Shown: one piece after another, positions 1 to 64,000 of the stretch | How the letters are laid out: each line of letters starts with the position of its first letter | Numbering within the stretch: the first letter of the stretch is position 1 | DNA from: an uncultured virus (IMG/VR IMGVR_UViG_3300031772_000017) | Taxonomy: Duplodnaviria > Heunggongvirae > Uroviricota > Caudoviricetes | Length of the DNA: 64,000 nt | IMG/VR virus record: IMGVR_UViG_3300031772_000017 | Reading direction: 5' to 3' (one strand) | Notes under the pieces: generated by a model | Database searches by the model: none | Seen by the model: only the letters and a program-made list of their open reading frames with translations | What the model was told of the DNA's origin: nothing | Program-made: the position numbers and the translations under genes

Positions 1-388
1 GGAACATAGTCTTAGCATCTGGTCTGTCGCCTCAGGGGTCAGCATGTTTCTCCCTCCCTCTATTGTGCAGTGTGTCTGTACTTATTCATCGTGGCACACA
101 TATGAAATACGCGGCTATCAGCATCCCACAGAGCAAGAGTATGAGGACAAGGATTTCCTGCCTTCTATCACGCATAATCTCATCTCCCCACTGGACACTG
201 ACTCGTTGCTTCTCTATAACGGCGAATCATGTCTGCATAGTACGCACGCATCAGGGGGTCCTTTGCCTCCTCATAGAGCGTCATAAAATAACACATGTCG
301 CTGATTCGTGTCATCCCGTGTATGTCCTCTTGGGTATATAATACGCAAACTCATTGCAGACAGGTGCCATCAGTTCAGCAGTCCTGAT

Positions 389-568
389 TCATGGTGTGAC
401 AATCCCTAGATGAATCAAATACATGCACAGCGCGACCCACAGATAGAGCAACGAAGTAACAAGGACTCCCTTCCAACCATCAATCTTATAGACGATCCAC
501 TCGATTGCGATAAGAAACGGTGCAATGAGTCCCACTGCTCCCATGAATAAGAATACAAGCGTATTCAT
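389..568 (-). CDS. small membrane protein (59 aa, two hydrophobic segments)
   Basis: Translated by hand (MNTLVFLFMGAVGLIAPF...LIHLGIVTP). The ATG overlaps the NADAR stop codon and a GGGGAG RBS lies upstream. Confidence 0.6.
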   Translation of the reverse strand: MNTLVFLFMGAVGLIAPFLIAIEWIVYKIDGWKGVLVTSLLYLWVALCMYLIHLGIVTP

Positions 569-1065
569 GTCTGACTCCCCTTTCTCAAGAATGTACGCAC
601 TTGCATCAAGACTTCACCGAGCCAGTTCGTGCCACGCCAATTTGTTCGATCATAAATCAATGGATCGTGCTCAGCAAGCCCAATACCCCAAATGACATCC
701 GTTGGACTCGCTTCCACAAGTTCACGCTCTCCTGTGCTCAGTATGTAGTCACGCAAGCGAGGATTTTGTTGGAACTTTGCCACATTCCCCCTAAAGACAT
801 GGGATCGACTGACCTTGTTCCATTCTTCAACATTAAAATTCTTCACCGTGCGTCCGATTGCTTTCTGTTCTCTTGGACTGCTGCTATTGATAATCCTGTT
901 ATAGGCGACCACATCCCCAAAGTGAATCGCTTTCATCGCCATCATATATTGTTCCGCAGTGCTGTAGTGTAGCTCGATTTGAAAGGGAGAATGTGCCCAC
1001 TGAGACAGAGGACCACCATAGAAGAATAGAGTGTTGTTGAAACCAGAATCCAATAATGTACTCAT
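565..1065 (-). CDS. NADAR (YbiA-like) family hydrolase
   Basis: Motifs LSQW, TAEQYMMAMKA, KAIGRTVKNF, KFQQN, LVEASPTDVIWGIG, GTNWLGEVLM. Confidence 0.92.
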   Translation of the reverse strand: MSTLLDSGFNNTLFFYGGPLSQWAHSPFQIELHYSTAEQYMMAMKAIHFGDVVAYNRIINSSSPREQKAIGRTVKNFNVEEWNKVSRSHVFRGNVAKFQQNPRLRDYILSTGERELVEASPTDVIWGIGLAEHDPLIYDRTNWRGTNWLGEVLMQVRTFLRKGSQT

Positions 1066-1084
1066 GGTAGATCAATCCTCCTTT

Positions 1085-1321
1085 TCAAATTCCATTAGAT
1101 TCGACAGGCGTATTTTCAGCCTGATTTTTCTTCTCCTTCCAGGTCGCACACTCAGGATAACTTGACTTCCACACCCACCGACTCAACGCTCCCTCTCCTG
1201 CGAGAGTCACAAACGAGGGGAGTAGAGTATCAGGGAATTCACAGAAACGATCTGGACTATTATCCTCACCATATCTAGGGATCACTACTCCCCAAGCGCA
1301 CGATCCACAGTTTTTCTTCAT
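1085..1321 (-). CDS. hypothetical protein (Cys-containing)
   Basis: 78-aa ORF packed between neighbours with a 4-bp start/stop overlap; CxxC near the N-terminus. Confidence 0.6.
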   Translation of the reverse strand: MKKNCGSCAWGVVIPRYGEDNSPDRFCEFPDTLLPSFVTLAGEGALSRWVWKSSYPECATWKEKKNQAENTPVESNGI

Positions 1322-2817
1322 GATCGCAACAACCTTTCCCTGATCTCAGCTAATGTATGCGGCACACCAGCATGTCCATTCTCAAATATCACTTCCAACG
1401 CTCCCCCCTCCTCTTCCTCCACGCTCACATCTTCTGTGAGTACAAAGCTTGTGACTCCATGTGCACCAGAATCCAAGGGCACGATACGAACCCGATCCAC
1501 TCTGAGCAATCCCTTTGCAGACTTCTTGAGTCCGTTGTCCGTCTTAGGATTCTTAGAAATCGTCACACGCTTACCGTTAATCACTCCACTTGTGGCTTTC
1601 ATTGCCATCCCGAATGTATCTCGCGTCACATACTGATATGTGAATGATCCAATCCCAAACACAATATTTGTGCTTGCGAATCCCTTACTGATGAGTGAAC
1701 TGGTGATCTGTCTGGCACGATCATAGGTGATCGAATCCCCATAGATTGCACCAATATGTGAGTCCAATTGCTTATATCCCTTGGAGTTGACTGTACCTCC
1801 AAATGTTTCCCACAGCAATTCAATTGTTCCCTTGGATTCTGGTGTACCAAGAATCGCGTCAGGATCGCCACAAATAATCTTGACTGGGTCTCCCGAATCA
1901 GGACGAATCACAACTTTCCCTTCACGCGACATGATAATATCCTTGAGTCGCGGTAGTGTCTCCGTGAGTACAGCAAAATAGTCCCATGTATCGCTGACAA
2001 TACTGATAATCCCCTTGGGGTACACTTCAGTAATCAAACGCTTGAATGTGTCATACTCAGAGACTTCTCCACCCATACACATCACTGAATGCTCCGTTGC
2101 AGGCACACTACCTCCGATCAATTCTGTCTCAGCATCAGCACCATAATAGATTTCTAGTGTATCGATAGCTGGAATTGTATCTGTCCCAGTGAAGCTGAGC
2201 AAATGTCCTGCTCCGCATATTCCTGAAGCTTCCAGGCTTCCCATACCACGGAAGCTGAAATCGTGTCCTTGCCATTGCACAAATTCAGGAATATCAGAAG
2301 AGTATGCTGCTTCTTTGTTGAGTAATGCACGATAGCTATGGGCAATCGTCGCACTGGTGATCGGTTGCCATACGACATTGGACATCACAGATTCAATCCA
2401 GTTCGTGAGCCAAAAGAATTCAGGAAGTGTATTGACAATCGTGAAGAATGGCACACGCATCGGGCAGCGTGATCCTTCGGGAAGTGCTTTGAGTCTTAAT
2501 GGAAGATATCCCAAATCATGTAGTGCACCGATATGATCGATGTTGACTGTATTCGGTCCGAGTGAGGTATCCAATCTCCGCTTGTATGCTGCAAGCACTT
2601 GATCTTTCGGTTGTCCAAAGAAATCCCGATTGAATTGATTGACGAGATATTCTTGCACAAAGTATTGCAGTCCGAACACCACTACTTTGTCAATCTCAGG
2701 AATCCGTGATCCTCTCGCAGTCAGATTGCTATAGACTTCAGTAGTGCCTGTGGGATATTGAGGGCGATGATCGGTCTTATAGAAGTCTGAATAATGTATA
2801 GGGCTGCTTATCATCAT
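1318..2817 (-). CDS. nicotinamide phosphoribosyltransferase-like protein (NAMPT/NadV; possibly NARP1 Namat)
   Basis: DFYKTDH, HDFSFRG, VPATEHSVM, SIVSDTWD, VIRPDSGDP, IYGDSIT, KNPKTD..KKSAKG motifs of the NAMPT family. Confidence 0.93.
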   Translation of the reverse strand: MMISSPIHYSDFYKTDHRPQYPTGTTEVYSNLTARGSRIPEIDKVVVFGLQYFVQEYLVNQFNRDFFGQPKDQVLAAYKRRLDTSLGPNTVNIDHIGALHDLGYLPLRLKALPEGSRCPMRVPFFTIVNTLPEFFWLTNWIESVMSNVVWQPITSATIAHSYRALLNKEAAYSSDIPEFVQWQGHDFSFRGMGSLEASGICGAGHLLSFTGTDTIPAIDTLEIYYGADAETELIGGSVPATEHSVMCMGGEVSEYDTFKRLITEVYPKGIISIVSDTWDYFAVLTETLPRLKDIIMSREGKVVIRPDSGDPVKIICGDPDAILGTPESKGTIELLWETFGGTVNSKGYKQLDSHIGAIYGDSITYDRARQITSSLISKGFASTNIVFGIGSFTYQYVTRDTFGMAMKATSGVINGKRVTISKNPKTDNGLKKSAKGLLRVDRVRIVPLDSGAHGVTSFVLTEDVSVEEEEGGALEVIFENGHAGVPHTLAEIRERLLRS

Positions 2818-2838
2818 GTATCTCCTGGTTAGTGTGCT

Positions 2839-3222
2839 TTATTGTTCTGTCCACATCAATCGGGTATGTGCAATATATGAACCATCAGACCACCCTTGTC
2901 CATCACTCAGTCCTATCATGTGTGTTGTGCTTGTATCCGCACGGAATCCAGACCCAAGGAGGTCAAGGAGTGCATTGCCTAATGATCCGGTTGGGAAGAG
3001 GTCAATCCAAGATTCACCACGCTTCGCAGCTTCAATAATGCGCGGTTTAATAATCTGTAGTTGCTTTGCCGCTTCTATCTCCACAAATTTCTTATTCTTC
3101 TTGTCTTGTACAGCTTCTTCGCTTTCTTTAGTACGTCGTTTCTTCTTCTTCGCTGTGTGTGCCATTGCTGACACCTCATCATGGAAAGTCCGTTCTGATA
3201 GATGAATAGTGGTCGTTTTCAT
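2839..3222 (-). CDS. hypothetical protein (basic)
   Basis: 127-aa ORF between the PRS-like and NAMPT-like genes, start overlapping the upstream stop. Confidence 0.6.
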   Translation of the reverse strand: MKTTTIHLSERTFHDEVSAMAHTAKKKKRRTKESEEAVQDKKNKKFVEIEAAKQLQIIKPRIIEAAKRGESWIDLFPTGSLGNALLDLLGSGFRADTSTTHMIGLSDGQGWSDGSYIAHTRLMWTEQ

Positions 3223-4016
3223 ATGAATCGTTCCGAGTGATCGTTAATTGAATGGATTTCATCAATAATGCCTTTGAACACACCTTTGCCTTTTGTGAAG
3301 AATCCATGCGTCACGTATAAGTGGATTCTCTTGGCTCCCTTTGCACGTAACGCTTTAGCAAGTTCAATGAATGTCCGTCCACCATCACAAATGTCATCAG
3401 CAATAACGTATGTGTAGTCGTCAAATTTCTCAAATCCATTCAAATCATCCATATGCACAACGGTCGCCAGGATTTCTCCAGTTTTTGTATTGCGTAGCTT
3501 GCTAGACTCAATAAACCCCTCAGGTTCATTGTTCATCATCGCAAGTGTTTGTGCAAGCTTATGTGACTTTTTCAATGCTCCCGCATCAGGAGCGACGAGG
3601 AAGTATGGACCCTCAATATCTGCGGCAATCAATGGAGCAATCAAATCCCATTGAGCATCAACAACACAGTTATTCAGCAATGCGGGTGTCACTTCGCTAT
3701 GTGGGTCTTGAATATGGACACGCTGAAAATTGAGTGCATTTATCAGTGTGCAAAACACATGCAGACTCAATGATTCTCCATCAGCATTCACTCTATCCTG
3801 TCGTGAGAATGGGACATAGTTCATTCTCAATGATCCCAATTCAAATCCCGCACGTTTTGTAGCATCACAAAATAGCAAAAGCTCAATGATATCTTCATTT
3901 TTGGTAAATGTGAACGTCACATTCACGCGCTTAAAATCGTATGTTTGTTCCACATTGACTTGCATTTCCCCCACAGGAAATGTGAATGTTGTATGCTTGA
4001 GATTGGATTCGATCAT
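3219..4016 (-). CDS. ribose-phosphate pyrophosphokinase-like protein (PRS; possibly NARP1 Adps)
   Basis: FPVGE, YVPFSRQDR, DPHS, APDAGA, IADDICDGGRTF, LYVTHGFF motifs of the PRPP synthetase fold. Confidence 0.9.
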   Translation of the reverse strand: MIESNLKHTTFTFPVGEMQVNVEQTYDFKRVNVTFTFTKNEDIIELLLFCDATKRAGFELGSLRMNYVPFSRQDRVNADGESLSLHVFCTLINALNFQRVHIQDPHSEVTPALLNNCVVDAQWDLIAPLIAADIEGPYFLVAPDAGALKKSHKLAQTLAMMNNEPEGFIESSKLRNTKTGEILATVVHMDDLNGFEKFDDYTYVIADDICDGGRTFIELAKALRAKGAKRIHLYVTHGFFTKGKGVFKGIIDEIHSINDHSERFI

Positions 4017-4210
4017 GCTGTCTGTCCTTCTCGTTCTCTTGCTGCTTGGAGCATAATAGAGAGTTTCACTTGTAAAGCACGCACCTCTTTGTCCTTTGAA
4101 TATCCAAAGCCGGGGTGCAGGACGTTCAGCAATTTCAAAAGGTCATTCGCAGTCAACATAATATCCTCCAATGATGGACTGAGTATCGCACACTCATTGC
4201 TATTTGTCAA
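4013..4210 (-). CDS. hypothetical protein
   Basis: 65-aa ORF tightly packed in the minus-strand run. Confidence 0.5.
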   Translation of the reverse strand: MTNSNECAILSPSLEDIMLTANDLLKLLNVLHPGFGYSKDKEVRALQVKLSIMLQAAREREGQTA

Positions 4211-4403
4211 AGACTATTTTAAGGCATCCCCGCAATCGTTTCGCATCTTGCAATCCTGCTGCTAAGACAACGAACACAAATACCCACACAACTCCTAGAA
4301 AAATAAAGGGAATTGCGAGTGCTCGACGGATGATGTTATACCAAGGATAGTATCCATTGTCATGTCCGTACTTAGTCTTTCCATTAGGCCATTTCCAATT
4401 CAT
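4200..4403 (-). CDS. small membrane protein
   Basis: Likely start MNWKWPNG, just after the upstream stop; one TM segment (LAIPFIFLGVVWVFVFVVLAA). Confidence 0.55.
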   Translation of the reverse strand: MNWKWPNGKTKYGHDNGYYPWYNIIRRALAIPFIFLGVVWVFVFVVLAAGLQDAKRLRGCLKIVFDK

Positions 4404-4404
4404 A

Positions 4405-4866
4405 TCAGCATCCCGCAGGTGGATAACCTGAACCAAAGATTGTCGTATAGCCGAATCGTTGCTGCGTATCCTCCACAGAATTGTGCTCAAATCCTCCATG
4501 AGTACGCAACTGCAATGCAATCCATTGATGATACAATTTACATACTGAGGTAAGCTCTTTGGATTCTGCTAATTTGAAATCTGTGCTGTGCAATTCAGGA
4601 TCATGAATTAGTGGTTCTTCTCGTAGCACAGAAGTATATGGAATAGCAGGTTTCGCAGCATAATCTTTGTTATGTGCAATGACAGCAAGTTCGGGAAGAA
4701 TCAAGTCTGTGCATCCCAATTTCGTTTTGTTGGTATACACAATAGAACCATCCTTCTGCTGACATTCTCTGATCGTATCATCAGCGAACGCATACGTGAA
4801 TCCCACGATAAGACAGAGCATCGTTGCTGCGACTAACAGAAGCTTTGATATGCTATTCATGTTCAC
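4405..4866 (-). CDS. secreted protein, DUF4124-like N-terminal domain
   Basis: Signal peptide ending AFA followed by IRECQQKDGSIVYTNK. Confidence 0.6.
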   Translation of the reverse strand: MNMNSISKLLLVAATMLCLIVGFTYAFADDTIRECQQKDGSIVYTNKTKLGCTDLILPELAVIAHNKDYAAKPAIPYTSVLREEPLIHDPELHSTDFKLAESKELTSVCKLYHQWIALQLRTHGGFEHNSVEDTQQRFGYTTIFGSGYPPAGC

Positions 4867-4893
4867 ACTCCTCTGTTTTAATGTTAAAGCGTG

Positions 4894-5130
4894 TTACTGC
4901 GACTCTTGCATTGTCTCCGAAGATTGTCTCAAGCACAGAGAGGATGGATTCAATTCAAAGTATTCTTTGAAGAACGCTTTGACTGCGGTTTTCCCTTCCG
5001 TTTTGATCTTCTTGTCCAATTCCTTCTCTGCAATGTGGAAGGAATCAAAATGCTTCCCCATGATCTTCTTCTTTGCTTTCGGTGCTTTGCTGCTCATATA
5101 TTCCTCCAATGATAAGACTATAAGTGCCAT
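4894..5130 (-). CDS. hypothetical protein
   Basis: 78-aa Lys-rich ORF in the gene run. Confidence 0.5.
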   Translation of the reverse strand: MALIVLSLEEYMSSKAPKAKKKIMGKHFDSFHIAEKELDKKIKTEGKTAVKAFFKEYFELNPSSLCLRQSSETMQESQ

Positions 5131-5133
5131 GAA

Positions 5134-5412
5134 TTACTCTTCAAACTGCACTGCAACGACTTCATAATTCTCCGTGATCGGCACGCATCCATACTCATCT
5201 CCTTCTTCACCATCTTGTGCCTCGCGTAAATAGTAGTCAGATTGTTTTCCCTCAAGCAATGGAGCATTCAGCTTATCACACTGCTCTTGCGCCTTCGCTC
5301 TTGTGCTGTATGCGTTGACAGGAGTGCCACCCTCCGATTCAGGACGATAATACACCTCATCATTATACTCCCATCCAATTTTGCTGACGATATAGATAGT
5401 TTGTTTTGCCAT
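5134..5412 (-). CDS. hypothetical protein
   Basis: 92-aa ORF tightly packed with neighbours. Confidence 0.65.
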   Translation of the reverse strand: MAKQTIYIVSKIGWEYNDEVYYRPESEGGTPVNAYSTRAKAQEQCDKLNAPLLEGKQSDYYLREAQDGEEGDEYGCVPITENYEVVAVQFEE

Positions 5413-5413
5413 G

Positions 5414-5764
5414 TTAATCCACCATCCTTATTGTTCGCTTAGTGATCTTGGGTCCACCGAGCCATGAGTACATCGGCATTCCATCCAAATAGTCTGCGAC
5501 TGTTGGAATCTTGCCCATATCATCTATCACATGCTGCTCACCAACATCCCGAACTTGTACGATCTTCCCATCAGAATTAGTAATGTGCATACCAAATATA
5601 CGTTCAGCCAAATAGATACCAAATGAGGAATGAAGGATTGCTCTGTGCCGCATATCAGGGACATGGGATTTGGAACTATCGAAGAAATTGTGAATCTCAT
5701 TATAGTCCTCAACCTTTCCTCCGAATTTACGGACACTGACTTGAGAATGCAAAAATGGCTTCAT
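5414..5764 (-). CDS. conserved phage protein (DUF6915-like, His-rich)
   Basis: HSQVSVRKFGG..DY.EIHNFFDSSK..D.RHRAILHSSFGI..EQHVIDD pattern. Confidence 0.7.
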   Translation of the reverse strand: MKPFLHSQVSVRKFGGKVEDYNEIHNFFDSSKSHVPDMRHRAILHSSFGIYLAERIFGMHITNSDGKIVQVRDVGEQHVIDDMGKIPTVADYLDGMPMYSWLGGPKITKRTIRMVD

Positions 5765-5943
5765 GATTTCTCCTTGCCCCGTTCAGTTTGCATGTATTTT
5801 GTTACGGCAGCACGTCCCTTGATACTTGTATTATACCGATTCAATATTTCTTCGCGTGACTTGTTGGGTCGTTGTCTCTTTCCTACCCTCCATTCACTCC
5901 CCGTTGGCATCAATTGCTTTGCCCTAATTTCTTTCCGAGTCAT
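5761..5943 (-). CDS. hypothetical basic protein
   Basis: 60-aa ORF with 4-bp overlaps at both ends. Confidence 0.5.
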   Translation of the reverse strand: MTRKEIRAKQLMPTGSEWRVGKRQRPNKSREEILNRYNTSIKGRAAVTKYMQTERGKEKS

Positions 5944-6122
5944 TTTGCTTTCTTCGCATCCTCAATTTGTTTCATGAGTCTCGCACGTTCGCGCTTCGAT
6001 TCTCCCGGCATATTTTCCAGCTTCATGAGTTTATTTACGAGAGTGAGACTGTCATACGCCTTCTGTCTGTCGATGGCTTGTTCACGCTTCTGTCTGACTG
6101 TCGCTTTCACTTTAGTTGACAT
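5940..6122 (-). CDS. hypothetical basic protein
   Basis: Likely start MSTKVKAT, preceded by an AGGGGG RBS. Confidence 0.55.
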   Translation of the reverse strand: MSTKVKATVRQKREQAIDRQKAYDSLTLVNKLMKLENMPGESKRERARLMKQIEDAKKAK

Positions 6123-6235
6123 AATTACCCCCTGTAGATTATTTTGAGCACTCCATAAATGACTGACGCCCCTAAGCATGTGCCGAGGATATCACAATCA
6201 CACACTCAAGGGCAATCAGTGGAATCATTTATATC

Positions 6236-6958
6236 CTAGTTGTCATGTCCATCATGACCGTTGTTGCCATTATGTCCATCATGACCGTTGTTGCCATTAT
6301 GTCCATCATGACCGTTGTTGCCATTATGTCCACCATTTCCGACTCCGCCCTGTCCACCATTTCCGACTCCGCCCTGTCCACCATTTCCGACTCCGCCCTG
6401 TCCACCTGTTGCTCTTGCGTCAGCACTACCACCCTGAGCAATCTGCCCCTGCTTTTGCCCCTGAACTTGTCCCTGACCCTGAAGTTGTCCCTGTCCTTGT
6501 CTAGCAGAATTGCTGTTGCTGTTCCCATTGTTCACGTTGTTGGTTTCTGTTGAACCTGAACGACCGATACCTTGACCAATCTCATGTCCCGCATAAGCAA
6601 TAGCCGCCGCTGTCATACCAGTTGAAATAACTGGACCGACAATTCCGGCAACATATCCCGTAGTAGTTGTTTTTTGAGCAACCTGTGTGAGGGGAACATT
6701 GGGTTCGCAATTGCGATACTCAACAGAGGTCCAGAACTTCAAAACGGGGGAAACAACCTTATCACACACTTCCAACCACGAATAGCGTTCGGTGGGAGAG
6801 AGTGAACCAGTGTCAACTCCGGCCCGCAGACCCAAAGTCTGATCTGAGGAATAACCGCGAGGGGAATCCTCTATTGGCAGGAAACCTGTCGTACTGCATC
6901 CGAGGGATACAAGTAACATGAGGACTGAGAGGACCGAGACTGTCAACTTCCTAAACAT
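6236..6958 (-). CDS. putative lipoprotein with Gly/Gln/Asn/His-rich repetitive C-terminus
   Basis: GGAGG RBS; signal peptide with lipobox SLGC; tail of QGQG, (GGQGGVGN)x3 and (GHNGNNGHD)x3. Confidence 0.75.
   Translation of the reverse strand: MFRKLTVSVLSVLMLLVSLGCSTTGFLPIEDSPRGYSSDQTLGLRAGVDTGSLSPTERYSWLEVCDKVVSPVLKFWTSVEYRNCEPNVPLTQVAQKTTTTGYVAGIVGPVISTGMTAAAIAYAGHEIGQGIGRSGSTETNNVNNGNSNSNSARQGQGQLQGQGQVQGQKQGQIAQGGSADARATGGQGGVGNGGQGGVGNGGQGGVGNGGHNGNNGHDGHNGNNGHDGHNGNNGHDGHDN
6246..6398. repeat. two adjacent perfect tandem repeats: 27 bp x3 and 24 bp x3
   Basis: tgtccatcatgaccgttgttgccatta at 6246, 6273 and 6300; tgtccaccatttccgactccgccc at 6327, 6351 and 6375. Confidence 0.95.
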
Positions 6959-7055
6959 AATAAAACCTCCATGATGTTAAAAGTGAGAACACATTGTTCC
7001 GCACTCTAACACACTTCTTCGGTTAAAGCTATCCCTACTTTGGAGTTAAGGAACT

Positions 7056-7391
7056 TTACTGTTTGATTTGAAACCCACCTGATCCATACACACTAATAGA
7101 TTTTACCTGTGTATAGTGAAAACTCCTCCAACCCCCCGCGTCAGTATCAAACACAACAAGGAGGTCGGAAGCTGGATGGTGAACAGCTTTCGAATCGACA
7201 TCGGATTCAGCAAGCGTCTTAACTTCCCTCGTTGGTAAGTGTTCTTTCGGGATCAACGTGCTGCATTGCGTACAGTTCATGACACGCTCTGTACCATCCA
7301 ACTTGGTAAATTTCACCCCCACCACTCCATCATTGAGGTAATCACTGAGCACACTCATACCAGCCGGAATCTTATCAGCATCAATAATCAT
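7056..7391 (-). CDS. SH3/Sm-like beta-barrel protein (WYL_2-like) common in T4-like phages
   Basis: VKFTKLDGTERVMNCT...VVFDTDAGGWRSF pattern. Confidence 0.75.
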   Translation of the reverse strand: MIIDADKIPAGMSVLSDYLNDGVVGVKFTKLDGTERVMNCTQCSTLIPKEHLPTREVKTLAESDVDSKAVHHPASDLLVVFDTDAGGWRSFHYTQVKSISVYGSGGFQIKQ

Positions 7392-7825
7392 TCTTCATTC
7401 TCCTTTATTAAGCCCTTATGCCATTGTTCCACTCCTTCAGCATCCCTAAACATGAATCCTGTTCGTTTTGCGTGATATTGCATAATCTCTAACAAAGCTC
7501 GCTCAACCAGATGGAGGGAATGTGTTGTCTCCCTGAACATCAATCCTGTGAATCCCGATTTGCAAAGATTCTCAGCATATGCGAATGCGTCTGTGAAATT
7601 GGATGTAAAGGGAAGTTCAATATGTGTGCGATTCTTTCGGATTGAGCACAAGATAACATGGAATGCTTTTCGATCTGCTGGAATATCTGGGTTAGTAGGC
7701 AAATCTCCATATTCCTGAGCCATTTCATCAAAAAAGAAATACTTGCACAGTCCTTCAATGTCTCTATAAAACCCAAACCCGTCCCAGATATTCGGAATTA
7801 TAGACTTCCCACTCATGAATGTCAT
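7388..7825 (-). CDS. hypothetical protein
   Basis: 145-aa ORF with 4-bp overlaps. Confidence 0.6.
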   Translation of the reverse strand: MTFMSGKSIIPNIWDGFGFYRDIEGLCKYFFFDEMAQEYGDLPTNPDIPADRKAFHVILCSIRKNRTHIELPFTSNFTDAFAYAENLCKSGFTGLMFRETTHSLHLVERALLEIMQYHAKRTGFMFRDAEGVEQWHKGLIKENEE

Positions 7826-8022
7826 CGTCTTATTCTTCCTATTAGTGTCTTAATAGGTGACAGAACCCACTCACCAATCAAGAAGGTCACAGTGACTACT
7901 GCGAGAACGAAAACCGAAAAGACGATGCACGAAAGGGTAATGGCGAGCGTCAGAATAATAGGCACAGACAACTCAAATGCGATAATCGCTAGAATAAACG
8001 CAGGTATCATCCACAATTCCAT
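7822..8022 (-). CDS. small membrane protein
   Basis: Start MELWMIP downstream of the promoter at 8042-8070; largely hydrophobic. Confidence 0.55.
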   Translation of the reverse strand: MELWMIPAFILAIIAFELSVPIILTLAITLSCIVFSVFVLAVVTVTFLIGEWVLSPIKTLIGRIRR

Positions 8023-8041
8023 AGATTCCCCATTCCCTGAG

Positions 8042-8070
8042 ATTCTAGCACATTGAGGGAAAGATGTCAA
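8042..8070 (-). promoter_or_regulatory. sigma70-like early promoter
   Basis: TTGACA-17 nt-TAGAAT with an extended -10 TG. Confidence 0.8.
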
Positions 8071-8096
8071 CTATATACTTAGAAAGGAGTAGAATT

Positions 8097-8627
8097 ATGA
8101 ACTGGCAATACAAAGGAACAGACTTCCTCGATTCCACTGGATACTTCGGTTTCGTCTACCGAATAACATGCAGCCTCACTGGACGCATGTATATAGGGAA
8201 AAAACTCTTCACTAAAGCGAAAATCCAACAGAAAACAAAAACAAAGCGTAAGAAGAAACTCCGTGTTGCGAATGATTGGCAATCCTACTTTGGGTCCAGT
8301 GAAGAATTGCTGTTCGATGTCAAGACATTCGGAGAAGATGAATTCCATCGTGAAATCCTGCATCTCACTACGAAACGAGGAGAGACCAACTATTTGGAAA
8401 CACTGGAAATTCTGACATCAGGAGCATTATTATCCGAAAAGTATTACAATAAATGGGTTTCTTTGAAATGTCATAAGTCTACTCTTGCTCACCTCTCATC
8501 AGTATCCCAATTATCATCCCGATCTGCTCCCTTGATCCCAGTTGCATCATCGTACTCTGACAAGGAATCATCCAATTCTTCTCCACAAAAGGGGCAAAAC
8601 GTAGGAGTCGAATCCAGTTCATCGTAA
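8097..8627 (+). CDS. GIY-YIG-like endonuclease of T4-like phages
   Basis: AGGAG RBS; GFVYRIT..TGRMYIGKK..W.SYFGSS..F.REILHL..YYN pattern; the only clear plus-strand gene in the window. Confidence 0.8.
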   Translation: MNWQYKGTDFLDSTGYFGFVYRITCSLTGRMYIGKKLFTKAKIQQKTKTKRKKKLRVANDWQSYFGSSEELLFDVKTFGEDEFHREILHLTTKRGETNYLETLEILTSGALLSEKYYNKWVSLKCHKSTLAHLSSVSQLSSRSAPLIPVASSYSDKESSNSSPQKGQNVGVESSSS

Positions 8628-8677
8628 ATGAGTGTAATCTTTCGATTACACGACTGGCATTGTTGTGAAAATTTCAT
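8489..8677 (-). CDS. zinc-ribbon protein with acidic tail
   Basis: CQSC...FCPFCGEEL motif; AAGG RBS. Confidence 0.7.
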   Translation of the reverse strand: MKFSQQCQSCNRKITLIYDELDSTPTFCPFCGEELDDSLSEYDDATGIKGADRDDNWDTDER

Positions 8678-8689
8678 ATTAAATACCTT

Positions 8690-8935
8690 TCATTTAACCA
8701 GTTTAGCAAGTTCAATGAGTCCCACCACCGCATCATGGATTGCCTTGTTTAATTCGAGGTTATTCTTGAGAGCGATGATCTTCTTGAGTACTTCAACATC
8801 GGCCATCAAATCCGCATATTCAGACTCAGAAATCGTCTTATCCTTGAGTCCTTTTGCAACTCCCTCAATCAATAGACTTATAGAAACTACATGCGGGTCT
8901 GTATTATATAAAGACAAATCAAAAAAAGGATTCAT
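8690..8935 (-). CDS. hypothetical protein
   Basis: 81-aa helical ORF coupled to the upstream lipoprotein gene. Confidence 0.6.
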   Translation of the reverse strand: MNPFFDLSLYNTDPHVVSISLLIEGVAKGLKDKTISESEYADLMADVEVLKKIIALKNNLELNKAIHDAVVGLIELAKLVK

Positions 8936-9351
8936 TTCGTTTTCCCTCCCGCGGCTTCCGCTAACGACAACGACATCGTAGTAATTATGCTCAATTTTAA
9001 CCTACAATAGGCGTCATCCAAAGATTGTTCAGAGTTAGGTGAGTTAGCACGCTGATTTAGTGAGTTGATGGTTTTGTTCATTAAAGATGCCGCTTCCGCC
9101 ATTAACTCATTATGAGGTAGAAACGTGGAATATAATACGGCCCTGTTAGATAAATCTCGAAGTGTTCGAGTCGTTGCATGGTCGCAAGAACCGTGACTAG
9201 CTAAATCTGCAATATCAATGAACTGTGAATACTCAGTCTCATGATATGTTGGTGGGGTAATGATTGAGCACCCCGATATGATAAGGGCAAACACAAATTC
9301 TAGCGATATCACCACCCATATGAATGACCAAATTGCTTTCATTGTGCTCAT
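8932..9351 (-). CDS. putative lipoprotein
   Basis: Hydrophobic N-terminus with an ISGC lipobox. Confidence 0.6.
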   Translation of the reverse strand: MSTMKAIWSFIWVVISLEFVFALIISGCSIITPPTYHETEYSQFIDIADLASHGSCDHATTRTLRDLSNRAVLYSTFLPHNELMAEAASLMNKTINSLNQRANSPNSEQSLDDAYCRLKLSIITTMSLSLAEAAGGKTK

Positions 9352-9536
9352 ACTATCTCCCCCTGTTCTAATTCCATCAACTTCGACTCAAATTCTTCAA
9401 TCAATTTCTGCACGGATTTTCGTAGGTATGCCCTCACTTCTTCTGATGAATTCGCGGGGTTATCAATCATCAGTTTCAATTCATTCATTTGCTGAGTGTT
9501 GCGTTCAATAATTGCGGTGACTTCTGTACTTATCAT
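9348..9536 (-). CDS. hypothetical coiled-coil protein
   Basis: 62-aa ORF with 4-bp overlaps. Confidence 0.55.
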   Translation of the reverse strand: MISTEVTAIIERNTQQMNELKLMIDNPANSSEEVRAYLRKSVQKLIEEFESKLMELEQGEIV

Positions 9537-9835
9537 AATTTGTTAGCTAACCTCCGTAAAGTTTCTGCATGACAGCGTTTTGGAAAACACCAACACGCGA
9601 GGTTCTGACCATGTAGAGGGACCAACCACTTCGGGTCCACTGTCAATCTCCATATCGCATAGGCTTCAAATAGATCACACACGCGGGCCCGCTCTTGTTC
9701 TGTCATTTGTGATATAATGACGAATGGATTGCCCCAATCCGTACCCCGATCCACACGTATATAGGGAACACCAATTATCGGATGTCGCAAGTTAAGGATT
9801 GACAACTCTTCCGGCACTAAAAGACCAGTTTTCAT
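9533..9835 (-). CDS. DUF4326-like protein
   Basis: RGTDWGNPF...L.G.NLACWC.P..CHAE.L pattern. Confidence 0.8.
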   Translation of the reverse strand: MKTGLLVPEELSILNLRHPIIGVPYIRVDRGTDWGNPFVIISQMTEQERARVCDLFEAYAIWRLTVDPKWLVPLHGQNLACWCFPKRCHAETLRRLANKL

Positions 9836-11616
9836 AATTTACACACTCCCGAAGGACACTCCATCACGGCTTCTGTTCCTGTTGTGTGCGATTCGCTGAA
9901 ACGCTTCTTAGCTTCTTTGAGAGGAATCGCGCACAACGGTGGTTCCTCAACTTCCCCTGCTGCATTGACATATCCCCTTGTTTTCTCCCGATAGAATGTC
10001 GTGCCCTTGAGGTGTGGGAGATATTCAAGCCACAGCTTCTCCATATCCTCAATTGGATAATCGTACGGCATATTGATTGTCTTTGACACAGCATTGTCCA
10101 CATGCTTCTGTATGATCCTCTGGACTTCCAAGTGATCGCGCACAGTCAAATCATGTGATCCTACAAAATGCTTCACGTCTTTTCCCTCAAGCATGAACTG
10201 TTCAAATAGTGGATGAAAGACGAGTTCCACTTTCCGCTCATGCTTCTCCCAATAGCGACGTTCATAGGCAGGAGCGAACATCGGCTCAATACCTGAACTA
10301 CAATTGTTGGAGAGAATACTAACTGTTCCCGTTGGAGCTTGAGTGAGGATTGCACAATTGCGAATCCCATGTTCAAGAATCAACGATTTTGTTTTCGCTG
10401 GCATACGCTTCATGAATCCCGATTCAACATGCTTTAACGGATCGCACAGAGGGAACGAACCCTTCTCAATTGCGAGTAGGACACTCGCTTCATAGGCAGC
10501 TTTGGAAATGAAACGATAGAGCTTATCAACAAACTTATTTCCTTCTTCTGATCCATAACTATATCCAAGCATCGCAAGCGTATCAGCAAGTGCAGTGGTT
10601 CCTAATCCAATGCGACGGAGACTGGCAGACTTGATCTTCATTTCATTCAGTGGGAAATGATTCACGCTGAGTGCATCGTCAAGGAATCGTACAGCAAGAC
10701 GAATCGTATCTCCCAATGCAGGATAGTCAATCTCATCTCCCACAACAAAACGAGACAGCACAAGATGTCCGAGACAACACGGTTCCATCGCTGCAAGGGC
10801 AAGCTCACCACATGGGTTTGTGGTAACGAGGTTTTCGATGTAGTAAATGTTGCTTTCATGCTCAACAAGCTCCCAATTAAGAAACCCGGGTTCCGCTGAA
10901 TTGTACGCATTCTTGACAATTGTATCCCACAAGAGACGCGCCTTGATCTGTCTTTTGTATTTCCCCTTCCAATGCAACTCAATTTCTGTATCCTCTTTTA
11001 CTGATTTGATGAACGCTTTAGTGTGCTTGCATTTTACAGAGACATTCGCATGGGTGAGTTCACCCTTCACTAATTTCGCACTGAGAAATTCTTCAATGTC
11101 GGGGTGAGTAAGGTCGAGGCTGAACATAAGCGCAACACGCCGTTGTCCGCCGTTACGGATGGGCTGTGCACAACCATCGATGAGACGCATAAGTTCAACT
11201 GCACCAGGTGCGACTCCTCGTTGCCCTGCGATGGATGCACCTCTTGGACGTACATCTGAGAAATCATCTCCACACCCACCTCCTGTCATGCTAGTGACAA
11301 TCATATCATATGCCGACTTGCCCCATCCTTCTTTACTATCTTTGTTGGGGTCCAACACAAAGCAATTGAGTAATTGTGGATTCGTGCGCCCTGAGTTATA
11401 CCATATACGTCCACCCGGAACAAACAGATTGCGAACGAGGACTTCATAGAATCGATCTACATAGCACTTTTGTTTCTCAGGTGCTTCTGCTATCGCCATC
11501 TGATGAGCCACGCGACTACATGCTTCTCGCCACGTCTCTTCGGGAGTAAACGCATAACGATCTTTGAAAATCTTTAATGAGAACCCTGTGGGTGAATACT
11601 CTTGTATTACGTTCAT
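9832..11616 (-). CDS. nrdJ: class II (adenosylcobalamin-dependent) ribonucleotide reductase
   Basis: PGGRI, LLNCFV, TNPCGEL, APTGT, SSGIEP, DNAVSKTIN and C-terminal CPSGVC; no ATP cone and no nrdB in the window. Confidence 0.85.
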   Translation of the reverse strand: MNVIQEYSPTGFSLKIFKDRYAFTPEETWREACSRVAHQMAIAEAPEKQKCYVDRFYEVLVRNLFVPGGRIWYNSGRTNPQLLNCFVLDPNKDSKEGWGKSAYDMIVTSMTGGGCGDDFSDVRPRGASIAGQRGVAPGAVELMRLIDGCAQPIRNGGQRRVALMFSLDLTHPDIEEFLSAKLVKGELTHANVSVKCKHTKAFIKSVKEDTEIELHWKGKYKRQIKARLLWDTIVKNAYNSAEPGFLNWELVEHESNIYYIENLVTTNPCGELALAAMEPCCLGHLVLSRFVVGDEIDYPALGDTIRLAVRFLDDALSVNHFPLNEMKIKSASLRRIGLGTTALADTLAMLGYSYGSEEGNKFVDKLYRFISKAAYEASVLLAIEKGSFPLCDPLKHVESGFMKRMPAKTKSLILEHGIRNCAILTQAPTGTVSILSNNCSSGIEPMFAPAYERRYWEKHERKVELVFHPLFEQFMLEGKDVKHFVGSHDLTVRDHLEVQRIIQKHVDNAVSKTINMPYDYPIEDMEKLWLEYLPHLKGTTFYREKTRGYVNAAGEVEEPPLCAIPLKEAKKRFSESHTTGTEAVMECPSGVCKL

Positions 11617-11618
11617 TG

Positions 11619-12398
11619 TTATCGTCCTTTTGCAATTGCGTCTACCTGTGAACCCATCGGCTCAATATCCTCATAGAATATGGGGATTCGTTCTTGGAAA
11701 ATCTTGAGAAGAGGAATAGTAACTTCACGGCATTGTGGGTGTGTTTCGCGGGTCGTTCTCATCAATAAAAAATGTCTCCAATTGCGGAGGTTACAGGTCA
11801 TGACGATCTTGGAGCCAAGGGCATTAGGAAGAATGGATCGTGCTTCTTGTGGCTTCCACCCCTTCCCAATCAACTTTTTATATGTATCTTCCACCACAGC
11901 AATACAATGTAACCAATCCTGATCGAACTGTTCGACAAACATATTTCTCGATTCTTCATTTACGGCTTTTACATCTGTGGCAATATGACTGATAGAGTCT
12001 ACAGACCAATTATCCAAATCAATGACGGACTTCTCATCCCATCCCTCTGCATTCCACGTCTTAGGATACAAGAAACTCGGTGGCATTTTCTTTTCATAGT
12101 TCACAAAGCGGGTGGACTCCTGAGTGTAGGAGGCAAGACGGTGCCGTACAATCTCATGAGTAATGCCACGGTCCACATAGAATTCCACAGAAATGCTGGC
12201 ATGTTCTGTGACACTCCAATCTCCATGGCTCAAAACCACCGCACGGAGAAAACGATCCCATGATGTTTCTGTCTGTGCTTCTTCTGAACGGTGAGAAATA
12301 CGAGCGATACGCTCAATCTTACGGAGCATTCTGATTCCTTGCTCACTAGAACCCAAATCATAATCATCCACCAGTACATACGGCTTCACAATGTTCAT
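11619..12398 (-). CDS. thyX: flavin-dependent thymidylate synthase
   Basis: RHRLASYTQES (RHRx7S), EARSILP, NLRNWRHF; AGGAG RBS before MNIVKP. Confidence 0.92.
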   Translation of the reverse strand: MNIVKPYVLVDDYDLGSSEQGIRMLRKIERIARISHRSEEAQTETSWDRFLRAVVLSHGDWSVTEHASISVEFYVDRGITHEIVRHRLASYTQESTRFVNYEKKMPPSFLYPKTWNAEGWDEKSVIDLDNWSVDSISHIATDVKAVNEESRNMFVEQFDQDWLHCIAVVEDTYKKLIGKGWKPQEARSILPNALGSKIVMTCNLRNWRHFLLMRTTRETHPQCREVTIPLLKIFQERIPIFYEDIEPMGSQVDAIAKGR

Positions 12399-12495
12399 AC
12401 TAAAGTTCTCCTTTGTTGATAAAACTGTGGGGAACCACAAATAGACAATTTCTTATGTTCTGCGAAACGTACTTCAGGCTTCTTGTGGGTGAAAC

Positions 12496-13572
12496 CTATG
12501 TACCGCTTCCCATTCGTTGTGTTGCTAATTTGGTAGATTGTATACATTTCTTCCAATACGTCAAATGTGCTAATGCTGTTAATCCTGAAAATGTATTCTT
12601 ATATATGATGTCTTGAATATCTGAGGGTGAATAACCCCCCAAGACCATTTCATTGATGTCCTTCGGAAGAAGCCAGGAAGGCCAAACTACCACTTTATGT
12701 CCTAACTTTATTGCTCGTTCCATTTGCCTGCATATTTCTCCGCTACGTTTTTCGTTGTCATAGACTAGAACAATCTGAGCGGCAGACAATCTTTGTGCGG
12801 TTAAGATTAAGTTTGAATCGCACGAAGCAATTGTATTACCAAGAAAAAGACTATCTAGGGGTCCTTCAACAATCTGAACAAGTTTATTCTGATCTATTCT
12901 GTCCAACCCATAAATGAGCTTATCATCGTCCTGATTCGTCCTCACCGTGATATAGCGCACCGCATTGTCCTCGAAAGCACGTCCAGAAACGGCGAGGAGG
13001 GCTTTGTAGGGGTCATAAAAGGGAATGACGAGTCTAGCTTCAGGTAACAGGGCTTTTCCATGTTCGGGGTAGATTTCCTTCAGGAATTCAGCATAGTTTT
13101 CCGTAAAATAAAGCTTGCTCCAAAACTCCTGCGGAATCATACGTTCCTTGACATAACGAATGCAATAATGAGTCTCCGGTAGGTGGGTTAACTTCTCGGC
13201 ATTCTGAAAGATTGCTTGCTCCATCTTCCCGAATCGTATTGACGTGGAAGGACCCTCAAAGACATTGGGTTCCTTTATTCGACGTTTGAGACGTGGTGTA
13301 TCTCCAAATGTTTCAAACAGATAGTCTTTATAAAGGGTAGGAGCAACCTTCAGGATGAGTTCCCCAAGCCATATAGCTTGCGTGCAGTTGTGACATTTGT
13401 AGGCAAGACGTTGCTTATCGCGGTAGATGTATCCCCGCATTTTGGTTTTTTTAGTTTCAGAATCCCCGCAGAGGGGGCAGCGCACATTGAAGAGATAATC
13501 GTTCTTGCGAACGAATTTATCAAAGTGAGTGGAGAGAAGTTGGGTGTATTTCAAATCCGTGTATAATGCCAT
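12496..13572 (-). CDS. 61: T4-like DNA primase gp61
   Basis: Zinc finger RCPLCGDS..YKCHNC; TOPRIM motifs VEGPLDS, YDNE and KDINEM. Confidence 0.92.
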   Translation of the reverse strand: MALYTDLKYTQLLSTHFDKFVRKNDYLFNVRCPLCGDSETKKTKMRGYIYRDKQRLAYKCHNCTQAIWLGELILKVAPTLYKDYLFETFGDTPRLKRRIKEPNVFEGPSTSIRFGKMEQAIFQNAEKLTHLPETHYCIRYVKERMIPQEFWSKLYFTENYAEFLKEIYPEHGKALLPEARLVIPFYDPYKALLAVSGRAFEDNAVRYITVRTNQDDDKLIYGLDRIDQNKLVQIVEGPLDSLFLGNTIASCDSNLILTAQRLSAAQIVLVYDNEKRSGEICRQMERAIKLGHKVVVWPSWLLPKDINEMVLGGYSPSDIQDIIYKNTFSGLTALAHLTYWKKCIQSTKLATQRMGSGT

Positions 13573-13578
13573 CTCTGG

Positions 13579-13607
13579 ATTATACACGAATTGGAAGTGG
13601 AAATCAA
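13579..13607 (-). promoter_or_regulatory. sigma70-like promoter for primase (likely leaderless mRNA)
   Basis: TTGATT-17 nt-TATAAT; the ATG begins 7 nt after the -10 box with no RBS. Confidence 0.7.
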
Positions 13608-13611
13608 GTGT

Positions 13612-13989
13612 TTACTGCGCCCCAGTCCACGATACGCGACTATGAACGGGGTCAGTAATGTGTCCTCTTGGAAAGTTCTTTGCAGGAGTTTTCCAGCTTG
13701 CCGCTTTATAGATGTTTCCCTTTGGATCAATAAATGAATGAGCGGAACGTGAAGGACCGTGGGCAGTAACTACGCGAGTATATTTTGGACCATGCTCAAA
13801 CGACACACTCATTCTATTATGCTCAGGAACAGGTTTCCCCTGATACCCTCGTTCATGATCGTTCACAATATGGTTTGCATAACGTGACAAATGCTCATCT
13901 CCATATTCACGCACTGCTGGCTTCTGTCCGAATGCTTCTTTCAGTTCGTGTTGTCCTTCTTCTGTGATGAAATCTCTAAAGTTTAACAT
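13612..13989 (-). CDS. hypothetical protein, candidate head internal protein
   Basis: N-terminus MLNFRDFITEE resembles the T4 capsid-targeting sequence; GPKYTRVV..SAHSFID..GNIYKAASWKTPAK domain. Confidence 0.7.
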   Translation of the reverse strand: MLNFRDFITEEGQHELKEAFGQKPAVREYGDEHLSRYANHIVNDHERGYQGKPVPEHNRMSVSFEHGPKYTRVVTAHGPSRSAHSFIDPKGNIYKAASWKTPAKNFPRGHITDPVHSRVSWTGAQ

Positions 13990-13997
13990 AGTGCTCC

Positions 13998-14420
13998 CTA
14001 TTGCCCACGAAATTGAATCGCTTTGAAGACCATTGTCCACTCCACATGACCAAGAATATATCCTAGCACGATGAGTGCACCAATGAGAATCCACTTCCAC
14101 CTCTCCAGCGTATGTAATGTCCTGGTTACCTTCTCTTCCTGTGTTAAATCAACTGATGGCTTTTCCGAGAAGATACCATCAATACGTCCATGAACGGCTC
14201 GCATATCGGCGTCAAATTCCGCATGAATTTGTTGAGACGAATCGTGCTTCAATTCATGCAGCGCAATCATCTTACAAAGATTCGCATTCATCGCTTCAAT
14301 TTTTTCCACAGCTTCGGTAAGTTTATCAATCACTTTTGCAGTGAGGAAAATGTCCTTTTGTGCGAGGGCAACATCTATTTTCAATGCAGAAAGCATTTCT
14401 TCAATCGATAGCCCAGGCAT
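13998..14420 (-). CDS. coiled-coil protein with C-terminal TM segment
   Basis: LERWKWILIGALIVLGYIL C-terminal helix; adjacent to the holin. Confidence 0.7.
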   Translation of the reverse strand: MPGLSIEEMLSALKIDVALAQKDIFLTAKVIDKLTEAVEKIEAMNANLCKMIALHELKHDSSQQIHAEFDADMRAVHGRIDGIFSEKPSVDLTQEEKVTRTLHTLERWKWILIGALIVLGYILGHVEWTMVFKAIQFRGQ

Positions 14421-14422
14421 AA

Positions 14423-14962
14423 TTACTTCCCGTTTCTAGCGTTAATAACTGTTGTGAGTTGTTCTGTCTTAACTGCTGAACCCGTCGAAGAGCCAAAGTA
14501 ATAAGATAACACTAATCCTACTGCTGCGTCAAGTGTTCCCATTGAACGCATGACGAAATCGCGCATCGTAGGATCGACGACTGTATGAAATACTGCAACT
14601 TGTACACCAATGTACAATCCGATAATCAATCCTGCAATTATACGAGGAGTCCAGTCCTTTGTTTGAATCTCTCGATTTCGTGCATCTGCTGTATCTCCTG
14701 CTTTGATCTTGAGCACATCAACTTCTAGTTTCTTGAGGTCCAAGACTAGCTGTGCGTCCACTTCCTTGATCTTGAGGAGTTGTTCAGGAGTCGCACCTGC
14801 GATAGCTTGCATCACTTGATCGTGGCTTGTATCAGGAGCTAATCCCAGTCCACTAATGAGGGCTGTGGTTGCCATCCCCGCAAGGGGTCCACCTAATGCT
14901 GACGCGATTGTTGGGGCAATTGTTGCGAGAATTCCCCCTGCTGCTTTAAGATAATCTGTCAT
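14423..14962 (-). CDS. putative holin (3-TM, GTA-holin-like)
   Basis: APTIASALGGPLAG, D.ADARNRE, two TM helices, YYFGSS. Confidence 0.75.
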   Translation of the reverse strand: MTDYLKAAGGILATIAPTIASALGGPLAGMATTALISGLGLAPDTSHDQVMQAIAGATPEQLLKIKEVDAQLVLDLKKLEVDVLKIKAGDTADARNREIQTKDWTPRIIAGLIIGLYIGVQVAVFHTVVDPTMRDFVMRSMGTLDAAVGLVLSYYFGSSTGSAVKTEQLTTVINARNGK

Positions 14963-14975
14963 GCTTAACTCCTTC

Positions 14976-15911
14976 CTAACGATTCACTGCTTGATGATGA
15001 GCGTATGCTAATTCTGATGCAGACGCATCGACGTGTTGCGTCATATTTCTCCAATGTTGTCGGTCTTTATGTGGGACCGTATCCCAATATTTTTCATGAG
15101 CGGGTCGTGCTTCGTGTTCTTTTGCCATGTGATCGTCAAGATGCTGCTTGTATTGGTGGATGCTGTGAATGGAATTATGCGGGGTTTGTGTTTCATCTCC
15201 ATATCCATACTTGCCATGATGATAGATTCCATGTCCCCTATGAAGACCCCTGAACACGGGATTTTTCATCGATTCTTCGATGTGTGACTTGAGTGAATAC
15301 ATTAGTTCCTCTTTGAGCCCACTTAATGTTTTGCGTCGTACCATCGGCTTCATAATTGAACCTTTCCTTTTCTTTGGAAGCACTCCCGGCTCCCCCTGTG
15401 GACCGATACCGATTCCTGCGACGTTCCCCGCTCCTGCGGAGTTGACGATGCCCTCTTCTGCCATCGCAATGGGTCCTGTTGGACGTGTCGTGTCTGCACC
15501 CACAGCACCCTGTGATTCATATTCCTGTTCGCTTGCGTGATCGCTTCCTTCATCAGCACCATAGACTTCCGGGTGCAACTTATTCCAATCACGCATGAGC
15601 ATTCCCGCCATCGCATTCGCTTCATACTCCAACTCATCCAACGGCATATCAGGTGATCCATTCAAATGCTGTGCATCGTGGACAATTTCATGGGCAAGTG
15701 TGCGGAGAACGTCCGCCACATGCCGTCCTTCAGTCGCTACGATAATGCTTCCATCACCGGGGCGATAGGAACCGAAGGAAGTACTGCCTGTCTTATCCAC
15801 CAATGTCAATTCAGGATGCTCCGTGATACCTAATTGCGTGCAGACGTGAGCACAGAAATCATGGATATAATCCTCTAAGAATGGACCTTCCGATTCAATA
15901 AGAAATTGCAT
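14976..15911 (-). CDS. zinc metallopeptidase-like domain fused to low-complexity/His-rich modules
   Basis: LRTLAHEIVH (HExxH) followed by E.EANAMAG; then EEGIVNSAGAGNVAGIG..GEPGV and a His-rich tail. Confidence 0.7.
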   Translation of the reverse strand: MQFLIESEGPFLEDYIHDFCAHVCTQLGITEHPELTLVDKTGSTSFGSYRPGDGSIIVATEGRHVADVLRTLAHEIVHDAQHLNGSPDMPLDELEYEANAMAGMLMRDWNKLHPEVYGADEGSDHASEQEYESQGAVGADTTRPTGPIAMAEEGIVNSAGAGNVAGIGIGPQGEPGVLPKKRKGSIMKPMVRRKTLSGLKEELMYSLKSHIEESMKNPVFRGLHRGHGIYHHGKYGYGDETQTPHNSIHSIHQYKQHLDDHMAKEHEARPAHEKYWDTVPHKDRQHWRNMTQHVDASASELAYAHHQAVNR

Positions 15912-15912
15912 G

Positions 15913-16293
15913 TTATCTACGTTTCCCTCTCATAGCCGCATCTTCCAGCCTATTGATACGATTTTCTAATGCAGCCGATTGACGCTCCAATGCTTCTCGT
16001 TCCTGATTATTCACACGTTCTGTGACACTTTTAAGCCACCCTCTCAATTTCTCAATATCCTCTTTGTGAGATTCAGATTCAGAGTGGAGCACACCAATCT
16101 GCACGGCGTATCCTTTAATCTGCTCATCACGAGCAGCCTTGGCTGTGCTGAGGCTGGACGACAAATCCGAATACATACCAGCGAGAGTGGCGCACAGAAG
16201 CAAGGTACTCAAAATGGTGCCCTTCTTCTCAGCTATCTTTGGAAAGAGTGTTGGGAATAGTTTCAGGAGAAAACTCAGAATCGCGTTCATCAA
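15913..16293 (-). CDS. membrane-anchored coiled-coil protein
   Basis: N-terminal hydrophobic segment followed by a coiled coil. Confidence 0.6.
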   Translation of the reverse strand: MMNAILSFLLKLFPTLFPKIAEKKGTILSTLLLCATLAGMYSDLSSSLSTAKAARDEQIKGYAVQIGVLHSESESHKEDIEKLRGWLKSVTERVNNQEREALERQSAALENRINRLEDAAMRGKRR

Positions 16294-16687
16294 ATCTCAA
16301 CTTTCGTAAAATATCAACAACAAATGGGTCGAGTTGACATTCATCAGAGAGAATGCTTCTTCCCCTAATTCCCACAACATGATTGGGCATATAGTTCAGA
16401 AATACCAGAAATGTCTTTAGGATGTCATAATCCTCTGTTCGAGTATGATAGAACAACAAACGAGTCGCGGGGACTCTTCCGAAAATATTGTACAAAATAA
16501 TCAAGTGATTCAGAATCAGACGCTCTTTCAGTTCCCCATATTGATTGTAGCGTCGAAACAATCGCCTCACATAACTCAGATGTTTCAAATCTTCTTTAAG
16601 TTCACTCTTGATAAGTGTAGGCTTATCATAGCACTTGATCGCATAGATCATGACCGTGTCGTGGTTCAAATCAATCAAATCAATCAT
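16229..16687 (-). CDS. conserved T4-like hypothetical protein
   Basis: YAIKCYDKP..EDLK..YVRRLFRRY..GELKERLILNHLIILYNIFG pattern. Confidence 0.8.
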   Translation of the reverse strand: MIDLIDLNHDTVMIYAIKCYDKPTLIKSELKEDLKHLSYVRRLFRRYNQYGELKERLILNHLIILYNIFGRVPATRLLFYHTRTEDYDILKTFLVFLNYMPNHVVGIRGRSILSDECQLDPFVVDILRKLRFDERDSEFSPETIPNTLSKDS

Positions 16688-16700
16688 AGTAAATTAGTCC

Positions 16701-16946
16701 TTATGGTTTCTTTTCGGGAATCCTCTGCCCACCACGTTGACGGTATCCTAAAATGCTCGCGGCGTCATTCTGTTGATCTCCATATTTCCACATCGCACTC
16801 TTATCATGTTGCCCGATAGCTTTTTCTGCTTCTCCCGCATCCCTGAGAATGTAATGCAGTTCGGCATCTGACTTATGATGATAGGGGTGACCAGGAAGTA
16901 TATGATGCAATTTCTTCGCTTGTTCAAACAGTCTCAACATCTTCAT
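16701..16946 (-). CDS. hypothetical protein, candidate head internal protein
   Basis: MKMLRLFEQ N-terminus; GHPYHHKSDAELHYILRDAGEA module. Confidence 0.65.
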   Translation of the reverse strand: MKMLRLFEQAKKLHHILPGHPYHHKSDAELHYILRDAGEAEKAIGQHDKSAMWKYGDQQNDAASILGYRQRGGQRIPEKKP

Positions 16947-17343
16947 CGCTCAATATCTCCTCTAATTCGTTCTGGGTAACTATCTCAGAAAACACTTCGA
17001 ATTCCCCATCTGTGACTTCATTCATCGTGAACGCAAAATATATAAACAGGAGGTTCGGGCCTTCAATAGTGGAGACAAGAGGAATAATGATTTCACCGTC
17101 ATTTTCCAGGAATTCATCTGCATAGACGGAGACGGGGGGGAGTTCTATATTGCGGCCTTGCAAAAATACCCGTACTTCCTCGTACTCCGCAGCCGGATGC
17201 CTCGCATAGTCCGTGATGTCGTCCAAATGATCGTTGAGTTCTCCGCGCACCCCATAATCAGACAAATAACTGGATTCGGGGTCCCAGGTTGTCGCCGGAA
17301 CCCCTTCCATACATTCTTTCACATGATCGCAAAAGTCCTGCAT
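16924..17343 (-). CDS. acidic hypothetical protein
   Basis: 139-aa ORF coupled to the upstream structural gene. Confidence 0.65.
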   Translation of the reverse strand: MQDFCDHVKECMEGVPATTWDPESSYLSDYGVRGELNDHLDDITDYARHPAAEYEEVRVFLQGRNIELPPVSVYADEFLENDGEIIIPLVSTIEGPNLLFIYFAFTMNEVTDGEFEVFSEIVTQNELEEILSDEDVETV

Positions 17344-18191
17344 TACGCTCCGACAATAGCATCATCGCTGTTGGCTACGTTATCGGTTGCCATTGATCCT
17401 GAAGCCACCAGCACTTCATAGTGTACGCGGTTAGCACGTCCACCCATTGTAATAGCAAACGTAGGAGTTGCATTATTCGTCGTCACAGTCCCCAATGTTG
17501 GAGTGTTCGTGTAGTTGCCCCCACGATCTGCAACAGTCACAGTGAGAATCTGTCCTGTGTTACATGTTACGACAATCGTTGCGGTTCCTGTGTTCGTTCC
17601 CAATGGAGTCACACGAGGATTAGCGTCAAAGTTTCCACCACCGTTGTTGATAACTAATGCGGCGACGTTCCCCGCTGCATTCTTCGTATAAGAGATGTTC
17701 GCAAGTTGGTTGTTGCCTGTTCCACCACCAACTATTTCACAGAATCCATTCTGAGCGTATCCGACACCGTTTGCCACTGGTCCCGCTGCTGGTGTTACGG
17801 AATCAATTGATCCGTTTGCACGGACTGTGAAAGACGCATTCGCTGCAACGTTCCACACTCCACCACCTGTGATTGATAGATATTTTGCTGTCGCATTTCC
17901 CGAAAATCCCTTTCCACCACTCACAACAGCAATGGACGCAATATCACCAGTTCCTTGTTTGCGTAGAACCCACCCGGAATGTGTAGCAATTGATCCTTCA
18001 AATTGGCTGTTGGATTTTTCTCTTGAATCAATACCAAATACACCTAATGCAGCATTGGCTTGAAATGCCCCAACCTGTGTGTTGCCGTATAACCAAAATC
18101 CGTTAGCTGAGTGACCCGCAGCATCACTTGTCGATTCTAAATTCTGCTTTGGAGCCCCAGTGTTAGCATCAACCATTTTCCACAAAGACAT
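17343..18191 (-). CDS. virion structural protein (Gly/Asn/Thr-rich beta repeats)
   Basis: MSLW..D N-terminus, HSGWV, repeated SI.V..GG.GY units, GGRANRVHYEVLVA C-terminus; strong AAGGAG RBS. Confidence 0.7.
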   Translation of the reverse strand: MSLWKMVDANTGAPKQNLESTSDAAGHSANGFWLYGNTQVGAFQANAALGVFGIDSREKSNSQFEGSIATHSGWVLRKQGTGDIASIAVVSGGKGFSGNATAKYLSITGGGVWNVAANASFTVRANGSIDSVTPAAGPVANGVGYAQNGFCEIVGGGTGNNQLANISYTKNAAGNVAALVINNGGGNFDANPRVTPLGTNTGTATIVVTCNTGQILTVTVADRGGNYTNTPTLGTVTTNNATPTFAITMGGRANRVHYEVLVASGSMATDNVANSDDAIVGA

Positions 18192-18296
18192 ATAAATTCT
18201 CCTTAGTTACTGAATTGTTTCTTATACGGCCCGCGTTTCTGTCCTCTCATCCTTATTAACTGAGCGAGCCTGGACTCCTCATTTCGTTTCACACCC

Positions 18297-18803
18297 TTAA
18301 AAATAACCCAATTCTTTAAGTTTTATAATCGTTGTCTTGGCGCTATGATGCAAAATACCTACTCCCCCCGCCGCCTCAAATTCTCTGATATTATTCTCAT
18401 GGTCGTCGATGAGAATGTTCCGTACCTGTCCGTTACGTGCGAAGTTTTGTTTATCCTGTCGTTCCACAATATGAATATGACTGTGGGGAATCGAGGGAAT
18501 ATTCTTTCGATACCATTCCCGCTTTCCCCGCTCTACTTGTTCCCACACAAAACCCCAGGGTGCACTAGGAACCGCGGTCAAAATTTGTGGATTGTATTTC
18601 TTTAAGAAACCCCAATACACATCCAAGTCAGGCATCGGTGGAAGTGTTTCCCAAAAATCATGCTGCTGACTCAGAACCGCTCCATCTCTGTCACGTACTG
18701 TCCCACCAATCCATTGGTGCCCCAGTAGCTTCTCTGCTCCCGTGTAGAAATCACAGATAACTCCGTCACTGTCACTATAAATCACCGACCGTAGGTCTCT
18801 CAT
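18297..18803 (-). CDS. HAD-family 5'(3')-deoxyribonucleotidase-like protein
   Basis: YSDSDGVICDF, FWETLPPMPD, ILTA, ILIDD..NIREFEAAGGVGILH. Confidence 0.85.
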   Translation of the reverse strand: MRDLRSVIYSDSDGVICDFYTGAEKLLGHQWIGGTVRDRDGAVLSQQHDFWETLPPMPDLDVYWGFLKKYNPQILTAVPSAPWGFVWEQVERGKREWYRKNIPSIPHSHIHIVERQDKQNFARNGQVRNILIDDHENNIREFEAAGGVGILHHSAKTTIIKLKELGYF

Positions 18804-18813
18804 TTTATTTATG

Positions 18814-20370
18814 TTATCTCACACCTTGACTACCGCTTCGTGGGGAGGCTGTGTCCGGCATAGTTGTAAGTGAAGTATAGATGGGTTCTGATTGAAATTT
18901 ATCGTCCGCACCAGACCCTTTTACGTCAATTTTTCGCCCTTTTTTCTCAGGAGTCGGAGTATTGCTCTTTGCTACTGTTGGAATCGCACTTGCGGGCTTT
19001 CCTCCATCCTGCGTCGTTGTGGGTGCTGCTCCATCCTGTGGTTGTGGGGCGGGTGCATTGAACTTCTCTTTGTTCGGCTCATGGGCTCCCTCTTGATTCT
19101 GAGGAAGATTATCCTGCTTTTCACTCTTCCCGTTCTTCTTATCCTTCGCTGCTTGGAACGCTTCCTGCACAATCTTGTTATTGATCCCCTTATGACTTGC
19201 TTGGAATGCCGAAATCCTTCGCTCAGAAGTTTTCTGATGCTTCCCTGGCATCCGTCTATGCTGTCCACAATCACTCGCTCCGTGTTCTCCAGGTCCCAAG
19301 TCCTTCCCGCACTGACTACAGAACGTGTGTTCAAACTTCGCGCCTCCGCTCTCATCAAATGCAATATTGAACGCTTCATCTAAGTCCTTGCGTCGGGGTT
19401 CCTCGTACTTCCTAGATTTCTTTCTCACATGCTTGATGAACTTCGCTGGGTCTTTCCTCTGTTGGTTCATATAGAACGTGCGACGAGTGGATGCTTCTTC
19501 CAGCTTTCTATTTACAGTCGCTCGCGCCACAGAATGTGCTCCCCATTTTGACTGTTTTTCTCCTATTTTCTCCGCTTCATGGGGCTCTGAAGCATGAGGC
19601 ATATGGAAATCTCGGTCCTTTTGATCGATTACATGCCACTTTTGGGAGTTTGTTCCAAAGACAATCTTATGTCCTTTAGCTTTTGCATCCTGAATCGCTT
19701 GCTGGAATGACATACCAGGTGAAGAGGATTCCCCCAGTTGACTAAATGACTTACTCTCTCGTCCTGTAATCACAGTCTTATGAGCCGCAGACGTTTCCCT
19801 TGCATTTGCTGTGCTGTTTGTTTGTCGTGTCAAATTCTTCTTCTGTTTCTCCGCTTGATCCACAGGGGGTCTCTTTGGAGTCGCAAGCCGTTCATGATGA
19901 GATTGTTCTTCGCGGGGTGTCAAGGATTCTTTGATACCTGCAATAAATTTCTCAGGATGCTTGGTGCGGTACTTGGAGAACTTCTTATAATCAAACTTCT
20001 TCTTCGTTATACCTACACGGCGACGTTCAGCGGCCGTAGCATTGTAAAAGGACGTATTCCTTTTCTCTTCTTCCAGTCCAGCTTTATCCAATTTCATGTA
20101 ATAGTCTGGACGCTCTCCCAAGTGATCTAATGCAATCTCACGGGCTACGTCGAGCTTTGACGTGTGTTCCTGCTCAATCTTGATACCCCTTGCTAATTGA
20201 TCGTGAATATGTGAAACTGGCACATTATATTTCTTCGCAAGCGATTCAGGAGAATGAGTGGGTTTATCTAAAAGATTTTCTGACAGCAATGCCTTCTCGC
20301 GGTACGCATTGAAGATGGACTCCCTGATCGGAACGGTGAGTTCTTCTGCTAGTTGCTTAAAGCGTTTCAT
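18814..20370 (-). CDS. modular Lys/His-rich protein, candidate processed head internal protein (DUF5661-like module, Zn ribbon)
   Basis: Start MKRFKQLAEE; GIKIEQEHT..AREIALDHL.ERPDYY module; FCSQCGK; multiple L/I-x-E boundaries. Confidence 0.75.
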   Translation of the reverse strand: MKRFKQLAEELTVPIRESIFNAYREKALLSENLLDKPTHSPESLAKKYNVPVSHIHDQLARGIKIEQEHTSKLDVAREIALDHLGERPDYYMKLDKAGLEEEKRNTSFYNATAAERRRVGITKKKFDYKKFSKYRTKHPEKFIAGIKESLTPREEQSHHERLATPKRPPVDQAEKQKKNLTRQTNSTANARETSAAHKTVITGRESKSFSQLGESSSPGMSFQQAIQDAKAKGHKIVFGTNSQKWHVIDQKDRDFHMPHASEPHEAEKIGEKQSKWGAHSVARATVNRKLEEASTRRTFYMNQQRKDPAKFIKHVRKKSRKYEEPRRKDLDEAFNIAFDESGGAKFEHTFCSQCGKDLGPGEHGASDCGQHRRMPGKHQKTSERRISAFQASHKGINNKIVQEAFQAAKDKKNGKSEKQDNLPQNQEGAHEPNKEKFNAPAPQPQDGAAPTTTQDGGKPASAIPTVAKSNTPTPEKKGRKIDVKGSGADDKFQSEPIYTSLTTMPDTASPRSGSQGVR

Positions 20371-20371
20371 A

Positions 20372-23300
20372 TTACCCCTTCTTTTCTCCAAGCACTCGTC
20401 GAATAGTGTTATAGGTCTCGGAATGTGCTTCATGAAGCTCAGTGTCATAATGAGGAACATTAGAACCCGATCCATACGTCAAGTGCTTCTTGATCGCACG
20501 ATGCACTTGAATAGCAGTCCTACCACCCAGATCATTGAGATGGACTTTTCCACCTTCATGGTGTGCAATTCCACTTCCACCCAACCAGTTTCCATGTAGT
20601 GTCTTTCCGTCCGTGGACAGCTTCTTGCTGGATGCTGACTGCTTGTTCAAGAATGCTTTAATGACTTTATGGGAACCTGCACCGATAGTCATTTCGTCGA
20701 GTTGTTCAGCTTCTTCATGGAACTTATATGTAGGAGCGTATGCAGTTCCGCGTCGTCCTTCCGGTCCAACAGCATCAAGTCTATTGTGCTTTCTTGTAAT
20801 GAATCCACCCACTTTATCTGCTTTCGCATATTCTTGTTTCATCTTAGCTTGTGCCTGATTATGATGAGGACCGCTGACTGCTTGGCGCTGATATTCGTCG
20901 CCTCGTTCGATTCTCGCATCATGCACCTTATGAGCAAGACCCAATGAGATTTCGTCGAGTTGTTCGGCCTCTTGCAACTTAGCAAGATGCTTCTTATGTA
21001 CAGTAATCAATCCCTTGAATCCCGCCTTAGGTCCCGACCACATTCCTGGGTTGTCCTTTAATGCTTTCTCTGCATCAGCAATACTCTTCCGAGACGATGC
21101 TGCATTGATGAATTTATGATCTCCCTCATCAAGTTGTTCCACTTCCTCTGATACACCCTTCTTATGTGCGGAGAACTTCTTCATCGCTTCTCCGTGTGTT
21201 CGTGCAGTGTCCCAAAAGTGCTTTCCTTGTTTGAATCCCTTAATATGGTAAACTCCATGCTCCTTATTCATATGGAAATGCGTGTTATCATCAACATGAT
21301 GTGACAACTTTGCACCCACCGCAAAGTCATACGCATCATAGGGCTTGCGTTCTTCTTCTAGCTTCCCTGCGGCACGGTGAATACCTTCAATACGCTTATC
21401 CCCCTTATGGAATGCCCTTTTAGCACGGCCGCCATATCGTGCAGATCGTGAGGAACCCTGGAGTATTTTGAGGCGCTCCGCTTCAATAGCATCATGTCCC
21501 ACACGCTCTTGCTGACGAAGATCGTATGCCGCTTTTCCGAGGTAATTCCTCAATGTACTCTTCTTGAGTTCGTTGAGTTGTTCCACTTCTTCTGAGTAAT
21601 GGTGTGCTGCGGTCGCTAGAGGCCACAACTTCTGATGCAAACGATACGATGCTTCATGGTGCTTATTGTGTCCATGCTTCTTGAGTTCGTCGGCATAGAA
21701 CTTCGCTTCAGACTTATCCGCTTCTGTCCCAAAGTGCTTCGCAAGATGCACGATGTTTGCCGTGTGTCGGTTCATCGATTCATTGCGCTTATACGTGCCC
21801 ATGAATGTTTCGTCGAGTTGTTCTGCTTCAGTCAAAGGAAGTGATGGGGTTGATTGTGCGTGTGTGGCGCCAGCATGTAATCGTCCATTTTTCTTAACCG
21901 CAAACTTTGTGTGTTTCAACCAATCAGCATCCGTTTCGTGATGTGGCTTATGGGATTGACCATTGGGCATGGGCTTTTCGGCCCATTGCGGCACATGTTC
22001 TTTGGTATATCGGTGCACATACGCATTCAATACATGGCGCTGATCGTCTGGGTGCAGAAGATGTCCTGATTTATATTCAACAGTTTCGTCGAGTTGTTCG
22101 GACTCTTCCAACTTCTCTACCGCATGTCTGATACCCTTGGTGCGCTTAAAACTTTTCTCTTGGTACTTCTCTGCTTCTTTATCATTCCCAACCATCCTCA
22201 TGTTACCTGATTTCACCATAAGGAGGTCCTTATTTCTCGCGGCACCACGTACATAACTTCCAAGTGTCGCTTTACTGAGTTCGTCGAGTTGTTCACTTCC
22301 TTCACGTACTGTCACATGCTTACGAGTACCCACAACGATTCTGTTTCCCCCAAAAACTTCTCCCTTTCCGACATTCACATGGACTTGACTGCCTTCAATC
22401 TTATGCACAGTGCCTTCGTGTCCTGCTCCACCCTTTTGTCCTAGTCCTAAATGAACTTTATCCCCCACTTGAAGGTCCTTATTTCTTGCGGCACCCCGTA
22501 CATAACTTCCGAGTGTATTTTTACTAAGTTCATCAATCTGTTCAACTTCTTCAGTAACTTTCTTCGTACCACACACTGGGCACGTCATACTTCCTTTTGT
22601 GAAAACACGCACTCTTCCACACTTCCCACAATGCTGTAAGTGCCCCTGTTCAAGTTCCTTTTCTCCCTTTGGATCATCCGTCAAGTGTGCAGGAAGTCGG
22701 CTTGTCATAGCAGTTTCATAGTTGTACTTAGACTCTGCGAGTTTCTTCGCTCTCGCTGTTGCAGTTGCATACATCATATTGTCGTATTTGTAGTTTTCTT
22801 CTAATTTTCTAAGATATTTATTGATAGTATAGCGGCCTTTTTGCGCTCCACCCAACTCTAGTTGCTTTTTGGTTTCTTTCGCGTCAGCCGCGGTCGCATG
22901 GATTGAATGAGCAACCCTCTTCTGTTCATCATACACGTGGTGCACGACGATCTTTCTAGATTCGGAGAGTTCCTTCGCTCTCGCTGTTGCAGTCGCATAC
23001 ATCACATTCTTGGCACGTTCACCATAATGTGACTTGAAACTCTTGATAGACTTCTTCATACCATGGACGATATCTTCCTTCTTCTCTGACTCAGCGGGAG
23101 TCAAAGTCTTTTCCTGCAACAGTGATTTTTCATTCATCAATACACTCTTCACTGCTTCACTCATGAGTGTCGGTTTCTTTGTCACCGTAATCTCTGGGTG
23201 GTAGTCGTGAGCTTGCACCAACATTTTCTTATATTCAGTTGGGTCCAAATGAGTTGCGGTCCGAAGCGTATCAATCTTCTTACCATGCAAATGCACATCA

Positions 23301-24673
23301 TACACATGTGGATAATTCTGCATTTTGGATTCTTCCAAGGATTTCTCCTTCTTCTCAACGCGAACTTTCGACCACAGGTGCATGGGGATTCCTTCGGGGT
23401 GCGAGTGGCTGCCCACGCTGACAGTTTTCTGCATGGCTTCGGACCTGTCCTTAGCTTCTACTTCGTGTTTGTTGCCTAAGTGATCCGTAACATTCCAAAC
23501 ATGCTCTGAAACAAACTGTGCGTTTTCGTGTTGCTTAATCCTTTGATCGCTCCATCCCATTTTCTTGAGATGTCTGCGGGATTCCTCTTTGTCCATCCCA
23601 CCCATCACGCCCACCATAGCATCGGGCATTCTAAGGGTTTTCTTGGCAATCTGTGTCTGGTGATAATCGAATACGTTTTTTCCTTCTCCTAGCATCGCGT
23701 CCTCCACTTTCTCTGGTAAAAATCCTTGTCTATTCTCAGGGCTGTGAGGAAATAATCTCTTCAACCATTTGCTCTTATTGGTGTCAGGGTGATGCTCCTT
23801 CTTCCCGTCCTTCTCCGCTCTCTTTACTGGGGCAGTTTCCTTGCTCTCATCCTCTTTTTCCGTGATGTGGTGTTTCTTTGCAAATGCTAGTGTGGCCGCT
23901 TTACGTGAGTTGAAAAGTTCATCATAACTTGCTGTATGCTCCGGCTCTGTCACCTTCGTCACTGGCACTTCTTTAGCAGCAGTTCTTTTCACCCCCAAAT
24001 GAAGCGTCATCTGACGGGTTTCCTTCAACTGTTCCTCTTGGTGTCTCTTATCTACTTCAGCTTTCGCCCGTTCATATCCCAAATGAGGACCCGGTCCTTT
24101 TCCTATCGTCGCACATTTTACTGCCGCAGTTCCTTGATTGCGATATACTTCAAAGTGTCCTTTAGGGTGTGAACGAACAGTATAATTACCTTTTTCATAA
24201 AGTATATTCTCTGTGATAGATTCTTCCTTCAACTGATCCTCTTTAGACGCATCCGGCACAGTCAACTTCACAGACACGGCTTTGCTACCATGTCTCTTCT
24301 CGATCTTCTTATGAGCCTCAGACTCGGATTTTGCAGTCACATATTGACCCTGGTGACTACCCCCCATGTGATAGAAGTAGGATTCTTCGTCTAATTTTCC
24401 AGGATGAATGTCCTTAATATGCTGATTTACGCGAGCGATTTCTTCCGGCGACAACGTGGGATTATTGAACTGAACATGGTGAGGAGACACGACATGGTTA
24501 TAGCGAATAGGAGTGACTTTCGTACCATGCAGGACATCGTGATTACCATGAAAGGAGTGCGGAACGACATACGTTTTTCCGTTAATCGTACCCGTATAAT
24601 GTACGTCCGTTTTCGTGGCGCGTTGAAACTTCGGTACAAATTCTTCGTTACGCATTTGCTTAAAAGACTTCAT
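20372..24673 (-). CDS. 1433-aa modular His/Lys-rich protein with repeated EQLDE linkers, candidate head-packaged polyprotein
   Basis: Uninterrupted ORF; AGGAG RBS; start MKSFKQMRNEE; eight EQ(L/I)(D/N)E motifs plus many LxE sites between dissimilar modules. Confidence 0.85.
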   Translation of the reverse strand: MKSFKQMRNEEFVPKFQRATKTDVHYTGTINGKTYVVPHSFHGNHDVLHGTKVTPIRYNHVVSPHHVQFNNPTLSPEEIARVNQHIKDIHPGKLDEESYFYHMGGSHQGQYVTAKSESEAHKKIEKRHGSKAVSVKLTVPDASKEDQLKEESITENILYEKGNYTVRSHPKGHFEVYRNQGTAAVKCATIGKGPGPHLGYERAKAEVDKRHQEEQLKETRQMTLHLGVKRTAAKEVPVTKVTEPEHTASYDELFNSRKAATLAFAKKHHITEKEDESKETAPVKRAEKDGKKEHHPDTNKSKWLKRLFPHSPENRQGFLPEKVEDAMLGEGKNVFDYHQTQIAKKTLRMPDAMVGVMGGMDKEESRRHLKKMGWSDQRIKQHENAQFVSEHVWNVTDHLGNKHEVEAKDRSEAMQKTVSVGSHSHPEGIPMHLWSKVRVEKKEKSLEESKMQNYPHVYDVHLHGKKIDTLRTATHLDPTEYKKMLVQAHDYHPEITVTKKPTLMSEAVKSVLMNEKSLLQEKTLTPAESEKKEDIVHGMKKSIKSFKSHYGERAKNVMYATATARAKELSESRKIVVHHVYDEQKRVAHSIHATAADAKETKKQLELGGAQKGRYTINKYLRKLEENYKYDNMMYATATARAKKLAESKYNYETAMTSRLPAHLTDDPKGEKELEQGHLQHCGKCGRVRVFTKGSMTCPVCGTKKVTEEVEQIDELSKNTLGSYVRGAARNKDLQVGDKVHLGLGQKGGAGHEGTVHKIEGSQVHVNVGKGEVFGGNRIVVGTRKHVTVREGSEQLDELSKATLGSYVRGAARNKDLLMVKSGNMRMVGNDKEAEKYQEKSFKRTKGIRHAVEKLEESEQLDETVEYKSGHLLHPDDQRHVLNAYVHRYTKEHVPQWAEKPMPNGQSHKPHHETDADWLKHTKFAVKKNGRLHAGATHAQSTPSLPLTEAEQLDETFMGTYKRNESMNRHTANIVHLAKHFGTEADKSEAKFYADELKKHGHNKHHEASYRLHQKLWPLATAAHHYSEEVEQLNELKKSTLRNYLGKAAYDLRQQERVGHDAIEAERLKILQGSSRSARYGGRAKRAFHKGDKRIEGIHRAAGKLEEERKPYDAYDFAVGAKLSHHVDDNTHFHMNKEHGVYHIKGFKQGKHFWDTARTHGEAMKKFSAHKKGVSEEVEQLDEGDHKFINAASSRKSIADAEKALKDNPGMWSGPKAGFKGLITVHKKHLAKLQEAEQLDEISLGLAHKVHDARIERGDEYQRQAVSGPHHNQAQAKMKQEYAKADKVGGFITRKHNRLDAVGPEGRRGTAYAPTYKFHEEAEQLDEMTIGAGSHKVIKAFLNKQSASSKKLSTDGKTLHGNWLGGSGIAHHEGGKVHLNDLGGRTAIQVHRAIKKHLTYGSGSNVPHYDTELHEAHSETYNTIRRVLGEKKG
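20693..22543. repeat. dispersed in-frame 15-bp repeat TTCGTCGAGTTGTTC (encodes EQLDE on the minus strand)
   Basis: Identical copies at 20693, 20951, 21809, 22085 and 22280; variants at 21125, 21569 and 22529. All spacings (258, 174, 444, 240, 276, 195, 249) are multiples of 3. Confidence 0.9.
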
Positions 24674-24681
24674 GACTCTCC

Positions 24682-26445
24682 TTATTTGATATCTGACTTA
24701 AATTTCTTCAACGTTTTCTTAGGTCCGGCAGTCGCCTTTCCATTATTCGTCGTGTCCTGTGTTTCTGAAGGGCTGCCTCCGAGAATAGGCGCTCCACCTT
24801 CCATGCTATCCACGACTGGCTCACTCTCCGCAAGCAAGCGTGATCGGAAGAGTCGGAAGTCAATGGGACCATGAGGAAGCGAAGCATCTGTATCAAACAG
24901 TTGCTCAAAATCCTCATTGAGCTTCTTCTTTGCGGACTTCTTCTCGTCCTTCTTCTCAGGAAGCGGCTTCAATGCTTTCTCTTTTTCAATCAACCGATCA
25001 TGCACAGTCAAGTGACTGACACGACCAGCTTTTCCATAACGTCCCTTACCATAATACTGCAATCCAAGCTTCTGTGCGTCTTCCTTCGCTTGCGAATCGG
25101 CTGGTGGAGGAGCAACTTTTGCTTGTTGTTTCTTGTTCCCCACAGGGGCTTTTGCAATCTTGCTCAAGTGCTTATGAATCCAGATCGCGGCATTCTCCGA
25201 TTTCGGAGGTGTCTGGGTGAACTTCTTCACCGTCTTGTGCAAGTCGTCTAATTCTGCTGTTTTCTGTCCTGCAACGTCAGGGTCCGCATTCTGTCTCAAG
25301 TCCTCATCATTATTGAATTCGTGATAGTGTTCTCCACCGAATTCCTTTGCGAGCTTCACGCGAGAATCCTGTGCTTTGCGCCACTTTTCTGCACGAAGCT
25401 TCTCAGGAATGACACGTCCACCCCTTTGTCCTCGTTCAACGTTACGATTGCGGCTCACATTGTCGGAAGCGTCCACGAATACCATCTTACTGTCGTAACC
25501 CAACGCTTCCAGCTTATCTTTGATCTTCTTAATATGTGCGTGATCTGCGGAAGTACTGTTAATAATCAATCCGTTACGTCCATGAATCGCTAAGCGTTGG
25601 CGTAAATCCTGAAGGGACTTTGCTTTCTGACGATGTACATTGCGTCGTTCCTGTTCACTTTCCGGCATCTTCTTGTCAAGATGTTCTTTCGTCGTCAAGT
25701 GATCCAATGCTGTATCAGAGTTGATCTCCGTCAATCCATGTCCGTCAAGAGCTTTCTTGAGGACAATATCCTTACCAGAACCTGGGGCTCCTGCAAGGAA
25801 CACCGCTTTGAAAATTCCTGCATCATTGACGTGTTCTGTGAGCAATTCTTCTTCCTTAATTGGTTTTAATTTTTTGATTAAGGCGTCAATCTGTTTTCGT
25901 GTTTCTTTTTGAGCCGGAGAATTAGGGAACTGTCTTAACGCTTTATTCTCCAATTTAGACAATTCTAGTGTACGCCATGAACTTTTCCACGGCTGTCCTT
26001 TCAAAGAGTATTCTTTTTTTTGGAAAAGAGACTCTGCAAAAGTTTCCGCAACATTTTTTCTAAAGGAGTTGGGATATTCTTTCGTTGCCGCCAATGCTTC
26101 AAGTACATTAGCATGGATTATGATAGCGGGAATTGTTGACTCTGCACTAAGATTCAGTAAAGCTAAGAATCTGTGCTGTCCATCTATGATGTAGTGATCC
26201 TGGGACACCAAAATCGGTTCGTCGAGAGCATCGCTTTGTGGTCCCATGAGGTTTCTGATTTTAGACTCGTTGAAGTCCCCCTGAGTAAGAGAGAGGGAGT
26301 CCACCGGAATCTCTGCATAAGTGGAATCAATGTTCTTCTTAAGCCTAAGCCAATGGAGAAAATCGGGGATATCAGAGGATGTGACTTGAGGTAGAGACGA
26401 GCGTTCGATGTTTAGCCCGTTTTGTGGTAAATACAGTGAATTCAT
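24682..26445 (-). CDS. ParB/Srx-like domain fused to a zeta-toxin-like P-loop kinase and C-terminal modules
   Basis: PILVSQDHYIIDGQHR (ParB-like); FKAVFLAGAPGSGKD, EINSD, RNRNVERGQRGGRVIPE (zeta/AAA_33 kinase-like). Confidence 0.8.
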   Translation of the reverse strand: MNSLYLPQNGLNIERSSLPQVTSSDIPDFLHWLRLKKNIDSTYAEIPVDSLSLTQGDFNESKIRNLMGPQSDALDEPILVSQDHYIIDGQHRFLALLNLSAESTIPAIIIHANVLEALAATKEYPNSFRKNVAETFAESLFQKKEYSLKGQPWKSSWRTLELSKLENKALRQFPNSPAQKETRKQIDALIKKLKPIKEEELLTEHVNDAGIFKAVFLAGAPGSGKDIVLKKALDGHGLTEINSDTALDHLTTKEHLDKKMPESEQERRNVHRQKAKSLQDLRQRLAIHGRNGLIINSTSADHAHIKKIKDKLEALGYDSKMVFVDASDNVSRNRNVERGQRGGRVIPEKLRAEKWRKAQDSRVKLAKEFGGEHYHEFNNDEDLRQNADPDVAGQKTAELDDLHKTVKKFTQTPPKSENAAIWIHKHLSKIAKAPVGNKKQQAKVAPPPADSQAKEDAQKLGLQYYGKGRYGKAGRVSHLTVHDRLIEKEKALKPLPEKKDEKKSAKKKLNEDFEQLFDTDASLPHGPIDFRLFRSRLLAESEPVVDSMEGGAPILGGSPSETQDTTNNGKATAGPKKTLKKFKSDIK

Positions 26446-26490
26446 GAATGCTCAACCTCTACAGTTGGTTTTTGAATGTGCGTCTTAGAG

Positions 26491-26498
26491 TATTTATG
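26491..26498 (-). promoter_or_regulatory. putative T4-type late promoter (CATAAATA)
   Basis: One mismatch to the gp55 consensus TATAAATA; intergenic, at the head of the virion-protein block. Confidence 0.6.
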
Positions 26499-27245
26499 TT
26501 ACAGCGGCTTTTGGCAACGGACCCAAATCCACTGGGGGTGTAAGTCATGACACGGTTCAGTGAAGATGTGATCGAATCCCACAAACCCATTATCTTCGAT
26601 GTCCTTCTTGAGGTCTGCGACGTTCTCCACACGGACATCTGGGTTGTCGCTCGCATCAAATCCATGGAAGTAATCAACTGAATGAGTGTGTCCGGGTCCA
26701 AATCCCATCTGAAAACAGAAGAACCCCCCCGGCTTGAGGATTCTGAGAAATTCCTTATATAAGTCCAGTCGCCATTCTCGGCACGAAATGTGCTGCATAC
26801 AAATGACGGAGAAGACAACATCATAAGTGTCATCGGCGACCATAGGCAAGGAATGTCCGTCTGTCAGATACAAATTGGGCACAGGAATGCCTGCGCTCCC
26901 CAAGTTCAGGGGAACTTTTGAGAGAATCCCAGGTGAACGATCTGCCCCGTCGATACGGGCAAAGTAATTCTTGAACTTAATCATGTTGCGACCTGGTCCG
27001 CAACCATACTCAAGAGCGAGCTTATTCTGCATGATGGGGGTGCCGCGGAATAAGAGTTCTTCGTTCTTGTCTGCGTTGTGAGCGTCGTACCATCCCACAA
27101 CAGGCTCCCGATTCTCCAATGACCATCTTGCTGCCTCACGTTCCAGAAGGTTCTGGAAATGATCCCCCGTTTCGGGTACTACAGGAGTCGCACTCACACT
27201 CTGCGTTTCTGTGTTGTATACGAATAACGACATCTTCTCGTCCAT
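26499..27245 (-). CDS. class I SAM-dependent methyltransferase
   Basis: LEYGCGPGR, GAD, YDVVFSVICMQHI, RILKPGG. Confidence 0.88.
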   Translation of the reverse strand: MDEKMSLFVYNTETQSVSATPVVPETGDHFQNLLEREAARWSLENREPVVGWYDAHNADKNEELLFRGTPIMQNKLALEYGCGPGRNMIKFKNYFARIDGADRSPGILSKVPLNLGSAGIPVPNLYLTDGHSLPMVADDTYDVVFSVICMQHISCREWRLDLYKEFLRILKPGGFFCFQMGFGPGHTHSVDYFHGFDASDNPDVRVENVADLKKDIEDNGFVGFDHIFTEPCHDLHPQWIWVRCQKPL

Positions 27246-27248
27246 AAT

Positions 27249-27860
27249 CTAGTCCCTCCAATACGCAATATCGATTTCGGAATTGTCCTCATGCACATAA
27301 TCTACACGCTGCTTGAATCCCGCACCTGCTAGGAACGTGGACATTGACGCGAACGTGTTGTCCACATCAGTTATATAGACAGGCACTTGATACGTGACTT
27401 CGCAACGTCCAGACTTCACATTCTGAATCCAATCTCCCAAGCTCTTGAGTGCGAGCAAGTCATTACCCTGGCAGTCCGTCCACAGAAAATCGATATGATC
27501 GATCCCGTACAGTTCCAACAACTTTGCGAAGTTGATCGTATGGACTACGATCTTTCCAGTCATGCCACGCTGATACTGCCAATGCTTTTTGAGAGCGGTC
27601 TGAAGCAAGTCGGGGTGCAGAGGATAGAGGCTATTGATCCCTCGTTCGTGATCCATGATGTGAAACTCTTTGATCGCATCAGTCGTATCGACGGCAAACG
27701 GCCAGAGCGTCACGCGAGGATCATCTTTGAATCGCTGCACCAACTTCGCAAAGAGGAACGGGTCAGGTTCCGCTGCATATAGTTTATCGGGATTGTGCGC
27801 GCCCAAGAGTTTTGCTGTATCATCTCCATTGTTCGCTCCGATTTCTACCACAATTTTCAT
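27249..27860 (-). CDS. FkbM-family methyltransferase
   Basis: VEIGANNG, AAEPDP, IDFLWTDCQGNDL. Confidence 0.85.
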   Translation of the reverse strand: MKIVVEIGANNGDDTAKLLGAHNPDKLYAAEPDPFLFAKLVQRFKDDPRVTLWPFAVDTTDAIKEFHIMDHERGINSLYPLHPDLLQTALKKHWQYQRGMTGKIVVHTINFAKLLELYGIDHIDFLWTDCQGNDLLALKSLGDWIQNVKSGRCEVTYQVPVYITDVDNTFASMSTFLAGAGFKQRVDYVHEDNSEIDIAYWRD

Positions 27861-27961
27861 AATATCTCCTAATCGTTCCGCGTTTGGTTGATTGCTTCAG
27901 CACACAGTCGAGTTAATTCCTCGGTGTCGTGCAGCAAGAAGAATCTCAGCGTTGAGGTCCA

Positions 27962-28504
27962 TCACATTCCCGGTTTCCAAAAAGTGATATCAGGAGTATA
28001 GCTCTTGTTCACTGTATAATCCCATGTGAAAGTGAATCCATGATCCAACAACCATCCGGCTACGTTCGATTTCAAATCCTGGTAAATAGCAATTCGTCCT
28101 CGTTCCACGTCCTTAAAACGCTCCGCTAAACTCTCAAGACAATTCTCTTCACAGAATGGAGCATCAATGCGGAGATAGTCAATCTTCTCAATCCCATACA
28201 GAGACATAAACGTATCGAGTCGCATCGTCCACGTCAATCGAAAGCTTTCGGGTTTATCCGTTCGGAAGAAGGGATTCACAAGAGTACTTTGTCCATTGGG
28301 ATATTTGAACAATGGTTCTTGATTATCCCCCAGGTCGACCGCAAACGGAAGCAGCGTGAGTCGAGGATATGATCGTGACTTTATCTGCAAGTCTCGAAAC
28401 TTCTCAACATCAGGTTCAAACGCATAGACATTCGCCTCTGCATTCGCAAGAAAATGAAACGTCTCAATCCCTTCATGCGCCCCGACTTCAACAATCGTAC
28501 TCAT
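27962..28504 (-). CDS. FkbM-family methyltransferase (divergent paralog)
   Basis: VEVGAHEG, YAFEPD, RLDTFM..IDYLRIDA. Confidence 0.8.
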   Translation of the reverse strand: MSTIVEVGAHEGIETFHFLANAEANVYAFEPDVEKFRDLQIKSRSYPRLTLLPFAVDLGDNQEPLFKYPNGQSTLVNPFFRTDKPESFRLTWTMRLDTFMSLYGIEKIDYLRIDAPFCEENCLESLAERFKDVERGRIAIYQDLKSNVAGWLLDHGFTFTWDYTVNKSYTPDITFWKPGM

Positions 28505-29154
28505 GTGTCCCTCTTAATGATCCAATACCTCCGCTGTCCCTGTCGGAAATATCCACTGTTCTTTTCTTCCCAATCATAGTAATGGGCGCCTCCATTAGGG
28601 GGAATATTCAATTCAGGTACATCATAGCGATTCCATGTTGCGCCCAACGATTCAACACAATTCTGGAAGTTGTTTGCCGACATCACTGTACCGATACGAT
28701 TCACTGCATGATCGTATTGATCCATCTCATGTTTCTTCTGCTCATATGTAGGATCGATCAAATCAATGATTTCCGTTTCAAGACATAGTATGGGGGCTAA
28801 CTTCAAACAACACGCTAAATCCTGCTTCCAGTTATCGAGGTGATAGAGCAATCCCCAATGAACGATTAAATCAAAGGGCCCCGGCACGGTCCACTCCTTA
28901 TCCTGATCCACTAGATAGGCTTCAAACCCATCCTCTTTCATGAAGTCCACGAAGAATTGTCGTCCATCTGTAAAGACAGCTTCAGCCCCTAATTTTGCAA
29001 GCAATCGTCCGTTGTTCCCATGCCCACAACCCACGTCAAGGATTCGTTTCCCTGGAAACCAATCTGCTCCCAATACTTGCACAAGTACATTGACCCGTGC
29101 AGCGTTCCATTGATCGCAACTCTCATGTTGAAAATAATCATGCTTCGTCGTCAT
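28501..29154 (-). CDS. class I SAM-dependent methyltransferase
   Basis: ILDVGCGHG, FDLIVHWGLLYHL; GGAG RBS before MTTKHDY. Confidence 0.85.
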   Translation of the reverse strand: MTTKHDYFQHESCDQWNAARVNVLVQVLGADWFPGKRILDVGCGHGNNGRLLAKLGAEAVFTDGRQFFVDFMKEDGFEAYLVDQDKEWTVPGPFDLIVHWGLLYHLDNWKQDLACCLKLAPILCLETEIIDLIDPTYEQKKHEMDQYDHAVNRIGTVMSANNFQNCVESLGATWNRYDVPELNIPPNGGAHYYDWEEKNSGYFRQGQRRYWIIKRDT

Positions 29155-29155
29155 C

Positions 29156-29962
29156 TTAAACTCCATCGTATGCCGTGATATTGTATTTGGTTGTCGACCA
29201 AGGGTACCAATCTATCTCTGGAAAACTGGGGGTGTATGTCGCAACTTCTGGCCCATTGTTATTCAGCGCATGCCCCCACTTCTTCTGATAGTACGCTTGA
29301 GCACGAAGCAACGTCTTGTTTCTGTCGCGTCCATCTTCTGGTTGAATCCGTTCCATGTGCCAGTGGACGTTTTCATAGTTCGGGTCACACGCTTTGCTGT
29401 TCAGTTCTGTGCGAATCGCCTTCTGGATACCAATGGGATTCATGGTGAATCCCCAGTCATGCGTATCTTCAATACTCATTCTCATCTTGTCGTATCCCGA
29501 ATGAAAGACTCGCTTCATGAAATCGGCATCCCCGCAATAGGGAGAACAGAATCGCTCATCCCAATACCCCGACTTTCTTAACACATCCAACGTGATATAG
29601 TAGAACTGATCTCCCGCTGGACCCCAAATAAAATCGTAGTGCTTGCGCCATTCTCTCAACCATGTCGCAAACTCAGGATGAATGTATGTATCATCTTGAA
29701 TACAGGCTATGTTGTTAGAATGTTGCAAGGCTTTGAGAAACACACTATTCCAACTTCGCGCATTCCATAAGTTCGATTCGTCTGTGTTCAAACTATTGAC
29801 AACAACTCGATCCACATAACTTTCTGACTCAAGGGAAAGAGATACGAGAGAATGGTTCGACATGACATTGGAACGAATGCCCTGTCGTCCTAATTCTGTC
29901 ACTAGACGATTGAGTGCTACAGGACGATTGAACGTCAGAATCCAGGTTGATAGATTATCCAT
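29156..29962 (-). CDS. GT-A fold glycosyltransferase-like protein
   Basis: Start MDNLSTWILTFNRP; ARSWN, IQDDT, GYWDERF, GDADF. Confidence 0.7.
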   Translation of the reverse strand: MDNLSTWILTFNRPVALNRLVTELGRQGIRSNVMSNHSLVSLSLESESYVDRVVVNSLNTDESNLWNARSWNSVFLKALQHSNNIACIQDDTYIHPEFATWLREWRKHYDFIWGPAGDQFYYITLDVLRKSGYWDERFCSPYCGDADFMKRVFHSGYDKMRMSIEDTHDWGFTMNPIGIQKAIRTELNSKACDPNYENVHWHMERIQPEDGRDRNKTLLRAQAYYQKKWGHALNNNGPEVATYTPSFPEIDWYPWSTTKYNITAYDGV

Positions 29963-31157
29963 TGATGAGCCCCCATTCCTTGATTGCTTCGTGATACTCT
30001 TTCCCGTATGTATGATCGATGGCCTGACGCATCGCGTGACACCCCGCAAGCGTTCCCCCTGGATGCCCGTGCAGTGCGCCTCCAACATTTGCCATATAAT
30101 CATTACCAACATTCTTTGTGACATGATTGACAAGTCCTGGGTGCATTCCACACGACAACGCGGGAAGCACATTATGGGAGTGCAGCAAGTCCATGACACT
30201 TTTCAATTCCTTGGTATCTTCTTGCATGTATCCACCAAACATCCCCGCATGGATAGAGTCAACTCCCGCAAGGGCAGCAAGTTGACACATCGCATACCAT
30301 GACATACCAAACGCATTTTTGCTATGGGTGATAACTTTATCCCCGCTCTTTTGATAGTGCAGGAACAATGGAAGGTTCAGTCGGCGAATGGAATGATACG
30401 CACCCAATCCACTCCAGAAATTGATATGCACCCCATTCGCACCTTCTTCAGCAAGGAACAACGCTCGCTTCTCAATCACATGTGGGTCTCCGTTAATCGA
30501 GAAGCAATAGACAACTTTACGACCACACTTATGTAAATAGCTTGTGATGATCGGCACTCGTTCTTCCAAGCTACAGAATGCGGGATTGGAAAGGATTTCA
30601 TCTTCCTTGATGAAGTCCACGCCACCATCCACCAACTCTTTCACCATGTCTAGCAATTGATTCGGGCGTAACCCAGTCTTGGGCTTGATGATTCCTCCGA
30701 AGATGGGCTTATCGTATTGCCCGGTGAGCGCACGGATACCACGGATACCGTACTTAGGTTGCTGGAAATGTTTACGCACCGATTCAGGAATTTGTAATGA
30801 CTCAATGCGACAATGAGTGATATGGGCAATGTCGGCTTGCCCACCAAGAATTTGGCACATGAGATGGGCAATACCATCCCCCTCCCAATCGGTGTTGATG
30901 ATCGGGAAAGCAATTTTTATCGTTGGTCGTTCTTCTCGGTATTCTGAATCGAAGTCGGTATGTAATACCAGACACGCATGGTTCTCAAACAGTTCATCCG
31001 TTTCCCAGTGATTGCGGATATTGGGGTTGCCCATGCTCTGCCCGATAGCCAAATCAAATGCTGACTTCTTGACGCTGTGAGTGCTATCAAGTTGATAGGA
31101 AACAACTAGATACTTCTCAGGGTCAATAGAACTCTCATCACGAAAAATATTAAACAT
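29955..31157 (-). CDS. RuBisCO-like protein (form IV, RLP)
   Basis: GGIIKPKTGL, GGVDFIKEDE, PALSCGMHPG, NVGGALHGHPGG..AG..AMRQA; several carboxylase residues are substituted. Confidence 0.9.
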   Translation of the reverse strand: MFNIFRDESSIDPEKYLVVSYQLDSTHSVKKSAFDLAIGQSMGNPNIRNHWETDELFENHACLVLHTDFDSEYREERPTIKIAFPIINTDWEGDGIAHLMCQILGGQADIAHITHCRIESLQIPESVRKHFQQPKYGIRGIRALTGQYDKPIFGGIIKPKTGLRPNQLLDMVKELVDGGVDFIKEDEILSNPAFCSLEERVPIITSYLHKCGRKVVYCFSINGDPHVIEKRALFLAEEGANGVHINFWSGLGAYHSIRRLNLPLFLHYQKSGDKVITHSKNAFGMSWYAMCQLAALAGVDSIHAGMFGGYMQEDTKELKSVMDLLHSHNVLPALSCGMHPGLVNHVTKNVGNDYMANVGGALHGHPGGTLAGCHAMRQAIDHTYGKEYHEAIKEWGLING

Positions 31158-31196
31158 TGCAAATTTCCTTTCCGCTTTTCTTATAGATCACATAAC

Positions 31197-31517
31197 TCAT
31201 ACCAAATACTTATCTCCTATCACAGAAGGCACTTTCACCACCACGATGGTACTCTTTTCATGCACGATGCAATCACTCACTTCATCTTTCTCGAAAATGA
31301 AAATATCCCCAGGCACTAAGAGTCGTCCGTTACACGTCATGGACCCACTCACAAACACATTCATCTCTTCAACCAAGTGATGATAATGTAATGGTATATA
31401 GGCACCCTTCTCATGGATCATCACAGAAATTTCAAACTCAGTCGTGCGAATCAGTGAAGGCTCAAAGTCACCGATGATCCATCCATTCTTAAATTCTTCC
31501 AACCGACGCATTCTCAT
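31197..31517 (-). CDS. cupin-fold protein
   Basis: GWIIGDFEPS, HYHH..EEMNVFVSG, GDIF, VVVKVPS. Confidence 0.8.
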   Translation of the reverse strand: MRMRRLEEFKNGWIIGDFEPSLIRTTEFEISVMIHEKGAYIPLHYHHLVEEMNVFVSGSMTCNGRLLVPGDIFIFEKDEVSDCIVHEKSTIVVVKVPSVIGDKYLV

Positions 31518-32887
31518 GTATGATGCTCCCTCAAATAATGATTCAAGTCCTCTGGTGTTCCAAGGGACCACATTTTCTGAATGTTCTTCACACGAATCTT
31601 CTTCCCATCAGCAATCGCTTCATTGTAGACAGGACACACATAGAATTCATTATTGACACGAATGTTCTTCGTCATCATTTGTTCTGCGTACTTCACAAAG
31701 TCTGATCCATGCGTCCAGTAATAGAGTCCCACTGTCGCATCATCGGAAATGACTTTCTTCTCCGCAACTTCACTGACAAATCCTTGCTCATCCACTTTCG
31801 CAAACGAATATTGAGGATGGACGGACTTAAACGTGATAATGCCTCCATCGATCCCTGCTGCGGAGAACGCATATAAGCATTCATTGGAGTTCCATTCTAC
31901 CGATTGATCGGAGTTCGCAATCAACATGGGCTGCTCGTTGTCGATGAGTGACTTCGCAAGGAGTACCGTACACGCGGCTCCCTCTGTCACTCCATCTGCT
32001 TGCACGATATCGCACCCAGGAGCGACCATGTTCAGCATGTACTTGAGTTGATACTTCTCATAGTGCGCTTTCTGCACGATGAATATATAGTGCGCATCAA
32101 TATTGAGACTTTCCTTAACAACTTGGATCATTGGTCGTCCGTTGACTTCAATCAGGGGCTTCGGGAATGTATATCCCGCTGTAGCAAAACGCGACCCATG
32201 ACCCGCCATTGGTACAATAACGTTCAACTTCTTGTCACGCCAGGGAATCGTCTTATGAACAATCCCCCTGAAGTAGTCAGCAATAGTCTCACCGAGGGCA
32301 TGGTTGACTTCAGAGGGGTCACAAACGGGAATCAAGTGTGCGCCCGAGGCTATCGCTCCCTCACGTCCTATATGCGAATCCTCCACAACGACTGTGTTAT
32401 TCACGTCCGTCTTGAGGGCAATCATGCACTTCCAGTACATCTCAGGAAACGGTTTAGGGTGTCGTACATCTTCATTGGACACAAAATAGTCTACTTGTTC
32501 CATCACTCCTAGACGACTGAGGGCCATCACTAATGTCTGTCGAATACTATTGGACGCAACGGCAATCTGAATTTGTTCCATTTTGAGAATTTCAAAAATA
32601 GAACAAAGATCACCGTCACGCTGAATATTCTCATAAAGTTCTACAGTGTAGCGTTGTTTGGATTTCCATATCTGATCGTAGAACGTCGCAGGTAATCCCT
32701 TTTCTTTCGTGAGAAGCAACAGTTTCTTCGTTGTCGGTAATCCATCGTACTTGGACAAATGCTCATCCCAGGAAATGATGAACTTATGACTCACATCCGA
32801 CAACGCTTGATTCAGAGCTTTGAAGTGAAATTCTCTTGAGTGAATAAGTACACCGTCCAAGTCGAAAATGACCAATTTATTTCGCAT
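31514..32887 (-). CDS. HAD phosphatase/phosphomutase fused to a sugar-phosphate nucleotidyltransferase
   Basis: N-terminal FDLDGVL, ASNS, KPFPE, VEDS; C-terminal VPMAGHGSRF..PKPLI, TEGAACT, IANSDQ, EKKVIS, NEFYVCPVYN, LGTPEDL. Confidence 0.9.
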   Translation of the reverse strand: MRNKLVIFDLDGVLIHSREFHFKALNQALSDVSHKFIISWDEHLSKYDGLPTTKKLLLLTKEKGLPATFYDQIWKSKQRYTVELYENIQRDGDLCSIFEILKMEQIQIAVASNSIRQTLVMALSRLGVMEQVDYFVSNEDVRHPKPFPEMYWKCMIALKTDVNNTVVVEDSHIGREGAIASGAHLIPVCDPSEVNHALGETIADYFRGIVHKTIPWRDKKLNVIVPMAGHGSRFATAGYTFPKPLIEVNGRPMIQVVKESLNIDAHYIFIVQKAHYEKYQLKYMLNMVAPGCDIVQADGVTEGAACTVLLAKSLIDNEQPMLIANSDQSVEWNSNECLYAFSAAGIDGGIITFKSVHPQYSFAKVDEQGFVSEVAEKKVISDDATVGLYYWTHGSDFVKYAEQMMTKNIRVNNEFYVCPVYNEAIADGKKIRVKNIQKMWSLGTPEDLNHYLREHHT

Positions 32888-33494
32888 CTCTATGTACCTT
32901 ATTATGTCTCACTACGGACAACGGGTTGCACACAATCTCTGCCTTGTCACGTACACGAAGCGACCATTCAACATCTTCTGGTGAACCTGGGGGCATGGCT
33001 TCGTTGATGGGATTGTCTCTGAGGAAGTCTCGCTTCACAAGAAAATACCCACCACTGATATACTGATACTTAGTCTGACTCCAATCCTCATAGTCGAGCG
33101 AATGGTACCGCGGGAGTGTTGGATGATCCCACAGCACCCAGTCAGTGAAATGTCGTTTGCCGTTGAGCAGATATTGAGGATTTGAACAGATACCCCATTT
33201 ATCCCCGAACCTATAATATCCTTCATACCACTCAGGATCAAACACATAATAATCATGGAGCAACACCAGGTTTTCGTATTGCGCCAACTTCGCCACAAGA
33301 TTTTTCTTCTTCGGTAACCACCCATCCGATAACACATGCTGTACTAGAGGATTAACACCCGAATGATCGTTCGCGTATGATCCCGCCACTAGAATTTCAA
33401 ATTTTGGAATCTTCAGTGCATTGATCGACTCAATCACGGCATTTAATCGTGGGATATCATCATAAATTGTCATGATCCCGAATGTCATTTGCAT
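32877..33494 (-). CDS. GT2-like glycosyltransferase
   Basis: TFGIMT, KKKNL, LLHDYY, ISGGYFLVK, EDVEWS. Confidence 0.75.
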   Translation of the reverse strand: MQMTFGIMTIYDDIPRLNAVIESINALKIPKFEILVAGSYANDHSGVNPLVQHVLSDGWLPKKKNLVAKLAQYENLVLLHDYYVFDPEWYEGYYRFGDKWGICSNPQYLLNGKRHFTDWVLWDHPTLPRYHSLDYEDWSQTKYQYISGGYFLVKRDFLRDNPINEAMPPGSPEDVEWSLRVRDKAEIVCNPLSVVRHNKVHRDAK

Positions 33495-34516
33495 GGTTGC
33501 AGTATCCCCAAAATATCACTCACGGTATGCTTGACGAGGTGCGTCGATAACACGTATCTCTGTGCTTCTAATAAATGCGTGCTAGTCACTCCTCGAAACA
33601 ACTGTAGATAGTGTTGTAGTTCTGTGGGAGTCTTGTATGTTGCTCCATATTCTCGCATCAGTTCCGCTCCCGCAATCTCTCTTGCTACCCACGGAGTCAT
33701 GTTCAACATCGCTTCCAGAAGCACTAATCCAAATCCTTCTGAGTAACTGTTGAGTATATAGAGGTCTGTTTCCAGTAACGCATCCAACATATCTTGTCGT
33801 TCCGTAAAGAGAAACGATCTGATATGTTCGTTGCTCGCGGGCATGATCTCGAAACGATTATCATATCCCGTAAGGACCAATGTCGTATCATCACGTTTCG
33901 CTTTCTGAAATACTCCAACCAGTTCATCGAACGCTTTATTTGGCCAGAATCCACCGGATGAGAGGAACATATAGGGGGTTGTGATATTGTACTTCTCACG
34001 GAATCCAGGTCGTCCAACTGACGTGTGATTGTTAATCCCATGACGGACTCGGACAGCACGATCATTCGAATTGTAAGATTGCACATAGCGCCAATCTGCA
34101 AGTGTCGAGCATCCAATATACATCACACGATGCAATGCGCTTACACACGTCTGAGAGTGTGAGGGAAGAATCAATAAGTAGAGAACAGGTCCTCCCCATT
34201 TTTCTGCATTATTCAAGACGTAATTCTGGACAGCAACATCTCCGCCATGCACGACAATCAAATCCCATAGCTCCCTCAAAATCTCTGGATTGGATGAGAC
34301 ATGGATACCATTATAATCACCTTTATGTTCTCCTGCAAACACAGCGACTCGGTGACCGCGCGCCTTCATTTCCTCTGCCATGTCCCGCACATAGTTTTCG
34401 GAGCCCCCCTGGAATGGAGCGTAGCGATGCACAACAAACAAAATTCTATACGCCCTGAACACCTGTTGCACAGGAACTTTCGTCGATTCTGGCTCAGGAG
34501 CATACGATGTGGTCAT
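33485..34516 (-). CDS. GT4-like (GT-B) glycosyltransferase
   Basis: HRYAPFQGGSE, GGFWPNK, SEGFGLVLLEAM. Confidence 0.85.
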   Translation of the reverse strand: MTTSYAPEPESTKVPVQQVFRAYRILFVVHRYAPFQGGSENYVRDMAEEMKARGHRVAVFAGEHKGDYNGIHVSSNPEILRELWDLIVVHGGDVAVQNYVLNNAEKWGGPVLYLLILPSHSQTCVSALHRVMYIGCSTLADWRYVQSYNSNDRAVRVRHGINNHTSVGRPGFREKYNITTPYMFLSSGGFWPNKAFDELVGVFQKAKRDDTTLVLTGYDNRFEIMPASNEHIRSFLFTERQDMLDALLETDLYILNSYSEGFGLVLLEAMLNMTPWVAREIAGAELMREYGATYKTPTELQHYLQLFRGVTSTHLLEAQRYVLSTHLVKHTVSDILGILQPCK

Positions 34517-35397
34517 GAATACTTCCTTTCAAATGCCTCTTTAATTTCAGGGACCCTATCATATTGGTGGACAATCGCATACGGAATTCCTGCCGGGGTT
34601 TCTACTTGCACTTTCTTTTCATTGAAGGATGGACGGACAAGCGGAAGGAATTGAAGATAGCGATGCAATTTTCGTGGGTCCATCGTCGTGCCTAATTGTG
34701 AAGCCCAAGGTGTATCAATATCCGTGATTTCTGTTGTGTTTCGATATGCGGGGGTTGAGAGAATAAGATTGAGAGCCGCTTGGTCGGGTCCTCCACCACC
34801 AGGAACATGCTGTGTCGCATTCACAGACAGAAGCCAAATTGTCTTACAGAGTCCCACAAACATATCCAATCGTCCTGCAAGAACACCGCAATTGATAATC
34901 TCATTTCCCTTGTGCGCTTCATACATGATCTCTCCAAATGACTGCTTGAGATTATTCTTACCCCACACTTCATGTTCATACTTAATCGACTCAGAGGATA
35001 CGATCAATTCATTCTGTCCCTGTCGCTTTTCAAGATACTCTGAGGGGTTGGTCTGAAAGACCACATCACGAACATCGGTCGCAATGACGTATCTGATTTC
35101 CTGATTGATCGTAGTTTTCTGAAGTTGTGGAAGGAAGAGGAATAAATGAAGGAAACGGTCAACTACAATGTTGAAATTCTCATTCGGGTACGTGCACTTA
35201 CCCTGAGAATCTTTTTGAAATCCAATGACAATATAATTGCGGTCCGTGAGTTCTTTCACTGTTGCTGCGTCAAGATTGTACGCAATGACAACCTTCTTGC
35301 CCGTGAACCCACAACGATCAAGGCTGTTCGCCCAATACTTGATTTGATCCCACTTGTACCCTGTTACGGCTCCTACGACACAATCACACGATTCCAT
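34513..35397 (-). CDS. GT-A fold glycosyltransferase-like protein
   Basis: TDVRDVVFQTNP, NCGV, DQAALN, VHQYDR; GAGG RBS before MESCDC. Confidence 0.7.
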   Translation of the reverse strand: MESCDCVVGAVTGYKWDQIKYWANSLDRCGFTGKKVVIAYNLDAATVKELTDRNYIVIGFQKDSQGKCTYPNENFNIVVDRFLHLFLFLPQLQKTTINQEIRYVIATDVRDVVFQTNPSEYLEKRQGQNELIVSSESIKYEHEVWGKNNLKQSFGEIMYEAHKGNEIINCGVLAGRLDMFVGLCKTIWLLSVNATQHVPGGGGPDQAALNLILSTPAYRNTTEITDIDTPWASQLGTTMDPRKLHRYLQFLPLVRPSFNEKKVQVETPAGIPYAIVHQYDRVPEIKEAFERKYS

Positions 35398-35425
35398 AAT
35401 ATCCTCATGATTAAAGTAGCTTTCT

Positions 35426-35454
35426 AGTATAGTGGAATTAGAAGGAGGTGTCAA
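35426..35454 (-). promoter_or_regulatory. sigma70-like promoter heading the glycosylation/RLP operon
   Basis: TTGACA-17 nt-TATACT. Confidence 0.8.
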
Positions 35455-35458
35455 TAAC

Positions 35459-35466
35459 TATTTATG
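35459..35466 (-). promoter_or_regulatory. putative late promoter (CATAAATA) heading the glycosylation/RLP operon
   Basis: Intergenic match to the T4 late consensus with one mismatch. Confidence 0.55.
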
Positions 35467-35470
35467 CACT

Positions 35471-36064
35471 CTAGATATAGTGTAAGTATCCTGACACAAT
35501 ATACTTGGAACCGCTAATCGGCTTACAACCCCGATGCACATGTGTCCACAGAGGGGGGAACATGAGCACTCGTCCTTGAACTGCGGGAATCACAAATGAA
35601 GGTTTGCTTACATCCAATCCAAAGGTCGTTTCCCCTCCCACTTCTACCGTATTCAAATACCAAAGAAATGCAAGAAATCGTCTTGCAGTCCCATAACTTC
35701 CAACGTCTGTATGTGTACCAAATTCATCCTTATCATTTGGCTCATACTTCTTCATGCGGAACTGTTCATATCCAAACTGTTTCGGAAACTGCACCAGATA
35801 TTCGATATGGTGATTAGCCATATATGCTTTCCACAATGGATGTATCAGGTTCACCAACAATTCATGTTCATCATGCCAATGGAGGGAAATGTTGATCTCG
35901 GTAAATCGACGTGAGAGCCCCGCGGTTCCCAATGTGACTATTTGGTGATTTCCCTCATTCTCTTCAAACTTCCGAATCAATTTTTCACATAGCATTGAAG
36001 GTATCGCATCTTCATAGACCGTGGAAAAGGGTATGATGGATGAGTCTATGGAACTTTTTTTCAT
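35471..36064 (-). CDS. 2OG-Fe(II) oxygenase (prolyl-hydroxylase-like)
   Basis: HTD, FLWYLN, GGET, FPPLWTHVHRG, KYIVS. Confidence 0.88.
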   Translation of the reverse strand: MKKSSIDSSIIPFSTVYEDAIPSMLCEKLIRKFEENEGNHQIVTLGTAGLSRRFTEINISLHWHDEHELLVNLIHPLWKAYMANHHIEYLVQFPKQFGYEQFRMKKYEPNDKDEFGTHTDVGSYGTARRFLAFLWYLNTVEVGGETTFGLDVSKPSFVIPAVQGRVLMFPPLWTHVHRGCKPISGSKYIVSGYLHYI

Positions 36065-37461
36065 ACTTTCACCCCCCTGAAACTTCGTACAACCCGTTCA
36101 AATGGACGACGCTCTGCTTGCTTCTCTTGCCCTGACTCAGAGATGTTTGCTTGGGCGCACTGTGCGATATCATGCAATCGCATCTTGGAGTAATCCACAC
36201 CAATCATTCCCTTCTTGTTCACCCCTTTGTCCAGATACCTATTCTTAAGTTGCTTAATCATGTACTGATTCATACGCTCTAACTCCTCATTGCTGATAAT
36301 CGCAGCCATAAAATCCGCTGTCTGCGGCAATCCCCACGATTCAGATGTATCCGTAAGTTCCAAATCAGAATTCCCAAATCCTGCGCGGGTTGTTTGTGTC
36401 GCGGATACAATCGGAACCACTTCACTCTGCCCCAATCCACGTAACTCCTCTGCAATCGCTTTGACATAGGTGTAAGAGTTGACGTTTCCACCCATACGAA
36501 TTCGTGAGGATGCACAAATGTTCAGATAGTCGATGAAAATGATATGGGGTTTGAAGGACTTCTTCAATGCAAGTTCGTTGAGCAATGAACGGAAATGCAG
36601 TGTTGATGCTGATGCTGTCGGATATTCCTTGATAATCAGCTTTCCGTGCGCCCTAGAACGTAGCGCGGCAAACTTCGCATCATACTCCGGCTTTGTGATC
36701 TGTTGAAGTAAGTTAAGGTCGACGTTCAGCAAGTTCGCATCAATACGTTTCGCAATTTGCTCCTCTGCCATTTCCATTGTGATGTACAGGACATTATACC
36801 CAAGCAAAAGTTGCGAGGCTGCACAATGGCACATCAAAAGAGTTTTCCCCACACCCGTTCCCGCAAGCCAGATATTCAGCGTCTTGTCAGAGAATCCCCC
36901 ATTCGTGATCTTGTTGAAGAATTCAAGATCAAATGGTATCTTGTTATCCTTTTTATGATAGTACTCAAATCGTCTATCCGAATCGAGCAGATAGTTGTGC
37001 CCTACACTAGGGTCAAATGATACACCTAAGGCTTTGATAAGAAGATCGGGAATTCCTTCCTTGGATGTCTTGCCTGTCCCTGCTTTCGTCTCATCAAGTG
37101 CAGCAACAGCTTCTAACACTGCATTATACAACGCAGCATCCTTACAAAACTTCTCCGTCTGATCGTTCAGCCACGGTATGTCAGTGGGTTCAGAACGACC
37201 ACTATGGACTTGCTTGAGGAGTTCGATCCCATCACGGATTTGTTCCTCTTTCAAGCTATGCGATTCTGTCAAGTTAATGATGAGAGCTTCGTGCGTCGGA
37301 GGATTCTTATACTTGTCCACAAACGCACTTACTTCTTTGAAAAGAAGCTGTTCCGTGGGTTCTTTGAAATAATCTGCACGAAGGAAGGGAAGAACCTTCC
37401 TCATGTAGTTTTCATTGTAAATCAGGTTCTTGAGTATCGTCGATTCTAGTCGGACCATCAT
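36061..37461 (-). CDS. 41: T4-like replicative DNA helicase gp41
   Basis: LAGTGVGKT, ITMEMAEE, IKEYPT, IDYLNIC, SATQTTR, KQLKNRY. Confidence 0.95.
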   Translation of the reverse strand: MMVRLESTILKNLIYNENYMRKVLPFLRADYFKEPTEQLLFKEVSAFVDKYKNPPTHEALIINLTESHSLKEEQIRDGIELLKQVHSGRSEPTDIPWLNDQTEKFCKDAALYNAVLEAVAALDETKAGTGKTSKEGIPDLLIKALGVSFDPSVGHNYLLDSDRRFEYYHKKDNKIPFDLEFFNKITNGGFSDKTLNIWLAGTGVGKTLLMCHCAASQLLLGYNVLYITMEMAEEQIAKRIDANLLNVDLNLLQQITKPEYDAKFAALRSRAHGKLIIKEYPTASASTLHFRSLLNELALKKSFKPHIIFIDYLNICASSRIRMGGNVNSYTYVKAIAEELRGLGQSEVVPIVSATQTTRAGFGNSDLELTDTSESWGLPQTADFMAAIISNEELERMNQYMIKQLKNRYLDKGVNKKGMIGVDYSKMRLHDIAQCAQANISESGQEKQAERRPFERVVRSFRGVKV

Positions 37462-37741
37462 ATTCTCCTGATTTATTTTCATCTGCAATAATCGCTACCA
37501 GCACGTCACCGATATGTGTCATAAACTCTTGCGATTTCGTCAACTGATCTCTCGTAAAGCTTGCCGAATCCCATATCGTAAACTGATACGCCAATTTATG
37601 CACGTCTCCCTCGGGCACAATCTTGACGTGTCCATAATAATAGACAACGTGTTCAAATGGACCCCTGAGCAACTTGATTGCACTCACTAGATCATCCCCT
37701 AGAGGAATCTCCGTGAAGCAATAGTCCTCATTTTCCTTCAT
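37412..37741 (-). CDS. gp40-like protein
   Basis: Located between uvsX and 41 as in T4; size and beta-rich pattern are compatible. Confidence 0.5.
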   Translation of the reverse strand: MKENEDYCFTEIPLGDDLVSAIKLLRGPFEHVVYYYGHVKIVPEGDVHKLAYQFTIWDSASFTRDQLTKSQEFMTHIGDVLVAIIADENKSGEYDGPTRIDDTQEPDLQ

Positions 37742-38780
37742 CAGCGGCTTCATCGTCGTCTGGTTCTGTACTGGCCAGAATAGACCCATGAGCCACTTCA
37801 TACTTCTTTTTAATAAACTCATTGAATTCCTCATCTGCTAGAATATCCTTCCAGAATTCCGCGTTGTTTGTGTCTGCCGCTCGTAACCTCGTCTTGTCGC
37901 CCTTCTTCAGATACCATCCATCATTCGGTTTAGTCACAAATCCCGCTTCCAGTGCATTCTCCAACAATCCTGAGTAAGGATCAATTCCAAAATCAAAACT
38001 CACAGAAACAGGAAACTTTGACTTTTCCTTCACATATCGAGACTTCTCACTATTCAGAATAAATTCATAGCCCGACAATTCATCCTTTACCTTCTCTTGC
38101 TTGCGTCCAACAATCCAAATTGTATCCGCAGCAAAATACCCTCCTGTGCCTCCTCCAGGTATATCTTTGCTATACATCTCCAATGTCTTGTAGGAGTGAT
38201 TAACGACGACTAATGGAATGTCCTTGATTCTCAAGTGAGGGGTTATCATACGAAATAGAGACTTAAATGCTTTCGCCCTCGTCATGTCCAGTACTTGTTT
38301 GCCCTCAATCGCATCTTCAACTTCCTTGATTGATGCAAGTTGTCCGATAGAGTCAATGATAATCATGAGAGGATCATGGCGCTTCGCTTCCTTTAATTGT
38401 ACCATGATGTCATGTTTGAGTTCTTCGATATTCGTGATCGGAGTATGAAACACTTTTGTCATATCGATCCCGAATGAATTGAAATAAGCGGGTGGTGATC
38501 CAAACTCTGAGTCATAAAACAAGATCGCTCCATCTTTCGGATGAGCATTCAAGAATGCACGAATCAACAGCATCGCCATTCCTGTCTTAAAATGCTTCGA
38601 AGGACCGGCAATCATCGTCACACCTGAAGTTAAGCCTCCCCTGAGACTTCCCGAAAGAGCGACGTTGATAATAGGAACTTCGGTTGGAATATTTTGTCGT
38701 TCTCCAAATATCTCAGAATCACCCAAGACATTCGCAATCTCAATCCTACTCGTTTTCTTCAATCGATCCATCAATGACAT
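37728..38780 (-). CDS. uvsX: RecA-like recombinase UvsX
   Basis: AGPSKHFKT, FYDSEFG, IDSIGQLAS, DMTRAK, KSRYVKEK. Confidence 0.95.
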   Translation of the reverse strand: MSLMDRLKKTSRIEIANVLGDSEIFGERQNIPTEVPIINVALSGSLRGGLTSGVTMIAGPSKHFKTGMAMLLIRAFLNAHPKDGAILFYDSEFGSPPAYFNSFGIDMTKVFHTPITNIEELKHDIMVQLKEAKRHDPLMIIIDSIGQLASIKEVEDAIEGKQVLDMTRAKAFKSLFRMITPHLRIKDIPLVVVNHSYKTLEMYSKDIPGGGTGGYFAADTIWIVGRKQEKVKDELSGYEFILNSEKSRYVKEKSKFPVSVSFDFGIDPYSGLLENALEAGFVTKPNDGWYLKKGDKTRLRAADTNNAEFWKDILADEEFNEFIKKKYEVAHGSILASTEPDDDEAADEGK

Positions 38781-38791
38781 GTGTTATCTCC

Positions 38792-39142
38792 TCAGAATGT
38801 TTTGAGCGTTTCAACAATAGCGCAAAACAGAAAATTCTTAACCCGTTTCTCAAGTGGCAACTCTCCGTAAGCACAAAAACAAGAGTGTTCCTTCTTGATG
38901 GGGTCTTCGACAATCCCATGCTTCCACCCTTCCAGTTGCTTGAACTTCAGCCAGTTGTTATGTGACTGTTCGGGGCTGGCATCAGGATTGCTGATGTGAA
39001 ACTCCACACCATCAATCGCGGAAGCCTTGATCTCTTTTGCCACCATGCGCCACGGTGCTTGAGAGTAATCTCCCAAAGCATGGCAATACGCTCGGTTGTT
39101 CTCATACGCCATTTCAGCAATTTCTTCATATGTTAGTTTCAT
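38792..39142 (-). CDS. stand-alone RyR-domain phage protein
   Basis: NRAYC, PEQSHNNW..K..EGWKHG..D..KKEH.C..Y.ELP pattern. Confidence 0.7.
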   Translation of the reverse strand: MKLTYEEIAEMAYENNRAYCHALGDYSQAPWRMVAKEIKASAIDGVEFHISNPDASPEQSHNNWLKFKQLEGWKHGIVEDPIKKEHSCFCAYGELPLEKRVKNFLFCAIVETLKTF

Positions 39143-39153
39143 AATATCCTCTC

Positions 39154-39182
39154 AATATAGCACAGTTTGAGTCGGTAATCAA
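39154..39182 (-). promoter_or_regulatory. sigma70-like promoter
   Basis: TTGATT-17 nt-TATATT with an extended -10 TG. Confidence 0.6.
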
Positions 39183-39397
39183 TGGGAAACTGTCAAAAAA
39201 TACACTCCAGCATTCATACGTCCATGACAATCTTCTGTAGGACAGTACCAATCGCACCTCAAACGATCTATGCTGTCATTGAAACGACCAAAAATCATAT
39301 CAGAATAAAGAAAAGTCTTATTACAGCGATTACAATGACATTCATGATGTCCGTTTTGGATGCCTGGTAATGAGACGACACGAAAATTCTTTTTCAT
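39179..39397 (-). CDS. small Cys-rich (zinc-binding) protein
   Basis: CHCNRC...YCPTEDC. Confidence 0.55.
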   Translation of the reverse strand: MKKNFRVVSLPGIQNGHHECHCNRCNKTFLYSDMIFGRFNDSIDRLRCDWYCPTEDCHGRMNAGVYFLTVSH

Positions 39398-39416
39398 GAT
39401 ACTTTCCCTATCCATG

Positions 39417-39698
39417 TCATTTCCATGTACTTTGTTCTATTGTCATTGCAACTTTTGCTTTCTTTGCGTCCATGCGTTCTCTTACATCAACTGGCCAAGC
39501 GGGCACGAATCCTTCAAATTGACACAATTCTATGATAGCGAGTAGATCAATAATCTCTTGCATCAAACGGCTCTCGTTGCTTCCCTCTTTAGCAGGGAAA
39601 GTTTGTGATGTTCCAAAACTCAAACACTTTGACACTTCTTGAGTGATCTCACCTGCTTTTTCCATCATCTGTACGTATAGTATCTCTTTTCTCGTCAT
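39417..39698 (-). CDS. MazG-like all-alpha NTP pyrophosphohydrolase (possibly degenerate)
   Basis: MEKAGEITQEVSKCLSFG..L.QEIIDLL pattern (the usual EE is EK here). Confidence 0.6.
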   Translation of the reverse strand: MTRKEILYVQMMEKAGEITQEVSKCLSFGTSQTFPAKEGSNESRLMQEIIDLLAIIELCQFEGFVPAWPVDVRERMDAKKAKVAMTIEQSTWK

Positions 39699-42313
39699 TA
39701 AAATAATCCTTCTAATGTTGAGGATTCTTCAGAGCGCCATCCTATACACTTCAAAACGATTTCGAGGGGTTCGAGGAATGATTTCTGGAACTGTACGTCG
39801 TAATCCACATACTTTTCCAATTCGAACTCCGCAGGAATGCGCCTAACGAAGGCTATGACTTCATCCTCAAAAGGATTGCGTGGTTTCAAATGAAGGAACT
39901 TAACCTTCTCCCCAGGTTGAATGAAATCGTACTGCGTATCCAGCTTGAGACGCCTGAGCCAATAGTTATACACTAGCGCACCCTTGACATGAATAGGGGT
40001 CTTAGTAATATATATCGCTGTTGGTAGAACATCACCCTCTCCACAGAACATGTGTAGGGGGTCATCATCTTCTAACACAACGCTCTTAGCAGCATACTTC
40101 TCTAATCCATTACAACCGCGAGGGAATGCAACGTCAGTTAATGGAAGTCCACGAAACTCAATTCTGAACTTATCCACAAACGCAATCAACTCTGCTTCCG
40201 TACCATTCAACATGATCTTAAGCGCATCTTTAATCTTGTCACGACATGCACTAGGTGTTGAGGACTTGATCGCCTCCAGTCCATGAATCAACATCTTCGC
40301 TTCTCGATAGCGCACACCTTCTGAATCCCATACGTTAAGAATATAACGTTTCTTCGCTGTCCAAATACCCTTATCCGCAAGGGCTTCCCGCTTCATACTC
40401 ATCTTTTGTGCATACGCATGTGTATACTCAGCTAACTTCTGATACCCAACCTCCAAGACTCCCTTGAGTTTTGTTCTGTAGACTTGATCCATGAAGTTAA
40501 TGACCCTCTGCACGTCGCTTGTATCTTTGAATACTGTCTTGACAAGCGGTTCCAGATTCAAATACACAGAATCCGTATCACTCGCAATCACATAATCCTG
40601 ATCTTTCGTCTTATTCCCCAAGATATCATTGAGGTACGTGTTTAACCAATTTCCAATCCATCGAATGCTGAGTTGTCCTGCAAGTGTCACTCCTTCGGCA
40701 ATACGGATATCAAAGAATCGGAAGTATTCTGAACCCATGGCACCATATGCGGAATTCAGTCCAGTTTTCTTCGCAAGCTGAAGATTCCCGTAACGAGAAA
40801 TCAACCCATCCAGTACTTTCTTCCGCTCAGGATCGGTGCATGTTTCCTTTTCCTTCTCCGCGGCAAGCTGCTTATTCTTGTAAATGACGCGAGACTCAAA
40901 CATCAATTGCATAATCTTCGGTAGGAATCCCTGTCGCGTCGTTGTAAAGAACTGTCCATTTGGTGTTACTGTGCAGTCCTTCAATCCGCTCAAGTCCATC
41001 TCATGTGCGAGCATCTTCTTGACTGTGATTCCCTGACTCATCACGTCCTTCATCGCGTCAGTGTATTGGTCCGGTTCGATCAAAGTCTCTGGTGACAAGT
41101 TATACTGCATAATCAAGTGAGGGTAGAGACTTGTTAAGTCGAGTCCCATCACCCAACGCCAGAATCCAACAAGCGGAGCCTTTACATATGCTCCCTCATA
41201 CGCTTGCTTCTTCTCTTCCCGTTTCTTTGGAGGAATCACAACATGTTCACGTCGCAGGAAGTTATAACATATCGCTTCCCACATACGCACTTGAAAGAAC
41301 GCAGCGTCATAATTTGTTTTGTTGTTGTACGCAAGAATAATCGCTAGACCGATCAATCCACCCTTCGCTTCTAGTCGTTCAACAAGTTCCACGTCTTTGA
41401 TATTGTATTCAATGAACTTTTGGAAGTTGTCTCGATAGAGGTGGTGCAACGTTTCGTATTCACTATAATCCAATTTGCGTTCTTTGAGTTCCACATGTGC
41501 TATATGATCCAGCTTGTAGGACTCCTGCTTTGTTTTCTCTCCGTACTTACGGTAGAGTTGCAGATAATCGAGGGTGGAAATACCGAGAAGTTCATACGTG
41601 ACAACGGGTTTACCATAGGGATTCTTTTCCTCTCGGAGACTGATCTTTCCCCACGGACTGAGCCAACGGGTGCGAGACTCCCCAAACTCACTCATCGCTA
41701 TCATACGATTCACAAGATAGGGAATATCGAATGTCTTGACGTTCCAACCCGTCACGATATCAGGAGACTTCTCTGACCACAGTTCCATGAAACATGTGAG
41801 GAGTTCGACTTCGCTTGTACAATGTATGTACATGACATCAGGACGATGGGGAGTAAAGGACTTGCATCCAAACGCATAATACTTTGGATCATTGGAGAAT
41901 TTGAGAGTGATAGCAGTGACAGGATTCTTTGCAGTGTCCACAATCGGCATACCGAATTCAGTATCAACTTCGATGTCGATAAACGCAGTCACAATTTGTG
42001 AAGCATCATACTCCAAGAGTTCTTCGGGGTGCTCATCAGCAATGAACCGAAACTCATAATTTGTATTCCCGAATATCGAGAACACGTCCTCGTATTTCTT
42101 CAGATACTCTCGGCATTTCGCAATGCTAGGAAAGGAAATCTCATCCACAGGATTGCCCTGTAAATCTTTCCAGCCAGTGGGTGTTGAAGCAGGACTCGCA
42201 GGAATAAAAAGGGTCGGCGAATACACCTTCTTACGGTGAATTCGCCGTCCATCCTCTACTCCACGATAGTAGATGTGATCGTCCTGACATGCGACATTCG
42301 TATAGAACTTCAT
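39698..42313 (-). CDS. 43: T4-like family B DNA polymerase gp43
   Basis: Exonuclease DIEV, GWNV..FDIPY, YNIKDV; polymerase DLTSLYPH, K..LNSAYG, SDTDS, KKRY. Confidence 0.97.
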   Translation of the reverse strand: MKFYTNVACQDDHIYYRGVEDGRRIHRKKVYSPTLFIPASPASTPTGWKDLQGNPVDEISFPSIAKCREYLKKYEDVFSIFGNTNYEFRFIADEHPEELLEYDASQIVTAFIDIEVDTEFGMPIVDTAKNPVTAITLKFSNDPKYYAFGCKSFTPHRPDVMYIHCTSEVELLTCFMELWSEKSPDIVTGWNVKTFDIPYLVNRMIAMSEFGESRTRWLSPWGKISLREEKNPYGKPVVTYELLGISTLDYLQLYRKYGEKTKQESYKLDHIAHVELKERKLDYSEYETLHHLYRDNFQKFIEYNIKDVELVERLEAKGGLIGLAIILAYNNKTNYDAAFFQVRMWEAICYNFLRREHVVIPPKKREEKKQAYEGAYVKAPLVGFWRWVMGLDLTSLYPHLIMQYNLSPETLIEPDQYTDAMKDVMSQGITVKKMLAHEMDLSGLKDCTVTPNGQFFTTTRQGFLPKIMQLMFESRVIYKNKQLAAEKEKETCTDPERKKVLDGLISRYGNLQLAKKTGLNSAYGAMGSEYFRFFDIRIAEGVTLAGQLSIRWIGNWLNTYLNDILGNKTKDQDYVIASDTDSVYLNLEPLVKTVFKDTSDVQRVINFMDQVYRTKLKGVLEVGYQKLAEYTHAYAQKMSMKREALADKGIWTAKKRYILNVWDSEGVRYREAKMLIHGLEAIKSSTPSACRDKIKDALKIMLNGTEAELIAFVDKFRIEFRGLPLTDVAFPRGCNGLEKYAAKSVVLEDDDPLHMFCGEGDVLPTAIYITKTPIHVKGALVYNYWLRRLKLDTQYDFIQPGEKVKFLHLKPRNPFEDEVIAFVRRIPAEFELEKYVDYDVQFQKSFLEPLEIVLKCIGWRSEESSTLEGLF

Positions 42314-42351
42314 ACTTCAATCCCCCCCATTGTGAATCCATATGAGAGAAT

Positions 42352-42380
42352 AGGATATCACACTTCGGAAGGTATGTCAA
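42352..42380 (-). promoter_or_regulatory. sigma70-like promoter for DNA polymerase
   Basis: TTGACA-17 nt-TATCCT with an extended -10 TG. Confidence 0.7.
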
Positions 42381-42383
42381 CTT

Positions 42384-42704
42384 CTATGATGACTGAATCC
42401 CAGGTGGAAGAATGATTCCTGAACCAAATGTACTATTATAGGAACTGACCAATTCGTTCAGGGGATCGACAACAGTAAGTATATCTGCAACAGTAAACGG
42501 AATTCCCGTTTTCCACTGGACGCTGTACTGAAGAAAGGGGGCAAACCCTAGTGTTGCCGAATCATTCCCCCCCCTATCCTTTGATGGCGCCATGATGACC
42601 TGCACTGGCTTTTCAACCACAACCTTTCCAGCCTCCACATCCTTACCGACGACATCTCCTACAATCTGCAATCCATTATTGAACACAATAAGCTTCACAC
42701 TCAT
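42384..42704 (-). CDS. conserved T4-like Sm-fold hypothetical protein
   Basis: VKLI..GLQIVG...YNSTFGSGIILP pattern; AAGGAGG RBS; immediately upstream of gene 43. Confidence 0.75.
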   Translation of the reverse strand: MSVKLIVFNNGLQIVGDVVGKDVEAGKVVVEKPVQVIMAPSKDRGGNDSATLGFAPFLQYSVQWKTGIPFTVADILTVVDPLNELVSSYNSTFGSGIILPPGIQSS

Positions 42705-42762
42705 AACAAAACCTCCTTGATAAGGTGAACTATTTTTCCGCTCAGAATTGTACGTCCTTGTT

Positions 42763-43194
42763 TCATTCTACTCGATTCCGTAAACATCGACACAGCGAGA
42801 ACGTTGAGGAGAACGGACAGCCGTTCACAAAAGGCTCGAAATTTGGCTTCTGCCAATTTTCTGGTTTGAGAATCTTTCCATCATCCCGGCGTTTGAGTTT
42901 CCCCGTCACTCCGTCAACCTGGAGTTTGGACATATTGGAACGGAACAATTCGTCCCATGCCCCAGTGACATCCCACCCACGAGAGTTACAATATCCTAAT
43001 GTCACCCAAATCAAGTCCATCGCTTCCTGCAACTTATGGGCGTCACTATCCGTGGCATCCATAAATTCCTTATACTCTTCTTCCACGAACGTATGATACA
43101 GGTCTTGAATTTCTGGAGTACTGAACACCAATGCTCCATCCACATGCCCCACTCGCTCTTGAAACTCTCTCACATCCTCTGCGGCATCATCCAT
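42763..43194 (-). CDS. all-alpha NTP pyrophosphohydrolase (PRA-PH/MazG-like)
   Basis: EEEYKEF, EAMDLIWVTLG, SNMSKL, RRDDGKILKP. Confidence 0.85.
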   Translation of the reverse strand: MDDAAEDVREFQERVGHVDGALVFSTPEIQDLYHTFVEEEYKEFMDATDSDAHKLQEAMDLIWVTLGYCNSRGWDVTGAWDELFRSNMSKLQVDGVTGKLKRRDDGKILKPENWQKPNFEPFVNGCPFSSTFSLCRCLRNRVE

Positions 43195-43209
43195 AATCAA
43201 CCTCCTTAA

Positions 43210-43551
43210 TCAATAGGTCGCAACTACTTCCTTTGAGAAAACACTTTCATTCCCGTTGCTATCAAACGCGCTGACGACATAGTAAAATGTCTTTCCCCTA
43301 GCTGCGAAATCGATGAATCTGGAACAGTTCGTATTGTTGGGGGCACAAGAAATCTTCTTTAAGAATGCACCCACAACATGATTTCCTGAAATTTTTGAGC
43401 GATAGACTTTATAGCCCACTAAATCAGGTTCACTATTTGGAGTCCAAGACAGTTCCGCACTAATTTGTGTCTTGTTGGCAGATTCAGCATATGGTTGTGA
43501 AGTAAAAATCACTACAAGCAACACACATAACAAAATGATGATCTTCTTCAT
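43210..43551 (-). CDS. secreted fibronectin type III domain protein
   Basis: Signal peptide; LSWTPNSEPDLVGYKVYR..YYVVSAFDSNGNES. Confidence 0.8.
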   Translation of the reverse strand: MKKIIILLCVLLVVIFTSQPYAESANKTQISAELSWTPNSEPDLVGYKVYRSKISGNHVVGAFLKKISCAPNNTNCSRFIDFAARGKTFYYVVSAFDSNGNESVFSKEVVATY

Positions 43552-43566
43552 AGAGGAACCTCTGCT

Positions 43567-43938
43567 CTAAGGTTTTACGACTATATTCAATCCAACAGGG
43601 ACAGATGGAGGGACTAGATTCACTGTTTTTGTTGCTCTGATACTATGGAGAGATTCATTTCCGGCTATATCAAAAGAAGTTACTTCATAGCACAAATCCC
43701 CATCAAACTTCGGAACGGTTGTGTCACTATAGGTGAAGGATGGAACAAGTACAGTTACAGGGACATTATTCACAATCAATGGCTGTAATGCTCCAATCGC
43801 GCACACACCATTCCCCCGGTAGACTTTGTAACCCGCCAAATCAGTTTCACTATTTGGAGTCCAAGACAATTCTGCTGTTTGGGCATATGAGATCATAGGA
43901 ACAAAGCACAAAATGAAAGCTAATACGATTCGTTTCAT
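43567..43938 (-). CDS. secreted fibronectin type III domain protein (paralog)
   Basis: Signal peptide; LSWTPNSETDLAGYKVYR..YEVTSFDIAGNES. Confidence 0.8.
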   Translation of the reverse strand: MKRIVLAFILCFVPMISYAQTAELSWTPNSETDLAGYKVYRGNGVCAIGALQPLIVNNVPVTVLVPSFTYSDTTVPKFDGDLCYEVTSFDIAGNESLHSIRATKTVNLVPPSVPVGLNIVVKP

Positions 43939-43986
43939 ACAACACACCCCCCACGAGTTATACTACACTAACCCCTCTGTCCCTAT

Positions 43987-44475
43987 TTAGAACTTATTCA
44001 AAATTCCCACCTTATAGACTGTTCTTCCATTATCTTTCACGGCAGTAAACACATCTCTTCGATTCCCAACCTTAACAAAACCACCATGCACCCATCCAGA
44101 ATTCAGTGTTCCTGGTGTATAGAACTCCAGAATAATTTGGTCCCAAATTGGGAGGTTTTCCACACACCACTGAGCAAGCTCCGCATTCCCCACCCCTTCA
44201 ACCTCAAAGTCAACCGCCTCTCCTGTACAATGTTTAGATAGATTGTTAATTGTTGACGTGAAGGGATTTATCGACATGTTCAAACTCAGACTTCGATAAC
44301 CTGAATTTACACGAACAGGCCCCCATACACGTCTAACAGGTTCCAGAATATTATGACACAACAGCTTGAGATTGTCAATATATTTCTCTGATGGGGTATT
44401 GTCGATTTCTAAACGTACCGCGGTATCTGAGCGTGTCAATTCACTCAGGCTAAAATGCTCCGACAATTGATTCAT
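43987..44475 (-). CDS. peptidase M15 family endolysin
   Basis: LSEHFSLSEL, NSGYRS, SKHCTGEAVD, WVH. Confidence 0.85.
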   Translation of the reverse strand: MNQLSEHFSLSELTRSDTAVRLEIDNTPSEKYIDNLKLLCHNILEPVRRVWGPVRVNSGYRSLSLNMSINPFTSTINNLSKHCTGEAVDFEVEGVGNAELAQWCVENLPIWDQIILEFYTPGTLNSGWVHGGFVKVGNRRDVFTAVKDNGRTVYKVGILNKF

Positions 44476-44487
44476 GTTGTTCTCCTG

Positions 44488-45075
44488 TTATGTCCATAAA
44501 CTTCTTCGAATGTTAATCAGTTTCACCAACATCTCTTGGTCTTCTTGATCCTGTTGTTCTTCCAAATCTCCCGACCTCTTCAGAAACGCGGAATAACGAA
44601 GAGAACACCCTCCAAATTTCTTCCCTATCCCCTCTTCTTCATCAGTGAAAGTATACGCTTCCGCAAAAGGTTCTTCTCGTCGGGGTCGAGTGTGCTTCCA
44701 AAATTTATAGAGCAGGAAGAGTTCTTTTGCACATTGCGCTTGTCTTGGGTGATCCTTAAGACTCATCTCCCATTTAAGATAAAACAAACCACGCAGAGCA
44801 TTACGGGGAGGCATGATGAACCAGTGGAGCAATGGTAAATTTGAAACCCTTCGGAACCATTTCTTCCATCCGGTTTCGAAACACTGGTTTGGTAAAAGTG
44901 CACCACATTCAATTTCAATAAAGTTCACAACCATCTGGAACATTACAAACATCATGATATAATCTGCATCGTGATAGTGTCCACGTTTACAGTCGGGGTG
45001 CTTGATTATGACTCGATTACTCGGATTCATCCAATAGTTATGGATGAAGGAGAGAATTTTAGTTGTGATCTTCAT
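44488..45075 (-). CDS. hypothetical protein
   Basis: 195-aa ORF with an AGGAG RBS. Confidence 0.7.
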   Translation of the reverse strand: MKITTKILSFIHNYWMNPSNRVIIKHPDCKRGHYHDADYIMMFVMFQMVVNFIEIECGALLPNQCFETGWKKWFRRVSNLPLLHWFIMPPRNALRGLFYLKWEMSLKDHPRQAQCAKELFLLYKFWKHTRPRREEPFAEAYTFTDEEEGIGKKFGGCSLRYSAFLKRSGDLEEQQDQEDQEMLVKLINIRRSLWT

Positions 45076-45094
45076 AGTTCATAAGCTCCTACTG

Positions 45095-45382
45095 CTATAT
45101 ATGCCAACTATTTTTGCGACGTAAATGTTTTTTCTTTCGCTTTGGAGGATTCAGTTTCTTCTCTTGTTGAGTTTTGCGTTTTAGGAGAATCCCTGCACAG
45201 GCTTGGTGAGCAATAAGGTCATATTCATTATGATTCAATTCATAGAGGAGTAAATGGACTTCTGAGTGCTGAGCGACTGTGAGATTACATATATTGTCTT
45301 TTGCATTGACACCTTTAAGGTTACCAAAACGTTCTAACCATTCATGTTTAGGTATGCAGTGATGCCGTGGCAAATTATACAT
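45095..45382 (-). CDS. HNH endonuclease-like protein (short, possibly truncated)
   Basis: HHCIPKH..N..DNICNLTVAQHSEVHLLLY; basic tail. Confidence 0.65.
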   Translation of the reverse strand: MYNLPRHHCIPKHEWLERFGNLKGVNAKDNICNLTVAQHSEVHLLLYELNHNEYDLIAHQACAGILLKRKTQQEKKLNPPKRKKKHLRRKNSWHI

Positions 45383-45400
45383 CCCCTAGATTTTAGACAT

Positions 45401-45408
45401 TATTTATA
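45401..45408 (-). promoter_or_regulatory. T4-type late promoter TATAAATA
   Basis: Exact consensus upstream of the HNH, hypothetical and endolysin genes. Confidence 0.7.
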
Positions 45409-45409
45409 G

Positions 45410-45880
45410 AGGATCGTTTCCGAACGCGAACAAAGTTCGCAAGTGACACTACAGGAAACTTAGGGAACTACAGGAAACTTACGCTCACGGGGTTCGCTCG
45501 TTCGGAAACGAGTTTCTTTTTCAGGAGCTTATAATCCGCTTGGTCTCAAATGGGCAAAACTTTGCTATCAAAAAAGGATTGGCGTGTCAACACCACTCTC
45601 TGCTATACAGACGGGGCAGGTTAGCGGTCTCCCCGATTAAGAGTGTCCTTCTCATTCTCATGAGTAACGCAGTTTCATAAGTCGGTGTTTTCGATTTATG
45701 AACCTCACAGGTTTCCAGTTATGGAGAGCCTGCTCACTATTTCAGCATCATCAGGGATACTTGTTTGTCTACGCCTGAGATGCCTTCTTGTGGTGCATCA
45801 TTCCTTTTTAGTGGAGGAGATTGTGTTGAGACACAGCACCTTTTTACTGACGATATAAGCGACCTCGTATTAGTGGGGAA
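45410..45880. other. long non-coding hairpin-rich region (candidate replication origin or structured ncRNA)
   Basis: No credible ORF; at least seven stem-loops, an ACTACAGGAAACTTA direct repeat x2 and a CGTTTCCGAACG/CGTTCGGAAACG inverted repeat. Confidence 0.55.
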
Positions 45881-45909
45881 ATTGTATCATAATATTTCAG
45901 AAAAGTCAA
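45881..45909 (-). promoter_or_regulatory. sigma70-like promoter reading into the non-coding region
   Basis: TTGACT-17 nt-TACAAT with an extended -10 TG. Confidence 0.75.
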
Positions 45910-46310
45910 GTGTGTGGGGGTTGTTTCTTTCCAATCGTGTATTTTGGTACTAATGTCCAGGAGCCCTTTTCTTTGTGTGTGAGAATCTTGATCTGATGGA
46001 GAGGAGCAATATTGACCATTACAGAGGGATTCAAGATGGTCAGGAGTCCCCAATCAGCAAGAAGACGGGCAATGGTATTCGTTCTTGCAACATCATCATC
46101 TGATATGTCCGTGGGCTTCCCATCAAGAGCAAATAAATGTTTGAAGTGAAGTATGTAATATCGTTGTCGTTTATGGAGGATATGACAGGATTGGAACAAC
46201 AAATTGTCCTTCCGTGAGGCAATTCCAATGCGGGAGAGTGTTTCACGGACCTTAAGGAAATCATCGGGGGTTTTGAGGGAGATTTCCACACAGGTAGATA
46301 AGTCGAGCAT
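45906..46310 (-). CDS. regA: translational repressor RegA
   Basis: DDFLKVRETLSRIGIAS, QSCHILHK..YYILHFK.LFALDG, WGLL. Confidence 0.95.
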   Translation of the reverse strand: MLDLSTCVEISLKTPDDFLKVRETLSRIGIASRKDNLLFQSCHILHKRQRYYILHFKHLFALDGKPTDISDDDVARTNTIARLLADWGLLTILNPSVMVNIAPLHQIKILTHKEKGSWTLVPKYTIGKKQPPHT

Positions 46311-46340
46311 AATAACCTCATAGTGTTAGGTGAGTGCAAG

Positions 46341-46733
46341 TTATTTATGCTTTCCTGTAAGTCCACCTTTGTCCAAGGCTTGTTTGATACACTTGATTTG
46401 ATCCTCGGAGAGGATTTTCAGTGCTGTGATGGCTTTTTTATCAGAGAAGTGATAAAACTCTTTTACCGTTTCAAGGTCATCATTTCCCACTGGCTTTGCC
46501 CATTTCTGGAACGCACGTCTACGGGAACGGACTGTGCAGAGTAAATAGTGAAATTGGAGTACCTTGTCCAGATGATGCCTTCTGTTCATCTCATTCGCTT
46601 GCATCACACAATCATATTCATACGAGAGCGCCCGATTTATGACAAACGGCACATACTCCTTCTCTGCAAGAGAGTCCGTCATGATGTCGTTTTTTCCGAA
46701 CTGAATTTCTTTAACAAAATCGTAGGGTGTCAT
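46341..46733 (-). CDS. 62: clamp loader small subunit gp62
   Basis: YVPFVINRALS, ANEMN, gene order 45-44-62-regA. Confidence 0.9.
   Translation of the reverse strand: MTPYDFVKEIQFGKNDIMTDSLAEKEYVPFVINRALSYEYDCVMQANEMNRRHHLDKVLQFHYLLCTVRSRRRAFQKWAKPVGNDDLETVKEFYHFSDKKAITALKILSEDQIKCIKQALDKGGLTGKHK
46342..46349 (-). promoter_or_regulatory. possible late promoter (CATAAATA) upstream of regA
   Basis: Same 8-mer as at 26491 and 35459; overlaps the gene 62 stop codon. Confidence 0.4.
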
Positions 46734-47665
46734 AGAAAATCACAAGTAGCCATGAGTTCCACTAGCAGAGCAGTGAGGTTTATTTGGTGATCTGCAACAA
46801 ATGCGCTCTTGTACTGATAGTCTGCAATCAGAAGTACCGCCTGGGGTACTGATTCGGGTTTCAAGAAAGTTGTTAAGTTATCATAAAGCTTGCGGAAGAA
46901 TGTCGAAGATTCGATATCGTGTGTTCCGACCCATCTTCTGAGTGAACCAAAGTCCTTGTCCTTCAGATATTTGACAATCTCTGTGACATCTGCATCACTC
47001 AGTTGTGCAAGAATCCCCACATCGATCTTCCCAAACGTCGAATAGCGTTGCAGTTCACCGATAGTGCGCCGAAAATCGGGGAAGAATTTCATAATGAATT
47101 CCACAAGAGAAGACTTATCAAACTCCACAGATTCATGTTTCAGAATGTGTTGAATGCGTGCAAAGAATTCCGCGGCCATCTTTTGCTTTTCAGTACCCTT
47201 GAGCGTGAAGTCCACAACTGCACATCTAGAGTGCAGGGGAGAAATAATTCGATCCTTGAAATTACACGTAAAAATGAACGAACAGTTTCCTGCAAATTCT
47301 TCCATTGCATTACGAAGAGCAGGTTGTATGGAATTTGGATTGAGATAGTCCGCTTCATCGATGATAATGACTTTGCGGCCGTTTCCCTCCAAGGAAAGTG
47401 AGGAAGCATAGTGCTTAATCTTGTTCCTAAAAAGTTCGATACCATTTTCGTCAGACCCGTTTACAAGGAGATAGTCACAGCCGACCTCTTTGCACATGGC
47501 GATGGCAATGGTGGTTTTCCCAATTCCCGCACCTCCATGTAGGAGCAGGTTCGGAATCATTTTCTGCTTCACATACTCACTGAATGGATGCTTCAGTCGT
47601 TCTGGTAAAATACACTCCGCGACCGTAGCAGGACGATATTTTTCAGTCCACAAAACATGTTCCAT
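46730..47665 (-). CDS. 44: clamp loader large subunit gp44
   Basis: WTEKYRP, GGAGIGKTT, IIDEAD, SRC, FPDFRR. Confidence 0.95.
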   Translation of the reverse strand: MEHVLWTEKYRPATVAECILPERLKHPFSEYVKQKMIPNLLLHGGAGIGKTTIAIAMCKEVGCDYLLVNGSDENGIELFRNKIKHYASSLSLEGNGRKVIIIDEADYLNPNSIQPALRNAMEEFAGNCSFIFTCNFKDRIISPLHSRCAVVDFTLKGTEKQKMAAEFFARIQHILKHESVEFDKSSLVEFIMKFFPDFRRTIGELQRYSTFGKIDVGILAQLSDADVTEIVKYLKDKDFGSLRRWVGTHDIESSTFFRKLYDNLTTFLKPESVPQAVLLIADYQYKSAFVADHQINLTALLVELMATCDFL

Positions 47666-47689
47666 TAAAACTCCTTCTTTGAGTGCATA

Positions 47690-48358
47690 TTATTTGGTAC
47701 GTTTTTCTAAGGCAACCCAATACTGAAGCTTGCGAGACGTATTTGAAAAATGTGCGGCATTCTTGGAGGAGATTGTCACCGTATACGAACCCGGCATCAT
47801 CACCCAGTTTGCAGTCTTAAATAGGAAATGAAAATCATCACCAGTATGAGGACAGATTTGAATGGTGTCTGTGTGGGCGGAATCGTCCTGTGCATCCATC
47901 GCTCGTAAACTAATGAAACCATCAACCCCCTCTACTGTGATGTTCGGTGACCCTAGCACAGAAGCGGATCGCATAATCCAGTTATAATCAACCTCAGTTA
48001 ATAGGAAGGTTGCGTCTGAGGTCAGCAGTTCAATATTTTTTTCTGGAGGAGTCTTGATGTTTGTCTCATTGCAGCAACGGTAGGTGATTTTACTTCGTCC
48101 GTCGAGACCTTCAATAACAATGTCATTTCCACGGAGGGTCCACTCAGGACTCCCCTTCGATAGTGATAGGATGCCGAGAAGTTGATTGAGTTCATACACA
48201 CAGAAGTCAGCGGGTATTGTTTCGTCAATGGTGGCTTCAGCTAGGACAGTTTTCCCTGTGCTGAGGCTTCTTAGAAGGTTGCCCTTCCTGAAAAATATAC
48301 CAGTGTTAAATGTCGCGTAATTCTTAAGAATTTCAAGCGTATTCACAGAGAGTTTCAT
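47690..48358 (-). CDS. 45: sliding clamp gp45
   Basis: MKLSVNTLEILKNYATFN, YELNQLL, C-terminal YWVALE. Confidence 0.92.
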   Translation of the reverse strand: MKLSVNTLEILKNYATFNTGIFFRKGNLLRSLSTGKTVLAEATIDETIPADFCVYELNQLLGILSLSKGSPEWTLRGNDIVIEGLDGRSKITYRCCNETNIKTPPEKNIELLTSDATFLLTEVDYNWIMRSASVLGSPNITVEGVDGFISLRAMDAQDDSAHTDTIQICPHTGDDFHFLFKTANWVMMPGSYTVTISSKNAAHFSNTSRKLQYWVALEKRTK

Positions 48359-48387
48359 AAAATACCTCACAAGTTAATAATAAATTC

Positions 48388-48416
48388 AGTGTAGCACAAC
48401 AGAGCAGAGAAGTCAA
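48388..48416 (-). promoter_or_regulatory. sigma70-like promoter for the 45-44-62 genes
   Basis: TTGACT-17 nt-TACACT with an extended -10 TG. Confidence 0.7.
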
Positions 48417-49082
48417 TCACATTCGTATGCGGTTATCAGATGTTGTTCTTACTGGTAAGATTCGTTGAAACACTTCATGATTTTGAACAACAAAACGCAC
48501 ATTGTCTCGTAGATCGGAAAGTGTACCGTCGTTGTAGATTGTGTGATTGATCGGGCATCCAATCCAATCCCATTCGGATTGGTGTACCCCAATCATTTCG
48601 GTGGGTGAGAGTCCTTCGCAATTCACCTTCCAAGCAGTCTCGTACCACACAGGGTCAGGTCCGCGACGAACCCGTACAATGATCCCACCTTCCTCTTGAA
48701 TTGCTCTGATTTCGTTCCTGAATCGAACATCAGTGACTACGGTAGAATTCGTGCCTTGATTGTGTCGATTCAGTAAACTTATTACCCACAAGTCCTGATG
48801 AAACACATTGCGTCCTGCTTCAGTGCCCATCAGTTGCAGAGCAAGCCGCGGAGTGAAGGGGTAGTTGAATTTCCCACTCCAGAATTCATCGGGTTGTTCG
48901 CGCCAGTCACGCGATGCTTTGGATGCACCTTCTAGCATCTGTCGATCCCACCCAAAGATATTAGCCACGGCATCTTTGAGCGGTGCCGCAAAGGAGTCTT
49001 GGACAAAGCCGTGATCCTGTACGAGAAAATCTCCTACAGTTCCCTTGCCCGCTCCTATCAGCCCAACTAATCCCAAGATCAT
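48417..49082 (-). CDS. 1: deoxynucleoside monophosphate kinase (gp1-like)
   Basis: GLIGAGKGT, SFAAPLKD, TPRLALQLMGTE, TDVRFRNE, HQSE. Confidence 0.9.
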   Translation of the reverse strand: MILGLVGLIGAGKGTVGDFLVQDHGFVQDSFAAPLKDAVANIFGWDRQMLEGASKASRDWREQPDEFWSGKFNYPFTPRLALQLMGTEAGRNVFHQDLWVISLLNRHNQGTNSTVVTDVRFRNEIRAIQEEGGIIVRVRRGPDPVWYETAWKVNCEGLSPTEMIGVHQSEWDWIGCPINHTIYNDGTLSDLRDNVRFVVQNHEVFQRILPVRTTSDNRIRM

Positions 49083-49096
49083 AATATAGACTCCTC

Positions 49097-49897
49097 TTAG
49101 AGTTTGCCTGTCAACTCGGCAATTTTTGCCATGTTCCCAGTGAACGCGTAAGTCCCAATATGCTGAGTTTGAATCCAGGGACACAACCAAATCTTTCCAC
49201 CAATGCGACGATACCATTGGCAGAAGGCGTAATCTTCCGAGAGGTATCGCTCTGACACCTTATCAATTTCCGTGTCAAAAAAGGCGTGTATGTAACGATC
49301 CCCACTGAAATTCTTCTGACCAACGTGATCTGGACGATACCTCTTCTCAGGATACGCAGCAGCCCATATGTCGAATACTTCTCGCTTGATAAGCATATAC
49401 CCCGTGCCAATCTCCATGACTTCCAGTGGTTCAGAGACTTGGATTCTCTCAGTGCCTTTTACGACATTGAAAACATAATCACCGACAACAGACTCAAGTT
49501 CCTTGGGGTCCAAATTCGGGTGATTGCGGGCAGCAGTGGCCACGTTTCCCCAGTTGATTGCCTTCTTCGGGTAGGGGGCACCAATAACTTCCTTATCCAA
49601 AGCCAACATAGCAATGATATCTTGAGGATTAAAGTGAACGTCCGCATCGATGAAAAGAAGGTGTGTGAAGTCCGTTCGCAGAAACTCATCAACGAGATAG
49701 TTGCGGGCGCGGGTGATGAGGGATTCATTGAAAATGAACGAGAACCTAGACGTGATTCCATATTGTTGAAAAATGGTCTGGAGGTCAAGCGCCGATTTCA
49801 TATACATACCGAGACACATCCCCCCATACATGGGGGTCGCAATGAAAATTCTGTTCTTGCGTAACTGCTCAATGTCAATTTTTATCTCCAAGTTCAC
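49097..49897 (-). CDS. GT-A fold (glycosyltransferase-like) phage protein
   Basis: IATPMYGG, NESLITRARN, LLFIDAD, GTGYMLIKR, LSEDYAFC. Confidence 0.75.
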   Translation of the reverse strand: MNLEIKIDIEQLRKNRIFIATPMYGGMCLGMYMKSALDLQTIFQQYGITSRFSFIFNESLITRARNYLVDEFLRTDFTHLLFIDADVHFNPQDIIAMLALDKEVIGAPYPKKAINWGNVATAARNHPNLDPKELESVVGDYVFNVVKGTERIQVSEPLEVMEIGTGYMLIKREVFDIWAAAYPEKRYRPDHVGQKNFSGDRYIHAFFDTEIDKVSERYLSEDYAFCQWYRRIGGKIWLCPWIQTQHIGTYAFTGNMAKIAELTGKL

Positions 49898-49935
49898 CTC
49901 CGTTAAATAAAATAGCTCATAGCACTATATAGTCG

Positions 49936-50028
49936 TCAGTTTCTTGGGTCACTCAGGTACCATTCAATAATTCCTAGGAAGATAAGACCTAGACCGATCA
50001 AAATAACAAACCAAACCCACGCTTCCAT
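49936..50028 (-). CDS. small membrane peptide (30 aa)
   Basis: Translated by hand: MEAWVWFVILIGLGLIFLGIIEWYLSDPRN; coupled to the dCMP deaminase stop. Confidence 0.45.
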   Translation of the reverse strand: MEAWVWFVILIGLGLIFLGIIEWYLSDPRN

Positions 50029-50510
50029 TATGCTGTTCCTGCTTTTTCTATAAGACTCGGAATCAAGACAACTTGCACCGCAGCTTCGTGATATAGCGTT
50101 TGACTCAGTTCAATAGACTTTTCCCATCGGGGATTGAAACTTAAAGGAGCGACGACTCGCTTGATCCCTGCATTGATGATGATGGCAGTGCATTTCGAGC
50201 AAGACAAGAACGGCCATAGGTAGAGTGTCGTTCCCTCTAATGGTTGAGTTGCAAAGAGGAGTGCATTGATTTCCGCATGGACGACCATGGAATACTTAAC
50301 TTCACGGTCATTCAAGCGTTCGGGAGTGTCCTTCACACCGCGAGGGAACCCATTGTACCCCATGCTAATTACACGGTTGCGTCTGTCTACAATCACAGCA
50401 CCGACCTGTGTAGAGGGGTCCTTTGAAGCAGTTGAGGTATATTGAGCCATTCCAATAAACCACTTATCCCAAAATCCAATGGGACGTTTTGACTTCTCAC
50501 CATTCCACAT
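50028..50510 (-). CDS. cd: dCMP deaminase
   Basis: SKDPSTQVGA, GYNGFPRG, VHAEINA, SCSKC. Confidence 0.92.
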   Translation of the reverse strand: MWNGEKSKRPIGFWDKWFIGMAQYTSTASKDPSTQVGAVIVDRRNRVISMGYNGFPRGVKDTPERLNDREVKYSMVVHAEINALLFATQPLEGTTLYLWPFLSCSKCTAIIINAGIKRVVAPLSFNPRWEKSIELSQTLYHEAAVQVVLIPSLIEKAGTA

Positions 50511-50531
50511 GCTTCATTCCCTTCAATATAG

Positions 50532-50939
50532 TCAATTGTTTTCCTCACCCATGTACAAAAAGCGCATGTGTTTGGCATCAGGCCATTTGGAGTTGCTGTG
50601 AGGACAGACTGCATAGTGTGTGCATTGCAACTTCGTTAATTTGATTGGATAGAGAGACACAGCCCACTGAGGAAACCAGCGTTGTTTGAAATGATCCCAC
50701 CATGTTGCAGGAACATAATAAAAAGTTTCCGCACCCTTGGGACCCTGTAACATATAGGTTCGTAGTCCGAGTCTGAAAGACATAGAAGCGTAGTCGATCA
50801 TGTGGTCAATGGAAGCTTTATCTGCGAGGCTGTAATTGAGTGGGAAATCCACAGAGCAATTGATCCGATGTCGTTCTAGCAGCACTTCCTTGATGTGGAC
50901 GATAGAATTCTCATCATAAGTCATGATACGTCTCCTCAT
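50532..50939 (-). CDS. hypothetical protein
   Basis: 135-aa ORF; PATWWDHFKQRWFP motif. Confidence 0.65.
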   Translation of the reverse strand: MRRRIMTYDENSIVHIKEVLLERHRINCSVDFPLNYSLADKASIDHMIDYASMSFRLGLRTYMLQGPKGAETFYYVPATWWDHFKQRWFPQWAVSLYPIKLTKLQCTHYAVCPHSNSKWPDAKHMRFLYMGEENN

Positions 50940-50940
50940 A

Positions 50941-50976
50941 AAGAAAAGTAGGGAACCCCATTGCGAGGTTCCCTAC
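50941..50976 (-). terminator. intrinsic terminator
   Basis: Perfect 10-bp stem GTAGGGAACC/GGTTCCCTAC followed by TTTTCTTT on the minus strand. Confidence 0.8.
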
Positions 50977-51073
50977 CTGCGAGCGGAACGAATCTAGAAT
51001 GATTCGCGCTTCACTATCCCTGAGATCGCATAAAACCCTCCATTTGAATAAAAGGTTTAATGCACAAACGACA
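50941..51073 (-). ncRNA. candidate small RNA or minigene transcript (~130 nt)
   Basis: Bounded by its own promoter and terminator; three hairpins; only a 5-codon ORF (MRSQG) inside. Confidence 0.45.
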
Positions 51074-51079
51074 AGGAAT

Positions 51080-51109
51080 ATCATAACACATTTTTTACTC
51101 ATTTGTCAA
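51080..51109 (-). promoter_or_regulatory. sigma70-like promoter
   Basis: TTGACA-18 nt-TATGAT with an extended -10 TG. Confidence 0.75.
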
Positions 51110-51308
51110 GTGCTTTCTCATCTACAGATTTTGCGAACGGGACGTGAAATAATCCGCGTCCAGCACGGGCGCACTTGTCCTTTGTGAGCCATTGGGGCTC
51201 CTTCATGTTGTGCTGCTTCATAATCCCCTGAATATCCTTCATATCGACGACTTGTTTGCCCGTTTCAATCAATAGGGAAGTGAATTTTAGGACGTTCTGG
51301 ACACTCAT
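51099..51308 (-). CDS. hypothetical protein
   Basis: 69-aa ORF with a GGAG RBS; PQWL..RAGRGLF motif. Confidence 0.6.
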   Translation of the reverse strand: MSVQNVLKFTSLLIETGKQVVDMKDIQGIMKQHNMKEPQWLTKDKCARAGRGLFHVPFAKSVDEKALDK

Positions 51309-51364
51309 ATGTGCTCCAATGTATGGTTAACGTGAAATCGGGGTTCCTGAGCCCGTTTTAACCC

Positions 51365-52978
51365 CTACTGGGGCTTCTTAAAGATGAAGATGGGTTCATA
51401 TTTGAGCCACAATTTAGGTTTATTTCCATCCTTGATCTTACAGAAGTGTTTTGCTTTCGGTAATCCAGTTTCTTTGTCAAGTCGATTGCCCCCCGGCATA
51501 GACGCGAGACACATTTTAAGCGGAGTCTCCTCAATCATTCCCAGTTCCTTGAGAAATTTCCTGGAATCTTCCTCAAGCGGAAGCGTCTCCCCCGCAAACA
51601 CAACATCAGCAATGTTCCACGCAAGATAGCCCCCTGGACGCAACCATTCCACGGCAGTTTTCAGTGTCTCTTTGAGGAATCCATCTCTCCATGCTGCATA
51701 CTCCCCAAACTTCTTATAGGATTGACCCTCATCTTCCGAATATGCTTCCTTTGAAAAGTACGGGGGACTGGTAAATACGAGACTCAACTTTCCACGAAAG
51801 AGTTGAAACCCAGGATCAAATTGCATCTCCTCAGAACCCATCTGCCAAAAACCGAATTCAGTGTGTTTTTTCGGCCATAGATTTCCTGTATCCCTGTTTA
51901 CATTGTCTCGGTAGAAATCATACAATTCATGGTACTTCGTGCGTCCAGGAGTTGTATTATGATCCGTGTTAGGATCGTTCGCAAGATAGACGATGTGCCT
52001 ATCCATGTCCACGGACATAGCACCAAGCAAACGTCCTCCCCATCCCGCAGAGGGGTCCCATACAAAAATCTTCTTTTCATGCTTCCATTCTTCAGTATAC
52101 TTTTCAAAGACGTACTTAGCAATGAGCGGGGGAAAGTTGACTGCATATTGACAGAAGCTAATACGGAACGCTTTCAGACCAATGGGGAATAATTTTTGTC
52201 CCTTCTCATAGACACGGATAACATAAGACTCCCCTTCTTTGTTGCTGACTTGTGTTTTGCAGTGTTCGGGAAGGATGGAGAGTTCTTTCACGTCTTGTTG
52301 AGTCACACGAAGATTTGTGAGTGCTCGCATCTCCTCACTGTATCCTGTGTATTTTTCTTCAGAATTTGCACAGAGGAAATAATCCCACTTGCGTTGACGA
52401 AACGTACCCGCTTCAAATGCTTTGATCCACTCTGGACCTGTTTCTGCTACGGGCAACACTCCATATCGTTCATTCTCCATGACTCGCACAGGAACCGAGT
52501 ACGAGTAGAAGCTGTCACGCTTAAAGTGCCGCTTTGCATATGTATGGAAGGTATTAAATAGTTCGTCCTTTGAGAAGAAATCATAGATGGACTTCCCTGC
52601 TGATGTATCGGAAGTATAGTTGATTCGCGTTTTCATCATCGTAGGGAAGAATTGATTCACCGCGTTCCCTAGTGTTTTAGTGGAACGAAAGACAGAACCT
52701 TTAGCCTTTGTTGTTTCACCCGCATGAAGATCATTGAATATGGATTTTGTGAATGTCTCTTTTTCCATCCCTCTAAACTGTTCGATGATTTCGGATTCAT
52801 CGTATCCTACTCGCGGTGGTTGCCCCCTCTCATCCCACAAGTAGACTACAAACTTCCTGAGATCACGCACCCATTGTTCAAAGTCTGCATCGGACATGAG
52901 TAAGATGTCCTCAAACTTCTTGTTGAGGTCACTGTCGATCATCTCACTGTTGCGTTCGTAAAAGTATTTTTTACCCAT
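51365..52978 (-). CDS. large amino-type (N4-C/N6-A) DNA methyltransferase-like protein
   Basis: WDPSAGWGGRLLG (SAM binding), FTSPPYF (catalytic), LRPGG, KYEPIFIF. Confidence 0.8.
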   Translation of the reverse strand: MGKKYFYERNSEMIDSDLNKKFEDILLMSDADFEQWVRDLRKFVVYLWDERGQPPRVGYDESEIIEQFRGMEKETFTKSIFNDLHAGETTKAKGSVFRSTKTLGNAVNQFFPTMMKTRINYTSDTSAGKSIYDFFSKDELFNTFHTYAKRHFKRDSFYSYSVPVRVMENERYGVLPVAETGPEWIKAFEAGTFRQRKWDYFLCANSEEKYTGYSEEMRALTNLRVTQQDVKELSILPEHCKTQVSNKEGESYVIRVYEKGQKLFPIGLKAFRISFCQYAVNFPPLIAKYVFEKYTEEWKHEKKIFVWDPSAGWGGRLLGAMSVDMDRHIVYLANDPNTDHNTTPGRTKYHELYDFYRDNVNRDTGNLWPKKHTEFGFWQMGSEEMQFDPGFQLFRGKLSLVFTSPPYFSKEAYSEDEGQSYKKFGEYAAWRDGFLKETLKTAVEWLRPGGYLAWNIADVVFAGETLPLEEDSRKFLKELGMIEETPLKMCLASMPGGNRLDKETGLPKAKHFCKIKDGNKPKLWLKYEPIFIFKKPQ

Positions 52979-52981
52979 GAA

Positions 52982-53605
52982 TCATTCCGGTAATTGTCCA
53001 GAAGTAGACTTTATTATAGTTGAGAGTGAATTCGGTTTTGCGTTAGAACGTGTGCTATCATGTGCCACATTCATCAATGTTGATTTACCAAACATTCTAT
53101 GATACAACCAAATGCACAATGATTCTAACATGTGTGTATCTACTAACATATCTTTGCGTTCTTGATCTGGAAGGTTTGTATCTGGTGCTAGGACATTTAT
53201 GTATAGTTTCCAAGTAGGATTTGCTCGTTCAACTGCAACAAGATCATGATATTTTTTTTCAACTTTTGGATCATCTAATCTTGCTTTCTTTATATTGGGG
53301 TGATGATCCCTCCAACGATCATGCACTGGTGTTTTTGCCATGTCTCCTCTTCTGGTTCTTCCATTCTTTACGTCAATTCTATATAGGTTGCAATTTCCTC
53401 CCGCTCGTCCAAAATAAAGTGTATATACCAGCCATTGTGGGAAATCAAGCTCAGAAGGACGCTTTGGACAAACTGCCAGGGCATAATTACACACTGAATG
53501 GTGCTTTGAAAACTCTCCCATCTCCTCTTCAGAGAACCATCCTTTATTATCGAATTTAGTCCATGACAGTAGAAGTTTGAATACCAACTCACGAATAATT
53601 TGCAT
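52982..53605 (-). CDS. hypothetical protein (AT-richer; possibly a nuclease-like insertion)
   Basis: 207-aa ORF; weak Y..LYFGRAG..R..H..E..N pattern reminiscent of GIY-YIG. Confidence 0.55.
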   Translation of the reverse strand: MQIIRELVFKLLLSWTKFDNKGWFSEEEMGEFSKHHSVCNYALAVCPKRPSELDFPQWLVYTLYFGRAGGNCNLYRIDVKNGRTRRGDMAKTPVHDRWRDHHPNIKKARLDDPKVEKKYHDLVAVERANPTWKLYINVLAPDTNLPDQERKDMLVDTHMLESLCIWLYHRMFGKSTLMNVAHDSTRSNAKPNSLSTIIKSTSGQLPE

Positions 53606-53607
53606 AA

Positions 53608-54528
53608 TTACAGTCCCTCTCTGATGATTTGCTCAACTTCCCCAATGCGAGGACGTTTCCCCACGCACCAGAACATCGTCTTTTCTTTTGAAACATCGAT
53701 GTTCTTTGTCAACCAGTCATAAGCCTTACCCTCATAGAGGTCATCCATGTAGTCTCCGTTTACAAGGAAGTCGAAGGGTTTAGAATATGGTGATTTATGC
53801 GCTACCATTTCAACGGGGTGATACTCGGAAGGAGTTGTCTGGTAAATGTCTCTGAAGTATCCTGTGAGTTGCTTTTCGCGTGTCGGCCCGACACAGACAC
53901 TTACAATGCGCTTGACTTTTTTGTGATAGCGTTTGAGTCCAAGCAGAATACCAGTGAGTTGAATTGCGACACCGGAAGGAATGATGAGATTATCGAGTTC
54001 ATCGGGAATGTTAATCACTTGCTCCGCAGTTGATTCAAAGATCGCCCTCGGATTCTCGTCCATGAGTTCACCCATCTCAATAGGGAGATAGTTCAATTCC
54101 TCGGCAATCTTGTGCATACGGGCATGAATCACTGCGGTCATTCCATGTCCTGCAACAATGCGAATCGTAGACCCATAGTAGCGAGTCAGCTTCATCATAT
54201 GATGAGTCAGTAGCTTCTCCGGTGTCGTTCCTCCCACACAGGAGATGCACTTCACGCCGTAGTGCTGAGCGACTTTTGCGATGTTCGCTGATTGAGGGGA
54301 ATAGACGGAGGCCGCTGTCACAACTCCATTGTCATAGCGGCCCCTCAGTTCGTCTATCTTTGCACGGAATACCATGATCGCTTGACGCACTTTACCACCA
54401 TTGACGTGAAAATCTCCAAATGGTTTGAAGAGATCATCACGTTTCCAGTAGAGTCCAGCATATTCCTGAACGGGAGTTACGCTGTTTAATGCGTTATCAA
54501 TATCAGCTTCCGTAGTCATAACAAGCAC
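53608..54528 (-). CDS. PLP-dependent fold-type II enzyme (ACC deaminase/D-cysteine desulfhydrase-like)
   Basis: WKRDDL..NGGKVRQ (PLP lysine), SPQ, IIPSGVAI, DDLYEGKA. Confidence 0.8.
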   Translation of the reverse strand: MLVMTTEADIDNALNSVTPVQEYAGLYWKRDDLFKPFGDFHVNGGKVRQAIMVFRAKIDELRGRYDNGVVTAASVYSPQSANIAKVAQHYGVKCISCVGGTTPEKLLTHHMMKLTRYYGSTIRIVAGHGMTAVIHARMHKIAEELNYLPIEMGELMDENPRAIFESTAEQVINIPDELDNLIIPSGVAIQLTGILLGLKRYHKKVKRIVSVCVGPTREKQLTGYFRDIYQTTPSEYHPVEMVAHKSPYSKPFDFLVNGDYMDDLYEGKAYDWLTKNIDVSKEKTMFWCVGKRPRIGEVEQIIREGL

Positions 54529-54556
54529 TCCATAATATAATTACACACAATCACGT

Positions 54557-54585
54557 ATTATAACAAACTTTACTTAGGAAGTCAA
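54557..54585 (-). promoter_or_regulatory. sigma70-like promoter for the PLP enzyme-methyltransferase unit
   Basis: TTGACT-17 nt-TATAAT with an extended -10 TG. Confidence 0.85.
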
Positions 54586-55196
54586 GGATTTACTGCATCA
54601 GGGCCCGTCATATCCACAGTTTTTGTGACTCCTGTTCGGTAGCTCCCCAAGGATTGTGAAGTCGTGCAATATGCGGCACGCACACCATCGGGAGTTGCAA
54701 CGAATTGTCTTGAATTCACAGCCGCGAAGTTCATCTTTGATCCTGCTGCAAACGCATCGATGTTTGCTCCCAAGAACACGAACTGCCACTTGTAGATGTC
54801 CTGCTGATGTTTCACAGTATTCTTGACATCTTCCAGTTTTGCAACTTTCGACGTATTCTCTTCTCCATCTGTGATAATCACGAACACGACACGGTCAGGA
54901 CGATCCTGTTCTGCTTTTGCACTCAGTCTCTCCCCTTCCTTCGTGATCGCTTCTGCGACTGCATCCAAGAGAGCGGTTGATCCACTAGGAACATAGTTCC
55001 AAGTCGTCAGAAGATCGAAATTCTTCACTTCCTGCACGTTCCCATCAAACGTATAGAGGGAAGTTGTAATTGTGCCGGGTATGTCTTTCTGTGCTGCAAC
55101 GAGGGAATTGACTCCCTCAATCGTCGCTTGCTGCAAGTGTCCCATTGAACCGGACTTATCGAGCACAAGAACCAAATGCGTGTAATTCTGCTTCAT
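54582..55196 (-). CDS. von Willebrand factor A domain protein
   Basis: MIDAS DKSGSM, GSTALLDA, IITDGEENTS, WQFVFLGAN. Confidence 0.9.
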   Translation of the reverse strand: MKQNYTHLVLVLDKSGSMGHLQQATIEGVNSLVAAQKDIPGTITTSLYTFDGNVQEVKNFDLLTTWNYVPSGSTALLDAVAEAITKEGERLSAKAEQDRPDRVVFVIITDGEENTSKVAKLEDVKNTVKHQQDIYKWQFVFLGANIDAFAAGSKMNFAAVNSRQFVATPDGVRAAYCTTSQSLGSYRTGVTKTVDMTGPDAVNP

Positions 55197-55277
55197 ACGT
55201 ACCCCCGTTGGTTAATAAACTGACTATGCTCATGGGGTCACCACCACATGGATTTACTGCATCAGGGCCCGTCATAT
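54586..55277. repeat. 28-bp perfect direct repeat bracketing the vWA gene
   Basis: GGATTTACTGCATCAGGGCCCGTCATAT at 54586-54613 and 55250-55277. Confidence 0.92.
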
Positions 55278-55343
55278 AATCGCTCCACATATTCTTGTGC
55301 GGTTTCGACATATGTTCCATTGAGCATCCTACGTAGGCTCATC

Positions 55344-55607
55344 TTACGCTGCTCCTTTCACGAAAGCTCGCATGGGTAATGGTCGATGCTGTCCATTGGC
55401 ATCACCACGTCTCAGAAGTTCTTTAGCAATATGTCGGCTTTGAATATCGGCGGGAGTGCCTCGCTTGTAGGTTTTCTGACCAAAGATTCGATGTAATGTG
55501 GCTAGTTGTTCATGATCCATTTCCCAGACTCGTCGAATGACTTGTTCAGGTTGAGTTTCATATCCCAAACTGTATTTGAATCTGAGCCACCATCCCATGA
55601 TTTTCAT
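55344..55607 (-). CDS. hypothetical protein
   Basis: 87-aa ORF in the gene run. Confidence 0.55.
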   Translation of the reverse strand: MKIMGWWLRFKYSLGYETQPEQVIRRVWEMDHEQLATLHRIFGQKTYKRGTPADIQSRHIAKELLRRGDANGQHRPLPMRAFVKGAA

Positions 55608-55705
55608 ATTATTTTCCTTCCCATGATTTTCATAAGTTTTTGTGACTCCTCAGCAACAGCGAGCGATGCAAACAGTGTTTTCAAAAAGTTGCGTCTATTC
55701 AACAT
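55604..55705 (-). CDS. 33-aa peptide consisting of a twin-arginine (Tat)-like signal
   Basis: Translated by hand: MLNRRNFLKTLFASLAVAEESQKLMKIMGRKII; AAGGA RBS; stop overlaps the next ATG. Confidence 0.5.
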   Translation of the reverse strand: MLNRRNFLKTLFASLAVAEESQKLMKIMGRKII

Positions 55706-56093
55706 AGAGAGTTCCTTCATATGGTTGATAGATTGTTTGAAGCCCCTGCTCAGTGTAGACAAACACTTTTATGTTCTGCTTTCGTGCTTGATTCACCATG
55801 TTGAGGGTACCCTTTGAATTCTTGATGTCATTATGGAACGCAACAACTAGGTCGGGCTTCCCCTCAGTGAGCATTTGTGTGTTGCGAATTGGACCAGCGG
55901 CTCTACCGTACTTATCCCAATCGGCGGGAAACTTTAGCACTTGAATACCAAAATACTCAGCCGCATCCCTGGACAAAGAATCTGCTCCTTTAGTTTCCCC
56001 CTCAATCACAACATCAGGCTTAAAGTACGTCATTATATCACAAATGACTTTGTAATTGGTCCAATTTCTATCTCCACAAAATAAAACTCTCAT
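55695..56093 (-). CDS. SLOG-family protein (DUF2493/YspA-like)
   Basis: LFCGDRNW, GETKGADS, PADWDKYGRAAGPIRN..M, SKGT..MV. Confidence 0.85.
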   Translation of the reverse strand: MRVLFCGDRNWTNYKVICDIMTYFKPDVVIEGETKGADSLSRDAAEYFGIQVLKFPADWDKYGRAAGPIRNTQMLTEGKPDLVVAFHNDIKNSKGTLNMVNQARKQNIKVFVYTEQGLQTIYQPYEGTLYVE

Positions 56094-57235
56094 AATATCA
56101 GTCCCTCCGCAATCATCTTTTCGAGTTTCGGAGTCACGATTGTATCCACGACTAGGTGGATTCGTTCTTCTGCTCCTCCATTGATCGCCATATGAGGTTT
56201 GCGTGTGTCAATCAACCAACATTCACCTAGCCCATAATGGTATTTCTCTTCGATATCATTTCCGTTCCATGTGCTGAAGAGGACTTTCGGATTTGTTTTG
56301 AGAGGGAAATGCAAGCGAGCTAGGGCGCCTAGTGAGTTTCCGGCGTCAGGATCAACCTGATCGGTATGTTTCAATAACTCTCCCCCAGCAGGAGCCAACC
56401 GCATAAGTCTAACCCGGTGCACATCCCCATCTAAAAATGAGAGAAGTTCCCGTACTTCAGGAAATTCTGAGTAGAGTGCTGTGTCTTGGAGTTCGTAGTG
56501 TTCATCTTTGTGTTCTTCCTTCCACTTTTTATTCATCTCTATGGGTTTCGTGATAAACGCCGGGTCCGCTGAATATCCCCGTAGTGCAAGTGCAGACCAC
56601 GCATTCATGGTGTTATAATTGCTGTAATGATTCGTGTACTTCAAAGCTTTCTGTTCGATCTTCTTGAGGATTAAGAGAGGAAGTGTTGATCCTACAGATG
56701 CAATCTTTGCCATGCCAATGAGTTCAGCGGGAGGCACAATCGGATGCACTCTAGGTCCACCACATCCCCATTTGTTGTCACGGTAATAGACAGACATGAT
56801 TTCCGCAAAGGATGAGACTTTATATCCAATCTTTTTGAACCCATGATGTTCTGCAAGCTCACATATATAGCGGTCTGCTGCCCAGGAAAATAACCAACAT
56901 GGTTCATGACTATGATCGTCGAGAGCCAATCCTAAACTATATACCCCCCCGCAGAGGCGAGAGAAAGAAACGTCACCCTTCTTTTTCTCTCCAATGACCG
57001 TATCTCCGTGCATGTAAATCTTAGAGTTCACTTTTGCACGTTCCACCACTAATCCCGCTTCTATTTTTTTCCCATAGTCTAAGTATTGCAGCGTTCCTGT
57101 GCGGAGTCGTTCAGCGATGTTGTTCTTCTTGAATTTGGAGAATGGAGAGACCGCAAATTTGTTGTAGGGTGCATAGAACGCCTCAATTTCCTTGAGATAG
57201 TCGAGATCGTATCCGCGCTGCCAGTTTTTCATCAT
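56090..57235 (-). CDS. two-domain protein: GNAT-like N-terminus plus aspartyl/asparaginyl beta-hydroxylase-like 2OG oxygenase
   Basis: C-terminal RVRLMRL..GGEL.KHTD..RLHFPL.TN..W.IDTRKPH.AIN..RIHLVVD; N-terminal HHGFKKIG suggests a GNAT-like fold (weaker). Confidence 0.7.
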   Translation of the reverse strand: MMKNWQRGYDLDYLKEIEAFYAPYNKFAVSPFSKFKKNNIAERLRTGTLQYLDYGKKIEAGLVVERAKVNSKIYMHGDTVIGEKKKGDVSFSRLCGGVYSLGLALDDHSHEPCWLFSWAADRYICELAEHHGFKKIGYKVSSFAEIMSVYYRDNKWGCGGPRVHPIVPPAELIGMAKIASVGSTLPLLILKKIEQKALKYTNHYSNYNTMNAWSALALRGYSADPAFITKPIEMNKKWKEEHKDEHYELQDTALYSEFPEVRELLSFLDGDVHRVRLMRLAPAGGELLKHTDQVDPDAGNSLGALARLHFPLKTNPKVLFSTWNGNDIEEKYHYGLGECWLIDTRKPHMAINGGAEERIHLVVDTIVTPKLEKMIAEGLIL

Positions 57236-57924
57236 TAGTTCTCCCTATTGGACTGTACCGATGTTACGGGAATTTGATGTGGGGAGGATGAGTTAGTATC
57301 TGTTCGTCCATACGTCTTATCCTTCCCCGAAATCCGCAATAGTTGTGCCTTCCGGTCTACAACTTGTTGAATCTTCTTGAACAGCTTCTTGCGCTTCTTC
57401 TGCGCCATTTGTAACGTTAAGTTTCCGACTAGCTTCGTGAATACACGTCCTTCAAGGTGATCGTATTCGTGTTGTGCTGCACGGGCAGTCGCTCCGGTCC
57501 AATTCGCTTCAATTCGCTTTCCGAATTCATTCGTGTACTTGATATGGATAGACTCAGGACGAGTGATGTTCAAATACAGACCAGGGAAACTCAAACATCC
57601 TTCCTTTGTGAAGTTTGTTTCCTTTGACGATCCAATAATCACTGGGTTGATACAGACGATACCCCCAATCAACACAAAAATGCGATAAGGAAATCCGCAT
57701 TGAGGAGCCGCGAGACCCACACCCCCATAATGACTCATCGTGTAGAGGAGTTGATTACAGAAGTCGATAATATTGACAGGTGAATTCTTGATATCGAATT
57801 CCTTATGCTTCAACGCGAGCATAGGATTTTTGTCGTTGTACAAGGGGAATAGCTCCGGTTTCTTAGCATCAATCTTCGGAGCAACCTCTGTATTGTAGAC
57901 AAAGTTCTTGAGTTCATCGTTCAT
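57235..57924 (-). CDS. def: peptide deformylase
   Basis: GVGLAAPQ, EGCLS, QHEYDHL; start taken at MNDELKNF. Confidence 0.92.
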   Translation of the reverse strand: MNDELKNFVYNTEVAPKIDAKKPELFPLYNDKNPMLALKHKEFDIKNSPVNIIDFCNQLLYTMSHYGGVGLAAPQCGFPYRIFVLIGGIVCINPVIIGSSKETNFTKEGCLSFPGLYLNITRPESIHIKYTNEFGKRIEANWTGATARAAQHEYDHLEGRVFTKLVGNLTLQMAQKKRKKLFKKIQQVVDRKAQLLRISGKDKTYGRTDTNSSSPHQIPVTSVQSNREN

Positions 57925-57934
57925 ATGGCACCCC

Positions 57935-59638
57935 TTATCCGATCCGTGAAAAGTTTTGTTGCCTGCTAAATCTGACCACGTTTTGGAACTTATCCTGCAA
58001 TAGGTCTCCGCGGTGACTAATGACAAATACGTTTGTTGCTTCCAAATTATGCAGGATTTTCATGAGTTCTTCTGTTCCGGTATTGTCTAGACTGGAATCG
58101 AAAATCTCATCCAGAATCAATAGATTCGTTGCCGCTGAATTCTTCAATTTCGCTACGGCTCTCCATGTGAGAACGAGTGCCATATCTATGCGTTGTTTTT
58201 CTCCTTCAGAGAACGAGTGATACGTGAATTCGTCACGATGTCGAGACTTGATCGTTTCCTTAAACGTCTCATCCAAATTGAAGTTGACGAAAAAATCCAT
58301 TCCCGCTAAGTATTTATTCACTAACGTATTGATGATAGGAAGATATTGACGAATAATCTTCGTTTTGATCCCCGTATCCTTCAATAAAGTACCCGCAGCT
58401 TCATGATACGCTGCTGTTTCGAGCAAGTCTTTTTTATCCTGCTCCAACCTCGTCAGTTCAAGTTTGTACTCCTCAAGTCGTGACTGATTCACAAGAGGCG
58501 TCGTATGTGTGCTGAGTGCATGGAGTCGCGTATTAGATTTTGCATTGAACTTCTCAATTTCTCGGATGGACGTTTCGGCTGTTGCGATGTGTCTTTCATT
58601 ATCTGAAATTAACGCTTCGATTTTGAAGAATGCTGATAATTGTGTTTGAGCCGACATGACCTTCTCGTTGAGTTGCCCCAATCCTGTTGTGCATTCGTCG
58701 ATCTTGTTGTTGAGGTCTTCATACTGAGACTGCTTAAAGATTTTATCAATGACTTGACCACACGTTGGGCACTTTGTTTCTGTTGCGTAGAAGTTCGCGG
58801 TTTTATGATGCCTCGTGATCGCATTTTCAATCTGTGACTCTAGCTGTGTCAGCTTTTTCAGTGCATTGGTTATTTTCGCTTTGTCCTTGATTTGGACAAT
58901 AAGTTCTTGTGAATCCGAACGATGGATAGCGATTTCCTCATTGAGTCGTGCGACTTCGAGATTATTATGAAGCTTCTCTTGCTCGATAGACCTGATCTGA
59001 GCATTCACGTCTTGCTGTGCTTCTATGATGTAACGTTCCTGCATAGAAATTTTTTCGAGTTCCGCGACGATTGCAGCTTTGTTTAACAAGCGAGCATTTA
59101 GATTTTCCGACATCCACGTTTTAAGGAGTTTGTTCATGCGGGAAAAAATTTGAATATCGAGCAAGTCCTCAATGACTTCACGCCTATCGCTCGCTTTGAG
59201 TTGCATGAATGGAGTGAAACCCGCTGTTCCAAGAATGACGATCTGTGTAAAACTTTTGTAGTTCAGCTTGAGAATTGTTTGCTCAAGGTCGCCCTGATAA
59301 TCCACAGACGCCGTTTGATCTTTGAGAACCCCATCCCGGTAGATTTCAAACACGTCTGGTTTGATCCCTCGGACCACTTTATATTCATGGTTATCCGCAC
59401 GGAATTCCACTTCAACAAGCGTATCCTTCGTGTTGATGGAATTGACGAGTGCTCCCTTGTTAATGTCCCTGAAAGGAGTATTGTACAGACTGAAACAGAG
59501 AGCATCCAGTAATGTTGACTTACCTGATCCATTTTGTCCAACAACGAGGGTATTCTGTGTCTTGTTGAGATTTACTTCCGTCCAGTAATTCCCTGTACTT
59601 AGAAAATTCCGCCATCGCAAAGACTTGAAATGTAACAT
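57935..59638 (-). CDS. 46: recombination nuclease ATPase subunit gp46 (Rad50/SbcC-like)
   Basis: GQNGSGKST, CPTC zinc hook, FSEGEKQRID, LILDEIFD. Confidence 0.96.
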   Translation of the reverse strand: MLHFKSLRWRNFLSTGNYWTEVNLNKTQNTLVVGQNGSGKSTLLDALCFSLYNTPFRDINKGALVNSINTKDTLVEVEFRADNHEYKVVRGIKPDVFEIYRDGVLKDQTASVDYQGDLEQTILKLNYKSFTQIVILGTAGFTPFMQLKASDRREVIEDLLDIQIFSRMNKLLKTWMSENLNARLLNKAAIVAELEKISMQERYIIEAQQDVNAQIRSIEQEKLHNNLEVARLNEEIAIHRSDSQELIVQIKDKAKITNALKKLTQLESQIENAITRHHKTANFYATETKCPTCGQVIDKIFKQSQYEDLNNKIDECTTGLGQLNEKVMSAQTQLSAFFKIEALISDNERHIATAETSIREIEKFNAKSNTRLHALSTHTTPLVNQSRLEEYKLELTRLEQDKKDLLETAAYHEAAGTLLKDTGIKTKIIRQYLPIINTLVNKYLAGMDFFVNFNLDETFKETIKSRHRDEFTYHSFSEGEKQRIDMALVLTWRAVAKLKNSAATNLLILDEIFDSSLDNTGTEELMKILHNLEATNVFVISHRGDLLQDKFQNVVRFSRQQNFSRIG

Positions 59639-59681
59639 TATTGTGTTGACTCCATTTTATGAGGGCAAACTCCCTGCGATT

Positions 59682-60437
59682 TTATAGATTTTCATTTATT
59701 CGCTTCTCTGCAATTTTGAAATACTCAGCATCAAGTTCAATGCCGATAAAATTGCGGTTTAGATTTTTACAAGCTACTCCTGTTGTTCCAGAACCCATGC
59801 AGTTATCAAGAACTAAATCACCTTCATTGGTGTAGGTCTTGATAAGATATTCAAACAGGGCTACTGGTTTTTGGGTGGGGTGGAGTTTCTCTGCGTCTTC
59901 TTTTATATCCGTTAGTGTTTGTTTTGGGTACCCCGTAAATTCTTGTATGTATTCTTTTCCTTCTGTTCTTAAGCTACCTTTATTTTTACTATCATCTATA
60001 CTCATTCTTAAACTTTCACCCCCACGATTTTTACTATTTTTACACTTCTTGTCTATTCTAATTAAATCTTGTGGAAAGTAATTTGTTCGTTCTTTTGAGA
60101 AAACTAAAATATCTTCATAATTTCTAAGGGGTTGTTTTTTTGCATTTGCAAATCCTGTGATTCCATTTTTTACCCACACCCACTCATACTTAAACATCTT
60201 GATATTACTCATAACCAAAGCACTGGTAAAAGGTTGGCTCGCTGTTAGGACTATCGCTCCGTTGTCTTTTATAATTCTTTTATATTGCTCCCACAACGGC
60301 TCAAAGGGGATTATTGTATCCCATTTGCAAGCAGTAGTCCCATAGGGCAAATCACAAAGTATCATGTCAATACTCTTATCAGGAATATCTTTCGTCTTCT
60401 CCAAGCAATCTCCTTGTATTAGTTTAATGTTTGTCAT
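59682..60437 (-). CDS. site-specific DNA methyltransferase (N6-A/N4-C, beta class)
   Basis: DLPYG, HPTQKP, VLDNCMGSGTTG. Confidence 0.92.
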   Translation of the reverse strand: MTNIKLIQGDCLEKTKDIPDKSIDMILCDLPYGTTACKWDTIIPFEPLWEQYKRIIKDNGAIVLTASQPFTSALVMSNIKMFKYEWVWVKNGITGFANAKKQPLRNYEDILVFSKERTNYFPQDLIRIDKKCKNSKNRGGESLRMSIDDSKNKGSLRTEGKEYIQEFTGYPKQTLTDIKEDAEKLHPTQKPVALFEYLIKTYTNEGDLVLDNCMGSGTTGVACKNLNRNFIGIELDAEYFKIAEKRINENL

Positions 60438-61513
60438 TGAGCATCAACCTTATCATTTACAGCTTCCACATAGAGTTGCTGTAGGATATTCTTCAGACAT
60501 TCGGGTTTCACGGACCCCGGCATCACCATTCCATCGACACACTTGCGAATGATCGTGATAGTGTCCTCGGCTTGATCTACGACCCCCTGTGTTGTATCTA
60601 GGGCTGCTTCTGTATAGTCCTCCACCACAGTTACGTCAATCGGACTTGCTTTATAGAGAAAGTCCATGACGGTATCGAACAGGTAGGGGTTCTGCTTGCG
60701 TAACACAACAACTTTAACGAAACTCTTACTGTACTTACTGAAGTCGTGATGCTTCCAGAATTCAAAGTTCTGGGTTGAGTCGTCATAGACGAACTTGTGG
60801 AACAATCGGAATGGATTCAGCACAAATGTCAATTCACGGGTCTCCGTGTCGAACACATGGAAGCCGCGAGGATCATTGTAATCCACCCAAGTGATTTCCA
60901 CTTGATTGCCGAGATAGTAGATCAATCCATTATCGCTCTTGTGGTGGAAGTGTCCTGAGAGAACCATATCAAAGCGATTGAATATTTCCTTGTGCATTCC
61001 ATCGAAACACACATTCCCCTGATCCATCTCAAATCCTCTGATTTCCAAGTGACCAAAGATAACCGGTGCGTCTGTCGTGCGGAGAAAGTTCAGGGACTCT
61101 TCCATGTTTCCTGAGTTCATCCAGGGCACCATGGCGACTTTCAAACTATCGAAGTAGACATTCTCTACACCCGTATAAATTGCGATATTAGGGTAGCCTC
61201 CACACAATTCACCCAGAGCATTGACTTCGTTCGTATTTCGATAGTAACAGTCGTGGTTCCCTGTCAGCATATGCACGTCGATGTTGTGACTGAGGAGTAC
61301 ATCGAAGAAGTTCTTGCGCCAGGAATTCCATGTTGCATAGTTGATGAACTTGCGACGATCCACCACGTCACCTAGATGCACCACAGTCTTGATCGAATGC
61401 GTCTCAAGGTACGGGAAGAATATCTCCCGATAGAACTTATGGAAGTACTCATTCACGTTTGGATCATCACCGCGAGCCCCAAAATGACTGTCGGAAATTA
61501 AGGCCACTAGCAT
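60434..61513 (-). CDS. 47: recombination nuclease subunit gp47 (Mre11/SbcD-like)
   Basis: SDSHFG, LGDVVDRRK, GNHD, GHLE, SGHFH. Confidence 0.95.
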   Translation of the reverse strand: MLVALISDSHFGARGDDPNVNEYFHKFYREIFFPYLETHSIKTVVHLGDVVDRRKFINYATWNSWRKNFFDVLLSHNIDVHMLTGNHDCYYRNTNEVNALGELCGGYPNIAIYTGVENVYFDSLKVAMVPWMNSGNMEESLNFLRTTDAPVIFGHLEIRGFEMDQGNVCFDGMHKEIFNRFDMVLSGHFHHKSDNGLIYYLGNQVEITWVDYNDPRGFHVFDTETRELTFVLNPFRLFHKFVYDDSTQNFEFWKHHDFSKYSKSFVKVVVLRKQNPYLFDTVMDFLYKASPIDVTVVEDYTEAALDTTQGVVDQAEDTITIIRKCVDGMVMPGSVKPECLKNILQQLYVEAVNDKVDAQ

Positions 61514-61574
61514 GTATAATCCTCCAAAATTGCCGCCAGTCGATTGGTGCGAGACTGAGATGGAAACTGGTTCA

Positions 61575-62120
61575 CTACAAGTCTCCTATAAATCTGAGTG
61601 TTCCGTAAGTGCTGCTCATTTTCACTTTCACTTTCTTACGGCTCTTAGCTTCCCGCTTTGCCTCGAATGTGTGGATGAAGTCTGAGATATTCTCATATAC
61701 CTGAAATGGGCGCACCTCGTCAGTTTCGTGCATATTGGAATGTTGGAGGAGTCCTAGTTGCTCAGTAGCTTTGTACTTCACGTAGAGTTGTGTTTTTTCG
61801 CGGCTGATTCGTCGGAGAAATGCCCAGTAGATGATCTTAGTAAAGTAACCGAATGGATTTCTAGAAATACTGGGATTAAAGTTATGAACATACTGAATGC
61901 AATTCTCCACCGCATCCGAGATCATATCCTCTCTGAATGTATAGGACGAGAAGTTCGCTTTACGACTCAGGTGTTCGGCTATCTTGAAGAAGCACAACCC
62001 AATATAATCACTCAAACAGGGGGGTGTTCGCTTTTCCTTTTTTGCCTTTGTGATTTCTTTACGGTGTTTAATGAGTGCATTTAGAAGGTCGGAATTATTG
62101 ACGTAATGTGTTGATGACAT
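61575..62120 (-). CDS. 55: late-transcription sigma factor gp55
   Basis: HYVNN, NFSSYTFREDMISDAVENC, NPFGYFT.I...AFLRRI..EK. Confidence 0.93.
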   Translation of the reverse strand: MSSTHYVNNSDLLNALIKHRKEITKAKKEKRTPPCLSDYIGLCFFKIAEHLSRKANFSSYTFREDMISDAVENCIQYVHNFNPSISRNPFGYFTKIIYWAFLRRISREKTQLYVKYKATEQLGLLQHSNMHETDEVRPFQVYENISDFIHTFEAKREAKSRKKVKVKMSSTYGTLRFIGDL

Positions 62121-62128
62121 AATCTCCT

Positions 62129-62629
62129 TTAATGTGCAGTATTCGAATTTCCCCAGTTTTCATTGGTTTCAAAAAACTGAATAATTGAATCCGACACGTT
62201 ATCCTTAGTTGAGGTTTTATTCTTCAGTTGTTCTTCTTTGAAGGATTTGTAGTTGCGCTCCTCTATTTTCTCAATATATCTAAGACGTTCTCGAAAATCA
62301 CTTCCAAAGGTCTTTAGATTGTCTATTTCTATGTCGGCCCACGTCATATATAGTTTCACACATTCAGGAGAGGCATTAAGAAAGCCGGAAATTTCACACT
62401 CCTTGATAGAGGTTCGAGTATCTGAAAGGAGTTCGAAGGGCACCCATGGTACTAATCTCATCATGACAGTCCTCGTGGGTCCTCGTTCCACTACGATGTG
62501 AGCGGGGGTAACAAAGGACACTGGGTCTTCCGCGTTTTTCCCCATCTGAAGCTCTGTGATAATAAGTTCCCCTGTTCTCATGCGGATCATTTTAATTATT
62601 CTGAACGTCTCACTCTTTGTTTCATCCAT
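62129..62629 (-). CDS. hypothetical protein
   Basis: 166-aa ORF between uvsW and 55. Confidence 0.7.
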   Translation of the reverse strand: MDETKSETFRIIKMIRMRTGELIITELQMGKNAEDPVSFVTPAHIVVERGPTRTVMMRLVPWVPFELLSDTRTSIKECEISGFLNASPECVKLYMTWADIEIDNLKTFGSDFRERLRYIEKIEERNYKSFKEEQLKNKTSTKDNVSDSIIQFFETNENWGNSNTAH

Positions 62630-64000
62630 GTGACCCCAATTCTATTATGTATTGTTTGAAATTGTATTTTTCAGAGTTATACAATGTAGCGCGGAACTTG
62701 AAATGTTGGAGGAGTAAATTTTCGTGTTTTCCAATTCGCAAATCATCGACAATATCAAACAATGTTACGTGTGTTTTTCCCTCTGCATTCCTCAGACCCC
62801 GTCCGATGGATTGTAAGTTTCGAATACGTGACTTCGAGGGGGACGCAAAGATGATGTTATGGAGATTTCTGATGTTGATACCCGTGCTGAATGTACCATA
62901 TGACGCTACAACAATCGCGTTTGTACTTCCCTCGGTAATCTTTCGGACTTCTTCACGTTCTAATGCCTCAACTCCCCCATGCACAAAAAATACAGGTCTT
63001 CCCTCAGTCACATGGTCACGAATATCCTCGAACATCGGTTTTCCGTGGCTTTCGACAAGCTTAAACAGGATGAGAGTGTTGCCAACCAATGATAGTGCAA
63101 GATTCCGAACGAACATATTCCGTGGTGCATACTTCACGGCAAAGTCATACTCTTCTTTATAGTCGTCCTTCTTGTGCTCTCTGCAAACTTCTTCGGGGTA
63201 TTTCAATATCAAACAATTGATCTTGAGTTCTGCAAGCTTCCTCTCATCCATTAGACCTTTTGTTGTCGCTGCAACGTATTTTGGTCCAAAGTGTCCCTCA
63301 ATCACTAATTGGTGTGTTTTTGTCCCATCCAGCGTTCCCGTTGTTCCAATTCGAACATCCGCGTTAATGAGATTTGACATAATACCATTCAGTGATTTTG
63401 CTTTGAATCCGTGTGCTTCATCCCCAATTACAAAGTCAAATTGGTGCATGTAGTCACTGGGTTGGAGATGGAGAGATTGCCAGGTCGAAATCGTGAGGAA
63501 GTTACTGGTTTTCTTGTCTTTTCCTTCATACAGTCGGTGTACAAATTTGTCCGAATCCCAACCATAGTCTTTGAAGTCTCCGAACAACTGCTCTACCAGT
63601 CCTGTGTTAGGAACAATGATGAGTCCCCGCTTATGACTGAGTTGTAGAAATCGAACAATGAGATACATGAGGAGAGATTTACCGGATGCTGTTGGACTGA
63701 CAACAAGAATACGACGTTTGCGAATGCTCTTGGCGAACGCTTCAATCTGATGATCGTATGGGATATGAGGTAGTTTGAGTGAGTCGGCGAACTTCTTAGC
63801 TTCAGCAATCGAGAAGTTGGTGGTTAAGCGAACGGCATCATCGATAGAAAGAGTGTATTGACGATCCGCTGCAAATTGTTCGAGATAATCGACAATACCA
63901 AAAGGGAGAGTACGAGTCCGAAGATTAGCAAGATATATTTTTCCATCCCACATACCACTTTTGAAAAGGGGCATGAACTGATGTCCTGGGACAAAAAACG
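62622..64000 (-). CDS. uvsW: UvsW DNA helicase (5' end lies outside the window)
   Basis: SPTASGKS, GDEAH, GTTGT, STGINI, QSIGRGLR; the frame stays open to the window edge. Confidence 0.95.
   Translation of the reverse strand, partial: FFVPGHQFMPLFKSGMWDGKIYLANLRTRTLPFGIVDYLEQFAADRQYTLSIDDAVRLTTNFSIAEAKKFADSLKLPHIPYDHQIEAFAKSIRKRRILVVSPTASGKSLLMYLIVRFLQLSHKRGLIIVPNTGLVEQLFGDFKDYGWDSDKFVHRLYEGKDKKTSNFLTISTWQSLHLQPSDYMHQFDFVIGDEAHGFKAKSLNGIMSNLINADVRIGTTGTLDGTKTHQLVIEGHFGPKYVAATTKGLMDERKLAELKINCLILKYPEEVCREHKKDDYKEEYDFAVKYAPRNMFVRNLALSLVGNTLILFKLVESHGKPMFEDIRDHVTEGRPVFFVHGGVEALEREEVRKITEGSTNAIVVASYGTFSTGINIRNLHNIIFASPSKSRIRNLQSIGRGLRNAEGKTHVTLFDIVDDLRIGKHENLLLQHFKFRATLYNSEKYNFKQYIIELGSHG

Follow-up and report, generated by a model that had tools for sequence, protein, structure and literature searches.

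A candidate head-cargo polyprotein of about 21 small modules in an uncultured T4-like phage

The stretch of DNA analysed here (64,000 nucleotides, hereafter the window) belongs to an uncultured T4-like phage from sediment and poses the question whether one long gene encodes a whole string of small proteins that are loaded into the phage head and cut apart there. The 1433-aa ORF starting MKSFKQMRNEE, pointed out in a preliminary description that gave no strand, is real and lies on the minus strand between gp41 and primase. Its product, polyprotein A (P0001), matches no Pfam and no PHROG family at E 0.01. The gene is made up as follows; relatives are counted among 172 polyprotein relatives, in which M2, M3, M10 and M19 have no counterpart.

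20372..24673, minus strand: polyprotein A, 1433 aa, about 21 modules (ORF, linker and module analysis)
24641..24673, minus strand: leader MKSFKQMRNEE, similar at positions 1-7 to the T4 capsid-targeting sequence (CTS) (compared with T4 N-termini, NC_000866)
24386..24640, minus strand: M1 (aa 12-96), an alpha/beta domain found in 45/172 relatives and there mostly in first place
23711..24385, minus strand: M2-M5 (aa 97-321); M4 in 6 and M5 in 3 relatives
23156..23683, minus strand: M6 (helical), M7 (beta-beta-alpha-beta) and M8 (aa 331-506), in 34, 17 and 15 of 172 relatives
22961..23110, minus strand: M9 (aa 522-571), a helical hairpin and the unit found most widely (86/172)
22550..22960, minus strand: M10, M11 (repeating part of the M9 end) and M12 (CxxC..CxxC), by sequence comparison
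22301..22528, minus strand: M13 (aa 716-791), LSKxTLGSYV start and KOW-like unit, missing from alleles L001 and L080
22103..22279, minus strand: M14 (aa 799-857), of the recurring basic family LSKxTLxSY...GIxxAxxKL; L001 has a synonymously diverged copy
21827..22084, minus strand: M15 (aa 864-949), independently folding domain, missing from L001
21353..21808, minus strand: M16 and M17 (aa 956-1107), missing from L001
20969..21352, minus strand: M18 and M19; M19 with one linker (174 nt) is missing from L001
20429..20950, minus strand: M20 and M21; M21 is shared with core genes elsewhere
22529-22543, 22280-22294, 22085-22099, 21809-21823, minus strand: EQ(L/I)(D/N)E linkers 1-4
21569-21583, 21125-21139, 20951-20965, 20693-20707, minus strand: EQ(L/I)(D/N)E linkers 5-8 (all eight within 20693..22543)

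All eight EQ(L/I)(D/N)E linkers originally claimed were recovered (starts at aa 711, 794, 859, 951, 1031, 1179, 1237 and 1323), where 2000 shuffles gave at most one, and so were the others named with them (LDEE, LKE, LGE, LEE, LQE, LSE, LAE and LHE). For the general pattern [LI]xE there are 27 matches, where shuffled sequences gave 12.3 +/- 3.1 and none of the 2000 had as many; relaxing it to [LIVMF]xE leaves a mild enrichment only (35 vs 26.6; 79/2000 shuffles). Polyprotein A was cut into 22 pieces, namely 20 modules of 49-88 aa and short pieces of 21 and 15 aa. It is rich in Lys (11.6%) and His (7.5%), as described before, and 19 of the 20 modules have a pI of 8.1-10.4, M7 having 6.6. Many modules are indeed dissimilar, but the start of M13 and M14 are near-copies (83% identical over 81 nt) and M11 repeats the end of M9 (88% over 52 nt); the M14 profile also matches M13 (2e-6) and, weakly, M17 (0.26). 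Judged by their sequences, several modules are paralogous basic units and not unrelated captures. The CxxC..CxxC pattern of the suggested zinc ribbon is present in M12 (aa 648-708), but Pfam zinc-ribbon matches stay below threshold (best E 0.008), and the suggested KOW/SH3-like unit can be placed in M13, but its sole profile match is ProQ_C at E 0.41.

If the modules are separate units, they should also occur in other orders and contexts, a check already proposed in the preliminary description, and gain, loss and reordering at linkers were found. In allele L001, whose flanks are 99.5% identical to the window, whole modules are missing, replaced or added at linkers, M15-M17 giving way to a different 57-aa LSKxTL-family module; despite these flanks its copy of M14 differs at pS 0.62 and pN 0.03. 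The joint 21364-22131 (M15-M17 region) is present in public run X9 and the joint 20957-21132 (M19 region) in X9 and X14, so that module-level joints are seen in two of four public runs examined; contigs of X12 and X16 carry the window's own form. Across the 172 relatives, modules start exactly on [LI]xE in 112 of 241 cases (1.6% at random), and their order is mostly conserved (340/397 pairs), both orders being seen for 14 module pairs. LxE is in excess overall (1574 observed vs 841 expected in 157 relatives) and depleted within modules (19 vs 65 expected, the copies being related and not independent). None lies inside the 86 M9 or 45 M1 copies, which are likewise related, and internal L/I-x-E is present in 14 of 33 M16 and 5 of 25 M21 copies. 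At the boundaries, P3 = L/I and P1 = E persist across divergent relatives while the flanks vary (LDE, LEE, LAE, LSE, LKE, LHE). Eleven comparisons gave pS 0.73-1.00 against pN 0.14-0.31, which indicates purifying selection (M1 vs L007-L009: pS 0.74-0.92, pN 0.14-0.23). One 15-nt sequence is common to five of the six EQLDE linkers and is a probable crossover point. We infer that the gene behaves in evolution like a cassette array, the variation observed presumably arising from recombination within the repeated linker DNA.

Structure prediction points the same way. AF2 on aa 1-571 gave a pTM of 0.31 with M1, M6, M7 and M9 confident (pLDDT 80-97 across most blocks of M1 and about 85-97 in M6 and M7), and pLDDT in the M2-M5 region was low wherever the alignment was empty. 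The expectation of separate domains rather than one continuous fold is thus borne out for the modelled N-terminal part. Modelled alone, M15 is an independent fold (pLDDT 89.2, pTM 0.77).

M15 is also the one module found firmly as a stand-alone gene in unrelated small phages, in agreement with the earlier expectation of such copies. It stands alone in 34 of 38 viral loci and equals ORF03 in the early region of the T7-like phage 3MF5, after the host promoters and before an anti-restriction gene. The 148 neighbours of stand-alone M15 include only one ArdA and one sub-threshold Lar. The window's M15 has Ala where at least 90% of the aligned family has Cys. A fold search of M15 against the PDB gave no match (best Z 2.6), and the hits of the M7 region to ribosomal eL20-like chains (Z 5.1) and to 2wnm 'Gp2' (Z 4.1, rmsd 3.0, 50 aligned) are within background. 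Structural modelling covered M1-M9 and M15. No module matched a known anti-defence or host-takeover family, nor did any modelled module match such a fold, and the conflict domains of Iyer 2017 (MPTase, ART, PBECR, LPD, helicase and others) were absent from polyprotein A and the 53 relatives scanned.

Is the chain addressed to the head? The available text of PMC9026906 assigns defined roles to CTS positions 4, 7, 8 and 10 in T4. The leader MKSFKQM compares with MKTFKEF of T4 IPI and MKTYQEF of IPII and IPIII, the key residues 4 and 7 being matched by resemblance, with Met instead of Phe at 7. The resemblance to a capsid-targeting leader proposed earlier holds for positions 1-7, but position 8 is Arg instead of I/L (R-N-E at 8-10), which leaves the leader without the canonical cut site at residue 10. 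No L/I-x-E closes the leader of the window allele at residues 8-10 or within 19 residues, the first [LI]xE lying at aa 94-96; close relatives carry LAE, VAE or MAE where it reads RNE. An M-x-[ST]-F start occurs in only 31 of 172 relatives.

The surroundings of polyprotein A contain the following features.

26491..26498, minus strand: T4-type late-promoter-like motif CATAAATA, some 50 nt ahead of the operon's first gene
24682..26445, minus strand: operon first gene, 587 aa, ParB-like and Zeta-toxin/AAA_33-type P-loop kinase domains (PF06414 E 7e-12, PF13671 E 1e-10)
18814..20370, minus strand: polyprotein B, 518 aa, ATG at 20370, leader MKRFKQLAEE, includes DUF5661, architecture like polyprotein A
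16701..16946, minus strand: single-module gene, 81 aa, its module inside the polyproteins of 8/172 relatives (52-70% identity)
13612..13989, minus strand: IP-like monomer, 125 aa, CTS-like leader MLNFRDFITEE and DUF7717, at the cluster end
61575-62120: gp55 late sigma factor (phrog_234, E 9e-57)

In all four relatives examined (L001, L007, L008, L009) the orthologous first gene has the motif 43-52 nt upstream, and in the syntenic relative G002 the motif precedes gp18, gp19, gp67-like and gp22. The first gene matches phrog_12810, 2859 and 1033, contains L/I-x-E sites and is itself modular: in the architectures of L007-L009 a cytidylyltransferase domain is added or swapped in, and the L008 orthologue matches cytidyltransferase PHROGs. 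Modules of polyprotein B also occur in polyprotein A of relatives.

The 64-kb window holds no head genes, and the protease gp21 is accordingly seen in relatives only. G002 has the order gp20-67-68-21-22-23 with gp21 at E 4e-32; its gp21 and gp23 carry T4-type cut sites, the LSE of gp23 at the T4-equivalent position. gp21 (Peptidase_S77) with T4-type substrates was found in three of five M21-carrying records. Prohead-core genes of relatives share polyprotein modules: M21 sits between LxE sites of a core gene beside gp68 in L061-L063, where G002 has another module, lies inside prohead-core genes adjoining gp68/gp21 in other phages, and also forms a 98-aa monomer with a short leader. M9 occurs in 56 cultured phage records; it begins gp115 of S-SM1 (cyanophage T4-GC119; profile match 4e-12), which was detected in virions with 13 counts (PMC3037559, Table S8). 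In Syn9 virions T4-GC119 went undetected, and since the scaffold gp22 was detected in S-SM1 virions as well (PMC3037559), finding gp115 there is no proof of retention as mature modules.

The linkers fit the cutting rule of the head-maturation protease, from which it follows that polyprotein A is probably loaded into the head and cut. Could the gene instead be an assembly artefact of repeated sequence, or a late protein outside the virion? The window is an uncultured assembly, in which short repeats may confuse assemblers. Yet the ORF recurs in the independent contig L002 (99.99%) and belongs to the 10-member protein cluster P0003, at least half of its words are found in 16 of 24 listed public runs, three of which may be the source, 2231 clusters at 50% identity match allele P0002, synteny of the operon extends to G002-G004 and the cultured HTVC008M, and relatives of two genes of this locus type (T4-GC119 and T4-GC190) were detected in S-SM1 virions. 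An artefact is largely refuted by contig, cluster, runs and synteny, and we consider this explanation as a whole very improbable. Slightly better placed, but still improbable, is a single uncut beads-on-a-string chain, packaged or cytoplasmic, in which EQLDE is a spacer or core-binding helix. Phage polyvalent proteins hold 2-15 domains and some are packaged unprocessed, according to the available text of PMC5512222; AF2 helices run across some linkers; and the identity of the linker DNA shows copying, which alone would spread any motif. Copying does not explain why P3 and P1 persist exactly between variable flanks or why L/I-x-E is depleted within modules, and an L/I-x-E exposed in a prohead with gp21 is expected to be cut, going by the portion of PMC9026906 available.

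The more serious alternative accepts packaging and cutting. Polyprotein A would then be an elaborated prohead-core filler whose pieces do no more than occupy the core or set its size, offset DNA charge as basic peptides, or are cleared as gp22/gp67/gp68 peptides and giant-phage propeptides are, with no host target and with shuffling as tolerated drift. The basic character of 19 of 20 modules, the paralogous repeats among the commonest units and the lack of any recognised effector family fit this, as does the occurrence of modules within gp67-like, core and scaffold genes; relatives P0064, P0067 and P0176 amount roughly to a gp67-like N-terminus with tandem LSKxTL units. T4 gp68 itself consists of an acidic part, an LNE site and a basic tail, gp21 breaks gp22, gp67 and gp68 down to short peptides (PMC9958956, in part), and lysines of T4 internal proteins touch DNA phosphates (PMC3012670, in part). 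Polyprotein A itself has no Pfam or PHROG match to the gp22/gp67/gp68 family and lies outside the gp20-gp23 head module. A filler would, however, require neither conserved domains that fold separately and whose pN lies far beneath a saturated pS, nor avoidance of internal cut sites, nor a domain that other phages make from an early gene. T4 IPII and IPIII, once thought fillers, proved to be nuclease inhibitors (PMC9026906 and PMC12373910, available sections). We regard the filler explanation as unlikely, while giving it more weight than the two others.

We therefore favour, as the probable function, a late head-cargo polyprotein from which cutting by gp21 yields numerous small internal proteins, some of them injected. 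The structural half of the original proposal, a modular string with protease-like linkers, is well supported by linker swaps, separate folds, stand-alone and core-gene modules, the late-promoter motif, gp21 with T4-type sites in a syntenic relative and a virion protein with M9. That polyprotein A is packaged and cut is very likely, and it is reasonably likely that some modules, at least, work inside the host. The injected anti-defence cocktail is plausible; that most modules are anti-defence proteins is doubtful. In the proposed mechanism, the leader would take the chain into the prohead core, where a gp21-type protease would cut after Glu at exposed L/I-x-E linkers, often twice, freeing an acidic spacer. 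About twenty mostly basic proteins of 50-90 aa would be released, remain with the packaged DNA and be small enough to exit via the portal like T4 IPI. The paralogous basic units (M9; the M13/M14/M17/M20 family) are likely binders of core or DNA; folded domains common to early genes of other phages, such as M15, probably act within the host during the first minutes. Recombination at repeated linker DNA would add, drop and swap whole modules in frame. More tentatively, and at somewhat less than an even chance, a widespread T4-like group may possess a protein-level cassette array, in which captured early-gene domains are slotted at a 15-nt linker that is both recombination point and protease-site code, and one CTS loads, releases and injects a re-programmable anti-defence and host-takeover kit before phage gene expression.

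If the polyprotein reading is true, tailed DNA phages arm their virions by a polyprotein strategy, and a sizeable class of long hypothetical proteins in environmental T4-like phages would have to be read as strings of small proteins whose boundaries can be predicted. Genes that defy annotation would yield a testable set of candidate injected effectors, the arms race around T4 internal proteins would widen from three genes to shuffled arrays, and there would be a natural blueprint for bringing several proteins into a phage head by means of a single signal. On the cassette-array reading, thousands of L/I-x-E-delimited modules would form a ready-cut library of anti-defence candidates. The polyprotein idea is open to testing in cultured M9-carrying cyanophages.

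No description of such a modular head-cargo polyprotein was found in the literature searched. Cyanomyophage T4-GC119 (S-SM1 gp115, Syn9 gp114; phrog_727) has M9 in common with polyprotein A and is likewise basic and modular, its gene measuring 276 to 2985 nt across 15 of 16 genomes, but it sits elsewhere in the genome and most of its modules differ. In the portions of the literature available, it and the T4-GC190 cytidylyltransferase are annotated only as structural or hypothetical, without a processing or modular model. Polyvalent proteins likewise combine many unrelated, shuffled domains and are predicted to be packaged and injected; as far as the available text of PMC5512222 goes, these are mostly large enzymatic domains without a stereotyped protease linker, and none was found in P0001. 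T4 gp22, gp67 and gp68 and the head propeptides of SPN3US and phiKZ resemble polyprotein A in having many protease sites per chain and alternating acidic and basic parts. Their cut parts are cleared, whereas the parts between the sites of polyprotein A are conserved, fold separately and avoid internal sites. A further likeness is to T4 IPI, IPII and IPIII, with a CTS-like leader, L/I-x-E sites, small basic products, high variability between phages and a T4-type head module, here seen in relatives of the window phage; no sequence match was found. For T4, the L/I-X-E cutting rule and the CTS are known, and Ip1-3 are injected, inhibit GmrSD nucleases and block type IV restriction enzymes (PMC9026906 and PMC12373910, as far as available). 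A T4 internal protein is in each case one polypeptide, carrying its own leader and just one short propeptide. Polyprotein A breaks this rule of one small protein per gene, with one leader, some 20 modules and internal sites in one ORF, and, unlike the T4 proteins, its modules are exchanged at linker DNA.

The open reading frame of polyprotein A (20372-24673, minus strand) encodes 1433 aa, and its modules are joined by linkers, as the preliminary description had claimed. EQ[LI][DN]E occurs eight times, with a maximum of one in 2000 shuffles, and [LI]xE 27 times against 12.3 expected, a number reached in 0 of 2000 shuffles. Cutting the chain after these sites, plus a few V/M/F-x-E sites, yields 20 modules of 49-88 aa, 19 of them basic, and two short pieces; modules are numbered M1 to M21 from the N-terminus. 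The count of 0 LxE sites inside the window's own module cores is circular, since the modules were cut at LxE sites. At many joints the sites are paired six or seven residues apart, and double cutting would therefore remove the acidic spacer. The modules had been called unrelated, which fails for two groups: M14 and the start of M13 belong to a single family, which M17 and M20 join more weakly, and the end of M9 recurs in M11.

The leader matches those of the T4 internal proteins at positions 1-7 and lacks L/I-x-E at 8-10. Only 31/172 relatives begin with M-x-[ST]-F, and many have gp67-like helices instead. A short amphipathic end peptide of the HSxTYxTIxRVLxE type (aa 1416-1430; window 20384-20428, minus strand) is found again near the C-terminus of many relatives. 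Its pattern is like that of the leader, and it could perhaps be a second core-binding signal.

A word-index search that scored 7,998 candidates returned 33 proteins, and a HMMER search with the allele of the near-identical strain L001 matched 2231 clusters at E 0.001, of which 294 remained at 1e-10 and 30 at 1e-30. The relatives analysed here are 172 of the proteins returned; three near-identical alleles and two M15 monomers were set aside. Modules are matched in 121 of them; M2, M3, M10 and M19 have no relatives among the 172. When the linker before each module was kept out of the query, 112 of 241 projected module starts fell exactly after [LI]xE, against 1.6% of random positions. This start-only test is preferred to a test of both ends (79/197) because the latter's query includes the linker. 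The length of the syntenic gene varies between 449 and 1433 aa. Across the 157 relatives of at least 300 aa, [LI]xE is found 1574 times against 841 expected, exceeding the 95th percentile of the protein's own shuffles in 90. Inside homologous module copies, which are related and not independent, it is avoided (19 vs 65); the exceptions are M16, with 14 in its 33 copies, and M21, with 5 in 25. Shared modules are under purifying selection, with pS of 0.73-1.00 and pN of 0.14-0.31 in 11 comparisons with the relatives L007-L009.

Gain, loss and exchange of modules are visible between alleles. L001 is 99.47% identical to the window along 10,062 nt of upstream sequence and 99.56% along 9,777 nt of downstream sequence, and its allele measures 1168 aa vs 1433 aa in the window. 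It is without aa 711-793 and aa 1179-1236 of the window's chain, carries another module, of 57 aa, where the window has aa 864-1103, and has an extra C-terminal module behind a new LKE site; all of these breaks fall at linkers. A metagenome scan with M18 returned one further allele (L080), laid out as in L001, and three weak matches. Four of the 24 sequencing runs listed with the gene were examined for these forms, showing presence only because the data are contigs: a 174-nt skip between two linkers was seen in X9 and X14, the large replacement in X9, and the window's form in X12 and X16. Between L001 and the window, M14 has a pS of 0.62 but a pN of 0.03, which points to an imported, diverged copy in L001. 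The same 15 nt code for 5/6 EQLDE linkers (chance per copy 0.015 under the gene's own codon use), and we infer that linker DNA may act as the crossover point. In L009 (9971-11751), the syntenic polyprotein is broken within M16 and goes on in the next ORF with an M8 module; the break could stem from an inserted sequence, a rearrangement or an error in assembly.

The modelled part fits beads on a string; it does not fit a fibre or continuous repeat, which the preliminary description had considered as the contrary outcome. M15 is predicted to fold alone (pLDDT 89.2, pTM 0.77) from 33 sequences of 30/38 loci, with duplicates and cut or long ones dropped. The model of aa 1-571 (38 sequences) has a pTM of 0.31, with separate, confident M1, M6, M7 and M9 and low M2, M3 and M5, where the alignment is empty. 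Five modules are thus modelled as folding independently. The whole chain had no match in Pfam, PHROG or PDB sequences. Module by module, Pfam and PHROG gave M9 to phrog_12788 (1e-7) and phrog_727, M14 to phrog_5709 (0.005) and otherwise weak zinc-ribbon matches only, leaving polyprotein A and its modules without a named family in these databases. ESM Atlas searches with M15 and M21 gave scores under 0.8 or nothing usable. Fold searches with the M15 model found no match in PDB, BFVD and VIA-wide, which does not establish a new fold, and those with the aa 1-571 model found M9 look-alikes in phages and background Z scores only.

Stand-alone and differently ordered module copies had been expected in other phages, and both occur. 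Order is kept in 340/397 module pairs, and 14 pairs are found in both orders among the 172 relatives. M15 is a stand-alone gene in 34/38 viral loci, which were found by an alignment-based scan where a single-sequence scan found nothing. In the T7-like phage 3MF5 the copy is ORF03 (91 aa), which follows the host promoters and immediately precedes a gene annotated as anti-restriction. Twenty-four of these loci supply 148 neighbours, 15 of which have a Pfam match, including one ArdA, one sub-threshold Lar, one Dam, two GP88 and one DUF932; guilt by association for M15 is weak. M21 is found as a monomer of 98 aa that has a short leader, an 81-aa gene of the window is a module in 8/172 relatives, and the DUF7717 gene of the cluster has a CTS-like leader; from these cases we conclude that modules move between monomer and polyprotein states. 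The word-index search gave no candidate for stand-alone M21, and neither M21 nor the 81-aa gene had a tblastn match in cultured phages. Membership of M21 in the Suzuki gp8-like family of small early phage genes is unsupported (profile comparison probability 0.2%). None of the modules or relatives checked had a match to known anti-defence families.

The window belongs to the genome of a T4-like myophage, and its genes run on the minus strand. Its T4-type genes are:
UvsW-type helicase, gp55 late sigma factor, gp47/46, gp45, gp44, RegA
gp43, UvsX, gp41, primase, ThyX, NrdA

All 24 runs listed with the polyprotein A gene are sediment metagenomes, and at least half of the gene's words are present in 16 of these 24 (word comparison), 3 of which may be its source; no RNA run is among those listed. 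The nearest record, G001 (21 kb), has no gp23 match, which is uninformative on the phage. Directly upstream of the operon, a block of methyltransferases, probable glycosyltransferases and a HAD/nucleotidyltransferase (26499-36064, minus strand) is likely a cluster for modifying DNA or the surface, and it varies among relatives; it includes a RuBisCO-like protein (29955-31157; PF00016, E 2e-42). A nicotinamide phosphoribosyltransferase of the phage NAD salvage pathway lies at 1318-2817 (minus strand; phrog_448, E 2e-192). A 311-aa gene (14976-15911, minus strand) has no family match; an N-terminal HExxH-like metallopeptidase motif is seen directly in its sequence, and its basic, His-rich tail, which follows an LKE site, varies in length among relatives.

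Modularity of another kind is found in the product of the operon's first gene, which is composed of enzyme domains with LxE sites at domain borders; these are possibly packaged enzymes that gp21, the T4-type prohead protease, would release.

First gene of the operon in the window and three relatives
Window, 24682-26445, minus strand: ParB-like and P-loop kinase
L007, 1350-3335: cytidylyltransferase and kinase
L009, 7983-9971: cytidylyltransferase and kinase
L008, 7401-9803: ParB-like, kinase and cytidylyltransferase, all three

The motif CATAAATA lies ~50 nt before this gene in the window and in 4/4 relatives, and in the relative G002 it also precedes gp18, gp19, the gp67-like gene and gp22. 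The promoter argument uses this positional conservation; exact copies of TATAAATA, which we take to be the T4 late-promoter consensus, show no enrichment across the window (1 vs 1.55), and sigma-70 promoter scans stayed at chance level.

G002 (135 kb) combines a syntenic polyprotein with an intact gp20-gp67-X-gp68-gp21-gp22-gp23 module. Its gp21 (PF03420 at 4e-32) has a LIKE site at its start, and its gp23 has LSE at the place of the T4 gp23 LTE. In L061, L062 and L063, M21 sits between LxE sites of core gene X, directly before gp68, where G002 has a different, KOW-like unit; in L064, M21 follows a gp67-like start. Extra basic modules between LxE sites are also found in G002, within its gp67-like gene and the N-terminal portion of its gp22 (L012, 13345-14010 and 9526-10716). 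In the complete 145-kb phage that contains L064 (G009), gp20 is in two ORFs and one TAG lies within the gp21 match, a hint of stop-codon recoding. Some chains that include M21 have other junction motifs, K-x-A-S/A/D (L066, 2771-4666) and KKNP (P0109); such chains are found in L066 (416-kb record G010), L070 and the proteins P0109, P0159 and P0172. No PF03420 match was found in G010 and G011, and these sequences suggest that other groups of phages may combine M21 cargo with different head proteases.

M9 is present in 56 cultured phage records, and its profile matches S-SM1 gp115, which is T4-GC119, at 4e-12. Carriers among cultured phages include S-SM1 (gp115), DSL-LC02 (WJZ48229) and HTVC008M (gp143). 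In the available part of PMC3037559, whose supplementary table columns were assigned from the paper's text and gene sizes, T4-GC119 (gene length 276 to 2985 nt) is detected in S-SM1 virions with 13 counts and undetected in Syn9. The cytidylyltransferase, a domain of the operon's first gene in relatives, is also detected in S-SM1 virions. Detection in virions does not prove that mature modules are retained, because gp22 is detected as well.

Polyprotein A is a linker-joined chain that gains and loses modules and shares them with core genes, a virion protein and an early gene. We propose that it would be expressed late and loaded into the prohead core, where gp21 would cut it at the linkers; the released modules would be retained in the head and then ejected. 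The accessible text of PMC9026906, PMC9958956, PMC3012670 and PMC12373910 describes T4 gp21 as cutting after L/I-X-E, the first ten residues of IPIII as its head-targeting signal, and Ip1-3 as injected inhibitors of type IV restriction enzymes. The main rival holds that the pieces have no host targets and serve to fill the core or to counter the charge of the DNA. It is favoured by the degradation of gp22, gp67 and gp68 to peptides by T4 gp21 (available part of PMC9958956) and by giant-phage propeptides that have several cut sites and are then cleared (available part of PMC10052503). Cargo and filler roles are likely mixed. The preliminary interpretation, a string of small proteins loaded into the prohead, cut apart and possibly injected as effectors, is supported in its architecture and probable processing, and the effector function it proposes is plausible.

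We found no description of prohead-protease-cut polyproteins of internal proteins in the full-text literature searched, where a remark in a phage proteome paper could be missed. The proteome of Sinorhizobium phage phiM12 has reportedly been studied, with protease sites. The available portions of PMC9503650 and PMC7824862 do not describe the architecture of polyprotein A. The nearest published concept is the polyvalent protein, as presented in the accessible part of PMC5512222. By analogy, polyprotein A may work like the T4 internal proteins, from which it differs in that each of those is one protein from one gene.

Follow-up and report, generated by a model that had tools for sequence, protein, structure and literature searches.

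The locus studied here raises the question of what a RuBisCO-like protein (RLP) does among the glycan genes of a phage. The window, which is the whole 64,000-nucleotide stretch of uncultured-virus DNA that was analysed, comes from a distant T4-like phage; it contains genes for gp43, gp41, UvsX and the clamp loader. The ORF list of the window and Pfam bear out the predicted eleven-gene run on the minus strand (26499-35454), with each gene in its predicted place. A GT-A-like gene is followed by GT4, GT2-like, HAD plus nucleotidyltransferase (NTase), cupin, RLP and GT-A genes, and then by four methyltransferases (Table 1). By ORF coordinates, seven junctions overlap by 4-11 nt and the other three are gaps of 3, 39 and 101 nt; the run is therefore tightly coupled, as originally described. 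It is flanked by replication genes and by a ParB/GmrSD_N-like plus zeta-like kinase protein (Pfam).

Table 1. Features of the window; locus counts refer to the best 80 of 232 viral stretches with RLP relatives.
Feature	Coordinates	Strand	Evidence
Putative GT-A-like transferase (weak assignment)	34513..35454	minus	PHROG glycosyltransferase 2e-4; PLOD-GT 0.012
GT4 (GT-B fold) glycosyltransferase	33485..34516	minus	PF00534 (Glycos_transf_1) 2.4e-13; PF13692 2.9e-12
205-aa protein, possibly GT2-like	32877..33494	minus	GT2-named language-model neighbour clusters, 0.97-0.98 (Atlas)
HAD-IA (beta-phosphoglucomutase-like) + sugar-phosphate NTase fusion	31514..32887	minus	HAD_2 6.6e-25, NTP_transferase 2e-8 (Pfam)
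Small metal-type monocupin, 106 aa	31197..31517	minus	AF2 pLDDT 96.9; Foldseek; phrog_24762 6.6e-28
RLP, 400 aa	29955..31157	minus	PF00016 RuBisCO_large 1.6e-42
GT-A fold glycosyltransferase, 268 aa	29156..29962	minus	AF2 model pLDDT 79.5; Foldseek
Class I SAM methyltransferase	28501..29166	minus	Methyltransf_23 1.2e-10; in 12/80 loci
FkbM-family methyltransferase	27962..28504	minus	PF05050 1.2e-6; TIGR01444 7.6e-9
FkbM-family methyltransferase	27249..27860	minus	PF05050 1.9e-10; TIGR01444 1.3e-15, 58.1 bits > cut-off 37.7
Class I SAM methyltransferase	26499..27245	minus	Methyltransf_11 3.4e-13; in 7/80 loci
Thymidylate-synthase-family gene	11619-12440		
NAMPT + ribose-phosphate pyrophosphokinase	1318-4016		

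The best PDB match of the RLP is the RLP 3nwr (2e-46); the second is a form III enzyme (7.2e-40). All NCBIfam RuBisCO and RLP models score far under their own cut-offs: the two MtnW models reach 124 and 163 bits (cut-offs 514 and 409), OiaX 171 (700) and form III, the best model, 190 (497). Mapped on a form I enzyme, the protein keeps K175, K177, K201, D203, E204, S379, G381, G403 and G404; it carries the changes E60->G, T65->N, W66->gap, N123->G, H294->Q, R295->K and K334->Y. E60, N123, H294 and K334 are needed for carboxylation. Judged by these residues, the RLP is predicted to have retained metal binding and enolisation and to have lost carboxylation, which agrees with the original view that form IV RLPs do not fix CO2. 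The RLP family as a whole has Q269, Y310 and C336 as invariant residues; across 64 viral homologues, 111 positions are invariant in at least 98% of the sequences.

In a quick tree, 22 rows are cassette RLPs, and these form a single clade (SH-aLRT 100); OiaX-like alphaproteobacterial RLPs fall in another. Also outside the cassette clade are seven short alphaproteobacterial RLPs, each with a cupin directly downstream; from their context only, these are taken to be of the DeepYkr type. The phylogeny that had been proposed as a check, together with the failed MtnW models, sets the cassette RLPs apart from methionine-salvage enzymes.

In the HAD-NTase fusion, the HAD-IA domain occupies residues 1-~200 and the NTase residues ~217-457; the protein contains the motifs FDLDG, ASNS, HPKP, EDS and MAGHGSRF. 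It scores 87 bits against the NCBIfam beta-PGM family and does not reach the cut-off of 153. The NTase half is nearest to sugar-1-phosphate NTases (4evw, GlmU and mannose-1-P guanylyltransferase), with 4evw as its best PDB match (1.6e-15). The cupin more likely starts at M19 of a 124-aa ORF. Pfam gives no match for it; its top Foldseek matches are all monocupins, namely DddQ, the archaeal phosphomannose isomerase 7zvm, KdgF and putative sugar-phosphate isomerases. H44, H46 and E51 are invariant among 47 homologues. The cupin profile reaches the Cap5F cupin at E 0.4 only, and neither profile search nor Foldseek detects a sequence-level relation to RmlC or FdtA.

Linkage was assessed by tblastn with the window genes in the best 80 of 232 IMG/VR stretches with RLP relatives (54-100% identity), to which all viral counts in this text refer. 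The NTase half is found in 77 of these 80 loci and the cupin in 73; gene order is almost always NTase-cupin-RLP. In 65 of 79 loci the RLP has the cupin directly upstream, and in 61 the NTase is the next gene upstream. The NTase abuts the RLP in five complete viral loci without cupin. Of the 39 cellular loci, 36 have the NTase; in 34, its best match is within ~1.5 kb of the RLP. Their gene orders are RLP-NTase, RLP-cupin-NTase or RLP-NTase-cupin, and in locus L113 an NTase is directly upstream of the RLP (Pfam). Two fusions (P0121, 813 aa; P0122, 817 aa) join RLP, NTase and a C-terminal cupin in one chain; another (P0387, 667 aa) joins RLP and NTase. Since the cupin is absent from 30 of the 39 cellular loci and from the five complete viral loci, it is not essential. 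The conserved core is RLP plus NTase; the cupin joins it in most phages and in nine of the 39 cellular loci. The expected linkage of cupin and HAD-NTase is thus seen in part: NTase and cupin are linked to the RLP in phages and glycan loci, whereas few cellular loci have the cupin, and fusion of the HAD domain to the NTase is confined to the near clade, where 12 of the 80 loci have it in full length and one more has it cut by the end of the locus.

The cellular carriers include SAR11, DPANN archaea, Legionella, Azospirillum and others, within glycan gene sets. LicD adjoins the RLP in Legionella nautarum, and a GT2 is present in the Turneriella locus. SAR11 loci contain GT17, GT61, an RmlD-like gene and DUF4422; a nanoarchaeon locus contains a Wzx-type flippase, DegT, GT2, GDPD and GDP-mannose dehydratase. 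In the viral loci the context includes SDR dehydratases, GT2, GT11, FkbM and a WavE-like gene. The occurrence of the RLP beside or fused to a sugar-activating enzyme in phages, bacteria and archaea suggests a putative sugar-building role for this RLP family.

Glycan islands of cultured cyanophages hold homologues of the window NTase (30-39% identity). In phage Bellamy the NTase is fused to RpiB (PF02502 3.9e-32) and followed by a cupin of the same family as that of the window; in S-SKS1 it is fused to DHBP synthase (PF00926 5.4e-65). These fusions in cultured cyanophages are new here. RpiB and DHBP synthase both act on ribulose-5-phosphate via enediol chemistry; their presence as NTase partners suggests a pentulose-phosphate substrate. 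An RpiB domain is found neither in the window nor in any of 119 RLP loci (the 80 viral and 39 cellular loci, flanks 6-10 kb), and an RLP in none of 33 loci around Bellamy, S-SKS1, S-CAM9 and relatives (flanks 6-10 kb); a single RpiB lineage, with 30 loci of 80-100% identity, underlies this exclusivity, which holds for these flanks only. DHBP synthase does not simply take the place of the RLP, since both are present in loci L018 and L031. HAD-NTase fusions without any RLP occur in cultured cyanophages such as S-CAM9, S-PRM1 and B3; the NTase can therefore serve pathways of other kinds, and its step may precede that of the RLP.

It is reasonably probable that the RLP and NTase, usually with the metal cupin and here with the HAD domain, form a conserved module that supplies a glycan with a sugar, or a unit resembling one, in nucleotide-activated form. 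The metal site of the RLP (carbamate-Lys/Asp/Glu) and a Lys175-type base would enolise a phosphorylated keto-sugar, the likeliest being a pentulose phosphate of the pentose-phosphate pool, and yield an isomerised or epimerised keto-sugar phosphate without carboxylation. The cupin may be a metal-dependent isomerase for the next step. The HAD domain, as mutase or phosphatase, would move the phosphate to the position needed by the NTase, which by its family would couple the product to NMP. The unit could then be attached by the four lineage-specific glycosyltransferases; methylation of it or of its neighbours could fall to the four methyltransferases. The substrate, step order, product and acceptor proposed here are our reading of the genes present, their linkage and fusions, the residues of the RLP and its clade; the branched or keto NDP-sugar named in the original prediction is a guess.

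The opposite order is unlikely. In that case the (HAD-)NTase would first make an NDP-linked keto-sugar, and the RLP and cupin would modify this nucleotide-linked form, with the cupin in the part that RmlC/FdtA-type epimerases or ketoisomerases play in deoxysugar pathways. Tailoring of NDP-sugars is a classic cupin function, and the marginal match to Cap5F (E 0.4) points in the same direction, as do the cyanophage HAD-NTase fusions without RLP or cupin, in which the NTase must have its own substrate. The RLP keeps the glycines of the P1 phosphate site and has a remodelled P2 site, which would leave room for something bulky past one phosphate. However, all characterised RLPs act, to our knowledge, on free sugar phosphates; RpiB and DHBP synthase, to which the NTase is fused in cyanophages, also work on free phosphates, and the cupin has no detectable sequence relation to RmlC or FdtA. 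A role in methionine/MTA salvage is very improbable: the pair would be a DeepYkr RLP with its cupin methylsulfurylase, or MtnW with MtnD and MtnX, recycling SAM by-products of the methyltransferases. HAD, cupin and RLP together do recall MtnX, MtnD and MtnW, and the cluster contains four SAM-dependent methyltransferases; however, methyltransferases release SAH, not MTA. The MtnW scores, the fusion of the module to an NTase and its setting in glycan loci also argue against salvage, and MtnA, MtnB, MtnK and MtnP are absent from the 47 window ORFs scanned. An adjacent RLP and cupin pair is the hallmark of the MTA-isoprenoid shunt (PMC5893883), but the cassette RLPs are separate from the seven short alphaproteobacterial RLPs, and the cupins are unrelated: the window cupin profile finds none of the cupins beside those RLPs (scores <0; hhalign probability 0.05).

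The product could also be a donor for hypermodification of phage DNA (a sugar on a modified base) rather than for a protein or cell-surface glycan. T4-type phages glycosylate DNA; the T4-like genes, the position of the cluster next to replication genes and the thymidylate-synthase-family gene are consistent with this. Such an acceptor is nonetheless improbable, as cellular RLP-NTase pairs are found with surface-glycan genes (flippase, LicD, GT2, GT61), and FkbM methyltransferases and GT4/GT-A enzymes are what is usually seen in glycan loci rather than among T4 DNA glucosyltransferases. This alternative touches the acceptor only and is compatible with the main mechanism. It is extremely unlikely that the RLP is a working carboxylase, that is, a form III-like RuBisCO in nucleotide (AMP/NAD) salvage with the phage NAMPT and PRPP synthetase. 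Form III provides the best NCBIfam model and the second-best PDB match, and both salvage genes are in the window. That model score is far under its cut-off, however; the four carboxylation residues are replaced, with Q269 and Y310 invariant as replacements, and the RLP lies 25 kb from the NAD genes yet overlaps glycan genes.

The glycosyltransferases and methyltransferases are lineage-specific add-ons and not part of the proposed module, because they are common to only ~13-19 close loci; they are tied to its product by position only. Among the original glycosyltransferase calls, GT4 (Pfam; 13 of 80 loci) and the GT-A enzyme downstream of the RLP (AF2/Foldseek; 19 of 80) stand, and the other two are weaker. 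This GT-A gene most likely starts at the ATG at 29962, not at the GTG at 30199, and shares 8 nt at its start with the end of the RLP gene. Its best PDB matches (Foldseek) are SpsA, glycogenin, TarP and WrtF (E 2.6e-5, TM 0.4-0.48); D90 and D91 are invariant. The first gene of the run (18 of 80 loci) probably has its true start at M20, near 35397; the Atlas stores the protein from residue 20 onward, and its structural neighbours there are viral, some being parts of multi-domain glycosyltransferases. The 205-aa protein (16 of 80 loci) has no Pfam match even at E<=1, and its possible GT2 likeness is a lead from language-model neighbours alone.

An RLP in a virus is not new. Jaffe, Castelle, Dupont and Banfield (2019) described "form IV-like" RuBisCO-related proteins in phages (Myoviridae) and Beckwithbacteria, with ~80 phage RLPs, and called their function "unclear" (PMC6389311). 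Like those described here, these RLPs are found on IMG/VR phage contigs with T4-type genes, diverge strongly from other RLPs, have lost key catalytic residues and share a clade with a few cellular genomes. Going by these descriptions and not by sequence comparison, the cassette clade appears to be the "form IV-like" clade. The NTase and cupin linkage, the fusions and the glycan context are described here and not in the available text of that paper (PMC6389311).

The DeepYkr RLP of the MTA-isoprenoid shunt of Rhodospirillum rubrum and Rhodopseudomonas palustris is a 5-methylthioribulose-1-P 1,3-isomerase, and the adjacent cupin is a 1-methylthioxylulose-5-P methylsulfurylase (PMC5893883). Here too, RLP and small cupin are encoded side by side, and the window RLP may likewise be a non-carboxylating pentulose-phosphate isomerase; the RLP clade differs, the cupins are without detectable relation, and instead of a salvage pathway there is a glycan locus, with an NTase as partner. 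MtnW/YkrW (2,3-diketo-5-methylthiopentyl-1-phosphate enolase) shares the fold and the retained metal site, and enolises a phosphorylated keto compound, as the window RLP may do; it differs in its model scores, and no mtn genes are among the ORFs scanned. OiaX-related RLPs of D-apiose catabolism, reportedly described by Carter et al. 2018, are said to act on branched sugar-acid phosphates; unlike the window RLP, they are catabolic, without NTase partner, and in a separate clade, and the OiaX model fails.

Nucleotide-heptose type pathways use an isomerase, an anomeric kinase, a HAD phosphatase and an NTase. The proposed logic is the same here, with a sugar-phosphate isomerase feeding a PF00483-type NTase and a HAD handling phosphates; no kinase is assigned in the window, and the RLP would stand in place of RpiB or GmhA-type isomerases. 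The putative sister modules of Bellamy and S-SKS1 would follow this logic too, with NTase and cupin families shared with the window. A mini GDPD-like gene, absent from the window itself and outside every proposed scheme, is present in 61 of the best 80 of 232 viral loci.

RuBisCO-like proteins (RLPs) are the standard example of RuBisCO active-site reuse; to our knowledge, all functions assigned to them so far lie in salvage or catabolism. The window RLP is encoded in a cluster of eleven genes between a 2OG-Fe(II) oxygenase and a 587-aa zeta-kinase-like protein. The cluster also encodes a cupin and a sugar-phosphate nucleotidyltransferase (NTase), here fused to a HAD domain. Coordinates and family assignments confirm the eleven-gene run of the original prediction; two of its glycosyltransferase calls stand on thin evidence. 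By coordinates, seven of the ten junctions in the cluster are overlaps of 4-11 nt, and the remaining three are gaps of 3, 39 and 101 nt. At E<=1, Pfam gave no match for two stretches of the cluster or for several conserved neighbours in related loci.

Features of the window, with the genes of the glycan cluster in transcription order
Feature	Coordinates	Strand	Assignment or remark
NAMPT	1318-2817	-	NAD-salvage gene pair; 1.7e-192
Ribose-phosphate pyrophosphokinase	3219-4016	-	NAD-salvage gene pair; 1.7e-68
Strongly negative AT skew	18-26 kb
1433-aa protein	20372-24673	-	K-, E- and H-rich (His 7.5%)
587-aa protein	24682-26445	-	Weak N-terminal ParB/GmrSD_N-like stretch; Zeta_toxin/AAA_33 P-loop kinase domain (6.9e-12)
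Gene cluster	26499-35454	-	Eleven genes
Cluster gene 1		-	GT-A-like protein; weak evidence
Cluster gene 2		-	GT4
Cluster gene 3		-	GT2-like protein, 205 aa; lead only
Cluster gene 4		-	HAD-NTase
Cluster gene 5		-	Cupin
Cluster gene 6		-	RLP
Cluster gene 7		-	GT-A
Cluster gene 8		-	Methyltransf_23
Cluster gene 9		-	FkbM
Cluster gene 10		-	FkbM
Cluster gene 11		-	Methyltransf_11
Segment seen in metagenome runs	28500-33500
Stretch with no Pfam match	29156-29962
Stretch with no Pfam match	32877-33494
2OG-Fe(II) oxygenase	35471-36064	-	Between helicase and glycan cluster

The window has a T4-like gene set comprising a gp43-type DNA polymerase, a gp41-type helicase, UvsX, clamp loader and primase. 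It also encodes ribonucleotide reductase, a thymidylate-synthase-family gene, NAMPT and ribose-phosphate pyrophosphokinase. The minus strand carries almost all of the genes, and no tRNAs were found in the window. The polymerase shares only 46% identity with those of its best-matching cultured relatives, Synechococcus myoviruses, which marks the lineage as distant.

Linkage of the RLP to the NTase and the cupin is widespread in viruses. In IMG/VR, 232 stretches encode RLP relatives, of which the best 80 (54-100% identity) were analysed. When the window proteins were used as tblastn queries, the NTase half of the fusion (residues ~217-457) was found in 77 of these best 80 loci and the cupin in 73. 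Two of the three viral loci without NTase (L063 and L075, which also have no cupin) begin at or just before the RLP, and in five complete loci the NTase abuts the RLP with no cupin. After neighbouring genes had been re-clustered at 70% coverage, the gene directly upstream of the RLP was the cupin in 65 of 79 viral loci, and the second upstream was the NTase in 61.

The original prediction held that RLP, cupin and HAD-NTase together build an unusual NDP-sugar. This prediction is partly supported: the module and its glycan context were borne out and extend far beyond one phage, while the HAD, glycosyltransferase and methyltransferase genes proved to be lineage-specific. The HAD fusion is confined to the near clade (12 full-length copies and one cut by the locus end). 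Each remaining gene of the cluster (GT4, two GT-like proteins, GT-A and four methyltransferases) is limited to 7-19 loci, essentially viral loci L001-L013 and L016.

The same linkage is found in cells. The genome collection contained 39 cellular RLP loci at 35-60% identity. They belong to Pelagibacter and other SAR11 bacteria (one a complete chromosome), to Woese-, Pace-, Micr- and Nanoarchaeota, to Verrucomicrobia, Elusimicrobia, Balneola and a Sphingobacteriales MAG, and to Azospirillum oleiclasticum, Turneriella, three Legionella species, Tatlockia and a Francisellaceae SAG. Of the 39 loci, 36 have the NTase; the other three are contigs 1.6-3.7 kb long. The best NTase match is within ~1.5 kb of the RLP in 34 loci. 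The gene orders are RLP-NTase, RLP-cupin-NTase and RLP-NTase-cupin, and in one locus (L113) Pfam identifies a second NTase immediately upstream. Only nine of the 39 have a detectable cupin.

Glycan genes were also found in the six cellular neighbourhoods, out of 39, that were annotated with Pfam. LicD adjoins the RLP in Legionella nautarum, and a GT2 is found near it in Turneriella. The SAR11 neighbourhood contains GT17, GT61, an RmlD-like gene and DUF4422, and that of Pelagibacter a GT9, a CMP-sugar-type cytidylyltransferase and a separate HAD-NTase. The nanoarchaeal neighbourhood contains a Wzx-type flippase, a DegT aminotransferase, GT2, GDPD and GDP-mannose dehydratase.

Fusion proteins join the same partners. 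A search for long proteins returned two, of 813 and 817 aa, which consist of RLP, NTase and a C-terminal copy of the window-type cupin; P0387 (667 aa), one of the best 150 NTase-subfamily representatives, is an RLP-NTase fusion. Since the linkage is retained across changed gene orders, in two domains of life and in viruses, and is accompanied by fusion, there is strong evidence that RLP, NTase and cupin work in one pathway.

The NTase matches PF00483 with 34.5 bits (cut-off 21.2), has 4evw as its best structure (1.6e-15) and carries the NTP loop G-x-G-(S/T)-R as MAGHGSRF. The HAD belongs to HAD_2 (88.7 against a cut-off of 23.8) and has the DxD motif; assignment as a beta-phosphoglucomutase equivalog was rejected, as TIGR01990 gave 76.7 against a cut-off of 189.4. 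The cupin has the double-stranded beta-helix fold and the HxH...E metal motif of its superfamily. Profile and Foldseek comparison of the cupin with the PDB returned generic monocupins (quercetinase, PMI, KdgF, DddQ) and no specific enzyme.

The 400-aa RLP matches PF00016 at 1.6e-42 (146 bits against a cut-off of 30.1). Its closest solved structures are 3nwr, an RLP of no assigned function (2e-46), and form III enzymes. All curated RuBisCO and RLP models of NCBIfam are missed by a wide margin: form III scores 190 bits against a cut-off of 497, form I/large subunit 179 against 438, OiaX, the RLP of D-apiose catabolism, 171 against 700, and form II 120 against 489. The two models of MtnW, the methionine-salvage enolase, score 163 (162.8) bits against 409 (PRK09549) and 124 (123.8) against 514 (513.6) (TIGR03332).

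The active site was mapped by alignment to the form I enzyme from an Azospirillum genome, with residues given in spinach numbering. The RLP retains K175, K177, K201, D203, E204, S379, G381, G403 and G404. It carries replacements at E60 (G), T65 (N), W66 (gap), N123 (G), T173 (I), H294 (Q), R295 (K) and K334 (Y). The set needed for carboxylation is E60, N123, K175, K201, D203, E204, H294 and K334; this set is incomplete in the RLP, with E60, N123, H294 and K334 all changed. At 111 positions, at least 98% of the 64 distinct viral homologues have the same residue; these positions include the replacements Q269, Y310 and C336 as well as the IGQSxGNP motif. H303, which is equivalent to H327, is variable. 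The signature is also seen in SAR11, Legionella, nanoarchaeal and Turneriella proteins. The protein is a form IV RLP in the broad sense, with a RuBisCO fold in which the Lys/Asp/Glu of the metal site are kept and RuBP-specific residues are replaced. From these residues, it probably binds metal via a carbamylated lysine and abstracts a proton beside a carbonyl; on established RuBisCO chemistry, it is predicted to be unable to carboxylate RuBP.

None of the methionine-salvage genes mtnX, mtnB, mtnD, mtnA and mtnK was found among the 17 + 30 window ORFs scanned; the window HAD is beta-PGM-like and fused to the NTase. To place the RLP, 301 alphaproteobacterial genomes were sampled and their 30 RuBisCO-family ORFs sorted with NCBIfam. 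These comprise ten form I, four form II and one odd form I-like sequence, one Azospirillum member of the RLP cassette, seven OiaX-like RLPs (400-460 bits, under the cut-off) and seven short RLPs of 362-454 aa whose best model is MtnW (133-180 bits). A quick maximum-likelihood tree was built from 24 of the 30 ORFs (six of the ten form I; the odd form I-like sequence omitted) and 22 viral, cellular and fused cassette sequences. In this tree of 46 rows, which has SH-aLRT support only, an arbitrary root and no form III, YkrW or Photo references, the cassette RLPs form one clade (SH-aLRT 100, branch length 1.4). The other four groups likewise form one clade each, and the cassette clade is separate from both the OiaX-like and the seven short RLPs.

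In all seven short RLPs, a conserved cupin of ~150 aa lies directly downstream. The MTA-isoprenoid shunt known from R. rubrum and R. palustris, with its methylsulfurylase cupin, has the same arrangement (PMC5893883). The seven short RLPs were therefore taken, from context and not from their names, to be of the DeepYkr type. The cassette differs from the DeepYkr shunt in its RLP clade, and the cupins of the two have no detectable homology: the window cupin profile scored below 0 against the short-RLP cupins in hmmsearch, and hhalign gave a probability of 0.05. Two outcomes had been named as counting against the original prediction, namely grouping of the RLP with methionine-salvage enzymes and lack of consistent linkage to these genes; the tree, the cupins and the linkage speak against both.

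Several Synechococcus myoviruses in culture encode partners of the RLP. The HAD-NTase fusion is found at 59-64% identity in S-CAM9, S-PRM1, B3, B23, DSL-LC03 and S-8S55; in S-CAM9, the one neighbourhood read, it lies within a glycan island, and neither an RLP nor a cupin is annotated in its vicinity. Cupin matches in cultured phages were found only in Bellamy and SynMITS9220M01. In these two, a homologous NTase is fused to an RpiB/LacAB isomerase (3.9e-32), an arrangement seen in one lineage (30 loci, 80-100% identity, limited flanks). Next after the fusion gene comes a cupin of the window family (40% identity), and a PfkB-like kinase and a HAD come before it. The NTase of S-SKS1 has a full DHBP synthase domain (5.4e-65) as its fusion partner, and a HAD and a transaldolase-family gene lie beside it. 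No RpiB domain was found in the 119 RLP loci or the window, and no RLP in 33 loci of these sister-module kinds. Two viral RLP loci (L018 and L031) also contain, in the same glycan locus and ~2.5 kb downstream of the RLP, a homologue of DHBP synthase with 58% identity to the S-SKS1 domain.

RpiB and DHBP synthase both take ribulose-5-phosphate via enediol intermediates, and RLPs perform the same kind of chemistry on pentulose phosphates. On this basis, we infer that RpiB, DHBP synthase and RLP are alternative front ends which supply a single NTase family from the pentose-phosphate pool. The RLP would isomerise or epimerise a pentulose phosphate, the cupin would be a second isomerase, and the HAD would act as a mutase or phosphatase delivering the phosphate to the NTase. 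The opposite order, in which the NTase acts before RLP and cupin work on the NDP-sugar, is a less likely alternative. The reading with RLP at the front can be extended to an anabolic branch of the RuBisCO fold, a tentative proposal to which we give a low probability: RLP and cupin would make an unusual sugar phosphate from a pentulose phosphate, and the NTase would convert it to a new nucleotide-linked donor. The pentulose phosphate might come from the pentose-phosphate pool or from a SAM by-product, and the product, a keto, deoxy or branched sugar phosphate, might chemically resemble DXP or DHBP. The donor would serve surface or virion glycans across SAR11, DPANN archaea, Legionella and T4-like phages, and the NTase fusions to RpiB, DHBP synthase and RLP would be alternative starts at ribulose-5-phosphate.

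Phage RLPs have been described before. In Jaffe et al. 2019 (PMC6389311), ~80 non-redundant form IV-related sequences are reported on phage contigs from IMG/VR and groundwater. Some of these are from Myoviridae, group with two Beckwithbacteria sequences and form an outgroup to other RLPs; their function is called unclear. Compared by description, the window RLP resembles these 'form IV-like' proteins in being on a myovirus-type contig and apart from the named groups. New RuBisCO branches in ocean data were already present in the 2007 GOS paper. An RLP in a phage is not new; what appears from sequence to be new is a functional variant of this known kind of enzyme that is linked to NTase and cupin. 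No paper joining RLPs with NTase and cupin, with nucleotide sugars or with glycosyltransferases and viruses was found in a search of open-access papers. Neither megablast with the cluster nor tblastn with the RLP gave a match in the cultured-phage collection; consequently, no cultured phage there has the RLP.

Members of the clade occur on hundreds of viral contigs, and the database search matched thousands of protein clusters. The clade is tied to the NTase in glycan loci by position and by fusion. If the link is functional, the RuBisCO/RLP family gains a biosynthetic role, and abundant ocean and freshwater organisms (SAR11, their phages and DPANN archaea) may make an activated sugar not known before. 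Phage 'rbcL-like' auxiliary genes, which are easily mis-scored as carbon fixation, would also be explained. The module is small, and its three or four soluble enzymes can be directly reconstituted.

The NTase subfamily has further fusions. The best 120 fused long forms are all HAD-NTase-sized. Of the best 150 representatives, 28 atypical ones were scanned; none of these 28 has an RpiB or DHBP synthase partner, and such partners were seen only in cultured cyanophages. Six database proteins are fusions to GT61 (three), GT2 (one) or SnoaL-like domains (two) (P0280, P0289, P0310, P0330, P0347, P0365), which ties the NTase physically to glycosyl transfer. In P0247, an 804-aa HAD-NTase homologue, the NTase domain is split by an intein with a LAGLIDADG endonuclease.

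Several neighbours of the cluster are shared with related viral loci. The 2OG-Fe(II) oxygenase is in the same place in five of 80. Zeta-type kinases phosphorylate UDP-sugars; the 587-aa protein, which comes straight after the cluster and keeps this position in seven of 80 loci, could therefore belong to the pathway. The 1433-aa protein, encoded within the AT-skewed region, is present in six of 80 loci and has no Pfam or PHROG family. It was dropped as a candidate Ser/Thr-rich glycan acceptor because of its K/E/H-rich composition.

At least half of the sampled words of the segment 28500-33500 were found in 16 runs labelled sediment metagenome (16 coded studies, 2019); no RNA run was listed for this segment.

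A mini GDPD-like protein of ~150 aa is encoded in 61 of the 80 viral RLP loci (L004, L008-L012 and 55 others) and is absent from the window. Its invariant residues are H6, R7, G8, E18, E35, D37, H49 and H71 (HRG, E, D, GH), and by profile it resembles the N-terminal region of glycerophosphodiester phosphodiesterases (E 1.1e-5). In the nearest relatives of the window, the gene separates the last methyltransferase from the zeta-like gene; the window has only 53 nt at this place. In one viral subclade (L032 and L034-L041), genes for an APH/fructosamine-kinase-like kinase, a 3-dehydroquinate-synthase-like sugar-phosphate cyclase, an SDR and a radical SAM enzyme come after the RLP; this gene set suggests a cyclitol-type branch.
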